From IMG/VR virus record IMGVR_UViG_3300020426_000015, positions 1 through 36,560 of that record: 36,560 nucleotides of DNA; one strand, 5' to 3'. Below the pieces are notes generated by a model, which was given only the letters and a program-made list of their open reading frames with translations, did no database searches and was not told the DNA's origin. Positions 1-36,560 of this stretch are shown in pieces (positions within the stretch are counted from its first letter, which is position 1; each line of letters starts with the position of its first letter). The stretch is from a virus. Lineage: Duplodnaviria > Caudoviricetes. The position numbers were made by a program, and so were the translations under genes.

Positions 1-594
1 ATATAAAGATTGTTCTGTTTGTGGAGTACCTAGAAAGGTAATTTTACCGTTAGGTTTTAGTATGGCATCAAATTCTTTTACAGCTTCACTTAACTTGTCT
101 CTCATAGGTTGAGTAAAGCTGTTATTTGGTACTTCCACATCATCAGCAATCACTTCATCTGCTCTACTACCTGCCATCTGTCCAAGAACACCCTGAGATT
201 TAACAGAAGGGGCATGATCAGCAGATGCAGGTCCAACATCAAAACTTATCTTTGAGTTTCTCTGAGAGTCTTCTGGACGCAGTGGAGCTAATATTGGCAT
301 CTCATTGATCAACCTCATGGTAAATGTAGAGAAGTTGTCTGCTCTGTCTTTACTTGCAGAGACAACAAGGAACTTCAGTTGTGGATTCATTCTTAGTTTC
401 CACACGACATAGGTAGAAGTTATCCAACTCTTACCCACCCCTCTAAAAGCCTGTATGATCTTTCTACGAGGTCCATGCTGTAAATACTCAGCAATGTCTA
501 ATTGAACTGGTGTGGGGTCAGGTAGGTTAAGATGCCGCCACGTTATGATTAGAAAGTATCTAAAGTCTTGTAATTTCTCAGGAAGCGGTTGCAT
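1..594 (-). CDS. terL: Terminase large subunit, N-terminal ATPase part (runs off the window start; not in the ORF track)
   Basis: Manual translation from ATG at 594: MQPLPEKLQDFRYFL...IIQAFRGVGKSW (Walker A)...GSRADEVIADDVE (Walker B)...FLGTPQTEQSLY, the T7 gp19 motifs. Open to base 1 (198 codons). Confidence 0.96.
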   Translation of the reverse strand, partial: MQPLPEKLQDFRYFLIITWRHLNLPDPTPVQLDIAEYLQHGPRRKIIQAFRGVGKSWITSTYVVWKLRMNPQLKFLVVSASKDRADNFSTFTMRLINEMPILAPLRPEDSQRNSKISFDVGPASADHAPSVKSQGVLGQMAGSRADEVIADDVEVPNNSFTQPMRDKLSEAVKEFDAILKPNGKITFLGTPQTEQSLY

Positions 595-1306
595 AGATAG
601 GTAATATTGTTTGTTCTGTTTTAAAAATATTATTTTTTATATCTTTGTCGTTGTTTTTTCTTTTGATTTTAAAAATATAAATATGTTTACCTGGTGTATT
701 AATATATTCTGCTTGTTTATTTTTAAGTGCTTCTTTAATTTTTAAAGCAAAAGGTTTAATTATTTTTTTATCATCAACTGATCTTATAGTCTTGTCGTGA
801 TATATTTTGTTTTCAAACTTTATAACTTTACCTTTAGATGTTAATCCTTGATAAATAAAATTACTTGCTTTATATATTGTTCCTTGATGATTATGAAAAG
901 GATCAGCGTAAGATACTATTGTTTTATATTTAGTAAATTTTTTTAAGAATTTTATAGTTTTACCAATAAAATAACTTTCTGTATTTTTTTTAGTTTTATC
1001 AATACAACATAATCTTTTTAATTCAATAACTTCTGATTCCTTAGATCCATATTTTTTCCATGTGTTTGCCATAGATAATGAACCATAAATAATTGAACCA
1101 ATTAATTCATTTTTATAAAACAAACCAAATACCAAAGAAACATTTAAACCGTTTACATTATTTGAATAATGCCATTTTTCAATAAAACTTTTTACTCTTT
1201 GAATACTTACAGGTTCAACTGTAAATTCCGTTACTTTTATATTTTGGCAATCTATATCTTTATTAAATGACAAAGATCCAATACTGGGCTGTATGTAACT
1301 TTGCAT
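578..1306 (-). CDS. mom: Mom-family (GNAT-fold) adenine-modification protein
   Basis: Motifs FIEKWHYS, FGLF...GSIIYG, ELKRL, NTESYFIG, IVSYADPFHNHQGTIYKASNF match Mu Mom-like proteins. Visibly more AT-rich than its neighbours. Confidence 0.8.
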   Translation of the reverse strand: MQSYIQPSIGSLSFNKDIDCQNIKVTEFTVEPVSIQRVKSFIEKWHYSNNVNGLNVSLVFGLFYKNELIGSIIYGSLSMANTWKKYGSKESEVIELKRLCCIDKTKKNTESYFIGKTIKFLKKFTKYKTIVSYADPFHNHQGTIYKASNFIYQGLTSKGKVIKFENKIYHDKTIRSVDDKKIIKPFALKIKEALKNKQAEYINTPGKHIYIFKIKRKNNDKDIKNNIFKTEQTILPIYATAS

Positions 1307-1315
1307 GTTATGAAA

Positions 1316-1543
1316 CTATCTTTCTAAAGCAGGTATTACATCAAGGTCTGGAAGGTTTGACATAAGATCTTCCATAGGACTCTTCTCTGTTGGGATACAT
1401 TCAATGCCATTATCTTTTAACAGTTGTCTTGCTACGTTAAGATCACCAGGTTTTGCTTCTCCACTTTTCACCTTGTCTAACAATTCTTGTATGAGAACTG
1501 TATGAAGGTGTTCTAATAATTCTAATTTATTTGCTTTTTCCAT
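1316..1543 (-). CDS. terS: Terminase small subunit (T7 gp18-like)
   Basis: LEHLH...LLDKVKSGEA...DLNVARQLLKDNGI pattern; 75 aa; upstream of terL. Confidence 0.88.
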   Translation of the reverse strand: MEKANKLELLEHLHTVLIQELLDKVKSGEAKPGDLNVARQLLKDNGIECIPTEKSPMEDLMSNLPDLDVIPALER

Positions 1544-1587
1544 AGTTAAAATGTTCTTGCAACCAATATACCTTGTTTTAGAAATTT

Positions 1588-1815
1588 ATGCCCAAGACAG
1601 CTACAGTCGGACAACGATTCAAAATTGATGATCGTGTCGTAAGAAATCATACGATTGGATACACAGGAGGTAAATATAAAAAGAACATAGGAACAGTTAT
1701 AGAAGCCCTTACAAGAGCTAATAAGCTAGGTGTTAATCAATATTATTATAAAGTTCTTTGGGATGATAGAAGGTCATCTGAACACGCTCAGCATAGTCTT
1801 AAACCTGTCGAGTAA
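1588..1815 (+). CDS. Hypothetical small SH3-like beta-barrel protein
   Basis: FKIDDRV...GTVIE...YYYKVLWDD...SL pattern typical of SH3/Tudor-like phage proteins. Opposite strand to most genes. Confidence 0.65.
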   Translation: MPKTATVGQRFKIDDRVVRNHTIGYTGGKYKKNIGTVIEALTRANKLGVNQYYYKVLWDDRRSSEHAQHSLKPVE

Positions 1816-2103
1816 GGTTTTTTTTGTTTTATATTTTTTCTTTTTAGTAGGTTTTATGTTTTTTGTCCTGTGATGTTCTGAAATTTCATAGCGTATGAGT
1901 TTTGTATTCATTTCTGAAATACGATCTATAGCAGCCATGATAAGAAAATCTTGTAGTTTGTTCTCTTTCATCAGTTCAAGACAGACTTCTCTTACAACAG
2001 CATCAGGCATCTGTTTTATTTCTCTTCTTCTAATTTCAATATCAAGTTCTATTTCAGTTGGTGTTTTACCAATAAGAACTTCATAAAATTCTTGATGATT
2101 CAT
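1774..2103 (-). CDS. Hypothetical helical protein, NblA-like candidate
   Basis: TPTEIELDIEIRRREIKQMPDAVVREVCLELMKEN has the helix-loop-helix spacing of NblA, followed by a basic C-terminal extension. Confidence 0.5.
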   Translation of the reverse strand: MNHQEFYEVLIGKTPTEIELDIEIRRREIKQMPDAVVREVCLELMKENKLQDFLIMAAIDRISEMNTKLIRYEISEHHRTKNIKPTKKKKYKTKKTLLDRFKTMLSVFR

Positions 2104-2153
2104 ACTTGTTTACTAGGTACTTTCCAATTATGTATATGTTTGCTAATTTTGAC

Positions 2154-2204
2154 TTGACTACCTCACACAGTCAATAAGCCCTATTACCTCCCTAATAGGG
2201 CTTT
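2154..2204 (+). ncRNA. Candidate Yfr1-like small RNA (two hairpins)
   Basis: TTGACT-ACCTCACAC-AGTCAA hairpin followed by AAGCCCTATTA-CCTCCC-TAATAGGGCTT. ACTACCTCACAC differs from the cyanobacterial Yfr1 motif ACTCCTCACAC by one inserted A. TG-C-TAATTT extended -10 at 2141-2149. Confidence 0.5.
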
Positions 2205-2218
2205 GCTATATAACTATT

Positions 2219-2623
2219 ATGGAAGAACAAAAAAAGAAAAACCCCATACAAAAAATAAAAGAGACTATTGAAGATAAGGAAGAACAATTAGCTTTTATAT
2301 CAGTGGTAGTCCGTTTAGTTGTAGTGGGCTGGAGTGGTTTTATAGTTTCCTTGAACTACATTACTATTCCTGGTTACAGTAACGAACCAAAAGACATTAC
2401 ATTCCCAGCTTCTCTTCTCACTGGAGCGTTAGCCAGCTTTGGCTTGGAGGGTGCTAAAAAACGTGGTGATGGTACATACAAACCTGATGAAAAACCTCTT
2501 AACAAAAAAGAAGTAGAAGAGTTACTAGCATCACAGTCTGGTGGTTATCAAACCGTTAGAATTGAGACACCGATTAAGATTATTGGTGCAGAAATTGTAG
2601 ACCCCGATTCTCCTAAAAAATGA
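2219..2623 (+). CDS. Two-TM membrane protein (possibly holin-like)
   Basis: Hydrophobic segments LAFISVVVRLVVVGWSGFIVSLNY and ITFPASLLTGALASFG; charged termini; ATGA overlap with the next gene. Confidence 0.75.
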   Translation: MEEQKKKNPIQKIKETIEDKEEQLAFISVVVRLVVVGWSGFIVSLNYITIPGYSNEPKDITFPASLLTGALASFGLEGAKKRGDGTYKPDEKPLNKKEVEELLASQSGGYQTVRIETPIKIIGAEIVDPDSPKK

Positions 2624-3147
2624 AAAAATTCTTACCTTTGATTTTACTGGCATTTCCAACAGCTAGTTTTGCAGACATCACTCATTCAATCCAATCAGTT
2701 GCGTCAGTCTCAACAGTCGCAGCTTCAGCAACAAGTGAGCGTATTGGATCCTCTATAAGTGTAGCTGGCACGAATGTAACACCAAAAGCTAATACAGTAG
2801 CAGGTCAGATAGGTTCTCTTGATTTAGCTGATAATGGAATAGCTAACGGAGTTCCTACTGTTGATTATGATACTAGCTTCAATGTAGTCAACACAGGTGA
2901 TGCTTTTTCGGCAAGCGAGACTTACATCCAAGCTGACGCTGTTCCAAGCTTGCTATCCGCCACAGTTACTAATGGGGCAGTTCCATCCTTACCTCTTTTA
3001 GGCAAGAACACAGTAGTTGCAGGTGGTGACCCTGGTTCTGTTGCTATCACGCTAGATAGTGGACAGGCATTAACTGTAAACCTATCTGATATGGGTGCTG
3101 GTACAACTGCAACGCTCCAATCAACAATCACTCTTGGCTTGGATTGA
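2620..3147 (+). CDS. Secreted Ser/Thr/Ala/Gly/Val-rich beta protein
   Basis: Signal peptide MKKFLPLILLAFPTASFA; mature part nearly devoid of basic residues. Confidence 0.85.
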   Translation: MKKFLPLILLAFPTASFADITHSIQSVASVSTVAASATSERIGSSISVAGTNVTPKANTVAGQIGSLDLADNGIANGVPTVDYDTSFNVVNTGDAFSASETYIQADAVPSLLSATVTNGAVPSLPLLGKNTVVAGGDPGSVAITLDSGQALTVNLSDMGAGTTATLQSTITLGLD

Positions 3148-3572
3148 TGAGATGGCTGTTGCTTTTGTTTATAGCTTTTCATAGTTCGTATGCACAGGCT
3201 ACCACTCCTAGGTTTAGTGCGAATCAGATGCAATCTACAAGCAAAAGTGTTTCTACTATCAATGAAACTATTGTCACTGAAAACTACAGGACAGGTTATT
3301 CATATTCAGTTCAAGGACATAATATTAAAGTCACAGAAGATTCTGTCATATCACCTGATGCCACATATACTACAAGTCAGAATACAGGAAAGGTTAGCTT
3401 TCAATGGGTGACACCAGACCTACCAACAAAACCACAGTGGGAGATAGTAACACCAGGGGATTCGTTCAGTCTGGTAGAAAACTTTCTCGCTCCAGGACTA
3501 GACGCAGTATCTATCATTACAAGAAATCAAACCATAGAAACTGTGCAAGACTCTGTAACGCTATTTCAATAG
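3144..3572 (+). CDS. Secreted Ser/Thr-rich beta protein
   Basis: Signal peptide MRWLLLLFIAFHSSYAQA; start overlaps the previous stop; ends VTLFQ. Confidence 0.85.
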   Translation: MMRWLLLLFIAFHSSYAQATTPRFSANQMQSTSKSVSTINETIVTENYRTGYSYSVQGHNIKVTEDSVISPDATYTTSQNTGKVSFQWVTPDLPTKPQWEIVTPGDSFSLVENFLAPGLDAVSIITRNQTIETVQDSVTLFQ

Positions 3573-4180
3573 CTTTATTATGTTCTACACCTGTACATGC
3601 AAACACCACCATTTCATCGCCCAGTTCCAGTAGTCAAGGCACAGTTATAAACAATGGCTATCAAACGATAAATGGAAACTTCCCAACTCATAGATTTTCA
3701 AACGGAATACAATGTCAGTTACCAACATTGGCTTTCACTCCTTTTGTTACTAAAGGGGAGGGTTTTAATACCCCAAGAATTACTACATCAAGAACCAACA
3801 TATATGATACTGCAACGGACAGCGATACAGGCCAGTTGCTTAACCCAGGGAAAATTCTATATGTCGCAGAACAGGAAAGAATAGATCAGACGAACCACAA
3901 CTTATCGTATGGAGCGACTATAAGCTTACAGGTTCCATTAGGTAAAAGGTTTAACAATGAATGTTTGAGGGCTGCACAAGCTTACAGAAAGACACAAGAG
4001 TTTATGTTAGAGGCAAAGCGTTTAGAGGTTAATCTCAATCGTGCCAAAGTTTGTGGAGCTATGTTGAGGGAAGGTATTAAGTTTGTAGGAGATGATGCTA
4101 TATCTTGTAGAAATATTGTTCTTACTACAATTCCAGATCAGATATTACCTCACACACACGAAATAAAGACAAAAAAATAA
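3404..4180 (+). CDS. Probable secreted Cys-containing envelope protein; true start uncertain
   Basis: Signal-like AISIALLCSTPVHA at about 3560-3601; amphipathic strand LSYGATISLQVPLG; four Cys in the mature part. No ATG/GTG/TTG close to the signal sequence. Confidence 0.75.
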   Translation: MGDTRPTNKTTVGDSNTRGFVQSGRKLSRSRTRRSIYHYKKSNHRNCARLCNAISIALLCSTPVHANTTISSPSSSSQGTVINNGYQTINGNFPTHRFSNGIQCQLPTLAFTPFVTKGEGFNTPRITTSRTNIYDTATDSDTGQLLNPGKILYVAEQERIDQTNHNLSYGATISLQVPLGKRFNNECLRAAQAYRKTQEFMLEAKRLEVNLNRAKVCGAMLREGIKFVGDDAISCRNIVLTTIPDQILPHTHEIKTKK

Positions 4181-4337
4181 GCAATCAAACGATCCAAACT
4201 TGCAGAGGTTTATTAAAAACATGTCGTGTGTGTTAGCACACTTTCTAGTAAGGGAAGATTGCTTAAAAACAACTGTCGACTAGGGTTTTTAATCCTAACG
4301 TCTTCTCATCATGGAGCAACCCATGAAACAGTTGTGT
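4171..4337 (-). ncRNA. Candidate structured non-coding RNA (two branched domains, U7 tail)
   Basis: Stems ACAACTGT/ACAGTTGT (4269-4276/4328-4335), TCATGG/CCATGA, GAC-TAGG/CCTA-GTC, TAAGCAATC/GATTGCTTA (4178-4186/4257-4265), GTGTG/CACAC; near-consensus promoter directly upstream. Confidence 0.6.
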
Positions 4338-4342
4338 TCTTT

Positions 4343-4370
4343 ATTATATACAAAATATCAACTAAGTCAA
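4343..4370 (-). promoter_or_regulatory. Host sigma70-type promoter
   Basis: TTGACT-N16-TATAAT on the minus strand, just downstream of a terminator. Confidence 0.75.
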
Positions 4371-4375
4371 TTCAT

Positions 4376-4410
4376 AAAAAAACCACCTAATAACCCAGAA
4401 AAAGGTGGTT
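4376..4410 (-). terminator. Intrinsic terminator
   Basis: AACCACCT...AGGTGGTT stem followed by a T-run on the minus strand, downstream of the 228-aa ORF. Confidence 0.65.
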
Positions 4411-4466
4411 GATGTGATTTATTTTTGAATCAAGCTTATCTTAACTAATAATATTTTATGGGCAAG

Positions 4467-5153
4467 TCAACGGCCCTTGTTATTCTTGCCCTTATTTAAT
4501 TTAGCAATTATTTTCTTAAATATTGTTTTACTTGCAGATTTCACGATAGGTAAAAGAAGTGGAGTACTGGCAGCAATGAAAGACACAGCAACAACATTAA
4601 GAGCAGCAGCAGGCGTTGGTAATACCGATTTAAGGAAAGTGACTTCTTCAAGGATTGGTATGCAATCATATCCATTATCTGCTCTTTTATATTCTTTTAT
4701 ACGTTCTGTTCTTAAATCTGATGTAAAACTTCCAACTGGTAATACTCTTGATAAGTCAGGACATGGTGGTGGTTCCTGTTCATCCTTATCGTCATCCTTT
4801 GGTGGCATAAATGCACCCTTCAGTTTTATGCCTGATGAATATTTTGATGAGCTTTCTGTTTCTATTGTGTCATTTGGATCGTAAACAATAGATCTGATCT
4901 TCTGTCTTTCTGCTTTTGGTGCAGTAGTTTTCTCTTCTTCAACAGGTGCAGTGGCAGTTATCGGTCCTTGAGGACAGGTTGCATATTGCTTACGGTTATA
5001 AAAAACTATAGTTGGATTTTGAGTTATCTTCAGATCTCTATCAACTAAATCACAGGCAGGTTGCACACCTGTTAAAACAAATTCAGTGACAAAAGGAACA
5101 GAAGGTATATCAACAGTTGGTATCGTTATCTTCGGTACTTTTATACTTGGCAC
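4467..5153 (-). CDS. Pro-rich, Cys-containing protein with C-terminal membrane anchor
   Basis: GTG start overlapping the upstream stop; IKVPKITIPTVDIP repeats; PPPCP; hydrophobic AAALNVVAVSFIAASTPLLLPIV then a Lys-rich tail. Confidence 0.8.
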   Translation of the reverse strand: MPSIKVPKITIPTVDIPSVPFVTEFVLTGVQPACDLVDRDLKITQNPTIVFYNRKQYATCPQGPITATAPVEEEKTTAPKAERQKIRSIVYDPNDTIETESSSKYSSGIKLKGAFMPPKDDDKDEQEPPPCPDLSRVLPVGSFTSDLRTERIKEYKRADNGYDCIPILEEVTFLKSVLPTPAAALNVVAVSFIAASTPLLLPIVKSASKTIFKKIIAKLNKGKNNKGR

Positions 5154-5368
5154 TAAAACTTAGGTATAGATATACCAGTGCTGCTAGGCATTGCTTTATC
5201 TAAAGCTTTTGGCATGAGTCCTGATACTTTACCCATAACCTTTTCCATCATCATCTTTTCAAACTGTGGGCTGGTTAAGTAACGATATCCTGCATATGCT
5301 CCACCTAAAGTTGAAATGCTAATAACAAACGATACGATAGATAAGATAGAAGAAATTTTATTTAACAT
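5153..5368 (-). CDS. Single-TM membrane protein (71 aa; start revised to 5368)
   Basis: MLNKISSILSIVSFVISISTLGGAYAGYRYL then an amphipathic Met-rich helix. Confidence 0.75.
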   Translation of the reverse strand: MLNKISSILSIVSFVISISTLGGAYAGYRYLTSPQFEKMMMEKVMGKVSGLMPKALDKAMPSSTGISIPKF

Positions 5369-5498
5369 GATTAGAGATGCATTTTTAAAGGCATTAGTGC
5401 CTGTTACCATTATAACCTTTGTGTCTGTAATGGCTATTGCACCTCTATATGTCACGTTAAGTATGATGACTAGAAGCTATACTTCAAGCCAACCTTAG
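5367..5498 (+). CDS. Small single-TM peptide (43 aa)
   Basis: MIRDAFLKALVPVTIITFVSVMAIAPLYVTLSMMTR; fills the gap between two minus-strand genes; ATG overlaps the ATG of the divergent gene. Confidence 0.55.
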   Translation: MIRDAFLKALVPVTIITFVSVMAIAPLYVTLSMMTRSYTSSQP

Positions 5499-5829
5499 TT
5501 CCGTATGTATTAACGTCATCTGTTACAACAGCGAACTCACCATAAGCATTTAACTTATCGCTAAGATCATATCCGCCACCAACTTTACCAGAAAGCTTAG
5601 TGTCAGAATCTCCTACAGAAGGATTGATGAAACTAGGACCACCTTGTAGGTAGAACGATCCATTCTCTCCAACAGTATTTTCGTAACCGATATGGAGGTC
5701 TATAACATTACCACCCCAGTCGGAGCCTACGTTTGTTTGATTAAATTCCGGGTTTAAATAGAAACCTGCATAAGCTGGAACGCTAAGTGCTACAGATGCA
5801 GCAGATAGTGTTAAAACTTTCTTTAGCAT
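5470..5829 (-). CDS. Small outer-membrane beta-barrel (porin/OMP-like) protein
   Basis: Signal peptide ending PAYA; alternating Gly/aromatic strands; C-terminal YGTKVGLKYSF is a BAM-type beta-signal ending in Phe. Confidence 0.85.
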   Translation of the reverse strand: MLKKVLTLSAASVALSVPAYAGFYLNPEFNQTNVGSDWGGNVIDLHIGYENTVGENGSFYLQGGPSFINPSVGDSDTKLSGKVGGGYDLSDKLNAYGEFAVVTDDVNTYGTKVGLKYSF

Positions 5830-5851
5830 AATTTTTAAAAATTAAAGTCTT

Positions 5852-5879
5852 ATATTAAGTGACCTCTAATTATTTACAA
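5852..5879 (-). promoter_or_regulatory. Possible sigma70-type promoter for the OMP gene
   Basis: TTGTAA-N16-TAATAT upstream of the ATG at 5829. Confidence 0.45.
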
Positions 5880-5909
5880 CTAGCAGTGTATAACTAAAAT
5901 ATTTGTCCT

Positions 5910-5945
5910 TTAGCTACTAGGTTCTGTAAGCCAAGCAATGTTATA
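5910..5945 (-). pseudogene. Remnant C-terminus of a tail-fibre assembly chaperone gene
   Basis: Startless frame YNIAWLTEPSS-stop resembles the (P)YNITWPTEPS ending of phage tail assembly chaperones. Confidence 0.5.
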
Positions 5946-6369
5946 CGTATTCTGACATGTCAGTATTTGGGGTTATAAATACAGGTTCTGATACGTCAAT
6001 TTCATTACTCTCAGACTCAAGATCACCTTCTTGTTTTATAATAGTGTTAACTTTAAAAAATTGCCCATAAATTTTTCTATATTCATTACTTTTTATCTTT
6101 AATTCTGTTGCACTAACTGGAATTACATTTTCGCCACTGTATTTACTAAAACAATTATAAGTTTTGTTTGAATCTGGATTAAGTATTTGCTCATCATTTA
6201 ATAATGTTGGATTAATTAACCATCCTGTTTCGTTTGAACCAGTTATTTCTTTAACAATTATCCAGTCAGTAGGGTTGTTTTGCATGCGAACAGAAAGTGC
6301 TGTTGCTGCATTTTGAGCTTCATCTTCTGAATTATATTCTTTGCCTACATAGTAATATTTGATTGACAT
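5941..6369 (-). CDS. Hypothetical acidic protein in the tail-fibre cassette
   Basis: 142-aa ORF coupled by TAATG to the adhesin gene; AT-rich. Confidence 0.75.
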   Translation of the reverse strand: MSIKYYYVGKEYNSEDEAQNAATALSVRMQNNPTDWIIVKEITGSNETGWLINPTLLNDEQILNPDSNKTYNCFSKYSGENVIPVSATELKIKSNEYRKIYGQFFKVNTIIKQEGDLESESNEIDVSEPVFITPNTDMSEYV

Positions 6370-7280
6370 TATGTACCTCCATAAATTGTGCCATTGTTAG
6401 TAAGAGTATATGTTACGCCACTATCATCTATTGCTTTGCCCCCATCAGTGGGGGTAGTGTCACCATGAGTAGGAACTATACCCCCAGAAGCACCATAACC
6501 ACCACCACCAGCACCAGCAGGCAAGTGACTACCACCACCCCCAGAGGGATTTGCTCCAGCATTATTATTGATTCCTCCTGTTCCACCTTGACCAGCATAT
6601 GAGCCAGTAATGGTTGGATTATTGGTTTGACTACCTGTAATCTTTCTCCCACCGCCACCTCCACCACGACCGCTACCACCAGAGAAAATAGCTCCAGATG
6701 AAGCACCATTTCCACCATGATCACCTCCAAGACCTCCACTTGTCGCACCTTGATCCCCTGCATTACCAATATCACCTCCAGAACCACCACTTGAAGAAAA
6801 AAGATATCCATCGCCACCTTCTCCTCCACCAGCACCGCCGCCTCCACCACCGGCTTGAGGGATTAATGAAGAGGTATATTTACCAGCATTTCCACCACCA
6901 CCACCGCCAAAAATATTACCACCCGATTCATTAGTTATAACAACACCAGAAACACCACTGTTTATTTTTATTGCAGGGCCACCGTTATAACCAGCACGTA
7001 TACTATTATTAGTACTACCTTCACCACCATTACCGCCACGACCCATAATATTACCTTGATTAATAATAGTGCAACTAATATCTACAGTTAAAGCTGGAAT
7101 ATTAGTATCATCTGACCATACATAAAGACCTGAAGGAATTATTAATGTTTCTCCAGCAGAAATAAAGTTTGATATTGTTATTTCTTGTTGTTGTGCATTT
7201 CCATTTACGTTTCCAGCATTAGGTAAGATAACTGCCCCGCCTGAAGAAGAAGTTGCTAATAACATTTGTTGAATAGTCAT
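6369..7280 (-). CDS. Glycine-rich receptor-binding adhesin (T-even gp38-like)
   Basis: GRGGNGG, GGPAIK, IFGGGGGG, repeated polyglycine runs, GGKAI...NNGTIYG; directly after the tail fibre. Confidence 0.8.
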   Translation of the reverse strand: MTIQQMLLATSSSGGAVILPNAGNVNGNAQQQEITISNFISAGETLIIPSGLYVWSDDTNIPALTVDISCTIINQGNIMGRGGNGGEGSTNNSIRAGYNGGPAIKINSGVSGVVITNESGGNIFGGGGGGNAGKYTSSLIPQAGGGGGGAGGGEGGDGYLFSSSGGSGGDIGNAGDQGATSGGLGGDHGGNGASSGAIFSGGSGRGGGGGGRKITGSQTNNPTITGSYAGQGGTGGINNNAGANPSGGGGSHLPAGAGGGGYGASGGIVPTHGDTTPTDGGKAIDDSGVTYTLTNNGTIYGGT

Positions 7281-9217
7281 TATTCTAATCCTGCTCCAGC
7301 ACCATAAACAACTGTAGCTGAAACAAACAAAAAGGTTGCAACTCCTCTAGCTTTTAAAGTTAACGAACTTTTAGCACTTGTATCACTTGCAAGATATGTT
7401 GTTACTGCACTGCAAGTAATTGTTTGGTCAGATGCACTGTCATTAATAATTGTTATAGCATCACCAGCAGCAAATTCACTGGCTGGAATTGTTACACCAC
7501 CAGTTGTGATACTTATATGTTTTCCTGCATCAGCAGCGACAAGTGAATAGGCTGAAGTTTGAGAGTTTTGAACAATACTTCTTAAATTACCTTTTGAATC
7601 TTGTACTAAAGTTGATTCTAAAACTCCAGTACTAGAGTCAAAAGTTAAATTTGAACCAGACTTAGGTGCTAGATTACCTGTTGCCTCTGTAGAAAATAAA
7701 GGAAAACAAGTTGTATCACTTGATTCATCCGCAACTGTCACAGTAGTTGCTATTGCTGCTGTACCAGTAGTATCTTGGTTTAATGTGTTAACTGAAAATT
7801 CATTCGTACCAGAAAGACTTAAGCCAGCACCAGCAGTATATGTTGTATTGGTATCAGTTGTTTGATCTACCCAATCAAGACCACCTGAGCCATCAGTTTT
7901 CAAAACTTGATTAGCATTTCCATCTGTATTAGGCAAAGTAAGGGTGTAACTTGCACCAGCAGAGTGCGGTGGTGAAGCAATTTGTACTCCGTGATTATTA
8001 TTTGAGCAATTAAGCTTTATTGTCCCAACAGTTCCATTAGTTGTACCATCACCTTTAATTTCAACAACACCAGCACCATTAGGATTTAAAATTATATTTC
8101 CGTCAGTTGTGCTTGTATTAATTTCATTGCTTTGTACATCTAAGTTACCACCTAGTTGTGGTGTACTATCTTGATCTAAGTCTGTATTTACATCAACAAA
8201 CTCTAGACCATCTGCTGTTGAATTAACTTTAACTGTTTTACCTGCTGCTCCTGTGTAGTTTGTTGGAGAATCAGTAAGCCCTGTAAAGGTACTAGAACCT
8301 CCACCTCCACCTGTATCATCAGCAATAACAAATTTTGCACTTGATGCTTGATATTTAAGAATTTTATTATCAGCTACACCTGTTAGATCGACATCATTTA
8401 ATACTCCTACTGAATTAGATGAGGTTACATCTGCTCCTGTGGCTATACCAGAAAGTTTTGTTTTTTCTGCATCGGTGAAGGCGTTAGTATTTGCTTCTCC
8501 TTCATACGCTGTTTTTATTTCTGCTCCAGTTTGATCAGCAGTAGCATTGCTTTCTATTCCGTCTAATTTTGTTTTATCTGCTGCAGATTGATAGCCAGCA
8601 GCAGAAGTTGTAGCATTAGCAATATTTAATTTAGATTGTGATATTGCTGCACTTGCATTTATATCAGCATTAACAATAGTTCCATCAGTAATCATTGTTG
8701 AACTTACAGTACCTGTATCTCCTGATGTAATAACTGTTCCAGTTGTATTAGGAAGAGTAATAGTATTATCTTGAGTAGGATCTGTTACTGCTAATGAAGT
8801 TTGATTATTATCTTCAGTAGTTCCTTCAAAAGATAAATTACCTTTTATAGTTTTAGTACCATCTCTTTTAACATAATCATCAACTAGTTCTTGTATTGCA
8901 TGTAAGACCTGATCATTATTTTGATTTAAATCTAATGCTTTTAAAACACTTGCATCACTAAAAGAAATCCTTGCAGTATTTACTTTAGTATTTCTTTGAA
9001 AGACAATATTAGCTCCATTTGCAGGTTCGTTACCAGAGGTAAATGAGATATTAAATTTACTATCAAAAGTGTAATGAGTTGTCTCAGTTTTCAATACACC
9101 ATCAACTAATACTTCAACATCAGTTCTATTTAAATAATCAAAACTAATAGTAAAAGGACCAGCAGTACCATTACCGACTACTGTATTAGAAGTAGAAGAC
9201 CCAGAATTAGAAGCCAT
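7280..9217 (-). CDS. Tail fibre protein (T7 gp17-like N-terminal anchor)
   Basis: GNGTAGPFTISFDYL...DVEVLVDG...FQRNT...FSDASVLKALDLNQNNDQVLHAIQE anchor domain; mosaic fibre modules (DKTKLDGIE, DSTPQLGGNLD). Confidence 0.92.
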   Translation of the reverse strand: MASNSGSSTSNTVVGNGTAGPFTISFDYLNRTDVEVLVDGVLKTETTHYTFDSKFNISFTSGNEPANGANIVFQRNTKVNTARISFSDASVLKALDLNQNNDQVLHAIQELVDDYVKRDGTKTIKGNLSFEGTTEDNNQTSLAVTDPTQDNTITLPNTTGTVITSGDTGTVSSTMITDGTIVNADINASAAISQSKLNIANATTSAAGYQSAADKTKLDGIESNATADQTGAEIKTAYEGEANTNAFTDAEKTKLSGIATGADVTSSNSVGVLNDVDLTGVADNKILKYQASSAKFVIADDTGGGGGSSTFTGLTDSPTNYTGAAGKTVKVNSTADGLEFVDVNTDLDQDSTPQLGGNLDVQSNEINTSTTDGNIILNPNGAGVVEIKGDGTTNGTVGTIKLNCSNNNHGVQIASPPHSAGASYTLTLPNTDGNANQVLKTDGSGGLDWVDQTTDTNTTYTAGAGLSLSGTNEFSVNTLNQDTTGTAAIATTVTVADESSDTTCFPLFSTEATGNLAPKSGSNLTFDSSTGVLESTLVQDSKGNLRSIVQNSQTSAYSLVAADAGKHISITTGGVTIPASEFAAGDAITIINDSASDQTITCSAVTTYLASDTSAKSSLTLKARGVATFLFVSATVVYGAGAGLE

Positions 9218-9219
9218 GA

Positions 9220-9327
9220 TTAATTATAAGATATGAATTGAATTAGTTTTATTATATCTTTATTAGTTTTGTTAACAAAAATATTACCAGTATGGTTTGT
9301 GAAAGATGCAGCAGTGTTAGTAGCCAT
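9220..9327 (-). pseudogene. Truncated duplicate tail-fibre start (35 codons)
   Basis: MATNTAASFTNHTGN parallels MASNSGSSTSNTVVGN of the intact gene, then degenerates into AT-rich sequence. Both starts share TAATCATGGCT(A/T)CTAA. Confidence 0.7.
9251..9278 (-). promoter_or_regulatory. Possible sigma70-type promoter for the tail-fibre cassette
   Basis: TTGTTA-N16-TATAAT, 33 nt upstream of the tail-fibre ATG. Confidence 0.5.
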
Positions 9328-9329
9328 GA

Positions 9330-12300
9330 TTAGTTAAAAGCTCCAGATTCAGTTTTTTCTTGGGCTTCCTTTCCTTTTTTATAATACTCTAAAATTCGTG
9401 TTTGTTTTTTTAGCCTTGCTTTGTTCTTCACTTCTGAACTGTCTGGTAAGTTTTCAATAAACTCATCAGTTGCTTCTCTTATATACAGTCTATTTAAAGA
9501 CATAATACCTTTAATCCCTCTGCTACTATCGCCAAACCAAATCATATCAACTGCCATAGGAACATCTAAAGGGCTGTCTGCTTCTTCTATAATTGCCATA
9601 TTTTCCTTGTAGTGTGGTGTTTTCATGTATTGTCTAAGGGCTTGATCTAATGTCAATCCATCAATCTGAAATTCATTAACTTGTTTTTGTAAATCATCAT
9701 AAAGTGGGCCTGTAAGTTCAATAGGATCTGATTGTAAATTTATATCTCTATCTCTATCAGAATGAGTGACCTTATCGCTTGGTGGAGGTAGAGTTCTTCC
9801 TAGTTTTTTCTGTAAAGTAAGAACGGGTTCGTTGACTGTTTCACTAGATTCAACCCAATTAAATAAATCAAATCCTCTTCTGTGAGGACGTTTTATAAAA
9901 TTATTAGTTATGTGTTCTCTTTGAGGAGGTAAATGATCACCGTAAAAAGGTATTACTCTTTCTGCTTCATTAAACATCCTTGCAAGCCCAAGAAATTCTT
10001 TATCACCTGGCCTTACTGTCTTATCTCTTTTAACGACATATTTTTCAATTTCAGAATCTGGCACTCCTTTCATCTGTAATAAATCTTTTGGTATTTGCTT
10101 GAGATTAGCTAAAAGGCCACTTCCTGGAATGTTGCTAGCTCCCTGACGAGCAAACCATTTTTCTGCTTTACCAGGATTTAACCAAAGATTTGCAGCATCT
10201 CCTAAACCTTGAGTAAAGGTTCTATCAGTAAAGTTGCGACCAAAAGCTACAAGAAAAGCTGACATCATATCGGTATATTCACCATCTGTTAAATATTCCT
10301 GTACTTGGTGCATATCAACTAACCAACCGACAAAGCTAGATAAAGGATCTAATCTTTTATATGAGTGGTAGACATATACATATTCACCATCTTCACCTAT
10401 TTTGGGTTCTCCATTTTCATCAAATTGTAAAAATCCTGCTGAATAAGGTCTCCAACCTGTAGTCCAATCCCTCCACCACTGTTCTCTTCCTTCTGCTGTA
10501 GTTGTATTTACCCCACCACCAGTTAATACAACTCTAGGTGGATTACCTCTTTTTGTTCTTTCTTTAACTACATCTTGAGTTTCAACTTTTACAAAATTTT
10601 GTCCATGAATAAGACTAATAAAACCACCTGTAGCAAGAATACTCATGGTTAATTGACCCATAGTTTCTGCTTGTACTAAAGGATCATCACTTTGCAGGTC
10701 ATTTCTAAATTCTCTCATCATCAGATTAATACCAGGGGTATCTCTAAATCCCTCTTTAATAATATTTACAGGAGACCGAGTAAACATTTGAAATCTTCTA
10801 ACAATAGGAATTTTTGCTAGTTCTTGAAAACCTTTACCTAAAGGTCCAACGACATCACCATCAGTTCTTATATCTTGTGTAAAGGTATTTCTTTTTCCTA
10901 GTTCTAAGGCTGACTTTAAGATTCTTGCTTCTACATCTTCAGTAATATTTTTACCTGTTTTTTTAATAATTGATTCCCAAACAATATTAGATTTTTCGAC
11001 TGTAAATTTTGATAACTCTTCGCCTGTCAAACCCAACTTCATTCCTTCTAAAAAGGCACTACTGACAGTACCTCCTCTAATGTTGCCTGCTTGAAATAGA
11101 GCATCTGTAGCAGTCATAGCCCGACCAGCACCTCTAGCAAAAGTACCAATTGGATTCCAAAGTTGCCCTAACCATTTGTGAGGGCCTGTTAAATCTGTTG
11201 TATCTACATAAGTTGCAAACTGCTCAGGATAATCAATTTTTCTTGAACCAGGATTTAATATATTTTCTTGTTTTTGCCATGATTCGCCCATCGCTTTTAA
11301 AGCATAATTTAAGTCACTGTGCATATAGATAAAGTGTAATAACGCAGCTTTATATCTTTCTGGTTGCATTACATTTCTTGGATCTAACGCAAGTTTTAAT
11401 GGTGTTTTGTAAGCCATTATTACGTTCGACAAAATGTTTATTTCGTGAATAGTAGGTGCATATAACACACCGTTAATAAGAATTTCATTAAGAGGTCTTA
11501 GGTAAGTATTAGGGCTAAGTAATCTATCTAATAATCCATACTCAAATAGTTTCTTTATCTTTTGTGGATTTCCTTTAGCACGATCAATCGTATATAAAAA
11601 CTTATTAAATTTAGTAAAATCACCAGTTTGTTTTGCTTCTGCAAGAGTGTCTCTAATGTTTTTTTGTAGATCTTTTATTTTTACGCTTTGATAGTTAGCT
11701 GCAATATCAGCATCACCTCTTGTTCTTTCTTGTAATTTCTTTCTTTCTGGTATAGATAATTTTAAATATTCTTCTTTTGATATAGAAAAGTTTTCTAAGT
11801 TATAAGCTAAAGAACCTAACCCTCTACCTGCTTCACTTCTTAAAGGAATACCAAGTCTTAACCATTCATCGTAATCATCAAAATGTTTTATTAACAGTTC
11901 TGCTCCTTCTTCTATCTGCTGCATACTATCTAGAGGAACATCAAGATTTGTAAGATCTAATAGAGATTTAGTTTGATTAGATATAGATCCACTTGTTAGT
12001 TTTACATAACCACTAAGAGCTACATTAAGACTATCTGAAGGAAGGATTTTATATATTTGCTGCATTAGCTTTGCCAACTCTTTCAACTCGTCAGAGTTAG
12101 CCATAAGGTCAACAGCTTCATCAGTTGTATCACTCATTGTTTTAACTCTATAGAAGCCACTAGCATCCTCTTCAAGCTTCATACCTCTAAGAACTTTCTC
12201 TAAAAAACGTGCTTGTCTAGGGGTGCTTGCTAGTTGATTAAGATTAACTTGACCAGGAAGTATGTTTTCATCACCTAAATCTTGTGTTTTTTTCTTTGCC

Positions 12301-14093
12301 ATTCCAGTTATACCCTCTACATTTTCAAGGTCTAACGGTACATTTCTGTATTTTTTAATATTTTTTCTTTTTATGTAATCATTAAATATTTTTCTTGTTT
12401 GGCTGCCACCTAATCTAGCTTTAAGACTGACAAATAAATCTTCAATAAATAAAGCAATTTCTTGTGTAATTCTTTTAAAAGTTCCCTGTGGTGCAAAGTC
12501 TAAAGGACTCCCTGCAATACGATTTTCTCCTCTATAAAAATCAAGAAATTCGTCAGCTATATTCTCTGCAAAATATTCATCTATATTTGTAAATCTATAA
12601 TTTTCATTTTTAAATTTTGTTTTATCAAAGTATTTATTTGCTCTTGTTAAAAAGTTTTTATCAGTGACATTTGGTCTTCCTTTTTTAGTACCGTATCCAA
12701 AAAATGGACTGTCTTGATAAATAAGATCTGCTAATTTTTCTTTAGATGTAGTTCGTATAAAGTTCTTTCTTTCTTTTTCAAACTGTTTTAGGTATTTGCT
12801 TTGAGCAGATTTAAATTCTTTTGTATATCTTGCTAAATCTTCTTTGGGTAAGAATCTTGAGAGACCATGAGATAGTTCATGGATCATAACGTGATCAAAA
12901 GTACCACCTGCTCCTTGTTCAAAACCCTCTACAATTTGTCTTCTAATCTTAATAAGGTTATTAGCAAAGTTATACTGTCCTCCTTGAGAAAGTTTTGTTG
13001 TTATAGATAAAGATTCTTGATCAAACATTCTTTCGCCAATAGTGTCGATAAATGTCTCTATTGCTTCTACTTCATTAGGGTCAGCATTTTTTAAATTTAC
13101 TTCCAACCTGAGTCTTTTCTTTAAATTATCAGCACCTCTGCTCAAACCACGTTTTGCTTCAAGGTTAGTTTTAAATGGTTTTACTGGTGGTCTATTTACT
13201 GGTTTAAAGAAATCATCAAACTGTTCATCTGTTTGTATATCAAAAAAACCTTCTGGATCAATTTCTTCTCCATCAATATTTCTTGGTGGTAAGGTATCTC
13301 TATTATCTTTAAGTTGTTTTTTAAAGGCATCAACTGCCTGTGTTTTTGTAGCATCAATATCATCAATCGTATCTCCTTGAATATCATCAATACCAAAACG
13401 ATCTGCTTTGGCTTTCATCATGTCTATTTCTGATGAGATTTCTTCTATCTGTTTTCTTTCTTGTGGTGTAACTATTTTGTTTATTTCATCAGGTGTTTTA
13501 CCAACAAATCTATTAACATTTAATTTGCTAAATAAATCTTGTATCTTGTCAGTTGAAGCTTTAAATCCAATACCTAGACCAGTACCAAGTAAAATGCCAT
13601 TTCGCCCCTCTTCATAAGTTGGTAATCTTTGTTCATTTATACCTTTTTGAATTATTTGATCACCTAACCCCACGACTCCACCATAACCTGCTGATTTTGC
13701 TATTCCAGCAGCACCTTTAGCTTCTACCCCGAAAGGAGGTATTTGTAATACACCTGATGAAATAACCTCTCCAATATTTATATTTTTTTCACCTCTGGCT
13801 TTTTGTGCTGCAATATTTAAACTTGCACCTACTCCAAATTGAATACCACCATAGGCTAACCAACCAAAAGGACCAGCACCTAATAATGGAGCAGTAGCTA
13901 CATCTGAAACTAAACCTCCACCTATCTCTATGCCAAGACCAGCAGCTTGTTTTCCTAAACTTACATCTGATTGTTGATACTGTTTCGTAAGATCATCAGT
14001 AGTTTTAGACCCAATACCGAAAGCACCTTCTGGTACAGTGTTTTCTTTGTTTTCTTTGTTTTCTTCTTGAGAAATTAAATTGGAATCAGTCAT
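9330..14093 (-). CDS. Large internal virion (ejection) protein, gp16 position, with zincin-like domain
   Basis: 1587 aa; position; Gly/Ala-rich hydrophobic N-terminus; HELSH (HExxH) and downstream DEYFAE. Confidence 0.85.
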   Translation of the reverse strand: MTDSNLISQEENKENKENTVPEGAFGIGSKTTDDLTKQYQQSDVSLGKQAAGLGIEIGGGLVSDVATAPLLGAGPFGWLAYGGIQFGVGASLNIAAQKARGEKNINIGEVISSGVLQIPPFGVEAKGAAGIAKSAGYGGVVGLGDQIIQKGINEQRLPTYEEGRNGILLGTGLGIGFKASTDKIQDLFSKLNVNRFVGKTPDEINKIVTPQERKQIEEISSEIDMMKAKADRFGIDDIQGDTIDDIDATKTQAVDAFKKQLKDNRDTLPPRNIDGEEIDPEGFFDIQTDEQFDDFFKPVNRPPVKPFKTNLEAKRGLSRGADNLKKRLRLEVNLKNADPNEVEAIETFIDTIGERMFDQESLSITTKLSQGGQYNFANNLIKIRRQIVEGFEQGAGGTFDHVMIHELSHGLSRFLPKEDLARYTKEFKSAQSKYLKQFEKERKNFIRTTSKEKLADLIYQDSPFFGYGTKKGRPNVTDKNFLTRANKYFDKTKFKNENYRFTNIDEYFAENIADEFLDFYRGENRIAGSPLDFAPQGTFKRITQEIALFIEDLFVSLKARLGGSQTRKIFNDYIKRKNIKKYRNVPLDLENVEGITGMAKKKTQDLGDENILPGQVNLNQLASTPRQARFLEKVLRGMKLEEDASGFYRVKTMSDTTDEAVDLMANSDELKELAKLMQQIYKILPSDSLNVALSGYVKLTSGSISNQTKSLLDLTNLDVPLDSMQQIEEGAELLIKHFDDYDEWLRLGIPLRSEAGRGLGSLAYNLENFSISKEEYLKLSIPERKKLQERTRGDADIAANYQSVKIKDLQKNIRDTLAEAKQTGDFTKFNKFLYTIDRAKGNPQKIKKLFEYGLLDRLLSPNTYLRPLNEILINGVLYAPTIHEINILSNVIMAYKTPLKLALDPRNVMQPERYKAALLHFIYMHSDLNYALKAMGESWQKQENILNPGSRKIDYPEQFATYVDTTDLTGPHKWLGQLWNPIGTFARGAGRAMTATDALFQAGNIRGGTVSSAFLEGMKLGLTGEELSKFTVEKSNIVWESIIKKTGKNITEDVEARILKSALELGKRNTFTQDIRTDGDVVGPLGKGFQELAKIPIVRRFQMFTRSPVNIIKEGFRDTPGINLMMREFRNDLQSDDPLVQAETMGQLTMSILATGGFISLIHGQNFVKVETQDVVKERTKRGNPPRVVLTGGGVNTTTAEGREQWWRDWTTGWRPYSAGFLQFDENGEPKIGEDGEYVYVYHSYKRLDPLSSFVGWLVDMHQVQEYLTDGEYTDMMSAFLVAFGRNFTDRTFTQGLGDAANLWLNPGKAEKWFARQGASNIPGSGLLANLKQIPKDLLQMKGVPDSEIEKYVVKRDKTVRPGDKEFLGLARMFNEAERVIPFYGDHLPPQREHITNNFIKRPHRRGFDLFNWVESSETVNEPVLTLQKKLGRTLPPPSDKVTHSDRDRDINLQSDPIELTGPLYDDLQKQVNEFQIDGLTLDQALRQYMKTPHYKENMAIIEEADSPLDVPMAVDMIWFGDSSRGIKGIMSLNRLYIREATDEFIENLPDSSEVKNKARLKKQTRILEYYKKGKEAQEKTESGAFN

Positions 14094-14095
14094 TG

Positions 14096-16654
14096 TTAAT
14101 TAGTTTTGGGTAAAAAATCTTTGTACGTTCCGTCCGTATAAGTAGACCAATCATCAAACCTTTCTTTTGGTTTTCTTCTACTGTAAAGTATAAAGGCAGC
14201 TTTGGCATTGGTTAGTGGGTCATATAGTTCTTGTGGGCTTTTAATATTAAATAGTGGGAAGCGTTCTGCTTGGAACTCCTTAATTACATTTATTTGCCAA
14301 AGACCTAAACTAAATTCATTTTCTTTATTTGGATCTGTACCAGAAGCAACAGTATCTATTTGAGCATCACCTTTAGATTCTGCTAAAGCTATAGCTGCCA
14401 TTATTCTTGCGTCTTCAGGGGGGAAACCTACTTCCATTGCAAGTCTGTAAAGAGAATCATAGCTAAAAGGTTTAGTAACATCTATCTCTTCAAGAACACT
14501 TCTATTCTTTAAATCTTCTTTTGGTACTACAGCATCACCAACTGTATTCACTAATCTGGTAATAGTTGGCATGATTAGTTCTTGACCTATATTAATTGCA
14601 TCACTAGCCAATCCATTAACTTCTTTGATTTTTTCTACGGTTGTATTGTAAAGCTGTGATAATCCAAATAACGTATCTCCTTTTCTTACTTGGACCTTAA
14701 TTGGTTCATCATCAGTATCTTCATTCATCATACCTCCACCAGGACCATCACCTCTTCTTCCTCCTCCAAAGAATTTTTTAAAGAAGTTTCCTCCTGTTAA
14801 TCCAAAATTACCTGATTCTACTTCTTTATCTAATTGAATTTTTCCCTCTGGTGTAATAGTAAATTTATTTGTATTTAGTAAATTTAATGCTTGTTCTGCT
14901 GTTAATTTTTTTTCTTCAGCAAACTGCAAGATCTGATCCATTGATGCACTATTAGAAACCCCTTGACTACCTTTATTTTGATTTTTGGTAGTGCTTTGAA
15001 TATCTTTTAATGCAGCATCTTCTAAATCTCTTAACTTTATGAAGTAATCTTCTTGAGATCTTTTTAGAAACTGACCAGGATTATCAGGGTCAATTGTACG
15101 ATACAAATAATCTATTAAATCTCTATTAATGCTTTTTGAATATTTCTGGTACTTATCAGCTTTGTCAGGTTCTTTTTCAAGATTAAAAGTAAAGTAACCA
15201 TCTAGTGTTTGTTGTCCGCCTGCTGCAACACCTAGTCTTTTTAATACTTCTCTAACATCTGTACGATAATTTTTATAAGGATCAAATCCAGAAGTTTTAT
15301 CAAAAATTAAACCTCTTAACATTTCTAAATTTTGTTCGTCTTCTTTCGTAATAGTTGTACCTAATGAATTTCTTATATTTATAAATTTAGTAGCAGCAGC
15401 ATCCATGGTAATTTGTCGATTTAGTATTTGATCCATTAAGTCGTTTACAACTTTGGTTCTATCTTCTTCATAAATTTCAATTTTCTGTAAAATATCTGGT
15501 TTTCTGTGAGGGTATTTTTTTATTAAAGCATTAAATTTCGGTATGTTTTCTATAGAGCTTAGTCCATATTCCAAGGCAAAATCTAAGATTTCTTTATCTT
15601 CCTTTGCTTTTTCTATATCCACTCCTCTTTTCTTATCTTGCTCATATCTTTGATATAAACTTTTTTTTAAATTAAACATATCTGTTCCATATTTTGTATT
15701 TTTGTCTAATGTCGATTGACTAAAAGTTCCATCTTTTTGCTGAAGCATTGGACCTATTTTTATTCCACCACCCATTTCTATTACTTCAAAAGCATCATCC
15801 AAAGCACTTTCATAATCATTAGGTACTGCTTCTAAAGCACTCTCATAAACACTCAGAGAAATACTTTTTAAAGAAGTAATAATACTGTCGTTAAATTTAG
15901 TTTTTTTATCAGCAGGGATTCCAAGAGTAACTTGGCTTTCTACTTGTTTTTGAATAATATTAAGTGCTTCTTCTTTACTTCCTTTTAACCATAATGGTAA
16001 AGCGTTCCATATTGCATCATTAGTTTGTGATTTAGCTCTATTAAACCTAAATTCATTATTTGCTTTTATATGTTCTTGGACTATGGCTTCGGTAGCTTTT
16101 TGCTGATATGGATAAAAGTAATTTGCTAAATGCTTGTTATTTAACCCTTGAGTTTTTAATTCTGTTAAAGATGATATTTCACCTAAGAACTCTTGCATTT
16201 GTGGAGAGTCTATTGAAAAATGCGATATTGGTTTTGTAATAGTTTTGCCTTCACGATTTGTAAATTCAAAAACTTTATTATTATAAATATTTTCATAATC
16301 TGAATTAAGGGTAAGACCAATATGTTCTGCTTGTCTTTTTTCAAATTCATCTTGAGTGAATATACTTCCACCAATTAATTGATTAGTAGCATCATCACCA
16401 AATTTATTTCGATGTTCTTTTGTTATCTGCTTAAAACCTTTCTTGGCAATTTCCATTGTTATATCAGCACGTTGGTCTTCAATATTTTCTTCTATTTTTT
16501 GTCCAATAAATCTCTGAAGATTAGGATTTACAGCAGCCAGTGTCTCAGCTAAGGACTCAATACCAGTTTTAGGTTGAACACTGGGAGGTCGTACAAAAGT
16601 ATCTACAGGTCTTGCAGAGGATTGAAAAGCTGTGCTTTGAACACTAGATGTCAT
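14096..16654 (-). CDS. Internal virion protein, gp15 position, with LysM and lytic transglycosylase-like domains
   Basis: N-terminal ARPVDTFV...LAETLAAVNPNL; LysM VRKGDTLFGLSQLYNTTVEKIKEVNGL...INIGQELIMP; lysozyme-like AIALAES...GLWQIN...LYDPLTNAKAA...WSTY. Confidence 0.9.
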   Translation of the reverse strand: MTSSVQSTAFQSSARPVDTFVRPPSVQPKTGIESLAETLAAVNPNLQRFIGQKIEENIEDQRADITMEIAKKGFKQITKEHRNKFGDDATNQLIGGSIFTQDEFEKRQAEHIGLTLNSDYENIYNNKVFEFTNREGKTITKPISHFSIDSPQMQEFLGEISSLTELKTQGLNNKHLANYFYPYQQKATEAIVQEHIKANNEFRFNRAKSQTNDAIWNALPLWLKGSKEEALNIIQKQVESQVTLGIPADKKTKFNDSIITSLKSISLSVYESALEAVPNDYESALDDAFEVIEMGGGIKIGPMLQQKDGTFSQSTLDKNTKYGTDMFNLKKSLYQRYEQDKKRGVDIEKAKEDKEILDFALEYGLSSIENIPKFNALIKKYPHRKPDILQKIEIYEEDRTKVVNDLMDQILNRQITMDAAATKFINIRNSLGTTITKEDEQNLEMLRGLIFDKTSGFDPYKNYRTDVREVLKRLGVAAGGQQTLDGYFTFNLEKEPDKADKYQKYSKSINRDLIDYLYRTIDPDNPGQFLKRSQEDYFIKLRDLEDAALKDIQSTTKNQNKGSQGVSNSASMDQILQFAEEKKLTAEQALNLLNTNKFTITPEGKIQLDKEVESGNFGLTGGNFFKKFFGGGRRGDGPGGGMMNEDTDDEPIKVQVRKGDTLFGLSQLYNTTVEKIKEVNGLASDAINIGQELIMPTITRLVNTVGDAVVPKEDLKNRSVLEEIDVTKPFSYDSLYRLAMEVGFPPEDARIMAAIALAESKGDAQIDTVASGTDPNKENEFSLGLWQINVIKEFQAERFPLFNIKSPQELYDPLTNAKAAFILYSRRKPKERFDDWSTYTDGTYKDFLPKTN

Positions 16655-17211
16655 TAGTTTGGTAGTAGAGAAGCGTAAGAAGATAAGCCTTGAGTAGCTA
16701 CATTAAGTAAGGTGCCAGCAAGTGAAGGTACTTGATTATAAGCTTCATTAACAGTGCTCTGTAGTTGATTTCTTCTGTTATCTCTTTGTGCTACAAGACC
16801 TTCAGTATTTCTTGTATATTGTCTTCTTGCTGATTCAAGTGATTGGTTTATAGATTCTCTAAAGTTTGCTGCTTGTCTTTCTTGATCACGTAATAATAAA
16901 CCAACAGTAAGACCTGTCCTTTCACTTGCCCTTAGACGACCTCCAGCTTGTAATGCTTGTATTGTTCTAGCTAGTTTTTCTTGTGCTTTTGATGCTTCTG
17001 TTTCTTTTAACTGTGCTCCCAAAGCTTCTTGATTCCTAGCAAAAGCTTGTTCTGCTGATCTGTTTCCTATTAATGCTGCTTGATATGCTCGCCTTGCTGC
17101 TGCTTGTTTAGCTGATCTCTCTGCAAGACCACTAAATAAGTTAAGACCTAAAGATGCTGCAAACAGTCCTCCAACTCCTGAGGTTAATGGTGGTAAAGCT
17201 GCAACACACAT
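16654..17211 (-). CDS. Internal virion protein B (gp14-like)
   Basis: MC start, Ala/Gln-rich helical 185 aa, synteny. Confidence 0.8.
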   Translation of the reverse strand: MCVAALPPLTSGVGGLFAASLGLNLFSGLAERSAKQAAARRAYQAALIGNRSAEQAFARNQEALGAQLKETEASKAQEKLARTIQALQAGGRLRASERTGLTVGLLLRDQERQAANFRESINQSLESARRQYTRNTEGLVAQRDNRRNQLQSTVNEAYNQVPSLAGTLLNVATQGLSSYASLLPN

Positions 17212-17664
17212 CTATGCAATCCTCACAAATTCGTAAAATGGCTTTTCTTGATCTCCATACTTTTCATAATAGTTCACAAATGTAAATCCCAAAGCTTTTA
17301 ACCATTTAATAGCAGTATGATTCTCTGCATATACAAAATTATATAAGACTTTGTAAGATTGCAACAACTTATCTACCCATTTTCTACCTTTTCTTATCAG
17401 TTGTATTCTATATTTTTTATTACTAAATAATTCATCAGTACATATCATCCATATACAACCATCACTTATAACACCACATAATCCCATTGGTTGGTCATCA
17501 TCACCAGCTATTGCCAACACTTGCTGCCCTGATAAGTAGCTTAGACGTAAAGCATCTTCTGGTTCGTTACCTGTTTGATATACAGCTTCTAACCTATCCA
17601 TATCTCTCATGTGTTTACATACATGATTAAGGTCAGCTATGTTGGCTTTTCTTAAATAACCCAT
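17212..17664 (-). CDS. Internal virion protein A (gp13-like, acetyltransferase-like fold)
   Basis: MRDMDRLE...LYNFVYAENHTAIKWLKALGFTF motif; synteny. Confidence 0.88.
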   Translation of the reverse strand: MGYLRKANIADLNHVCKHMRDMDRLEAVYQTGNEPEDALRLSYLSGQQVLAIAGDDDQPMGLCGVISDGCIWMICTDELFSNKKYRIQLIRKGRKWVDKLLQSYKVLYNFVYAENHTAIKWLKALGFTFVNYYEKYGDQEKPFYEFVRIA

Positions 17665-20600
17665 TATGTTCTTTGAGATCTAATATAAAAATTAGCCTCG
17701 TATTCAGCACTTGTAATATTTGTTGGTAAATATGTGGGATTGAAAATCACTATACGTACTTTATCTGCTCTGGACATTATTGGTGCTTGAAATGTACCTT
17801 TCTGTAGTTTTATTAACCCTAAAGTTGTCTTGGGTGTTCCTATTGAAGAATTAAATGTATAACCATAACCTGGTCTATTAACAATAAGATCAAAAGCATC
17901 ATCATAGCCAACAACAATTTCAAAAATTGCAGTGTTTTCAAATTTAAAATAAAAATTCTTCAGTTGTAATCTACCTCCTAATTGCTCACTACCACCTTTA
18001 TTGGTTTCTGTGTATCGTTGTTTTCCAAATTCATACAGCATCTCATAATTTTCACCAATAATAAATTTTGTTCTTCTTATATCACCTGCAACTTTAAATT
18101 TATCATTAGTACCAACTTTAAAAGAACCTGTAGATGTATCTATATCAAAAACTTCTCCTGGACTTACATCTCTTTTGTCATCACCATTTGTATTATTACC
18201 AACCAAACCAGGAACAAAAGAACTTGTTTCTTTTATTGTGCATAAAGGTTCTAAACCTTTTGTATTAGATGAAGAATTTATAGTTCCTAAATTAGTTGTT
18301 GTTTGAAATGTTAATGTGTCATCATTAACTTTGGTGATAATAAATTTATCTTTAAGTAATCTAAAACTATTACTTTCTATAAATGCAATGCTTGTATTTC
18401 CTGGTGCGGTATCAAAATCAAAAATTGTTTGATCTGCTAAAGTAATTTCTACTTCATCCCCAGTATCAAATCCATGACTGGTTTTGGTTATTGTTACCAC
18501 ATTATTTGCACTTGTACTGTTATAGGTTGCACGAACTGAAGGTGCTAAATGTTTTGATACTACACTCATCCTATTTGTATCAAGTCTGTAAGGACAAGTG
18601 ATCTCAGATAAATTTGTGCTTGCATCATAAGTAATTGACAGTCCAGTAGTAGATTCTGTTATCTTTCGATCTAGATGATATTCATAATCACAGTTAGGTT
18701 CTTTAACATCTGTTTGAAAAGGCAGTTTTTCTAAATAAACTCTTGAAGTTGAACCAGAATAAACATCATCTTCACTTACAATAAATAATTCACTACCAAT
18801 AAAATCTATATTTTTAATACTTCTACCTCTATCAAACGTATAAACATACCATGAGTTTAATATTTTTTCATTATTACTTCCATATAACCATTTATTGATA
18901 TAAAGTTTATCTGATTCTGAAGCACTTAATAAAACCAGTGTATCTTCACTTGTAGAAATAGCAATTTTATAAATATCACTTGGTATTAATTTTGGAACAT
19001 GAACTGTAATATCAGCAGCATCTCTTATCTTTTGTTGTCCACCTAAGACTAAGTATTCTCTAACAGCAGAAAATTCTCCCTTAGTAGTTAAATAATAAAT
19101 AGAATTACCTGCTCCTACAGGTGTGGCAATATCGCTACTATCAAACTCTGTTGCAACTAAGATGTTTGCAGTTTTAGGTGTAAGACTATCTGATGAACTG
19201 CTTAAAATAAATTGCGATTGATCTGAAAATAATATTAATTGTTCTCCCATATTTATTGCATTTTTTAAAATTGCAACCTTTGTATGTGATGCTGCCACAT
19301 CTATCGGATCACTATCTATAACTGTTAAAACAGTCTCAGGAAAGAATTGAAAGAATTTAGATACGCTAGATAAAATTACATTGTCATTAGCTAGAAAACC
19401 TAATCTATTTCTAAAAAAGAAAACATTATTTATTTTATGTCCAATAAAAGAAGGCTTGGGTGCTGAGTCTTCATCACCTACATTTCTTTCTCCCCATACA
19501 GGAAGTGTCTGCTGAAATGCAATACTGGCTGATCCATTATCAGATACAGTAGGACTTGAAAGTGGAACACTATTATGTTCTGTTCGGTTTATTGTAAAAA
19601 AGTTTGCATTATTACCAGCATTAGGAACAAAGACTGTATATTTAATACCTGAACCTTGTGTGATACCGTCAGTTGCTTGAAAGCCTGCACTTTGAGATCC
19701 GTCAGTAGTAAATGTCAGTTCAACTTTATCGTTAGTTTGCAAACCATGATTGTTAATATTAATAGTTACTAAATTACCTATTTGACCATAAGTACCAGTG
19801 TTAACTGGCACAGGATAATTATCACCATTTACTTGTGAAAATCTAAAATTACCATCAGCCTGTCTTATTAAAACATGAGGCATTGTGTCGTAATTAAATT
19901 TAAAATCAATACCAGGTTTTACACATTCTTCCCACTGCCCTTCTTCCATTTGAGTACCACCATTATTAGTGACAAACTTTACATAGTAATTATCAAAATT
20001 AGTAGATTCATCTCCCTTTACTTCAACTACATAACCAGGAGGAGATACGGTTGGTAGATCTGTAAATCTTTGAACGCTATTTTTAACTACGGTTAGTTGA
20101 GTATTACCTTTAGTATCAGTACCATCAATAGAGAAATCACCGTTATCTGTTCTTTTAATATGAAGTACAGGTCCATTTTGTGCAATGGTAAAACCTGTAA
20201 GACCTGCTTCCAATCCAGTTTTCAAATCACCTGCAACTTGTGTAGTACTTAAAGTAGAGTCATTTGTTGTGTCATCTGAAACTGTAACTCCATTAACATT
20301 TACTGAATAAATAGTATTATCTGAAACTTGATTTACAAAAACAATAGCTTGAGTAATATTTGAATCTGGTAAGCTTGGTTGGCTTGCATCCATACCAGTC
20401 CTAACATTTGTATTTACAACAAAAGTAAAATCAGCAACAGTAGTAGCTTTTAACTGTAGACGAGGAGAATCACAAAGTAAGTAATCAACAGCATTGGAGG
20501 ATTTATTTACAGTCCTTTCAGTTCCATCAAGATCAAATACTCTTACATCGTTTGAAGTAAATATAACAACATATCTTTCTGTCTCATCTCTATTAATTGT

Positions 20601-20801
20601 ATGAACTAAAGCATCGCCTATGCTTACTTCATTATTAATTAAAGTTGATATATGTTGTGTGCCACTACGTTTTACAAGACCTTTAACTGGATCACTGTCA
20701 CAATTCAACTGTTCAAAAGCATGATCTGATTGTTTTATCGAATCAGAAGACTGTGAAATACCTCTTAATAACGTAGGTATTGATCTTGAAATAAGTACCA
20801 T
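17664..20801 (-). CDS. Tail tubular protein B (gp12 nozzle)
   Basis: ISRSIPTLLRGISQ, GLVKRSG, W-ERNVGDEDSAPKPSF, FFFRNRLGFL, DSDPIDV motifs. Confidence 0.95.
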   Translation of the reverse strand: MVLISRSIPTLLRGISQSSDSIKQSDHAFEQLNCDSDPVKGLVKRSGTQHISTLINNEVSIGDALVHTINRDETERYVVIFTSNDVRVFDLDGTERTVNKSSNAVDYLLCDSPRLQLKATTVADFTFVVNTNVRTGMDASQPSLPDSNITQAIVFVNQVSDNTIYSVNVNGVTVSDDTTNDSTLSTTQVAGDLKTGLEAGLTGFTIAQNGPVLHIKRTDNGDFSIDGTDTKGNTQLTVVKNSVQRFTDLPTVSPPGYVVEVKGDESTNFDNYYVKFVTNNGGTQMEEGQWEECVKPGIDFKFNYDTMPHVLIRQADGNFRFSQVNGDNYPVPVNTGTYGQIGNLVTININNHGLQTNDKVELTFTTDGSQSAGFQATDGITQGSGIKYTVFVPNAGNNANFFTINRTEHNSVPLSSPTVSDNGSASIAFQQTLPVWGERNVGDEDSAPKPSFIGHKINNVFFFRNRLGFLANDNVILSSVSKFFQFFPETVLTVIDSDPIDVAASHTKVAILKNAINMGEQLILFSDQSQFILSSSSDSLTPKTANILVATEFDSSDIATPVGAGNSIYYLTTKGEFSAVREYLVLGGQQKIRDAADITVHVPKLIPSDIYKIAISTSEDTLVLLSASESDKLYINKWLYGSNNEKILNSWYVYTFDRGRSIKNIDFIGSELFIVSEDDVYSGSTSRVYLEKLPFQTDVKEPNCDYEYHLDRKITESTTGLSITYDASTNLSEITCPYRLDTNRMSVVSKHLAPSVRATYNSTSANNVVTITKTSHGFDTGDEVEITLADQTIFDFDTAPGNTSIAFIESNSFRLLKDKFIITKVNDDTLTFQTTTNLGTINSSSNTKGLEPLCTIKETSSFVPGLVGNNTNGDDKRDVSPGEVFDIDTSTGSFKVGTNDKFKVAGDIRRTKFIIGENYEMLYEFGKQRYTETNKGGSEQLGGRLQLKNFYFKFENTAIFEIVVGYDDAFDLIVNRPGYGYTFNSSIGTPKTTLGLIKLQKGTFQAPIMSRADKVRIVIFNPTYLPTNITSAEYEANFYIRSQRT

Positions 20802-20803
20802 GA

Positions 20804-21418
20804 TTACCTAATTAATGCGTTTGAAGGACTATATGTATCAAATACATTAGTAAGTGATGGATCACCTCTTAAAAGATTATGATCTCCATTCTCTGTATCA
20901 GTTTCAAGTAATACAGCCCTAGCTCTAGCTTCGTCTTGTTGATTGTAAGCTCTTAGATTATTATCACCTATTAATCTATCGATAAAAATACGTGCTGCTT
21001 TTATTGTTATATAGTTTCTTGCGGGTTCTGGTATTTCAGTAAAATCTCTAAAATAAACAATGGTACAAATCAAATCCTGATCAAATTCAAAAGTATTATT
21101 TAACCTGTCATACATTTTTAAACCACGTTGAATGGCATCAATATTAGGATGATGATGAATATTAGGATCAACTCTTAAAACATCAACACCTAAGGCAACT
21201 TTTTTAAAATTATCTCTTGGTAGAGTTACATCAATTTCTGTATTGAAACTCCATCCTTCACTTTGAATCATTCTGCTTTGTTCATTAAGAATAGACAAAG
21301 CTTGTTGAGCATCAACAGGAAGTGTAAATCCTTCTGTCAGGTTATTAACAGGGGATTCCCCAACAGCAGCCAACATAATGTTGATGCTTTCTAGTTCAGT
21401 GGTTGCAGCTACAGTCAT
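20804..21418 (-). CDS. Tail tubular protein A (gp11 adaptor)
   Basis: TELESINIMLAAVGESPV, IQSEGWSFNTE, YITIKAARIF motifs. Confidence 0.95.
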   Translation of the reverse strand: MTVAATTELESINIMLAAVGESPVNNLTEGFTLPVDAQQALSILNEQSRMIQSEGWSFNTEIDVTLPRDNFKKVALGVDVLRVDPNIHHHPNIDAIQRGLKMYDRLNNTFEFDQDLICTIVYFRDFTEIPEPARNYITIKAARIFIDRLIGDNNLRAYNQQDEARARAVLLETDTENGDHNLLRGDPSLTNVFDTYSPSNALIR

Positions 21419-21591
21419 AACATACCTCCTGACTCAATAAGTTTTTTTCTAATTTTAGCTTTTTCTTTTACAAATCTTGCTTTTTCAGCAAGCGAAGCTT
21501 TACCTGTTTCTTTTAACTTTTGATTGTAAGCATCAATGTAAGCTTGACCACTTAAAGATAAAATACCTTTTTTCTTTTTTTTACCAAACAT
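21415..21591 (-). CDS. Small Lys-rich protein (58 aa)
   Basis: Manual translation MFGKKKKKGILSLSGQAYIDAYNQKLKETGKASLAEKARFVKEKAKIRKKLIESGGML; ATGA overlap with tail tube A. Confidence 0.75.
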   Translation of the reverse strand: MFGKKKKKGILSLSGQAYIDAYNQKLKETGKASLAEKARFVKEKAKIRKKLIESGGML

Positions 21592-21593
21592 AA

Positions 21594-21671
21594 TTAATAA
21601 CTCTTTTTAATTTTTAGTTTATCTCTATTACCTTTCATTTTCTTTTTCTTCTTCATTTTTCCGTAAGCCAT
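21594..21671 (-). CDS. Very small Lys-rich peptide (25 aa)
   Basis: MAYGKMKKKKKMKGNRDKLKIKKSY; GGAG RBS upstream; stop 2 nt before the next ATG. Confidence 0.65.
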   Translation of the reverse strand: MAYGKMKKKKKMKGNRDKLKIKKSY

Positions 21672-21688
21672 AATAATCTCCAAGTAGT

Positions 21689-21721
21689 AAAAAAAAGAGT
21701 ACCCAGTTTACTGAGTACTCT
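21689..21721 (-). terminator. Intrinsic terminator after the capsid gene (T-phi equivalent)
   Basis: GAGTACTCAGT-AA-ACTGGGTACTC followed by a T8 run on the minus strand. Confidence 0.9.
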
Positions 21722-21730
21722 GTATGTGAA

Positions 21731-22717
21731 TTAAGAAGCAGATAACTTGATTGTTGCTGCACACTCAGGTCTTAGGATTCCATGACCTAAAGCATACTTA
21801 GCAACCATCAATGTACCTTGATACATGATTCCGTAGTCCTGACCACTGATCTCAGTTGTCATGTCCATTAACTTCACAGTACCTACTGCTGATTTATGGA
21901 AGACAAGACCAATAGTTTTACTATCGTCACCGTCATAAGAGTTGTTAGCGCCTGATGGGTTCGATGAAACATTTGACTGAGGTACGTTGTTACTCATCAT
22001 CACTGGAATACCAGCAATCTGTTGTACACGACCTGAAGCAAATGAACCATTACCACCTGGGTTAAAGTCCACATCTACTGTTCTTGTAGCTGATTCAGCT
22101 AACTTGTAGTACTCAGCAGGTGGAAGTACACAGTAACGATCTGTTGGAGGAATATCCCTCTCGTCAAATGCCTGTGCGATGTCATAGATAGCTGCTGCTA
22201 ACTCATCACCAGTTACATCAGATGAGGATGTATTACCAGAAGCAAGAGTAGAAACTAATCCACCATTACCACCTGTTAATGTTGCAGATGCTCTTGAAGC
22301 GTTTGCAATTACCTTCGCTACGTTTTGATCATACGTACGAGCAAGAGCCTTACCTAATTCATCAGCGTATGTAGCTCTTACATCGTAATGATTTTTAAGC
22401 TCATCTAAATTGCTTACAAATGCTTGTGAAATAAGAAGATCATCAATAGAAATAATCTTCTCATTTGCCAAGATCTGGTTTGCACCTACTAATGGTGTTC
22501 CTGGTGTGTGATATGCAGCAGTTGCTGTTCCTGTTACTGGGAACTGTGCTGATTTACCTGAGGTTATGGTACGAACAGAATGTAATTGCTCATTGAAGAT
22601 GTTGTTACGAGCAAATGCCGTAAGAACTTCTCCTGAGAATACTTTCAGAAACAGAGCATCAAAGTCTGTTCCTGAATTGTTCACAAGCCCCAGTCTACTT
22701 ACCGTTGCGTTAGCCAA
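21731..22717 (-). CDS. Major capsid protein (gp10-like), TTG start
   Basis: ALFLKVFSGEVLTAF, RTITSGKSAQFP, IDDLLIS, GHGILRPECA; AGGAG RBS 7 nt before TTG. Confidence 0.98.
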   Translation of the reverse strand: MANATVSRLGLVNNSGTDFDALFLKVFSGEVLTAFARNNIFNEQLHSVRTITSGKSAQFPVTGTATAAYHTPGTPLVGANQILANEKIISIDDLLISQAFVSNLDELKNHYDVRATYADELGKALARTYDQNVAKVIANASRASATLTGGNGGLVSTLASGNTSSSDVTGDELAAAIYDIAQAFDERDIPPTDRYCVLPPAEYYKLAESATRTVDVDFNPGGNGSFASGRVQQIAGIPVMMSNNVPQSNVSSNPSGANNSYDGDDSKTIGLVFHKSAVGTVKLMDMTTEISGQDYGIMYQGTLMVAKYALGHGILRPECAATIKLSAS

Positions 22718-22746
22718 TGGTTTTCTCCTGTGAATTGATTAATAAT

Positions 22747-22806
22747 TTGAGAAACTAACTTCACTACTGTCTCTTCTCTCAAGTGTTATCTGACGCATCA
22801 GGCACT
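22747..22806 (-). promoter_or_regulatory. Structured 5' leader of the capsid gene
   Basis: AGTG-C-CTGA-TGCG-TCAG-ATAA-CACT hairpin and an adjacent TTGAGAGA/TTTCTCAA stem. Confidence 0.55.
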
Positions 22807-22836
22807 ATTGATATTAAGATTTTCGTTTTGTTTAGT

Positions 22837-23100
22837 TTATACTGAACCGCAATTCCACTTCCTTAAAGCAAGGGCTTTACGAGTCAACTTACCATCTTTC
22901 TTTAATGGTCCTTTTACCTTTGACATTCTTGCACAGAAAGATTTTCTTCTGGCTTTCTGTCTAGGAGAAAGACCTGTCTTTTTAGTAACAGGAGCTTGCA
23001 AGTTTCCACCTGTTGCTCGGTTGTATTTCCTACGACCAGAAGCAGTAAGACCCCCTGTGGGATCTTTATCCTTCTTGGTCATTGATACTCCCTTCGACAT
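22837..23100 (-). CDS. Small basic protein (87 aa)
   Basis: KDPTGGLTASGRRKYN...RRKSFCARM...ALRKWNC, a pattern I recognise from marine phage basic proteins. Confidence 0.85.
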   Translation of the reverse strand: MSKGVSMTKKDKDPTGGLTASGRRKYNRATGGNLQAPVTKKTGLSPRQKARRKSFCARMSKVKGPLKKDGKLTRKALALRKWNCGSV

Positions 23101-23137
23101 AAAGGAAAGACAAGCAGTTAATTAAAATATAACACTG

Positions 23138-23392
23138 TTATGCAATCTTTAAACTCTTTCTTCCTTTTCTCCTTTTGTGATTGTAAGAAATTCTTTTACT
23201 GCTGGTCTTCTCTGCTTTAAATCTTGCCTTCTCTTTACTACTCATTTCACCTGTAGTCTTTGGTGTTTTACTACTGATTCTTTTTGATGGTCTGCAAGCA
23301 GGGTAGCCACGTTGATCTCCCTTTTGTCTTCCACAGGGTTTACCTGTTTTAACATCTACCCACTTCTCCTTGAACCATCTGGTAAGACTCAT
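23138..23392 (-). CDS. Small basic protein (84 aa)
   Basis: LTRWFKEKWVDVKTGKPCGR...YPACRPSKRISSKTPKT. Confidence 0.85.
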   Translation of the reverse strand: MSLTRWFKEKWVDVKTGKPCGRQKGDQRGYPACRPSKRISSKTPKTTGEMSSKEKARFKAEKTSSKRISYNHKRRKGRKSLKIA

Positions 23393-23541
23393 TTTCCTAC
23401 TTGTTTTTGTGCAGCAGTATGTGCAGCTTTAAATGTTTTACCTTCACGCATAAGCTTCTTCATAAGATTCATGTGCTTAGGTGTGTGATGAACTGAATGT
23501 GCCTTCAGCTTTTTCATCTGGCTAAGATTAAGCTTTGCCAT
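23389..23541 (-). CDS. Small basic His/Met-rich protein (50 aa)
   Basis: Manual translation MAKLNLSQMKKLKAHSVHHTPKHMNLMKKLMREGKTFKAAHTAAQKQVGK; ATGA overlap with the next gene. Confidence 0.8.
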   Translation of the reverse strand: MAKLNLSQMKKLKAHSVHHTPKHMNLMKKLMREGKTFKAAHTAAQKQVGK

Positions 23542-23650
23542 TTTTCTTTTTACCTTTCTTTTTGGATTGACGAAGGATCATAAGATCTTCTCTGGTGATT
23601 TTGCCATCACCAGTTTTGTCTAGTTGTTTTTGTTTTTTAGATAAAGGCAT
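23528..23650 (-). CDS. Small basic protein with EF-hand-like loop (40 aa)
   Basis: MPLSKKQKQLDKTGDGKITREDLMILRQSKKKGKKKNGKA. Confidence 0.75.
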   Translation of the reverse strand: MPLSKKQKQLDKTGDGKITREDLMILRQSKKKGKKKNGKA

Positions 23651-23652
23651 GA

Positions 23653-23799
23653 TTAAGTTTTACGATAACCTCCACCACGTTTTTTATAAGTTCTAACCAA
23701 CCACGCATTGGCATAAGCAGAAGGATAAACTTTAAACTTCCGCTTTGCTTCTGACTTTACCCTTGCATAAAGCTTAGGATTAGTAGGTGTGTTAGCCAT
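23653..23799 (-). CDS. Small basic protein (48 aa)
   Basis: MANTPTNPKLYARVKSEAKRKFKVYPSAYANAWLVRTYKKRGGGYRKT; tightly packed between its neighbours. Confidence 0.82.
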   Translation of the reverse strand: MANTPTNPKLYARVKSEAKRKFKVYPSAYANAWLVRTYKKRGGGYRKT

Positions 23800-23801
23800 A
23801 A

Positions 23802-24608
23802 TTAACGGTTAGAGAATACGTCACTACCACCCAAGCGTCTTTGTACATCTTCGGTGTAGCTAACATCTTTACCATAGCGTGGATCTGACATAGCAGTAAC
23901 TACTTCTGCTGTAGATCTGAATGGTGTAGGTCCACTTTGAGAAGCACGACCTGTAACTAAACTTGGTTCAACACCCATAGCGTTTTGATACTGTGTATAA
24001 AGTCCTTGTACTGCAAACTTAATTGCAGTTGCATTTCCTGTTTCAGTTAAGTTATTAAATTCCTTAACCTCATCAGCAGGGAGATTTTCTATAGCCCATG
24101 ACACCATCTTACTGTAGTTGTCATCACCACCGATTGAATCTTTAATACCTTGTATCTGTGCAGTGGCTATGTCTTCACTTGCTGCTGCACCACCCCTCAA
24201 TCCATCAAGGTAGGTATCAATGACCTGTTTAGAGAACCCTGCTTCTCCTAACTTTGCATAATCATCTTCATTTATTTCACCTGTCTCTTCAAATCTGGTA
24301 GAGATCTCCTGTGGATCAATACCAACTTCTTCTAATACAGAAGCAAGGCCATCACCATAAAACTCTTCTGCATTAAATTCAGTACTGTCAATAGTTTCTG
24401 TTTCTTCTTCTTCTGATGGTGGTTGATCTTCTTCTGTTACCTGTCCTAGCTTACCTTCAAGTTCTTTATAGCTGGCAGCTAGATCTTCTACTGATTTAAA
24501 CTTTCCAAGTATAAGACCGTTATCATCAGTTTCATTTTTAGCTAGTGTTTCTAAATCTTGTTGAGACATTGGTGGTGTCTCTGAAACATTTACCTGTGAT
24601 GAAGTCAT
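23802..24608 (-). CDS. Capsid scaffolding protein (gp9-like)
   Basis: Acidic; GKFKSVEDLAASYKELE, IGGDDNYSKMVSWA, AMSDPRYGKD..Y..DV motifs. Confidence 0.95.
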   Translation of the reverse strand: MTSSQVNVSETPPMSQQDLETLAKNETDDNGLILGKFKSVEDLAASYKELEGKLGQVTEEDQPPSEEEETETIDSTEFNAEEFYGDGLASVLEEVGIDPQEISTRFEETGEINEDDYAKLGEAGFSKQVIDTYLDGLRGGAAASEDIATAQIQGIKDSIGGDDNYSKMVSWAIENLPADEVKEFNNLTETGNATAIKFAVQGLYTQYQNAMGVEPSLVTGRASQSGPTPFRSTAEVVTAMSDPRYGKDVSYTEDVQRRLGGSDVFSNR

Positions 24609-24617
24609 AAAAATTTA

Positions 24618-24758
24618 TTAGTTATAGGTCATTGTACGTCCATTCTTAGTTTCGACCACTCTAGGACTAGTTTTCTTAGGTTGATCATTAACACCTAACT
24701 TACTTACAACAGCTTTTGCTGTATCAGTTTTAGGTTGATCAGGCTTCTTCGTTGGCAT
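24618..24758 (-). CDS. Hypothetical small protein (46 aa) between portal and scaffold
   Basis: MPTKKPDQPKTDTAKAVVSKLGVNDQPKKTSPRVVETKNGRTMTYN fills the gap; overlaps the portal end by 20 nt. Confidence 0.7.
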   Translation of the reverse strand: MPTKKPDQPKTDTAKAVVSKLGVNDQPKKTSPRVVETKNGRTMTYN

Positions 24759-26325
24759 TAGTTTGCTCCGTTAGTTGTTGTGCTTGTGCATTGTTTTTAG
24801 GATCAAGTAATGGTGATCCAAGAGCAGCAGATCCGAGACTTTGGATAAGTTGCTGCTGTTGCATAGCTTGCATCTCAGCCTGTATCTCCTCCTGTGTCTT
24901 CACTAGGTTAGCAGTATCTATACCAATAGAATTTGCTAACCGTTTTATAGCTTCGTCCACGTTTACAAACTGCCTCATAATGTCTGGACCTAAAGCCTGA
25001 CTTACTGTACCGATAAACTCAATAAGCTTATTACGATCATTACCACGACCAAGACCTTGTACCCCAGTGACTATCTTAGGTTTGACTAATTTTTCTGGTA
25101 GCTTCGGTGCTTTACCAGAACGAACGAGCATATGCATCCTACGTTTTAGATATGGTAGTTGAAACTCCTGAGTCAGGATGCTGTAGATACCACCAAGGCT
25201 GTTCTCTAATTCATTAGCCATCATGGTAACTTCTGCTGCTGTTACCCTTTCTGCATCTCTTTGTACAGACCTAGCCATAAGGAAGGCATATTCTAGTCTT
25301 GATTCAATTCTTTGAATAGTACTAAAAGAAACAGACAAATCAGCAGCCTTACCTACCTGCATCACAGATACATCTGCTGCACTACCTTCTCTTATGGCAC
25401 CATTGGGAGCCTTTGCTAATGTACTAGCCCTGGTAATCCCATTAGGATTTACAAGAAATAATACTTTTGCACTAGCTGCCGCACATTCTATAACACTTTG
25501 CATCAAAGCTTCTAAACTAATCAGGTCTCCTCTATATTCTTCAACATATCCTCTGCCGTAGTCTTCACCATCAATACGAACAAACCTGAGTGTTATCCAA
25601 GGTGATACATCTACTTTTGACCTTCCATCAGTACCAGGTATCTTTTCTCCCTTACACTCCTGATGCCACATGAAGTCATCATTTACTCTCTTGATGTGTG
25701 TATATATATCAAGTTCACTATCCATTGTCTTCTCGTCATAGTTCTCTTTCTTTTTAATCTGTTCCAAGAACTCTGGTGACAGTGCATTAGGGCTTACTGA
25801 TTCCTGTGTAATAATTTCTAATACATTACCAACAGCATCACGCTTGCATACAAACTTTGATAGTGGATATACTTTTAGTCCGTCATCTGTGAGATAGAGA
25901 AGAACATTCCCACCAACAATGAGATGCTTGAGTGCTTCAAACATTGCCACTCTGTCATTTGAGATCTCTATCTCATTCATCAAAGCTGTTTCTATTGTTC
26001 GTAATCCTTTATCTATCTCTGTCTCTAATCCTTCCTGTCCTTGCTTCAGCAGTTCAAGACTATCAATACTAAGTTTAAAGAAAGCAGTTGATGGTGGTAG
26101 TAATGCAAATAAAAGTTTAGATGCAAGGCTGTTCACACCTCTGGCACCTACAGCCTGGAAGGGAGTTTTTATCTTTGCTCTGGTACCTGTTGTGCTTTCT
26201 GGTATAAGACTAGGTATGGTTAGTTTTGATGATTCCTTTGCTTCTCTATCAAAAGTAGATCTTGCACTTTGTAGTTGTGCATATCTTCCAGCAGCAGTCT
26301 GTCCTTGTTGGTTTGAATAATTCAT
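24739..26325 (-). CDS. Portal (head-tail connector, gp8-like)
   Basis: PFQAVGARGVNSLASKL, GEDYGRGYVEEY, RDAERVTAAEV, LGGIYSIL motifs. Confidence 0.98.
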   Translation of the reverse strand: MNYSNQQGQTAAGRYAQLQSARSTFDREAKESSKLTIPSLIPESTTGTRAKIKTPFQAVGARGVNSLASKLLFALLPPSTAFFKLSIDSLELLKQGQEGLETEIDKGLRTIETALMNEIEISNDRVAMFEALKHLIVGGNVLLYLTDDGLKVYPLSKFVCKRDAVGNVLEIITQESVSPNALSPEFLEQIKKKENYDEKTMDSELDIYTHIKRVNDDFMWHQECKGEKIPGTDGRSKVDVSPWITLRFVRIDGEDYGRGYVEEYRGDLISLEALMQSVIECAAASAKVLFLVNPNGITRASTLAKAPNGAIREGSAADVSVMQVGKAADLSVSFSTIQRIESRLEYAFLMARSVQRDAERVTAAEVTMMANELENSLGGIYSILTQEFQLPYLKRRMHMLVRSGKAPKLPEKLVKPKIVTGVQGLGRGNDRNKLIEFIGTVSQALGPDIMRQFVNVDEAIKRLANSIGIDTANLVKTQEEIQAEMQAMQQQQLIQSLGSAALGSPLLDPKNNAQAQQLTEQTNANEEA

Positions 26326-26540
26326 TAGACTCTTAAGTCAAAAGGTGATCTTCCTCTACCTGTTAAAGGTTTATTAATTTTTTCTAGTTCATCTAATCTC
26401 TTTATTTTTAATTGTTCAGTAACTTTTTTTGTATCAATAGGATTATCTACACCAATTTGCGTACCAGTAACAGTAGGTGCAGCGTTTCTATTTTTTGCAA
26501 TTTTTGAGTAGTAAAGTTCTCTATCTCTGCCTATACACAT
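26325..26540 (-). CDS. Small virion protein candidate (MC start)
   Basis: 71 aa; TAATG coupling to the portal; gp6.7/7.3 position. Confidence 0.7.
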   Translation of the reverse strand: MCIGRDRELYYSKIAKNRNAAPTVTGTQIGVDNPIDTKKVTEQLKIKRLDELEKINKPLTGRGRSPFDLRV

Positions 26541-26542
26541 AG

Positions 26543-26752
26543 TTAATACCTTAAATTACCAGCGTTAGTTCGTCTCTCATCAAGCAAAGGTATCTGTAAA
26601 GATCTAGTACCTAAAGGTGCTCGATTTCGCTGAGTTTGTTTTTTCTTTGTTCTTTTATTACCAATAACTACACGCTCAGCAGTTTTTTCTGGCCTTGGTG
26701 CAGTAGGTTGTGGCTCTGGTAATGGTGGTGGTTTTGGTCTTCCTGCACACAT
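26543..26752 (-). CDS. Small virion protein (gp6.7-like)
   Basis: MC start, Pro-rich N-terminus, GTRSLQIPL...GNL C-terminal pattern. Confidence 0.75.
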   Translation of the reverse strand: MCAGRPKPPPLPEPQPTAPRPEKTAERVVIGNKRTKKKQTQRNRAPLGTRSLQIPLLDERRTNAGNLRY

Positions 26753-26754
26753 AA

Positions 26755-26958
26755 CTAATTCTCCAGTACTGATTCTGTTAGCATGGTATCTTTTTGTCTT
26801 GCCTGTTGTTCAATCAGGTAATCCACAACATACCGTTGCCCTGCTTTATACCATACCTCTCTATCAGTTAAAGACAAATCAGGATGGCGGTTAGGAAAGA
26901 TTTGATCTAAGGCAAAGATCAACTCATCTGTAATCACTGGAAGCTTTTCAGATGACAT
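26755..26958 (-). CDS. Conserved hypothetical protein (gp6.5 position)
   Basis: LPVITDELIFALDQIFP...WYKAGQRYVVDYL. Confidence 0.8.
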   Translation of the reverse strand: MSSEKLPVITDELIFALDQIFPNRHPDLSLTDREVWYKAGQRYVVDYLIEQQARQKDTMLTESVLEN

Positions 26959-27022
26959 GATTAATAAGATTTATAAGTATTGTAGTTCACTTTTGATAAT
27001 AAAGTATAGAGCCTTTATATTT

Positions 27023-27754
27023 TTAAGGAGTCCACAGAGATACTTCACCTGTTTGAAAGTCAAAGTCTCCATCTCTTAGTATCCTTGCCAGTTGTGCATT
27101 AAGAACAGCATCAGCAAAGTTATATTTCTTTTTCTCATACGCTTCTACTACCTTTTCCCACATCTCTTCAAGTGTTTTAGCATCACCAAGTATCTTCTCT
27201 GCTGTTACTGGACCTACCTTATCTATACCAAAGTAATTGTCAGTAGAGTCACCTGTAAGAGCCTGTATCATCCAATGTCTATTAGCTTTACGTCTGGTTA
27301 TAAGTTCAAGATCATCACCTGCTAACAGGGTGCAGGGCACAGATCTCATGTCCTTATCAACTGACACGATTATAGGATCAGGATATTTTTTACTGGTGGC
27401 AAGTATTGCCATGACATCATCACCTTCCAAGCCTTCATAACTTTCAAATTGATATCGTTCTTTTGTCTGTTCAATAATTTTCCCTAGCCCTAATGGTTTC
27501 CTTTTATGTTTTCTGTTGGCTTTATATTCTGGGTAGATCGTATGTCTGAAGGTTGGGTACTGGGTAAAGCACATAACAACATCTTCTTTGTCTTCTGCTA
27601 AAGCTTGATAGTGTGCAATTCTGCCATCAATCATTTCATGTACATCTCTTTCATCAGCATGCAAAGTATGTAAGTTGTCATCCCATTTGATGTCTTGTTC
27701 ACAGGCACAGCATGAAGAATAGATCAGCCAATCAGCATCAATTAGTAAAGTCAT
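27023..27754 (-). CDS. 5'-3' exonuclease (gp6-like)
   Basis: LLIDADW, YPEYKANRK, LEGDDV, SVDKDM, GDSTDNYFG...GPVTA, ARILR, LWTP. Confidence 0.96.
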   Translation of the reverse strand: MTLLIDADWLIYSSCCACEQDIKWDDNLHTLHADERDVHEMIDGRIAHYQALAEDKEDVVMCFTQYPTFRHTIYPEYKANRKHKRKPLGLGKIIEQTKERYQFESYEGLEGDDVMAILATSKKYPDPIIVSVDKDMRSVPCTLLAGDDLELITRRKANRHWMIQALTGDSTDNYFGIDKVGPVTAEKILGDAKTLEEMWEKVVEAYEKKKYNFADAVLNAQLARILRDGDFDFQTGEVSLWTP

Positions 27755-29355
27755 CAGTTCCCAAAGTAAGTGTCTAAAGGAAGCACTAACCTTCCTGTTT
27801 TATCGTCATACAATAATTTATCTATTTCACCTGTCATACCTGTATGTCTATTCTTCAACACACGCAACTGTAATTCTGCCCTTTCAGCTACATCCCCCTG
27901 CTGGTTTCTTTCACAGGCAACGACCAAATCGCTCAACTGGGCTATAGAGTGACTGGATCTAAGGTGATTTAAACTAACACGATTCCCCTCCTCATGTCCT
28001 TTGCCTTCTGGTCTACGCAAGTGAGAGACAACAATCAAACCTATACCAGTAGATTCAACCACCTGTCTAAGCTTGGTACAGACTACATCCAAGGCTCTTC
28101 TTTCATCTAGGTCAGAGATTCCTGACACAACTATTGTTAAATGATCCAAGATCACAACATCCACACCCTCTGCTGTAGCGAGATATTGTATTTGTTCAAC
28201 TAATCTATCTGGATCAATAGAACCGAAGTGATCATATAAGAATAGTTTTCCTGTTCCAAACAACCTATCAAACGACTGCTTTAAAGTTTCTTGTTCAATA
28301 TTATCCTCAAGATGTAGTGGTTTGTTCACCTCAACACCTAAGATGCCTTGCATCGTTCTCTGCACAGATTCTTCCAAAGCTATATATCCAACGGTCAGAT
28401 CATTCTTTATAAAATGATGAGCCAATTCTCTGCATATAGTTGATTTTCCAGTGCCACTACCAGCAGCTATGCATATCATTTGTTGTTTATGAAAGCCTTT
28501 GGTAAAGGTATCAAGCTGTGGAAATGGAAAAGGACAGACACTGTTAGTACCTTTCTTTGTCAGTTCTTGCCATAGGTTACTGGCGTTAAGTATTCCATCT
28601 GGTCTAACAGGTGTTGCCCTGAATAACAGATCCCTAAGTTCTTCCCCTTCTCCTGCGAGGAGCATTTCATTAGCATCTTTTCTTGGAAGTCTACATATAG
28701 CTGCCTTGCCAGCAGGTAAGATTTTAATTGCTTTTTCGGCAGCAACCATACCAGGCTCGTCACTATCGAAGCACAGAACTATGCGTACAAATTGAGATAA
28801 CCATTTTAAATTTGCTGCTATATATTTATTAGCTGACTGACTACCAGAAGGCAAACTAACTACAGGATACTTGTTACCTTGAGCCTGTGAAACAGACATG
28901 CAATCTATCTCACCTTCTGTAATAGTGACAAACATCTTACCTGTATTGTGTTGTCTCCATAGCTTCTGCCCCCATAGCTGTAGGTTACTGACATCACCTA
29001 ACCATATAAATCTTTTATTTTGATAGCGTATATGCTGTGCAGATGGTCTTCCTAAATTATCTTCGTATGTTGCTACCTGCACAGGTACTCCGTTGTGTTC
29101 TGTAATCCCATAATTAAATAGTTCACATGTCTCCTGTGTTATGCCACGCTTTGGCAATGCTTTTGGTGTAACAAATTTTAGTAATGGTTTCTTCACAGTC
29201 TTGATAAAACTTTTCTTTGGTCTTTCTTTTGGTGGGTGGTAGGTATAGCTACAGCCGAAACAGAAACCATGTCCGTCATCATAGATAGCCATATTATCTT
29301 TGCTGCCACACTCAGGGCAGCTTGTCTTCCTTACATAATTGCTCTTGTTCTTCAT
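27754..29355 (-). CDS. Primase-helicase (gp4-like; start revised to 29355)
   Basis: Zinc finger CPECGSKD...HGFCFGC, TOPRIM ITEGEID/FDSD, Walker A AGSGTGKST, ILDH, VSHLRR, LKNRHTG. Confidence 0.97.
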   Translation of the reverse strand: MKNKSNYVRKTSCPECGSKDNMAIYDDGHGFCFGCSYTYHPPKERPKKSFIKTVKKPLLKFVTPKALPKRGITQETCELFNYGITEHNGVPVQVATYEDNLGRPSAQHIRYQNKRFIWLGDVSNLQLWGQKLWRQHNTGKMFVTITEGEIDCMSVSQAQGNKYPVVSLPSGSQSANKYIAANLKWLSQFVRIVLCFDSDEPGMVAAEKAIKILPAGKAAICRLPRKDANEMLLAGEGEELRDLLFRATPVRPDGILNASNLWQELTKKGTNSVCPFPFPQLDTFTKGFHKQQMICIAAGSGTGKSTICRELAHHFIKNDLTVGYIALEESVQRTMQGILGVEVNKPLHLEDNIEQETLKQSFDRLFGTGKLFLYDHFGSIDPDRLVEQIQYLATAEGVDVVILDHLTIVVSGISDLDERRALDVVCTKLRQVVESTGIGLIVVSHLRRPEGKGHEEGNRVSLNHLRSSHSIAQLSDLVVACERNQQGDVAERAELQLRVLKNRHTGMTGEIDKLLYDDKTGRLVLPLDTYFGN

Positions 29356-29701
29356 ACCAATCTCTGGGAATAGAGCCATGACTCCAGAGAAAACCATGCT
29401 TAGTAGCCCAAGCACCATAGGTTAAACTTCTTTTGCCACGACTCAATTTTGTTTTACTATTCTGAAAACAGAATCGTATATCTAGTTCGGGTCGTTGCGT
29501 CTTGATCGCAATATGTTTTCTGCGGTCCTCCTTTGAGAAAAATCCCTTAGTTTCAATGCAGATACCGTTGTCAAGGATGAAATCAGGCTTATAAGTGCAA
29601 CTGATTTGGTAGTTAATATCGAGTGTTTCATAAGAGAATTGAACTTTGTCTGCTTGTAATGTCGCTGCAATACCAGCTTCAAACTTACTTCTAAAATTCG
29701 T
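29312..29701 (-). CDS. Endonuclease I / Holliday junction resolvase (gp3-like); start uncertain
   Basis: FRSKFE, YKPDFILDNGICIETKG, DIRFCFQN, TYGAWATKHGF. The conserved part begins at an ACG codon (29701); the frame is open up to ATG 29806. Confidence 0.92.
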   Translation of the reverse strand, partial: TNFRSKFEAGIAATLQADKVQFSYETLDINYQISCTYKPDFILDNGICIETKGFFSKEDRRKHIAIKTQRPELDIRFCFQNSKTKLSRGKRSLTYGAWATKHGFLWSHGSIPRDWYEEQEQLCKEDKLP

Positions 29702-30317
29702 CCCCTGCTGCAACTGTTTCAAAGCCTTGGACTTTGGGAGCTTCTTCTTTGACTTCGGATTCTTTTGTTTCAAACCCATAACCTTGTGCTGTTTTAGTGT
29801 ACTCAACTTGGTTATGAATAATCACTGCTTCTGGCTCAATCTTAATACCAACACCAAAGGCAGGTGCTTCCCAACCACTACATCTCAAATTAACCTGACC
29901 TGTAGTACCAGGACCAAGTTTATTAACAGCTTGTCTTTGTTCTTCTGACATAGGAGAACCATCAGAGTTATATAAAACAGGTGGTCTTTTCTTCCATTGC
30001 GTACCGTCTGCTCTAATACCACCACCCTTCATCTTGGTCTTCACTCTGAAGTACGGGACACCATCAACTTCTTCGTAGCCAAAACGAGCAGGTGCAAGCT
30101 TATATTTCTTATTAGGATTAGCAATCTTAAGTTGACTCTTCCATCTTTCAAGCAGTGCATTAAGTTGCTCTTCAAGTTCCTGTGCTTTCTCTGGTTCAAT
30201 AAGACATTCGACCTGCCACAAGCCAGCTTGATCGAATTTAGTATCTGGTTCTACAAGCCATGCGTACTGCAATAGACACACGGGTGTCGTAAAGTTACAA
30301 ATTTCTGGTTTAATCAT
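29691..30317 (-). CDS. ssb: Single-stranded DNA-binding protein (gp2.5-like)
   Basis: FTTP...YAWLVEPDTKFD..G motif, acidic tail ending GDEF, synteny. Confidence 0.9.
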   Translation of the reverse strand: MIKPEICNFTTPVCLLQYAWLVEPDTKFDQAGLWQVECLIEPEKAQELEEQLNALLERWKSQLKIANPNKKYKLAPARFGYEEVDGVPYFRVKTKMKGGGIRADGTQWKKRPPVLYNSDGSPMSEEQRQAVNKLGPGTTGQVNLRCSGWEAPAFGVGIKIEPEAVIIHNQVEYTKTAQGYGFETKESEVKEEAPKVQGFETVAAGDEF

Positions 30318-30372
30318 TTGATGTTTTCTTTAAAAGTTTCTTTTAAAATCGTCTGCGTTAGACGTAACATTG

Positions 30373-30400
30373 ATCGTATCGTACATTTTATTTCTGTCAT
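30373..30400 (-). promoter_or_regulatory. Possible sigma70-type promoter for the replication genes
   Basis: ATGACA-N16-TACGAT between the RNA polymerase and SSB genes. Confidence 0.45.
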
Positions 30401-30409
30401 CCTTTATTA

Positions 30410-32803
30410 CTAACTGAACACATATAGTGCGTCTAACACTTTACAGATATTAAACTCCCCTAAATCTGGTGGTGTCGGTAGTTTTCGTGGTTTATCTAAC
30501 TGCATTACAGACTGATCGTATAGATCATCTAATACATTGGATGTGTACATTTCGACAAAGGATTGTTTTACACAAGAAATAAATTCTTCTATATCAGCAG
30601 CAGTAGATCCAAAACAATCATGGATCGTAGTAAAGTTTTTAAGTCCTTGTTTATTACTTTTATCCAATGCTAAATGTACATTAGCAGCGTCAAGACTATG
30701 AACAAAGTTAGCAGCAAAACTTCTTGTAGATTTATTACTATTCACCTCCTCAGTCTCTTCATTAAGTGACAAGTACACAGTGCTAGTGCCTATTTTAGTC
30801 TTTATTCTTTTTATATTTTGTATGAAATAATTCTGATTAACATAAAACTTAGAGGGTGTATTCCACTTCATTGTTTTATGTTCACTGCCATAACATTTAG
30901 CAATGTCTGTTAAATATTTCATAATGATTGATGACTTTGGACATACCTTTTTCACAGTCTCAACAATTTTTCTGGCTAGAAAATAGTTATGTGCAAAGCT
31001 ATCTTTTTCCCAAGGTAGATCTACATCATGTTTATATAAATATTCTTTGATTGATTTTGTAATACCAAATAACGTACCACTATAAGGAATAACCATCACT
31101 GGTTTCTTTACCAGCTTTCTAGTAATAACTTCTCTATTGTTTAACCATTCAACAGCTAACGGGTCATCACTATCAGCTAACTCTGTTAATAATTCTGCTC
31201 TTACCTCATCGTAAAGATCCTGTACTTTATCAGACTTAATAAGATTAACTCTTACTGCGAGGTCTTGATCACAAGTCATGGCAGCAAAGTGTTGATAGCC
31301 ATTATTAGTGCCATCTAACAGGACAGGATGCTTCGATATATACCCATAGCCTACCTCTAATAGCTCGCACCACTCCAATGCGAAAGCTAGAAATTGAAAA
31401 GGCTCGTCAGCTTTAGACCACAAACTAACAGTAGCTTCTGGATTACTTGCCACCTGTCTTGCTAGTGCTGCTCCCTCTGTATTAGCCCATTCAATTCTTT
31501 CCGCATAGCTACTTTTACTAAGACCCCAAGAGTTAGCACCTGCTATTCCTAGCCAATTCTTAGCTGTCTCATCCTTAATTGCTGCTCCATTATGGAATCT
31601 ATGCAAAGCTCTAGCTAAATCATTACCCTGTGGATTAAACACAGCAGCTACAGGGTAGATTCTACCTGTAAAATCTGCTTGCCAACAATGAAAGAAAGGA
31701 GCATCTTTGTAATACAGGGCTGTATCCAATAATGTCAGGCATTGAAATCGTTTCATCCTATCGTGTGCATTTTGATCATGGATGAGACTAGCTGCCTTCC
31801 TCCATCTCAACCTGGCATCTTCATTGGTATCAATATCAAAAGGTTTTGGTGGTAGTGGTAATGTTTCAGCATCAATCAAACATCCCACTTCTATACTTCT
31901 ATCCCAACAGCTTTGAGCAATTTCAAGAACATCTATATTCACTTCCCATTGCGTATTCTGTAGAGAATTTAATGCTTGAAAAAACGCTGTTGGTTTTCTT
32001 TCTGATACTTCTTGTAAGTAAGAGAGATCCCTGCTCTTAATAGCTTTAATATGTTGCAGTCGTTTAGTATGAAATCCTCCTTCAGTAGCACTTGTCCATT
32101 CAATAGGTTGTTCTACACAGGGCATATAGATTGGATAGCTTGCAAACCTATTTACCCTTTGTCTCTTCATCCATTCGTCAATGCTTTCAGTGAACTCCAC
32201 ATAGTTTTGTGTAGTCCTACCCATTCTTTTAGATACAACCTTAACCATACCCAAGGTATTGATTAATAGATCTAATAGTTTCATTCCTATGCGTAGCTTC
32301 TCTTCCTTTGCCCACGATTTAAAGACAAAACCTCTGTTATTCATGTGGCCTATCATCATATTGCGTCTATAACGTGGGTGTGTTGTATCAGTTATATGTT
32401 TTTTAACAGCAGTAAAATGTCGTTTATCTTCCTCTTCAAAGACACTAAACCTTATTTCGTCTTCTAATAAACGACCTGTCTGAATAGCTATCTGTGTAGC
32501 TGTATTACCCTGTGATGCACCATCTATGATTGCCTTGAAAGCAATAAAAGCTACAACATCTACATCAGGAAATTCTGACAATTTAACAGCAGCTACAGCT
32601 TTTGGCCCTGGTTTACCCCTCCAAGACCTATCAATAAACTGCTGTATAGCTTTTGAATAAGGTTCAAGACCAGCAGCGATCATGTTACGTGCATAATCTG
32701 TTTCTGATTCTCTTCCTTTTTCAATACACCTCTGGATTTTTCGTTGACGAGAAGCGTAGCCCCGATCAAGCATTTCCTGTTCAATTTTTACCTGTTCACT
32801 CAT
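30410..32803 (-). CDS. Single-subunit T7-type RNA polymerase (start revised to 32803)
   Basis: DFTGRIY (DxxGR), LDGTNNGYQH (motif A), RKLVKKPVMVIPYSG (motif B), NFVHSLDA, IHDCF (motif C), C-terminal YVFS. Confidence 0.98.
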   Translation of the reverse strand: MSEQVKIEQEMLDRGYASRQRKIQRCIEKGRESETDYARNMIAAGLEPYSKAIQQFIDRSWRGKPGPKAVAAVKLSEFPDVDVVAFIAFKAIIDGASQGNTATQIAIQTGRLLEDEIRFSVFEEEDKRHFTAVKKHITDTTHPRYRRNMMIGHMNNRGFVFKSWAKEEKLRIGMKLLDLLINTLGMVKVVSKRMGRTTQNYVEFTESIDEWMKRQRVNRFASYPIYMPCVEQPIEWTSATEGGFHTKRLQHIKAIKSRDLSYLQEVSERKPTAFFQALNSLQNTQWEVNIDVLEIAQSCWDRSIEVGCLIDAETLPLPPKPFDIDTNEDARLRWRKAASLIHDQNAHDRMKRFQCLTLLDTALYYKDAPFFHCWQADFTGRIYPVAAVFNPQGNDLARALHRFHNGAAIKDETAKNWLGIAGANSWGLSKSSYAERIEWANTEGAALARQVASNPEATVSLWSKADEPFQFLAFALEWCELLEVGYGYISKHPVLLDGTNNGYQHFAAMTCDQDLAVRVNLIKSDKVQDLYDEVRAELLTELADSDDPLAVEWLNNREVITRKLVKKPVMVIPYSGTLFGITKSIKEYLYKHDVDLPWEKDSFAHNYFLARKIVETVKKVCPKSSIIMKYLTDIAKCYGSEHKTMKWNTPSKFYVNQNYFIQNIKRIKTKIGTSTVYLSLNEETEEVNSNKSTRSFAANFVHSLDAANVHLALDKSNKQGLKNFTTIHDCFGSTAADIEEFISCVKQSFVEMYTSNVLDDLYDQSVMQLDKPRKLPTPPDLGEFNICKVLDALYVFS

Positions 32804-32933
32804 GCTTTGACAGTCTCCATGCTTCAATAAGACATTCCAATTCAAAAATTCTTAGTTTTGCATTAGCTATCTTCTCATCTATTACCTTGTTACGTTCGTA
32901 TTTATACTTGTTAAAGTTAATTACCTTTGACAT
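32796..32933 (-). CDS. Hypothetical early protein (45 aa)
   Basis: Manual translation MSKVINFNKYKYERNKVIDEKIANAKLRIFELECLIEAWRLSKHE; overlaps both neighbours. Confidence 0.7.
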   Translation of the reverse strand: MSKVINFNKYKYERNKVIDEKIANAKLRIFELECLIEAWRLSKHE

Positions 32934-33186
32934 CTGTTGTTCTGTACTGTTTTATAAGTTCGGTAAGGTCTGTTAATAGATCATCACATTGACTGCGTAA
33001 ATCCACCACAGATTCCTTATCCTCATCAATCAACTTAGCAAGTTCCTCCAGGCTGTATTCTCTTGTGCTAAAAAACTTACCACAAGCTTTACAAGTCCTT
33101 GATCTCCACACATAGTTTGCGTTAGGTCTTTGTCTTACCTGTGGTGAAATAGTATCAACACTGCCGCATTTAGGACATTGAATCAT
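32917..33186 (-). CDS. NrdR-like zinc-ribbon protein without ATP cone
   Basis: CPKCG..DT...VWRSRTCKACGKFFSTRE mirrors NrdR CPxC...IRRRRECxxCxxRFTTxE; followed by a short acidic coiled coil; AGGAG RBS. Confidence 0.75.
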   Translation of the reverse strand: MIQCPKCGSVDTISPQVRQRPNANYVWRSRTCKACGKFFSTREYSLEELAKLIDEDKESVVDLRSQCDDLLTDLTELIKQYRTTDVKGN

Positions 33187-33343
33187 GATTCTCCTTATCC
33201 ATTGTTAAAAATTTATCATCAAGTTTTTGTATGCACATTTCCCATGCGTCATCATGGCTAATATCTAATAACTTAGATAACTCCTTTGATAGATCCTTTA
33301 GATGACTAGCAATGGCATTAAGACTGTACGGATAATCACTCAT
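33170..33343 (-). CDS. Hypothetical early protein
   Basis: MSDYPYSLNAIASHL... helical ORF; the Met at 33343 overlaps the upstream stop region. Confidence 0.7.
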   Translation of the reverse strand: MSDYPYSLNAIASHLKDLSKELSKLLDISHDDAWEMCIQKLDDKFLTMDKENHDSMS

Positions 33344-33560
33344 AATCAAAATCCTCATCGTGTAACGGAAACTTTTCAAGACCTTCTATGTCATCCTGCC
33401 AAGGATTCTCTACAGCTATCTTTGCAAGCCTACCCATAGCGTTTTCTTGATATGCACCAGGTAAGCTTGCAAGATGATTAACTAAATGAACAATAGTTAC
33501 CTGATGATGTTCTGGCAGTTCATCTATTCGACAAGACATAGAGATAGTATGTTGACTCAT
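33336..33560 (-). CDS. Hypothetical early protein (74 aa)
   Basis: GGAGG RBS; abuts the upstream stop. Confidence 0.75.
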   Translation of the reverse strand: MSQHTISMSCRIDELPEHHQVTIVHLVNHLASLPGAYQENAMGRLAKIAVENPWQDDIEGLEKFPLHDEDFDYE

Positions 33561-33767
33561 TTACCTACCTCCCTGGAACTGGATCTCTGCGTGTTGTAAA
33601 GACTCCCAATACATTCCATTACCCTCATCATCAATAAGAATAATAGAATGTCTATCAAGGTCCATACACACTTGTTTAACGACCCTACCCTCATCCTCAT
33701 CAGATAAAGTTATACAACTTCCAATAAGAAATTCGATAGGGATATTAGAAAAGTTTTTTACTTTCAT
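33561..33767 (-). CDS. Hypothetical early protein (68 aa)
   Basis: GGAGG RBS; ATGA overlap. Confidence 0.75.
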   Translation of the reverse strand: MKVKNFSNIPIEFLIGSCITLSDEDEGRVVKQVCMDLDRHSIILIDDEGNGMYWESLQHAEIQFQGGR

Positions 33768-34117
33768 GCCAACACCTCCTCTTTCTCACATTCAGGACAT
33801 AATGGTGCTTCTATAGGATTGTTTTGAATGATTGAAACTATAAATAAAATTGCTACTTGTGATGCAGGTTGTGTTTTGTTAATGATTATTGAAGTACCAC
33901 TAGGAAATTCAACTCGATCATTAAAAACTACAACACTTGATTCCGCATCATCCATAACTTGAGAAAACAAAAATCCTCGTTCATTAGTTTTTTTATCTAA
34001 TACATACATAGGGTTGTATTCTTCAAGATTAAGACCTGCAGCATCTAATCCTATTTCTAAATGCTTGATAAATTCATCTAAGTTTTTACCTTGTGTTGGT
34101 TTTTTAGTTGTTTTCAT
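33764..34117 (-). CDS. Hypothetical early protein (117 aa, C-terminal CxxC)
   Basis: Heads a tightly coupled early operon. Confidence 0.75.
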   Translation of the reverse strand: MKTTKKPTQGKNLDEFIKHLEIGLDAAGLNLEEYNPMYVLDKKTNERGFLFSQVMDDAESSVVVFNDRVEFPSGTSIIINKTQPASQVAILFIVSIIQNNPIEAPLCPECEKEEVLA

Positions 34118-34153
34118 TTTGATAAATAAAATTCTGGGACAATAGACTCAAAA

Positions 34154-34196
34154 GAGCCTGTTAAAAATTCAAATTAAAAAAATTCTTAATAGGTTC
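34154..34196 (-). promoter_or_regulatory. Long imperfect hairpin (RNase III-site-like)
   Basis: GAACCTATTAAGAATT pairs with AATTTTTAACAGGCTC; intergenic in the early region. Confidence 0.45.
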
Positions 34197-34244
34197 ATTT
34201 AAGATTTCGCTAAGGATAATAAGACCAGTAATAATAAAATAAAT

Positions 34245-34276
34245 AAAAAAAGAAAGAGCCTAGGTATTACTAGGCT
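34245..34276 (-). terminator. Intrinsic terminator
   Basis: AGCCTAG-TAATAC-CTAGGCT followed by CTTTCTTTTTTT. Confidence 0.75.
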
Positions 34277-34418
34277 TATCTTCTTCTTTAACATCAAGAG
34301 CTTTATATTCTGCTAGTAGCTGTTCGTCATTTAGCTCCATTTCAAAATACAATCTCTCAATCTCTGCACGTTTAGCAGCTTTTAATTCTGCTTCGTGGTC
34401 GTAGTTGTCGTTAGACAT
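34260..34418 (-). CDS. Small acidic early protein (52 aa)
   Basis: MSNDNYDHEAELKAAKRAEIERLYFEMELNDEQLLAEYKALDVKEEDKPSNT; followed by a terminator. Confidence 0.75.
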   Translation of the reverse strand: MSNDNYDHEAELKAAKRAEIERLYFEMELNDEQLLAEYKALDVKEEDKPSNT

Positions 34419-34487
34419 AATTAATAATTAATAACTGGGCAGTGTTTGTAGCTGTAAACAACTACTAAGGTTCATCTATTAAGAGAA

Positions 34488-34518
34488 CCCTTTAAAAGCT
34501 CCGTAGAGCCTTTAAGGG
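34488..34518 (-). promoter_or_regulatory. Intergenic hairpin (processing or termination signal)
   Basis: CCCTTAAAGGCTC-TACG-GAGCTTTTAAAGGG immediately after the first early gene. Confidence 0.5.
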
Positions 34519-34523
34519 ATTGT

Positions 34524-35102
34524 CTAAAAGTCTTTAAGTCCTAGTTCAGATAAAGCGTATTTATGAGGAAATTCATTAAATAATTTCTTGTATTCATACA
34601 TTGCATTATTCAACTTATCAAACCTCTTAGCTAGTTCTTTATGTTTTCTATAACTTAAAAGACTTGTTGCCTTGCCTATGTTTTTTTGTAGTGTTTTAGA
34701 ATAAGCAGGATTTTTTTCAATAATAAAATTAATATTTATTACTGGGCATTTTTCAGAATGACTTAAAAGTATGCTTAATCCTTGCCTACCTCCTGAGTTG
34801 GAATAGTCTAAGCGTTCGATATAAGAGCATGAATCCTGGCATATCTGCCTAGAAAAATAACCCTTACTATTCATACACTCCCCATACTCAGTTTGTGTAT
34901 AAGGTCTATCTAAAAATATATTAAGTTTCCTTAATACTGTTTTAGTTAGTTTTTTTCCCTCGTATGGTTTTAAGAACTCAATGATCTTTTTAAACTCTGC
35001 TAGGTCTTCCCTATCTTGGTCTAATAGTTTCATTGAAAGCTTTTTTATCTGTTGAGAAATACTTAACTTATTAGTTTCCTCAACAGTTAATACATTTTGC
35101 AT
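34524..35102 (-). CDS. Hypothetical first early protein (192 aa)
   Basis: First ORF after the presumed genome end; no motif recognised. Confidence 0.8.
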   Translation of the reverse strand: MQNVLTVEETNKLSISQQIKKLSMKLLDQDREDLAEFKKIIEFLKPYEGKKLTKTVLRKLNIFLDRPYTQTEYGECMNSKGYFSRQICQDSCSYIERLDYSNSGGRQGLSILLSHSEKCPVININFIIEKNPAYSKTLQKNIGKATSLLSYRKHKELAKRFDKLNNAMYEYKKLFNEFPHKYALSELGLKDF

Positions 35103-35823
35103 TTGGTTAATTAGTTCTGGGGCTTAGCACTGGCTATCTATTAGTTAGTTATTAGTTAGCTAGTACTGTGTACAGTATTACTAGACAGTGGGCATCGATA
35201 AAATAAAATAACAAATCCTTAACACTTTGTAACAATTAGACCTCTTATACACCCCCTATATTCTATTTTTTGTGTCCAAATAGTCCAATATTGTGTCCAA
35301 AGTTCCTAAAACCCTGTCTATTACTAGTGCGTAGAACTGTCATATAGACAGTACTGCAATGAAAAGACTGTAGTTATAGTAAGAATCTAGACAAAAAAGT
35401 CTATGCATAGGGGGGACTTTTAGTTTTGTATATATGCGTAAACCCCTCAAATTTTTGTTCCAAAATCATTTCAGACCTATGTATAGGTTATCTATAAGAT
35501 ACCTAATAGTTATCTATTAGATAACTAATAGTTGACTATAAGAAAACTATAAAAGTTAACTATAAGACCCCTATAGACTGCCCAGAAGTGTCTTATAGGG
35601 ATCTTATATTATTTATTTTATAAGATTATTCTGATGATGATAGTTCTTTGGGGATTCTGTGACTATGTAATTAACTATTATTGTCTTAGGTGTCTAAACT
35701 GGGCAGTAATTTGTCAGAGCCAAATCACTACCCACATTCTGTGGTCGCTATCCCCCCCTATAGTCCCCCCCTTTCGTAGAGATTTATCTCTACAAGGTGG
35801 GTGTATTTATCTACAAGTGCAAC
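35103..35823. other. Non-coding terminal/concatemer-junction region (probable physical genome ends)
   Basis: About 720 bp between the terL stop and the first early gene, where T7-like terminal repeats lie; G/C runs, palindromes and short repeats. Confidence 0.75.
35475..35610. repeat. Array of short CTATA/TATAG-type repeats and palindromes
   Basis: ACCTAT-GT-ATAGGT, TAGTTATCTA-T-TAGATAACTA (35507-35527), repeated (A/C)CTATA(A/G); analogous to T7 terminal short-repeat arrays. Confidence 0.7.
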
Positions 35824-36560
35824 CTAATAAGTGTTGCTTATAAATCCATCGTTAGAGGTATTAGAATTTCTTATCTGTGCAGGTGTAAGACCTAGTGCTG
35901 TTTGTGTAACAGAATTGTTAATAGAGGAACCCCAGTTATCTAGGTGAATGGAAAGTAATTCTTCTTTACGAGATCTTATATTACGGTCTTCATCCTGGTT
36001 CATATATTCAGTCCAGTAAGCAACTGCCCCTGATAGAGCGTCTAAGATGTCATCGTGTACTAGAGAACCTCTATGTTTAGTTATGCGAGACATTTGATAG
36101 AAGAGTTGAAGTTTTAATTTTCTTTCTGGAGCTTCGTTAGGATTAGATCTATAGTCTTTTTCTACGACTTTACGGTCGAATATAAGCCTGTGAGAGTTCA
36201 TAACGGGTTCTAGGGTATCTATTATGCGTAGTTCTTTGGTTTTATTGTTGCGTACGTCTTGTACTTCACAGGGGTGATACCTCATAAGGAAGGGTTTTAA
36301 GAGTTCAGCGAACATACCGCCACCCATATTTGATTCAACGAGTATGGTATTTACTTTATTTGTCTTGGCTATCTTGGAGAGAGTTGTTAATACAGCGTCT
36401 GAGTATCCTCCGTTTAGTCCACCAGCGTCTGGGACGTAGAGGTTACCGTTAAGCATCTTTACTACAGCGTATCCTGTTGCGTCACGTCCTTTTCCTGAGG
36501 GGTCAATGAACATTACAGAGCCTGTATATTCAATCCAATCACCAAATTGCTGTGCAGGTC
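35824..36560 (-). CDS. terL: Terminase large subunit, C-terminal nuclease part (runs off the window end)
   Basis: FIDPSGKGRDATG, VESNMGGGMF, KELRIIDTLEPV, LVHDDILDAL; frame open to the window edge. Confidence 0.96.
   Translation of the reverse strand, partial: PAQQFGDWIEYTGSVMFIDPSGKGRDATGYAVVKMLNGNLYVPDAGGLNGGYSDAVLTTLSKIAKTNKVNTILVESNMGGGMFAELLKPFLMRYHPCEVQDVRNNKTKELRIIDTLEPVMNSHRLIFDRKVVEKDYRSNPNEAPERKLKLQLFYQMSRITKHRGSLVHDDILDALSGAVAYWTEYMNQDEDRNIRSRKEELLSIHLDNWGSSINNSVTQTALGLTPAQIRNSNTSNDGFISNTY

Follow-up and report, generated by a model that had tools for sequence, protein, structure and literature searches.

A six-gene module of predicted envelope proteins shared by cyanophages, tentatively read as a non-canonical lysis set

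The window analyzed here is the whole 36,560-nt stretch at positions 1 to 36,560 of the IMG/VR virus record IMGVR_UViG_3300020426_000015, from an MPP-C cyanopodovirus without DNA polymerase. Its large ORFs are all on the minus strand, except within positions 1588–4180, in agreement with an earlier note on this DNA, which had described a strand-switching island in a single-strand genome. The strand changes four times, with A (1588–1815) on the plus strand, B (1774–2103) on the minus strand, C to F (2219–4180) on the plus strand, and G to I (4467–5829) on the minus strand. The features are as follows, with TM and signal peptide calls obtained from a Kyte-Doolittle scan and a reading of the N-termini.

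A, 1588..1815, plus strand: 75-aa ORF with neither TM nor signal peptide, within the strand-switching region and outside the module
B, 1774..2103, minus strand: 109-aa ORF with a basic C-terminal end and neither TM nor signal peptide, upstream of terS and outside the module
C, 2219..2623, plus strand: 134-aa membrane protein; DUF6450, phrog_2714, T4-GC 218 (Syn9 gp161)
D, 2620..3147, plus strand: 175-aa secreted Gly/Ser/Thr/Ala-rich beta protein; phrog_564, T4-GC 237 (Syn9 gp167)
E, 3147..3572, plus strand: 141-aa secreted beta protein; DUF6322, phrog_650, T4-GC 236 (Syn9 gp166)
F, 3404..4180, plus strand: 258-aa exported protein; phrog_848, T4-GC 235 (Syn9 gp165)
Terminator-like hairpin, 4376..4409, minus strand: stem ACCACCT/AGGTGGT followed by a T run, which would end the I-H-G operon
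G, 4467..5153, minus strand: 228-aa protein; phrog_570 (PHROG match), T4-GC 234 (Syn9 gp164)
H, 5153..5368, minus strand: one-TM peptide of 70–71 aa; phrog_568, T4-GC 414 (Syn9 gp162)
I, 5470..5829, minus strand: 119-aa OMP-like small beta-barrel; Pfam Phage_OMP (formerly DUF680, PhCOG173, 'gp222')

The C-D-E-F genes face H-G in a convergent layout (window positions 2219–5455). The start of D overlaps the stop of C (ATGA), the stop of D and the ATG of E at 3147 overlap (TGATG; a TTG lies at 3144), and the GTG start of G has one base in common with the stop of H (TAGTG). The longest ORF of H reaches 5455, and alignment indicated M30 as its most likely start. Both here and in P-SSP7, the module lies within the late block adjoining the packaging genes. 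Eight envelope ORFs had been claimed for the island; seven were found to be conserved envelope ORFs, and the second "1-TM peptide" corresponded to no conserved ORF. The A gene is present in some MPP-C relatives (tblastn match in 14/85 loci), and B is common to P-SCSP2 and found in 14/85 loci, including L001. The two RNAs that had also been claimed were not recovered, with no tRNA or tmRNA and no Rfam match at E ≤ 1 in positions 1–8000; two spacers folded slightly better than shuffled sequences (z of −1.8 and −2.2). Relatives have only pieces of the F-G spacer, which is a mosaic; its segment 4374–4466 is kept in at least 10 related loci. The hairpin at 4376..4409 was read from the sequence; its loop of more than 8 bases kept it off the terminator scan's list.

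Membership of C in DUF6450 was supported by a Pfam score of 77.3 bits (cut-off, 25) and by a PHROG match to phrog_2714. The hydropathy profile of C displayed one strong TM (residues 25–47) and a weaker second hydrophobic segment, and alignment showed an acidic N-tail, the strong TM, a second segment conserved as a DPTFIASVFTG-like sequence, and a run of basic residues. The P-SSP7 homologue, PSSP7_043 (3.5e-30), is annotated with two TMHMM helices. In size and build, C appears holin-like.

The D and E proteins are paralogs (hhalign probability of 97.3%, E-value of 2.2e-11), and alignments showed that both have Sec-type N-termini ending at AxA-like sites. D matched phrog_564 (9.6e-25) and is annotated as "OMP1 protein" in S-RIM8, and E matched Pfam DUF6322 with 92.3 bits (cut-off, 30.6), with relatives in 403 phage records and invariant residues E40, W87, R126, and F140. 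The structural model of E (pLDDT 64, pTM 0.33) contained strands of more than 20 residues.

The F protein begins within E. Its basic leader of about 50 residues is encoded in the −1 frame by the last 169 nt of E and is followed by a short hydrophobic stretch and an AxA-like site (VHA|N). The mature part has four invariant cysteines and a C-terminal PHxH motif in alignments, and it was modeled as long beta hairpins with a 40-residue helix (pLDDT 65.5, pTM 0.27). Relatives of F were found in 407 phage records, and 538 representative proteins matched at E ≤ 0.001. The E/F frame offset was 2 in 78/78 and 77/77 loci, the start codon of F was ATG in 153/155, and upstream of the E stop the F frame ran open for 48 codons or more (median, 58–60; third frame, 5–9). 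When synonymous codons were redrawn with the E protein fixed, the F frame stayed open in only 1.0% of the redraws for podovirus-type loci and 7.4% for myovirus-type loci; the F frame within E is held open by selection. The wobble positions of E in podovirus-type loci were no more conserved inside the overlap than outside it (entropy of 1.204 vs. 1.201), and the leader is therefore kept open and basic, with its sequence not conserved.

The G protein is composed of an acidic Pro-rich N-domain with four invariant cysteines (median charge, −5.5), a C-terminal TM, and a strongly basic tail (median charge, +11.5), for which an N-out/C-in topology is predicted. H matched phrog_568, labeled "plasmid stability" in the database, over residues 32–99 (3.3e-09). 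I is a full-length member of PF24653 (120.2 bits; cut-off, 27), a family with 460 cyanophage records, and starts with a signal peptide and ends in ...YSF. It adjoined the module in 6/19 podovirus-type and 7/29 myovirus-type loci, and it adjoins psbA in 9515-10a and S-RIM8. The beta-barrel that had been counted as a component of the island is present here, although it is no fixed member of the module but an accessory neighbor.

The distribution of these families was analyzed with HMMs built over 160 fetched IMG/VR metagenomic viral loci. Two gene orders dominated, C+ D+ E+ F+ G− H− in 39 loci (and 9 more with I) and D+ E+ F+ G− H− C− in 37 loci (and others with I). Most remaining patterns were shorter subsets of one or the other order, as contig-end truncation would give, and a few deviated (duplicated H, C before H, F before D/E, or I alone). 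The earlier note had made its reading depend on co-occurrence in relatives; in loci whose sequence extended at least 2.5 kb upstream and 3 kb downstream of F, the complete set of six was present in fixed order in 19/19 of the podovirus type, and in the myovirus type D, E, and G were each found in 29/29, H in 27/29, and C in 26/29, with C, E, G, and H together in 24/29. Module genes also occur together in named cyanophages. Two convergent operons occur in MPP-C podoviruses, in T4-like cyanomyoviruses (Syn9 gp161–167), and in MED4-117, a siphovirus-like phage with a lambda J-type tail fiber. PHROG assignments supported the module in MED4-117, in the T4-like S-ShM2, where it lies inside the replication block, and in P-SCSP2, where it is reduced to C-E-F; P-SSP7 has a colinear G'-C-E-F between the tail fibers and terS. 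In the supplementary table of Sullivan et al. (2010), T4-GC 218, 234, 235, and 237 are listed in 15/16 cyanomyoviruses and 236 in 12/16, and all five in 0/10 non-cyano T4-likes. A search of 185,579 species genomes with the F profile returned 10 loci, all with other module genes around F, one of which, in an isolate assembly, was flanked by homologues of gp43, hsp20, regA, gp62, and dam; judged from these searches, the module is phage-only. Taken together, these data demonstrate that the core of the island is a conserved module of six families (C, D, E, F, G, and H), widespread among cyanophages rather than peculiar to the present genome, and already catalogued as hypothetical gene clusters.

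In myovirus-type loci, we counted the T4-late-promoter-like motif TAAATA within 60 nt upstream of each gene. The motif preceded D in 54/62 and C in 49/58 cases, compared with 58/690 control ORFs, and it was infrequent upstream of E (8/73) and the internal genes H (1/65), G (1/74), and F (1/77). This motif count suggested that both myovirus operons are likely to be expressed late.

As the earlier note had stated, no canonical endolysin, holin, or Rz/Rz1 was recognizable in the island. A Pfam scan of 30 further ORFs of the genome detected no holin, endolysin, or spanin family, and its only muralytic domain was the SLT_3+LysM end of an 852-aa gp15-like internal virion protein. Nor did searches of the module against Pfam, PHROGs, NCBIfam, and PADLOC detect such families. 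The PDB gave no sequence match, and Foldseek assigned no significant fold to the models of E and F (best E-values of 0.065 and 0.088, respectively; TM-scores ≤ 0.30). No virion structural family was matched, and D, E, F, and I have export signals, so that, with co-occurrence upheld, the view of the island as an uncharacterized envelope system stands.

We tentatively regard the module as a candidate non-canonical lysis or envelope-breaching set acting late in infection. As a small membrane protein whose ends are charged, C would be a holin-like timer. The C-terminal helix of G would anchor it in the inner membrane, its Pro-rich, disulfide-bearing N-domain would lie in the periplasm, and G and H together would make up the inner-membrane side. 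On the periplasmic/outer-membrane side, D, E, and F would destabilize or perforate the outer membrane, with I as an optional helper. From the low-confidence models of E and F, we infer that D, E, and F may be polar beta proteins with long hairpins that form an oligomeric beta assembly. Kongari et al. (2018; PMC6139136) include in their spanin-less set of 91 phages 20 that infect Prochlorococcus or Synechococcus, among them P-SSP7, S-ShM2, and Syn9. Several results count against lysis as the function: the module matched no holin, spanin, or endolysin family and contains no muralytic enzyme; the alignments of F and G revealed no invariant acid/His set of the kind such enzymes have; F was rejected as a lipoprotein, the cysteine of its signal region not being conserved in alignments; E was ruled out as a TM-anchored coiled coil, being a beta protein with a cleaved signal; and G has no signal peptide, though its 175-residue N-domain is predicted to be exported. 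Further, the right arm of Syn5 (MPP-A; 30000–46214) contained no module gene, indicating that cyanophages can lyse without the module.

The main rival, which we consider rather unlikely, is superinfection exclusion or surface remodeling, in which the exported proteins would mask or alter the envelope or block DNA entry, sparing infected cells or debris further phage uptake in the manner of T4 Imm and Sp or lambda Lom. T4 Imm is a small inner-membrane protein and Sp a secreted periplasmic protein, builds that are also those of C and of D/E. A review (PMC2984593) describes cyanomyoviruses as lacking the T4 r genes that act in superinfection and lysis inhibition, and a preprint (10.64898/2026.10.24.761521) discusses phage OMPs as possible receptor blockers. 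In S-TIM4, loss-of-function mutations in DUF680 were selected on one host, as outlined in bioRxiv 10.1101/261479, and the gene is therefore dispensable in a host-dependent manner. However, exclusion genes are usually early, whereas both myovirus operons have the late-promoter-like motif and the genes of P-SSP7 and the present genome lie beside those for packaging. Moreover, the same six genes accompany myo-, podo-, and siphovirus-like tails with presumably different receptors, which is unusual for receptor-specific masking, and no defense or exclusion family was matched in Pfam or PADLOC.

An auxiliary conduit for nutrients or solutes during infection, in the outer membrane or periplasm and with I as a small porin-like dimer, is improbable. 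According to Enav et al., DUF680/PhCOG173 has been suggested to respond to phosphate limitation, the OMP family is placed in phosphate-acquisition contexts in the same preprint (10.64898/2026.10.24.761521), and E and F have ring and pore formers as weak, non-significant fold neighbors. The phosphate link, however, concerns I only; auxiliary metabolic genes are normally host-derived, whereas no cellular homologue of F was found in the 185,579 species genomes; and late timing and a place beside the packaging genes do not suit a metabolic helper. Least probable of all, with only a very slight chance, are virion or assembly-related proteins such as fiber accessories, as might be suggested by the adjoining tail fiber in podoviruses, the fiber-like Gly/Ser/Thr-rich composition of D/E, and the annotation of Syn5, in which the genes between the tail fiber and terL include structural proteins. 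The Sec-type signal peptides of D, E, F, and I argue against this, since tailed-phage virions assemble in the cytoplasm, as do the position of the myovirus module in the replication block, away from structural genes, the match to no structural family, and the empty proteomic-data cell for T4-GC 218 and 234–237 in the supplementary table of Sullivan et al. (2010).

If the lysis reading holds, the module would be the missing host-envelope-opening machinery of marine cyanophages with three body plans. Among known systems, no feature sets I apart from the Phage_OMP family (PF24653; DUF680, IPR056410, PhCOG173), the sole novelty being that it heads the H-G operon in some MPP-C phages. Like T4 Imm/Sp, the module consists of a phage-encoded small inner-membrane protein and secreted periplasmic proteins, but it shows no sequence match, has six genes rather than two, and carries a late-promoter-like motif, unlike imm and sp, whose expression precedes the late period. 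For both the E model and the F model, the highest-ranking Foldseek rows were ring and pore formers (flagellar L-ring FlgH, pore states of beta-pore-forming toxins, and podovirus tail knobs), which likewise have 20-residue hairpins stable only in an oligomer; all rows were non-significant (E-values from 0.065 to >1, TM ≤ 0.30) and are a lead rather than a fold assignment. C resembles small holins (T7 gp17.5; class II two-TM) in its length (about 80–134 aa), its charged ends, and its two hydrophobic helices, of which one is strong and the other weaker, and in P-SSP7 it directly follows the tail fiber genes, where the T7 map has holin gene 17.5; it differs in matching DUF6450 and no holin family, and in heading an operon on the opposite strand in myoviruses. 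Like the unimolecular spanin T1 gp11, G is anchored by a C-terminal TM and has an N-domain that is beta/Pro-rich and of a size to fit the periplasm, but it is about 100 residues longer, with four invariant cysteines and a long basic cytoplasmic tail, and has neither an N-terminal lipoprotein signal nor any signal peptide. E and F differ from two-component spanins (lambda Rz/Rz1; T7 gp18.5/gp18.7) in sequence and fold, in the cleavable signal and beta-rich body of E in place of an N-terminal TM and coiled coil, in F without a conserved lipobox cysteine, and in an overlap that encodes a basic leader rather than a signal sequence. They nevertheless share with these spanins overlapping envelope-protein genes in different frames, the downstream gene beginning inside the upstream one, conserved periplasmic cysteines, a late-region position near the packaging genes of T7-like phages, and a need only with hosts that have an outer membrane.

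The window corresponds to a circularly permuted complete 36.5-kb genome of a T7-like marine cyanopodovirus. The permutation splits terL into an N-terminal part (1–594) and an RNaseH-like C-terminal part (35824–36513), both on the minus strand. The genome encodes an RNA polymerase, a primase-helicase, endonuclease I, an exonuclease, portal, scaffold, and capsid proteins, as well as a tail tube, a nozzle, gp14/gp15/gp16-like internal proteins, and a T7-type tail fibre; no DNA polymerase gene was found in it. The closest named phage is Prochlorococcus phage P-SCSP2, a member of the MPP-C clade, which the available text of PMC9860041 describes as cyanopodoviruses without a DNA polymerase gene.

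All large genes outside a single island are located on the minus strand. The strand switching that the earlier note had seen in this island was confirmed, with four switches between terS (1316–1543) and the tail-fibre block. Stop and start codons overlap at the C/D, D/E, and H/G junctions. The genes of the island and their family assignments are as follows.

A, 1588–1815, plus strand: open reading frame outside the module
B, 1774–2103, minus strand: open reading frame outside the module
C, in the C-D-E-F run (2219–4180, plus strand): membrane protein; phrog_2714/721; Pfam DUF6450 at 77.3 bits against a gathering cut-off of 25
D, same run, plus strand: secreted protein; phrog_564; DUF6322 at only 15.5 bits, under the cut-off of 30.6
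E, same run, plus strand: secreted protein; phrog_650; Pfam DUF6322 at 92.3 bits against a gathering cut-off of 30.6
F, same run, plus strand: exported protein; phrog_848/1755
G, in the G-H-I run (4467–5829, minus strand): protein with a C-terminal anchor; phrog_570
H, same run, minus strand: small one-TM protein; phrog_568
I, same run, minus strand: outer membrane protein (OMP)-like; phrog_417; Pfam Phage_OMP (PF24653)

The envelope assignments were based on hydropathy, alignments, and the TMHMM/SignalP annotation of the P-SSP7 homologues. The hydropathy scan and the N-termini supported envelope targeting for each of C–I, but for neither A nor B, so that seven conserved genes (C–I) remain of the eight envelope ORFs proposed previously, and an eighth does not. 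The longest ORF of H encodes 100 amino acids and is most likely overlong, as the start conserved in the alignment is M30, giving approximately 71 amino acids. An hhalign comparison identifies D and E as paralogs (97.3%, E 2.2e-11).

Each of C–I falls in a large phage protein family. A tblastn search of 50,697 phage records detected relatives of F in 407 records, of E in 403, and of I in 460, nearly all cyanophage, Synechococcus-phage, or Prochlorococcus-phage by name; the 11 remaining records in each search were labelled "Marine virus" or uncultured. Gene neighbourhoods were analyzed in 160 IMG/VR loci, 80 retrieved with the window F and 80 with the F of S-ShM2, using family HMMs built iteratively over all of their ORFs. 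When only loci in which F is flanked by at least 2.5 kb on its upstream and 3 kb on its downstream side were counted, all six families C–H, referred to here as the module, were present in 19/19 podovirus-type loci, and the myovirus-type loci contained D, E, and G in 29/29, H in 27/29, and C in 26/29; as every locus was picked via F, these counts show what accompanies F and not the reverse. The six families recur together, and a neighbourhood conserved across cyanophages was borne out. Two gene orders dominated, namely C+ D+ E+ F+ G− H− (39 loci, plus 9 with I−) and D+ E+ F+ G− H− C− (37 loci, with further ones including I). Other patterns were mostly shorter subsets of these two, as expected from contig-end truncation, and a few were deviant (duplicated H, C before H, F before D/E, or I alone).

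Three widely different named phages, S-ShM2, MED4-117, and P-SCSP2, share these genes and their convergent arrangement, with gene identities backed by PHROG assignment. The T4-like cyanomyovirus S-ShM2 carries D-E-F opposite G and C within the replication block, inserted between regA/gp62 and hsp20/gp43. MED4-117, which encodes a tail fibre of the lambda J type along with exonuclease VIII and an excisionase, carries C-D-E-F opposite G-H, and P-SCSP2 retains a reduced C-E-F module. In P-SSP7 (MPP-B), G'-C-E-F are colinear between the tail-fibre genes and terS (family-HMM E-values of 1.6e-4, 3.5e-30, 9.4e-11, and 1.3e-35, respectively). No module gene was matched in the right arm of Syn5 (MPP-A), which shows, as far as gene content goes, that the module is not indispensable for every cyanophage. 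According to the available parts of Sullivan et al. (2010), the Syn9 counterparts are gp161 for C (T4-GC 218), gp162 for H, gp164 for G (T4-GC 234), gp165 for F (T4-GC 235), gp166 for E (T4-GC 236), and gp167 for D (T4-GC 237). In the same parts, T4-GC 218, 234, 235, and 237 are recorded in 15/16 cyanomyoviruses and 236 in 12/16, T4-GC 218 and 234–237 are recorded in 0/10 non-cyanophage T4-likes, and the proteomic-data cell of the supplementary table is blank for these five clusters. The supplement (PMC3037559), in its available part, also contains Syn9 gp163, a one-TM protein with a glycine-zipper-like C-terminal end encoded between the H and G homologues; its counterpart is absent from the window, and the myovirus form of the module may have it as a seventh member.

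Among 1.84 billion proteins, the F profile matched 538 representative proteins at E ≤ 0.001, and its 10 longest relatives gave no Pfam family, so no informative fusions of F were obtained. In 185,579 species genomes, the profile detected 10 loci, with other module genes around the match in 10/10, and no cellular homologue of F was seen. One of these loci, a complete module on a 188-kb contig of a Nonlabens (flavobacterial) isolate assembly (L175, 1–10603) is flanked by gp43, hsp20, regA, gp62, and dam homologues, a cyanomyovirus context, and the contig looks like a T4-like cyanomyovirus genome within a flavobacterial isolate assembly. The module also occurs in several MAGs labelled Bacteroidetes, Euryarchaeota, and Gammaproteobacteria, where the copies are probably mis-binned phage contigs. 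A host-derived gene set was rejected, since all matches in the genome collection lie in a phage context.

The E and F genes share coding sequence. In the window, F starts at 3404, 169 nt ahead of the E stop codon, in the −1 frame; an overlap of 139–178 nt with a frame offset of 2 was found in 155/155 IMG/VR loci, and the F start codon is ATG in 153/155. Upstream of the E stop, no locus has fewer than 48 open codons in the F frame (median 58–60), compared with a median of 5–9 codons in the third frame. In a control that preserved the E protein while drawing its synonymous codons anew according to the codon usage of the family, only 1.0% (podovirus-type) and 7.4% (myovirus-type) of the redraws left the F frame open, indicating that the open frame is maintained by selection. 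The F leader of approximately 50 residues is strongly basic, with a median of 13–14 R/K/H versus 2–3 D/E, and a hydrophobic stretch starts directly after the E stop. The wobble entropy of E was 1.204 in the overlap versus 1.201 outside it in podovirus-type loci, and 1.084 versus 1.318 in myovirus-type loci, in which all three codon positions are lower in the overlap. The leader sequence itself is not conserved. In our reading, F is exported, and its unusually long, basic n-region precedes a short h-region and an AxA-like site; alternatively, the signal would stay uncleaved and serve as an anchor, leaving F with a cytoplasmic tail. A programmed −1 frameshift from E to F was rejected on the grounds that no canonical slippery heptamer is present near the E stop and that F has its own conserved ATG. 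E and F constitute a clean case of gene overlap that has persisted in phage lineages very remote from each other.

Mature F contains four invariant cysteines and a C-terminal PHxH motif. G also contains four invariant cysteines, and its 175-residue N-domain has no signal peptide and is acidic (median charge −5.5), followed by a C-terminal TM and a basic tail (median +11.5); the positive-inside rule applied to these charges predicts an N-out/C-in topology. AlphaFold confidence was low for both F (pLDDT 65.5, pTM 0.27) and E (pLDDT 64, pTM 0.33). The models contain beta strands of more than 20 residues, and in F also one 40-residue helix. Because such long-strand shapes would not be stable alone, we infer that E and F may form oligomers. 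A Foldseek search of the two models against the PDB gave no significant match; the top-ranking, non-significant entries (E 0.065–1, TM ≤ 0.30) were the flagellar L-ring protein, pore states of beta-pore-forming toxins, and podovirus tail knobs, and this resemblance to rings and pore formers is taken as a lead only. Profiles of D, E, F, and G gave nothing under E 0.05 against PDB sequences, and ESM Atlas matches were confined to the proteins' own families.

The T4 late promoter TATAAATA and its cyanophage variant have the hexamer TAAATA as their core. Within 60 nt upstream of the genes of myovirus-type loci, TAAATA was found ahead of the operon-first genes D (54/62) and C (49/58), compared with 58/690 control ORFs, 8/73 for E, 1/65 for H, 1/74 for G, and 1/77 for F. 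As the hexamer precedes the first gene of each operon, both operons are predicted to be transcribed late in myovirus-type phages.

I is a full member of Phage_OMP (DUF680, PhCOG173), with a full-length match of 120.2 bits against a gathering cut-off of 27, a signal peptide, and the C-terminus ...GLKYSF. The earlier note had counted a beta-barrel in the island; its OMP family and its adjacency here stand, but a fixed membership does not. I adjoins the module in 6/19 podovirus-type and 7/29 myovirus-type loci, and in 9515-10a and S-RIM8 it lies next to psbA, apart from any D–F genes, for which reason we regard it as an accessory neighbour here. In the available text of bioRxiv 10.1101/261479, DUF680/PhCOG173 is described as common in cyanomyoviruses, with a suggested phosphate-stress link and with loss-of-function mutants selected on one host, and that of bioRxiv 10.64898/2026.10.24.761521 presents a model of Phage_OMP as a six-stranded half-barrel that would dimerise.

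Two RNAs previously placed in the island were not upheld, as no tRNA or tmRNA and no Rfam match at E ≤ 1 was detected, and the fold z-scores were modest (−1.8 and −2.2). The F–G spacer is a mosaic of which relatives share only pieces, including the stretch 4215–4370 (z-score −1.8). A near-consensus sigma-70-type promoter, TTGACT-16-TATAAT (11/12), lies in this spacer at 4370–4343 on the minus strand, facing a terminator-like hairpin (4241–4226) between the convergent operons, and an RNA of approximately 120 nt, partly antisense to the 3' end of F, could be made from 4215–4370 (minus strand). A sigma-70 promoter scan returned 16 sites versus 17.8 expected, that is, no signal. A perfect 11-bp hairpin (AAGCCCTATTA / TAATAGGGCTT) with no T run is present at 2176–2203 between the divergent B and C; this B–C spacer is kept in 5 related loci (72–87% identity; fold z-score −2.2), and the hairpin may be a processing or protein-binding site. 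Contigs of marine RNA libraries match parts of C, D, E, the F end, the spacer, G, H, and I at 90–99%; because these matches carry no strand information and DNA carry-over is possible, they were not counted as expression, and the uncovered parts are uninformative.

Other loci of the genome also drew attention. A Mom-like DNA-modification gene (578–1306, minus strand; PF25680 7e-38; phrog_1384 8e-61) lies between terS and terL; it has a tblastn match in 1/85 related loci, P-SCSP2 has terS directly beside terL, and the gene appears to have been inserted recently between the packaging genes of this operon. At 23138–23799 (minus strand), Pfam DUF5872 is spread over two ORFs, 23653–23799 (profile 1–39) and 23138–23392 (profile 55–112), with a 50-aa ORF (23389–23541) between them, and the locus may be an interrupted or split gene. 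The gene K (6369–7280, minus strand), directly after the tail fibre gene, encodes 303 amino acids with long glycine runs (GGGGG, GGxGG) and is start-stop coupled to the tail fibre gene and to J (5941–6369). The family search of K gave a weak phrog_10745 match and nothing further; K is probably a fibre accessory or a distal fibre part.

C–I matched no holin, endolysin, spanin, defence, or structural family in Pfam, PHROGs, NCBIfam, and PADLOC, and the earlier statement that no canonical endolysin, holin, or Rz/Rz1 is recognisable in the island agrees with the scans of the first three. The PADLOC-DB profiles for anti-phage defence and exclusion gave 0 matches at E ≤ 0.1. No muralytic (endolysin) domain was found in C–I with Pfam, PHROGs, or NCBIfam, and no recognisable lysis gene was found elsewhere in the genome, in which the sole muralytic domain is a LysM+SLT_3 at the end of the gp15-like internal virion protein (14096–16654, minus strand); the transglycosylase of T7 is located in gp16. 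The T7 holin gene 17.5 sits between the tail fibre and terS, and the position of the module in P-SSP7 and in this genome corresponds to that site. In the available text of Kongari et al. 2018 (PMC6139136), 20 of the 91 spanin-less phages infect Prochlorococcus or Synechococcus, including P-SSP7, S-ShM2, and Syn9.

The late-promoter motif, the holin-like position, the lack of another lysis gene, and the spanin-less cyanophages make lysis or envelope breaching the best single reading of the module, albeit a tentative one that falls somewhat short of even odds. C would be holin-like, G and H would belong to the inner-membrane side, and D, E, and F to the outer side. A more ambitious version, which we consider unlikely, is that marine cyanophages of all tail types share a dedicated, phage-invented trans-envelope machine, in which D/E/F would form a large outer-membrane beta-hairpin ring or pore, G/H an inner-membrane tether, and C a gate; if true, this machine, with no relationship to holins, endolysins, or spanins, would represent a new class of apparatus for breaching the bacterial envelope and would account for the apparent lack of spanins in about 20 sequenced cyanophages. 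Superinfection exclusion or surface remodelling is the leading alternative to the lysis reading, and we give it roughly one chance in four. The build of C, D, and E would suit it, as would the lack of the T4 r, imm, and sp genes in cyanomyoviruses reported in the available text of PMC2984593, whereas the late-promoter motif and the conservation of the module across phages with different tails speak against it; if true, this alternative would make the module an exclusion system of unusual complexity and wide distribution. A role in nutrient traffic, which derives from I only, is highly improbable, and export signals together with periplasmic-type cysteines argue against virion parts.

The families are already catalogued (DUFs, PHROGs, T4-GCs), with no function attached. 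A full-text literature search, whose reach ended at subscription papers and transcriptome supplements, returned no description of the module as a unit, of E/F dual coding, or of the spread of the module over myo-, podo-, and siphovirus-like phages. Prochlorococcus and Synechococcus are the most abundant ocean phototrophs, and phage lysis is a main route of their mortality and carbon release. No lysis gene of their phages was found in the literature searched or in the database scans, and the module, common to myo-, podo-, and siphovirus-like cyanophages, envelope-exported, and apparently late, provides concrete lysis-gene candidates.

Compared with known lysis proteins, E and H do not fit a two-component i-spanin, which has an uncleaved N-terminal TM and a periplasmic coiled coil: the short N-terminal hydrophobic stretch of E ends in an AxA-like site and the protein is predicted to be almost all-beta, and H has an N-terminal TM but only approximately 45 periplasmic residues. 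F differs from an o-spanin with its lipobox cysteine, as the cysteines near its hydrophobic stretch are not conserved and the four invariant cysteines lie in the mature part; F as a lipoprotein was rejected on account of the non-conserved cysteine. G shares the C-terminal TM of unimolecular spanins of the T1 gp11 type, but not the N-terminal hydrophobic or lipobox signal. No holin family in Pfam, PHROGs, or NCBIfam matched C or H; judged by its sequence, C would fit the generic holin build (small, at least one TM, and a charged hydrophilic end), and H would fit it in part. The E/F pair shares with two-component spanins the embedding or overlap of one gene with the other.

Follow-up and report, generated by a model that had tools for sequence, protein, structure and literature searches.

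Protein regulators are very scarce in Prochlorococcus, and regulation there depends on small RNAs. Its best-studied RNA network consists of Yfr1, Yfr10 and Yfr2 and extends to outer-membrane porins as well as to the metabolism of carbon and nitrogen. According to published accounts, host Yfr1 and Yfr10 pair with their targets through a shared motif (PMC2796815, PMC6778093), which lies unpaired between a 5' and a 3' stem-loop in Yfr1 (PMC2190773) and in a loop on a stem in Yfr10 (PMC6778093). Two som porin mRNAs, PMM1119 and PMM1121, are repressed by Yfr1, which base-pairs with them at the ribosome-binding site (PMC2796815), and Yfr2 binds Yfr1 and Yfr10 more tightly than either binds an mRNA target (PMC6778093).

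The window analysed here, a stretch of 36,560 nucleotides, is an almost complete T7-like Prochlorococcus podovirus of the MPP-C type, without a DNA polymerase gene. Prochlorococcus as the host was borne out by the capsid protein, which is 92.1% identical to that of the closest isolate, the MED4 phage P-SCSP2. The window contains a promoter and a two-hairpin element immediately upstream of a plus-strand operon, and the first loop of this element carries a seed resembling that of Yfr1 and Yfr10.

A two-hairpin element with a Yfr1/Yfr10-like seed

The preliminary description had noticed an element of about 50 nt with two hairpins whose loops are ACCUCACAC and CCUCCC, and both the sequence and the fold confirmed it. 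Hairpin 1 (2154..2174, plus strand) is formed by a stem of TTGACT (2154-2159) and AGTCAA (2169-2174) around the 9-nt loop ACCTCACAC (2160-2168), and it contains the seed CCUCACACAG at 2161-2170 (plus strand). Hairpin 2 (2176..2204, plus strand) is terminator-like, with 11 pairs, four of them G-C, between 2176-2186 and 2193-2203, and the loop CCTCCC at 2187-2192. It is followed by TTTG CTAT, with only UUU before the G, and is absent from the terminator-scan list. The RNA from 2150 to 2218 folds at -18.4 kcal/mol (z = -4.51), and none of 200 dinucleotide shuffles was as stable.

The caveats raised at the outset proved accurate. The window has an extra A, reading UUGACU-A-CCUCACAC-AGUCAA versus UUGACU-CCUCACACA-AGUCAA in most relatives; the motif is located in a loop, folded within hairpin 1; and the U-tail is short, with three U and then G, versus U5-7 in most relatives. 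The exact 11-nt Yfr1 motif ACUCCUCACAC is absent from the window, which reads ACU-A-CCUCACAC and retains 9 contiguous bases (CCUCACACA). The window copy is atypical, both in the one-A shift of its seed and in the three U before G after hairpin 2. The window contains two plus-strand matches to the shorter motif CCTCACAC, at 2161 and 4148, against a shuffle expectation of 0.62, and at least two matches were found in 10 of 100 shuffles. The motif count alone carries no significance, and the support comes from the relatives described below.

Among host RNAs, Yfr10 (RF02362), which belongs to Prochlorococcus and marine Synechococcus, is similar in layout only: its seed lies in a 5' hairpin loop, and a short linker leads on to the terminator hairpin (PMC6778093). 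The two also share the character of a small RNA, which is predicted for the element, and a promoter of the host TAnnnT type. Beyond the seed there is no similarity, and both RF02362 and our own Yfr10 model miss the element. Stem 1 has 6 bp and a 9-nt loop in the element versus 8 bp and a 15-nt loop in Yfr10, and the window differs further in its one-A seed shift and its short U tail. In high-light Prochlorococcus strains Yfr10 is encoded upstream of Yfr2 (Cyano-1), at a distance of about 90 nt in host loci, whereas the window has no Cyano-1 match and the element precedes a phage envelope-protein operon. Yfr1 (RF01116) shares with the element the ultraconserved motif, which is exact in most of the class A and class B relatives described below and represented by 9 contiguous bases in the window; the two RNAs also agree in their approximate length and in having two hairpins. 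In Yfr1 a single-stranded stretch between the hairpins holds the motif, which in the element lies in the loop of hairpin 1; unlike Yfr1, the element is phage-encoded.

Promoter, operon and transcripts

The promoter proposed earlier, TTCCAA-N16-TAATTT with an extended -10 TG, can be read directly at 2122-2149. Its -35 hexamer TTCCAA (2122..2127, plus strand) is found in the same or a closely variant form before the homologous gene in related viral loci. The extended -10 TG-C-TAATTT (2141..2149, plus strand) consists of TG at 2141-2142, a C and the hexamer at 2144-2149, and its TGCTAnnnT pattern is kept in relatives. The layout is TTCCAA-N13-TGCTAATTT, with a hexamer-to-hexamer spacer of 16 nt, and a TTCCAA/TTTCAA...TGCTAnnnT block precedes the homologous gene in related loci. 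A similar TAGATT box lies about 6 nt ahead of the RNA start in host Yfr10 genes. Both hexamers match the E. coli consensus at 3/6 positions each, this promoter and a terminator at hairpin 2 were both missing from the output of a generic consensus scan, and promoter-like sites between 1500 and 4700 numbered 10 against 10.1 expected. The promoter is called because it is conserved in relatives and tied to the motif, not because of a consensus match.

Transcription is predicted from the spacing to start at the G of UUGACU (2156..2156, plus strand), 7 nt past the -10 hexamer. One RNA-library contig (X20 record 24) begins at 2156, and in the relative L179 a contig of the same run ends at the equivalent G of UUGACU and leaves the promoter uncovered; contigs cannot prove a start, and these ends point weakly to 2156. 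Three RNA-library contigs (X15 record 5, X18 record 9 and X20 record 24) span hairpin 2 and extend into the gene, so that cover runs from 2156 past hairpin 2 into the 2219 operon, and in L179 a contig likewise continues through the terminator. The RNA libraries were analysed as assembled contigs, which cannot show RNA ends or abundance and may include DNA, and stretches without contig cover were not taken as evidence. A candidate second extended -10, TGCTATATA (2204..2212, plus strand), for which relatives have the variants TGTTATATA and TGTCATATA, might on a speculative reading of the sequence start a leaderless mRNA at A2219.

The downstream operon (2219..4180, plus strand) lies on the strand opposite to the remaining genome and contains four plus-strand genes. 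The first encodes a DUF6450 membrane protein (2219-2623). The next two, at 2620-3147 and 3144-3572 (the latter DUF6322), encode proteins with N-terminal hydrophobic leaders, which were judged by eye to be signal peptides, and the last encodes a phrog_848 protein (3404-4180). Divergent from the operon is a gene of 109 aa (1774..2103, minus strand), with 18 nt between its start codon and the -35 hexamer. A family search returned no match to this gene. It is kept in relatives, where homologous ORFs (MNH(K/Q)EF...) lie upstream of units resembling that of the window. The minus-strand genes in the divergent direction include this gene and those for the terminase small subunit, a Mom-like protein and the terminase large subunit.

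A family of related modules in cyanopodoviruses

Viral contigs were scanned with the pattern TTCCAA-N12-14-TGCTA-N10-40-CCTCACACA, which yielded 78 loci, compared with 2 for a reversed-motif control; background patterns with N15-17 between TTCCAA and TGCTA gave 4 and 4 loci. The association of promoter and motif is far above background. Exact TTCCAA was required, and the scan missed, for example, P-SCSP1, whose hexamer is TTTACA. The 78 loci consisted of 27 of class A, 48 of class B and 3 that looked like chance matches.

Class A loci are two-hairpin units like that of the window, most with exact ACUCCUCACAC and a U5-7 terminator. We define the class A module as a TTCCAA-N13-TGCTAnnnT promoter, a (U/A)UGAC...GUCA hairpin with a CUCACAC-bearing loop, and an A(A/G)(C/U)CC... 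hairpin with a C-rich loop and a U tail. The window fits this definition and was aligned with 22 relatives, and exact window-type copies were found in 6 viral contigs. At 19 of the 27 class A loci a gene starts about 10-20 nt after hairpin 2, and the unit is therefore also the leader of that gene. The other 8 are free-standing, about 312 nt upstream of a DUF6450 gene that has its own promoter, with a convergent 76-aa ORF between, and look like small RNA genes; L179 is an example of a free-standing locus. Class B loci are 5' leaders with a covarying stem and the motif in the form (U/C)CUCCUCACACA, in which CUCCUCACACA is invariant. This is the form in cultured P-SCSP1 phages, and all 48 are plain 5' UTRs without a U tail, with the start codon 5-8 nt past the outer stem.

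Conservation and covariation in related phages, suggested beforehand as a check, were found in both classes. Hairpins were parsed per sequence in 32 distinct class A-like sequences, window included: the stem and loop of hairpin 1 are kept, the CUCACAC core is present in 28/32, and the hairpin 2 stem covaries (GCCCUA, GUCCUA, ACCCUAU, GCCUGA) around a C-rich loop, with a tail of mostly U5-7. RNAalifold on a MAFFT alignment of class A did not recover the hairpins, because window-type and AUGAC-type rows were shifted. The 33 distinct class B sequences had compensatory changes in 6 of 10 outer-stem pairs and an unvarying CUCCUCACACA, and their stems contain G-U pairs that would be A-C mismatches on the other strand. 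The two scaffolds are shown, with stem covariation, to present the motif unpaired.

When 80 loci were selected by protein only, class A-like units were found in 15 and class B in 4; in the closest isolate, P-SCSP2, the leader is short and lacks the motif. The module is dispensable among relatives. The seed was altered in 5 of these 15 class A-like loci, by one base in L016 and by replacement in L018, L029, L049 and L050. Class A gave no blastn match among cultured phages, and a search of 201 Prochlorococcus genomes revealed no full-length copy. In the cyanomyoviruses P-HM1 and P-SSM4, the homologous gene is within an operon with about 10-34 nt upstream, which leaves no room for the module. The element belongs to a phage-specific RNA family, which was found neither in Rfam nor in the literature searched; full-text searches returned no report of such an element, and the words 'sRNA' and 'promoter' are absent from the MPP-C genome paper.

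Predicted pairing with host porin mRNAs and Yfr2

In two wild Prochlorococcus genomes, the start codon of Som-type porin genes is preceded, at a distance of 6-7 nt, by UGUGUGAGG, a placement also found in the published PMM1121 leader oligo. In host genome G001, three of the eight UGUGUGAGG sites are outside Yfr genes, and two of these three lie 7 nt before Som-type porin ORFs; genome G004 has one such porin site and a CGUGUGAGG site before a second MKLFK-type ORF. The porin ORFs had only a sub-threshold OprB match in Pfam, and their matches to NCBIfam por_somb (E 6e-14 and 7e-21) were below the curated cut-off. Judged by base complementarity, the seed is shown to be perfectly complementary to the host som ribosome-binding sites, and in the window 10 contiguous bases are complementary to two of the three sites tested.

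Unrestricted duplexfold gave long meaningless duplexes and was replaced by a seed-restricted calculation. By this simplified scheme of our own, which has no genome-wide background and scores short matches of 8-10 nt, the window RNA had energies of -11.2, -7.2 and -10.8 kcal/mol with the three som sites, and host Yfr1 had -12.6, -8.7 and -10.8 kcal/mol. The predicted energies of phage RNA with som are close to the values of host Yfr1 and Yfr10. Predicted pairing with the 5' ends of host Yfr2 was -13.6 kcal/mol for typical class A and -10.7 kcal/mol for class B. The window variant paired poorly with Yfr2 (-4.3 and -2.0 kcal/mol), but its pairing with the som sites was as good as that of host Yfr1. 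By displaying the seed, the phage would likely be able to interfere with the synthesis of host outer-membrane porins. Hairpin 1 was also considered as a mimic of the tRNA-Val anticodon arm, which was rejected, as no tRNA was present at the 14 host CCTCACAC sites in two genomes.

A candidate regulator of host RNAs and its alternatives

The reading that we prefer, and to which we give about even chances, is that the promoter and the two-hairpin element of about 50 nt are a module of a cyanopodovirus-specific family, whose first loop carries the Yfr1/Yfr10 seed and pairs with host RNAs. The host RNA polymerase would likely transcribe the module from about 2156, and the module would form the 5' end of the mRNA of the envelope-protein operon (2219-4180). 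A fraction of the transcripts is predicted to end at hairpin 2 by partial termination and to give a small RNA. In trans, CCUCACACA(G) could then pair with host RNAs, most plausibly at the ribosome-binding sites of som porin mRNAs. The Yfr1-like viral mimic of the preliminary description survives in its promoter, hairpins, seed (exact ACUCCUCACAC in most relatives) and som complementarity, but not as a member of Yfr1.

A fuller version of the preferred reading is tentative and, in our judgement, doubtful. Here the modules of MPP-C phages, on two unrelated scaffolds, would copy the seed of the master host small RNAs Yfr1 and Yfr10, shut off Som porins and, in most variants, titrate Yfr2, while the operon installs envelope proteins; the shift in the window would keep the porin pairing and drop the Yfr2 pairing, which would leave a mimic that the host antagonist cannot sponge.

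The strongest alternative, one that we take seriously yet think unlikely to be the whole account, is a purely cis-acting 5' leader that makes the mRNA of the operon more stable, adjusts how it is translated or causes transcription to attenuate. Its motif would be a docking site for a protein or for Yfr2, whose 5' end is nearly complementary, so that the state of the host controls the envelope operon and host mRNAs are unaffected. It had been anticipated that the element may just be the leader of the 2219 operon, and this holds in part: cover by RNA-library contigs extends from 2156 past hairpin 2 and into the gene, the class B motif is unambiguously in a 5' UTR at 48/48 loci without a U tail, and the gene lies within about 10-20 nt of the unit at 19/27 class A loci. 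The good predicted pairing of both classes with Yfr2 also fits, as does the tighter binding of Yfr2 to Yfr1 and Yfr10 than of these to an mRNA target (PMC6778093). However, 8/27 class A units stand free, and the ORF after their terminator is convergent, so that they have no gene to regulate in cis, and the window variant pairs poorly with Yfr2 but well with som sites. The cis and trans roles are, moreover, mutually compatible.

It is rather improbable that the window phage carries a decaying copy, a relic left with no role but that of a spacer and a promoter of the 2219 operon. The shifted seed and U3 tail would agree with decay, as would the four loci that lost the seed entirely and kept the hairpins and the many relatives without the module. 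Against this, the window-type loop is found in 5 distinct sequences over at least 7 contigs, with differing hairpin 2 sequences and a U6 tail in L169, which argues that the variant is maintained, and its 10 contiguous bases are still complementary to two of the three som sites.

Capture of a true Yfr1/Yfr10 homologue from a Prochlorococcus genome is very improbable. The motif is shared, the order of motif hairpin and terminator hairpin is Yfr10-like, and the size is similar (about 52 nt versus 54 nt for Yfr1), but there is no sequence likeness beyond the seed. Membership in Yfr1, which had been proposed for checking with the Rfam Yfr1 model, was not upheld. At gathering scores of 38 bits (RF01116) and 43 bits (RF02362), the Yfr1 and Yfr10 models found nothing in the whole window, nor at E <= 10 in 1900-2400, although they recovered the host copies (Yfr1 at 5/5 host loci with 56.4-58.8 bits, Yfr10 with 58-101 bits). 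All of Rfam at gathering threshold gave no match in the whole window; at E <= 10 only chance-level matches, such as MIR837 and TCL6_2, were obtained round the site, and at E <= 1 nothing was found at the elements of five class A/B loci. Our own Yfr10 model, built from 14 host copies and used on 30 sources, did not match the window, and its best phage score, on two window-type relatives, was not significant (13.1 bits, E 5.5). A 16-mer search found no host-type Yfr10 in viral contigs, its 9 matches all being in unrelated-looking, chance-like contexts, and a Yfr10 25-mer probe had no match in genome contigs. By covariance models the element is not a homologue of Yfr1 or Yfr10.

Just as improbable, finally, are DNA-level signals of the minus strand, either TTGACT (2174-2169) with CAAAAT as a promoter for the divergent 109-aa and terminase genes or hairpin 2 as a minus-strand terminator: TTGACT-N17-CAAAAT is listed at 2174..2146 (minus strand) with 9/12 consensus matches, and the downstream minus-strand genes (109-aa, terminases, Mom-like) need a promoter or read-through, but promoter-like matches are at chance level in the region, the G-U pairs of the conserved stems suit a plus-strand RNA only, hairpin 2 on the minus strand is followed by UAUUGACU with no U run, and short-leader relatives without these signals keep the same divergent gene.

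Implications and comparison with known systems

If the preferred reading is true, abundant ocean viruses would have a direct route to rewire the regulation and cell surface of their hosts, and, if porins serve as receptors, this could include resistance to superinfection. The idea is already open to testing, as 17 cultured P-SCSP1 phages that infect MED4 carry the class B form. Yfr1, Yfr10 and Yfr2, together with the som and ppa targets, were characterised in this strain, and the published assays, by GFP reporter and by pull-down, can serve again.

Premature termination within 5' UTRs is known as a general source of small RNAs, and the module resembles this class in its arrangement: a promoter, a short structured RNA that includes a terminator-like hairpin, and then, no more than 10-20 nt on, a gene, so that one promoter could yield both a short RNA and an mRNA. 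The element has no evident ligand-sensing domain, and its termination is predicted. Phages and prophages also encode regulatory small RNAs, E. coli prophages for example DicF and AgvB, and among viral seed mimics are herpesvirus miRNAs in which the seeds of host miRNAs are reproduced. To our knowledge, none of these examples is from a lytic cyanophage and none carries the Yfr1 seed. They are like our proposal in that a short RNA of a mobile element or virus reprogrammes host expression by base pairing, and, in the herpesvirus mimics, in that the seed of a host regulator is copied. In the cyanophages, two unrelated scaffolds carry the seed, and it has a direct physical link to an operon for envelope proteins.

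The element and its genomic surroundings

On direct reading of the sequence, every part of the element (2122-2204) named in the preliminary description was present on the plus strand. The -35 hexamer TTCCAA (2122-2127) is separated by 16 nt from the -10 hexamer TAATTT (2144-2149), which has TG-C before it. The RNA that follows forms two hairpins, the first with the stem TTGACT/AGTCAA and the loop ACCUCACAC, the second with 11 bp, the loop CCUCCC and then UUUG. None of 200 shuffled sequences folded as well as the element RNA (z = -4.51). A generic consensus scan listed neither the promoter of the element nor its terminator, and promoter-like sites in the surrounding region occurred at chance-level frequency; the 8-mer seed count in the window was also without significance by itself.

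The element is located in a divergent 115-base spacer between an operon of four plus-strand genes (2219-4180) and a conserved gene encoding 109 aa (1774-2103, minus strand); all window genes outside the operon are on the opposite strand to it. The operon encodes a DUF6450 membrane protein, two proteins with N-terminal hydrophobic leaders (one of them DUF6322), judged by eye as signal peptides, and a phrog_848 protein. Three more cyanomyovirus-type genes adjoin it on the minus strand (4467-5829). Two of them belong to phrog_570 and to phrog_568 ("plasmid stability"); the third encodes a Phage_OMP beta-barrel (PF24653, E 8e-35), whose hydrophobic N-terminal leader was likewise judged by eye to be a signal peptide. 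Together, the operon and these three genes are an envelope-protein module. Where the plus-strand operon and the minus-strand genes converge, their spacer contains a terminator-like hairpin readable on both strands, GTGTGTGTTAGCACAC (4226-4241). A second CCTCACAC was observed at 4148-4155 (plus strand), inside the last gene of the operon (3404-4180) at its 3′ end, and four relatives (L001, L021, L046 and L052) also carry CCTCACAC, some 1,900 nt downstream from where the gene starts.

The completeness of the record was estimated as 99% by CheckV, and it is a circularly permuted, nearly complete genome, because the large terminase gene is split over both window ends (minus strand; N-terminal ATPase part at 1-594, RNaseH-like nuclease part at 35824-36513). 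ORF family matches identified a T7-like gene set on the minus strand, including replication and transcription genes (RNA polymerase, Gp2.5-like single-strand-binding protein, endonuclease I, primase/helicase and exonuclease) and virion genes (portal, scaffold, capsid, tail tube and nozzle, internal virion proteins, tail fibre and terminase); the window ORFs scanned gave no match to a DNA polymerase family. In its capsid protein, the virus shares 92.1% identity with Prochlorococcus phage P-SCSP2 (host MED4), an MPP-C cyanopodovirus; the MPP-C clade is described as being without DNA polymerase (PMC9860041). A Mom-like DNA modification gene (578-1306, minus strand; PF25680, E 7e-38) was located between the small and large terminase genes, and a gene for a small NrdR-like zinc ribbon protein (32917-33186, minus strand; PF22811, E 7e-7) directly upstream of the RNA polymerase gene.

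A family of seed-bearing modules in phages

In viral contigs, 368 relatives of the DUF6450 protein were confirmed, and the upstream regions of the best 80, chosen by protein only, were compared. The promoter block TTCCAA/TTTCAA/TTGCTT ... TG(C/T)TAnnnT was kept upstream of the DUF6450 gene. At most loci, and likewise in the isolate P-SCSP2, the leader was about 20 nt long and without hairpins, and in some an insert lay between promoter and gene. These 80 loci included 15 class A-like units (two-hairpin units like that of the window), with the seed CCTCACAC intact in 10, with one change in 1 and replaced in 4, and 4 further loci with class B, a second scaffold of 5′ leaders with the same seed. 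In two loci (L008 and L009), a third long-leader type without the seed was found, in which the same promoter leads to a hairpin, ATAAGC...GCTTAT, with a T6 run and, after another 30 nt, to the ATG. Two cyanomyoviruses had the homologous gene inside an operon, with no space for the module.

A scan of all viral contigs for TTCCAA-N12-14-TGCTA-N10-40-CCTCACACA matched 78 loci (27 class A, 48 class B and 3 chance-like), compared with 2 for a control combining the same promoter with the reversed motif and with 4 and 4 for two patterns with a different promoter spacer. The longest contig was at most 37,734 bases, which is consistent with MPP-C-sized podoviruses. Since the pattern required TTCCAA, it missed the phage P-SCSP1u, in which a class B leader with a TTTACA-type -35 box precedes PSCSP1u_00033, and the family therefore exceeds 75 loci. 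The class B leader was matched in all 17 of the 17 cultured P-SCSP1 isolates (host MED4). In P-SCSP1u (L247, 2324-2485 and 408-2150), the class B leader and its operon run in the same direction as the large terminase gene, whereas the window operon runs opposite to it, indicating that module orientation relative to the packaging genes varies among MPP-C phages.

The search for conservation and covariation in related phages, proposed at the outset, revealed compensatory stem changes in both classes. Class A comprised 32 distinct sequences out of 47 locus rows, most of them with UUGACU-CCUCACACA-AGUCAA, which includes the exact Yfr1 motif ACUCCUCACAC. Five, the window among them, have UUGACU-ACCUCACAC-AGUCAA; the "extra A" noticed earlier is thus real, and is a one-base register shift of the seed. 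Three have AUGAC-CUCACACA-GUCAU, with one compensatory pair, while one has a single motif change and three have other loops. Hairpin 2 covaries (GCCCUA/UAGGGC, GUCCUA/UAGGAC, ACCCUAU/AUAGGGU and GCCUGA/UCAGGC), its loop stays C-rich, and its G-U pairs are compatible with plus-strand RNA only. It is followed by U5-7 in most copies, the form of an intrinsic terminator, and by only UUUG in the window-type copies joined to DUF6450. Among the 33 distinct class B leaders, compensatory changes were found at 6 of 10 outer-stem pairs (among them C-G replaced by G-C in 6 sequences and U-A by C-G in 13), and the inner hairpin is variable too; (U/C)CUCCUCACACA is invariant on the 3′ side, and the start codon lies 5-8 nt after the stem.

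The 27 class A scan loci differ in gene context. Six lie directly before the DUF6450 gene, and 8 are free-standing copies located about 312 nt upstream of this gene, which has a separate promoter and is divided from them by a convergent 76-aa ORF. The other 13 had no DUF6450 match at E <= 1e-5, and the 12 of them listed lie 40-51 nt before shorter membrane-protein genes starting MEEQ, MEDQ or MEEK. The class A copies that stand free and bear a terminator favour a small RNA acting in trans; the class B leaders and gene-adjacent class A copies show that the same seed is also carried on mRNA.

Predicted pairing with host RNAs

Host Yfr1 represses the som porin mRNAs PMM1119 and PMM1121 via pairing at the ribosome-binding site, and CC or UCCU changes in its seed abolish repression, according to PMC2796815; Yfr10 has the same seed, and both RNAs are bound by Yfr2 (PMC6778093). 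Of the 8 UGUGUGAGG sites in one wild Prochlorococcus genome (G001), 5 are antisense to Yfr genes, and among the other 3 are two located 7 nt upstream of the start codons of ORFs of 375 and 377 aa, both with matches to NCBIfam por_somb below its curated cut-off (E 6e-14 and 7e-21). Another (G004) has 7 sites, 4 of them antisense to Yfr genes and 1 lying 6 nt before a 378-aa por_somb-like ORF, and a further site, CGUGUGAGG, before another MKLFK-type ORF. The host sites examined also included the antisense of the ppa site.

Pairing energies (kcal/mol) come from our own simplified seed-restricted scheme of hybrid and opening energies, with no genome-wide background; for som sites 1, 2 and 3 they were -11.2, -7.2 and -10.8 with the window RNA (2156-2207), -12.6, -8.7 and -10.8 with host Yfr1, -12.5, -8.6 and -10.8 with host Yfr10, -10.7, -7.4 and -9.0 with a typical class A RNA, and -12.9, -8.8 and -5.9 with class B. 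For the 5′ end of Yfr2, the values were -4.3 and -2.0 (two copies) with the window RNA, -16.0 with Yfr1, -15.5 with Yfr10, -13.6 with class A and -10.7 with class B. The window variant therefore retains the predicted porin pairing and loses most of the predicted Yfr2 pairing. That the module is a purely cis-acting leader, possibly a Yfr2 docking site, seems to us unlikely, with the mRNA-borne copies on its side and the free-standing copies and weak Yfr2 pairing of the window RNA against it.

Transcription

Transcription was assessed on assembled contigs from four metatranscriptome runs, in which RNA ends are not resolvable and DNA is possibly present. One contig of 235 nt (run X20) starts exactly at 2156, 7 nt after the -10 hexamer, and ends at 2390; contigs of runs X15 and X18, one single sample, span 1823-2373 and 1860-2363. 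At L179, a free-standing class A relative, an X20 contig has one end at the corresponding G of UUGACU, past which two letters are unaligned, and in the other direction runs through the terminator; between it and the next contig, whose start lies just beyond the -35 box, the 35-base promoter is uncovered. These contigs give a weak hint of promoter activity in the sea and of read-through past the terminator, and none of them points to a discrete short RNA. In X15, the T-rich stretch 1816-1847, at the 3′ end of the gene encoding 109 aa, is covered by 31-base contigs with a very high depth of up to 700, possibly low-complexity matches that derive from other organisms.

Relation to host small RNAs

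The element is neither Yfr1 nor Yfr10 by homology. In the Rfam 15 search, which includes models of Yfr1 (RF01116), Yfr10 (RF02362) and Cyano-1/Yfr2 (RF01701), the window had no match at the gathering threshold, and none to these models was found around the site at E <= 10. In wild Prochlorococcus single-cell genomes, the positive control, Yfr1 scored 56-59 bits, Yfr10 58-101 and Cyano-1/Yfr2 66-70. Our own covariance model was built from 14 host Yfr10 copies. Across the window and 29 phage loci (166,832 bases) it had 8 matches at E <= 10, with the top-scoring ones at unrelated positions; the score was 13.1 bits (E 5.5) in two window-type relatives, and there was no match in the window (E <= 10). 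At the five loci tested, class A and class B matched no Rfam family at E <= 1. BLAST against 201 Prochlorococcus genomes returned no full-length class A copy, only short, weak matches, mainly to the promoter part, and a 16-mer search of viral contigs did not find host-type Yfr10. One host hairpin (L132; G004, contig C4, around 162359), AGCAGCCC[ACUCCUCACACGUAA]GGGCUGCU followed by U9, has the Yfr1 motif in the loop of an apparent terminator and no Rfam match. A decayed copy, a true Yfr homologue and DNA-level signals are together improbable, with the shifted seed of the window on one side and the G-U pairs compatible only with plus-strand RNA and the unmatched homology models on the other.

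The best-supported conclusion is that the element in the window belongs to a family of RNA modules that is specific to phages and presents the host Yfr1/Yfr10 seed. The module, joined to the envelope-protein operon, would be driven by a host-type promoter. We give about even odds to a predicted interaction with host RNAs that depends on the seed; for the window variant, som would be the most plausible target. Against this interaction, the window copy is atypical in seed register and U tail, many relatives are without the module, the seed is lost in some, and a match of 8-10 nt is short.

Full-text literature searches found no paper on a phage-borne Yfr1-motif RNA; the words "phage" and "virus" are absent from the Yfr1 motif-search paper, as are "sRNA" and "promoter" from the MPP-C paper. 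Phage small RNAs and viral seed mimicry are already known kinds of regulator. The layout of the phage element is unlike that of Yfr1 and closer to that of Yfr10, in which, according to PMC6778093, a 5′ hairpin likewise bears the seed in its loop and a terminator hairpin comes next.
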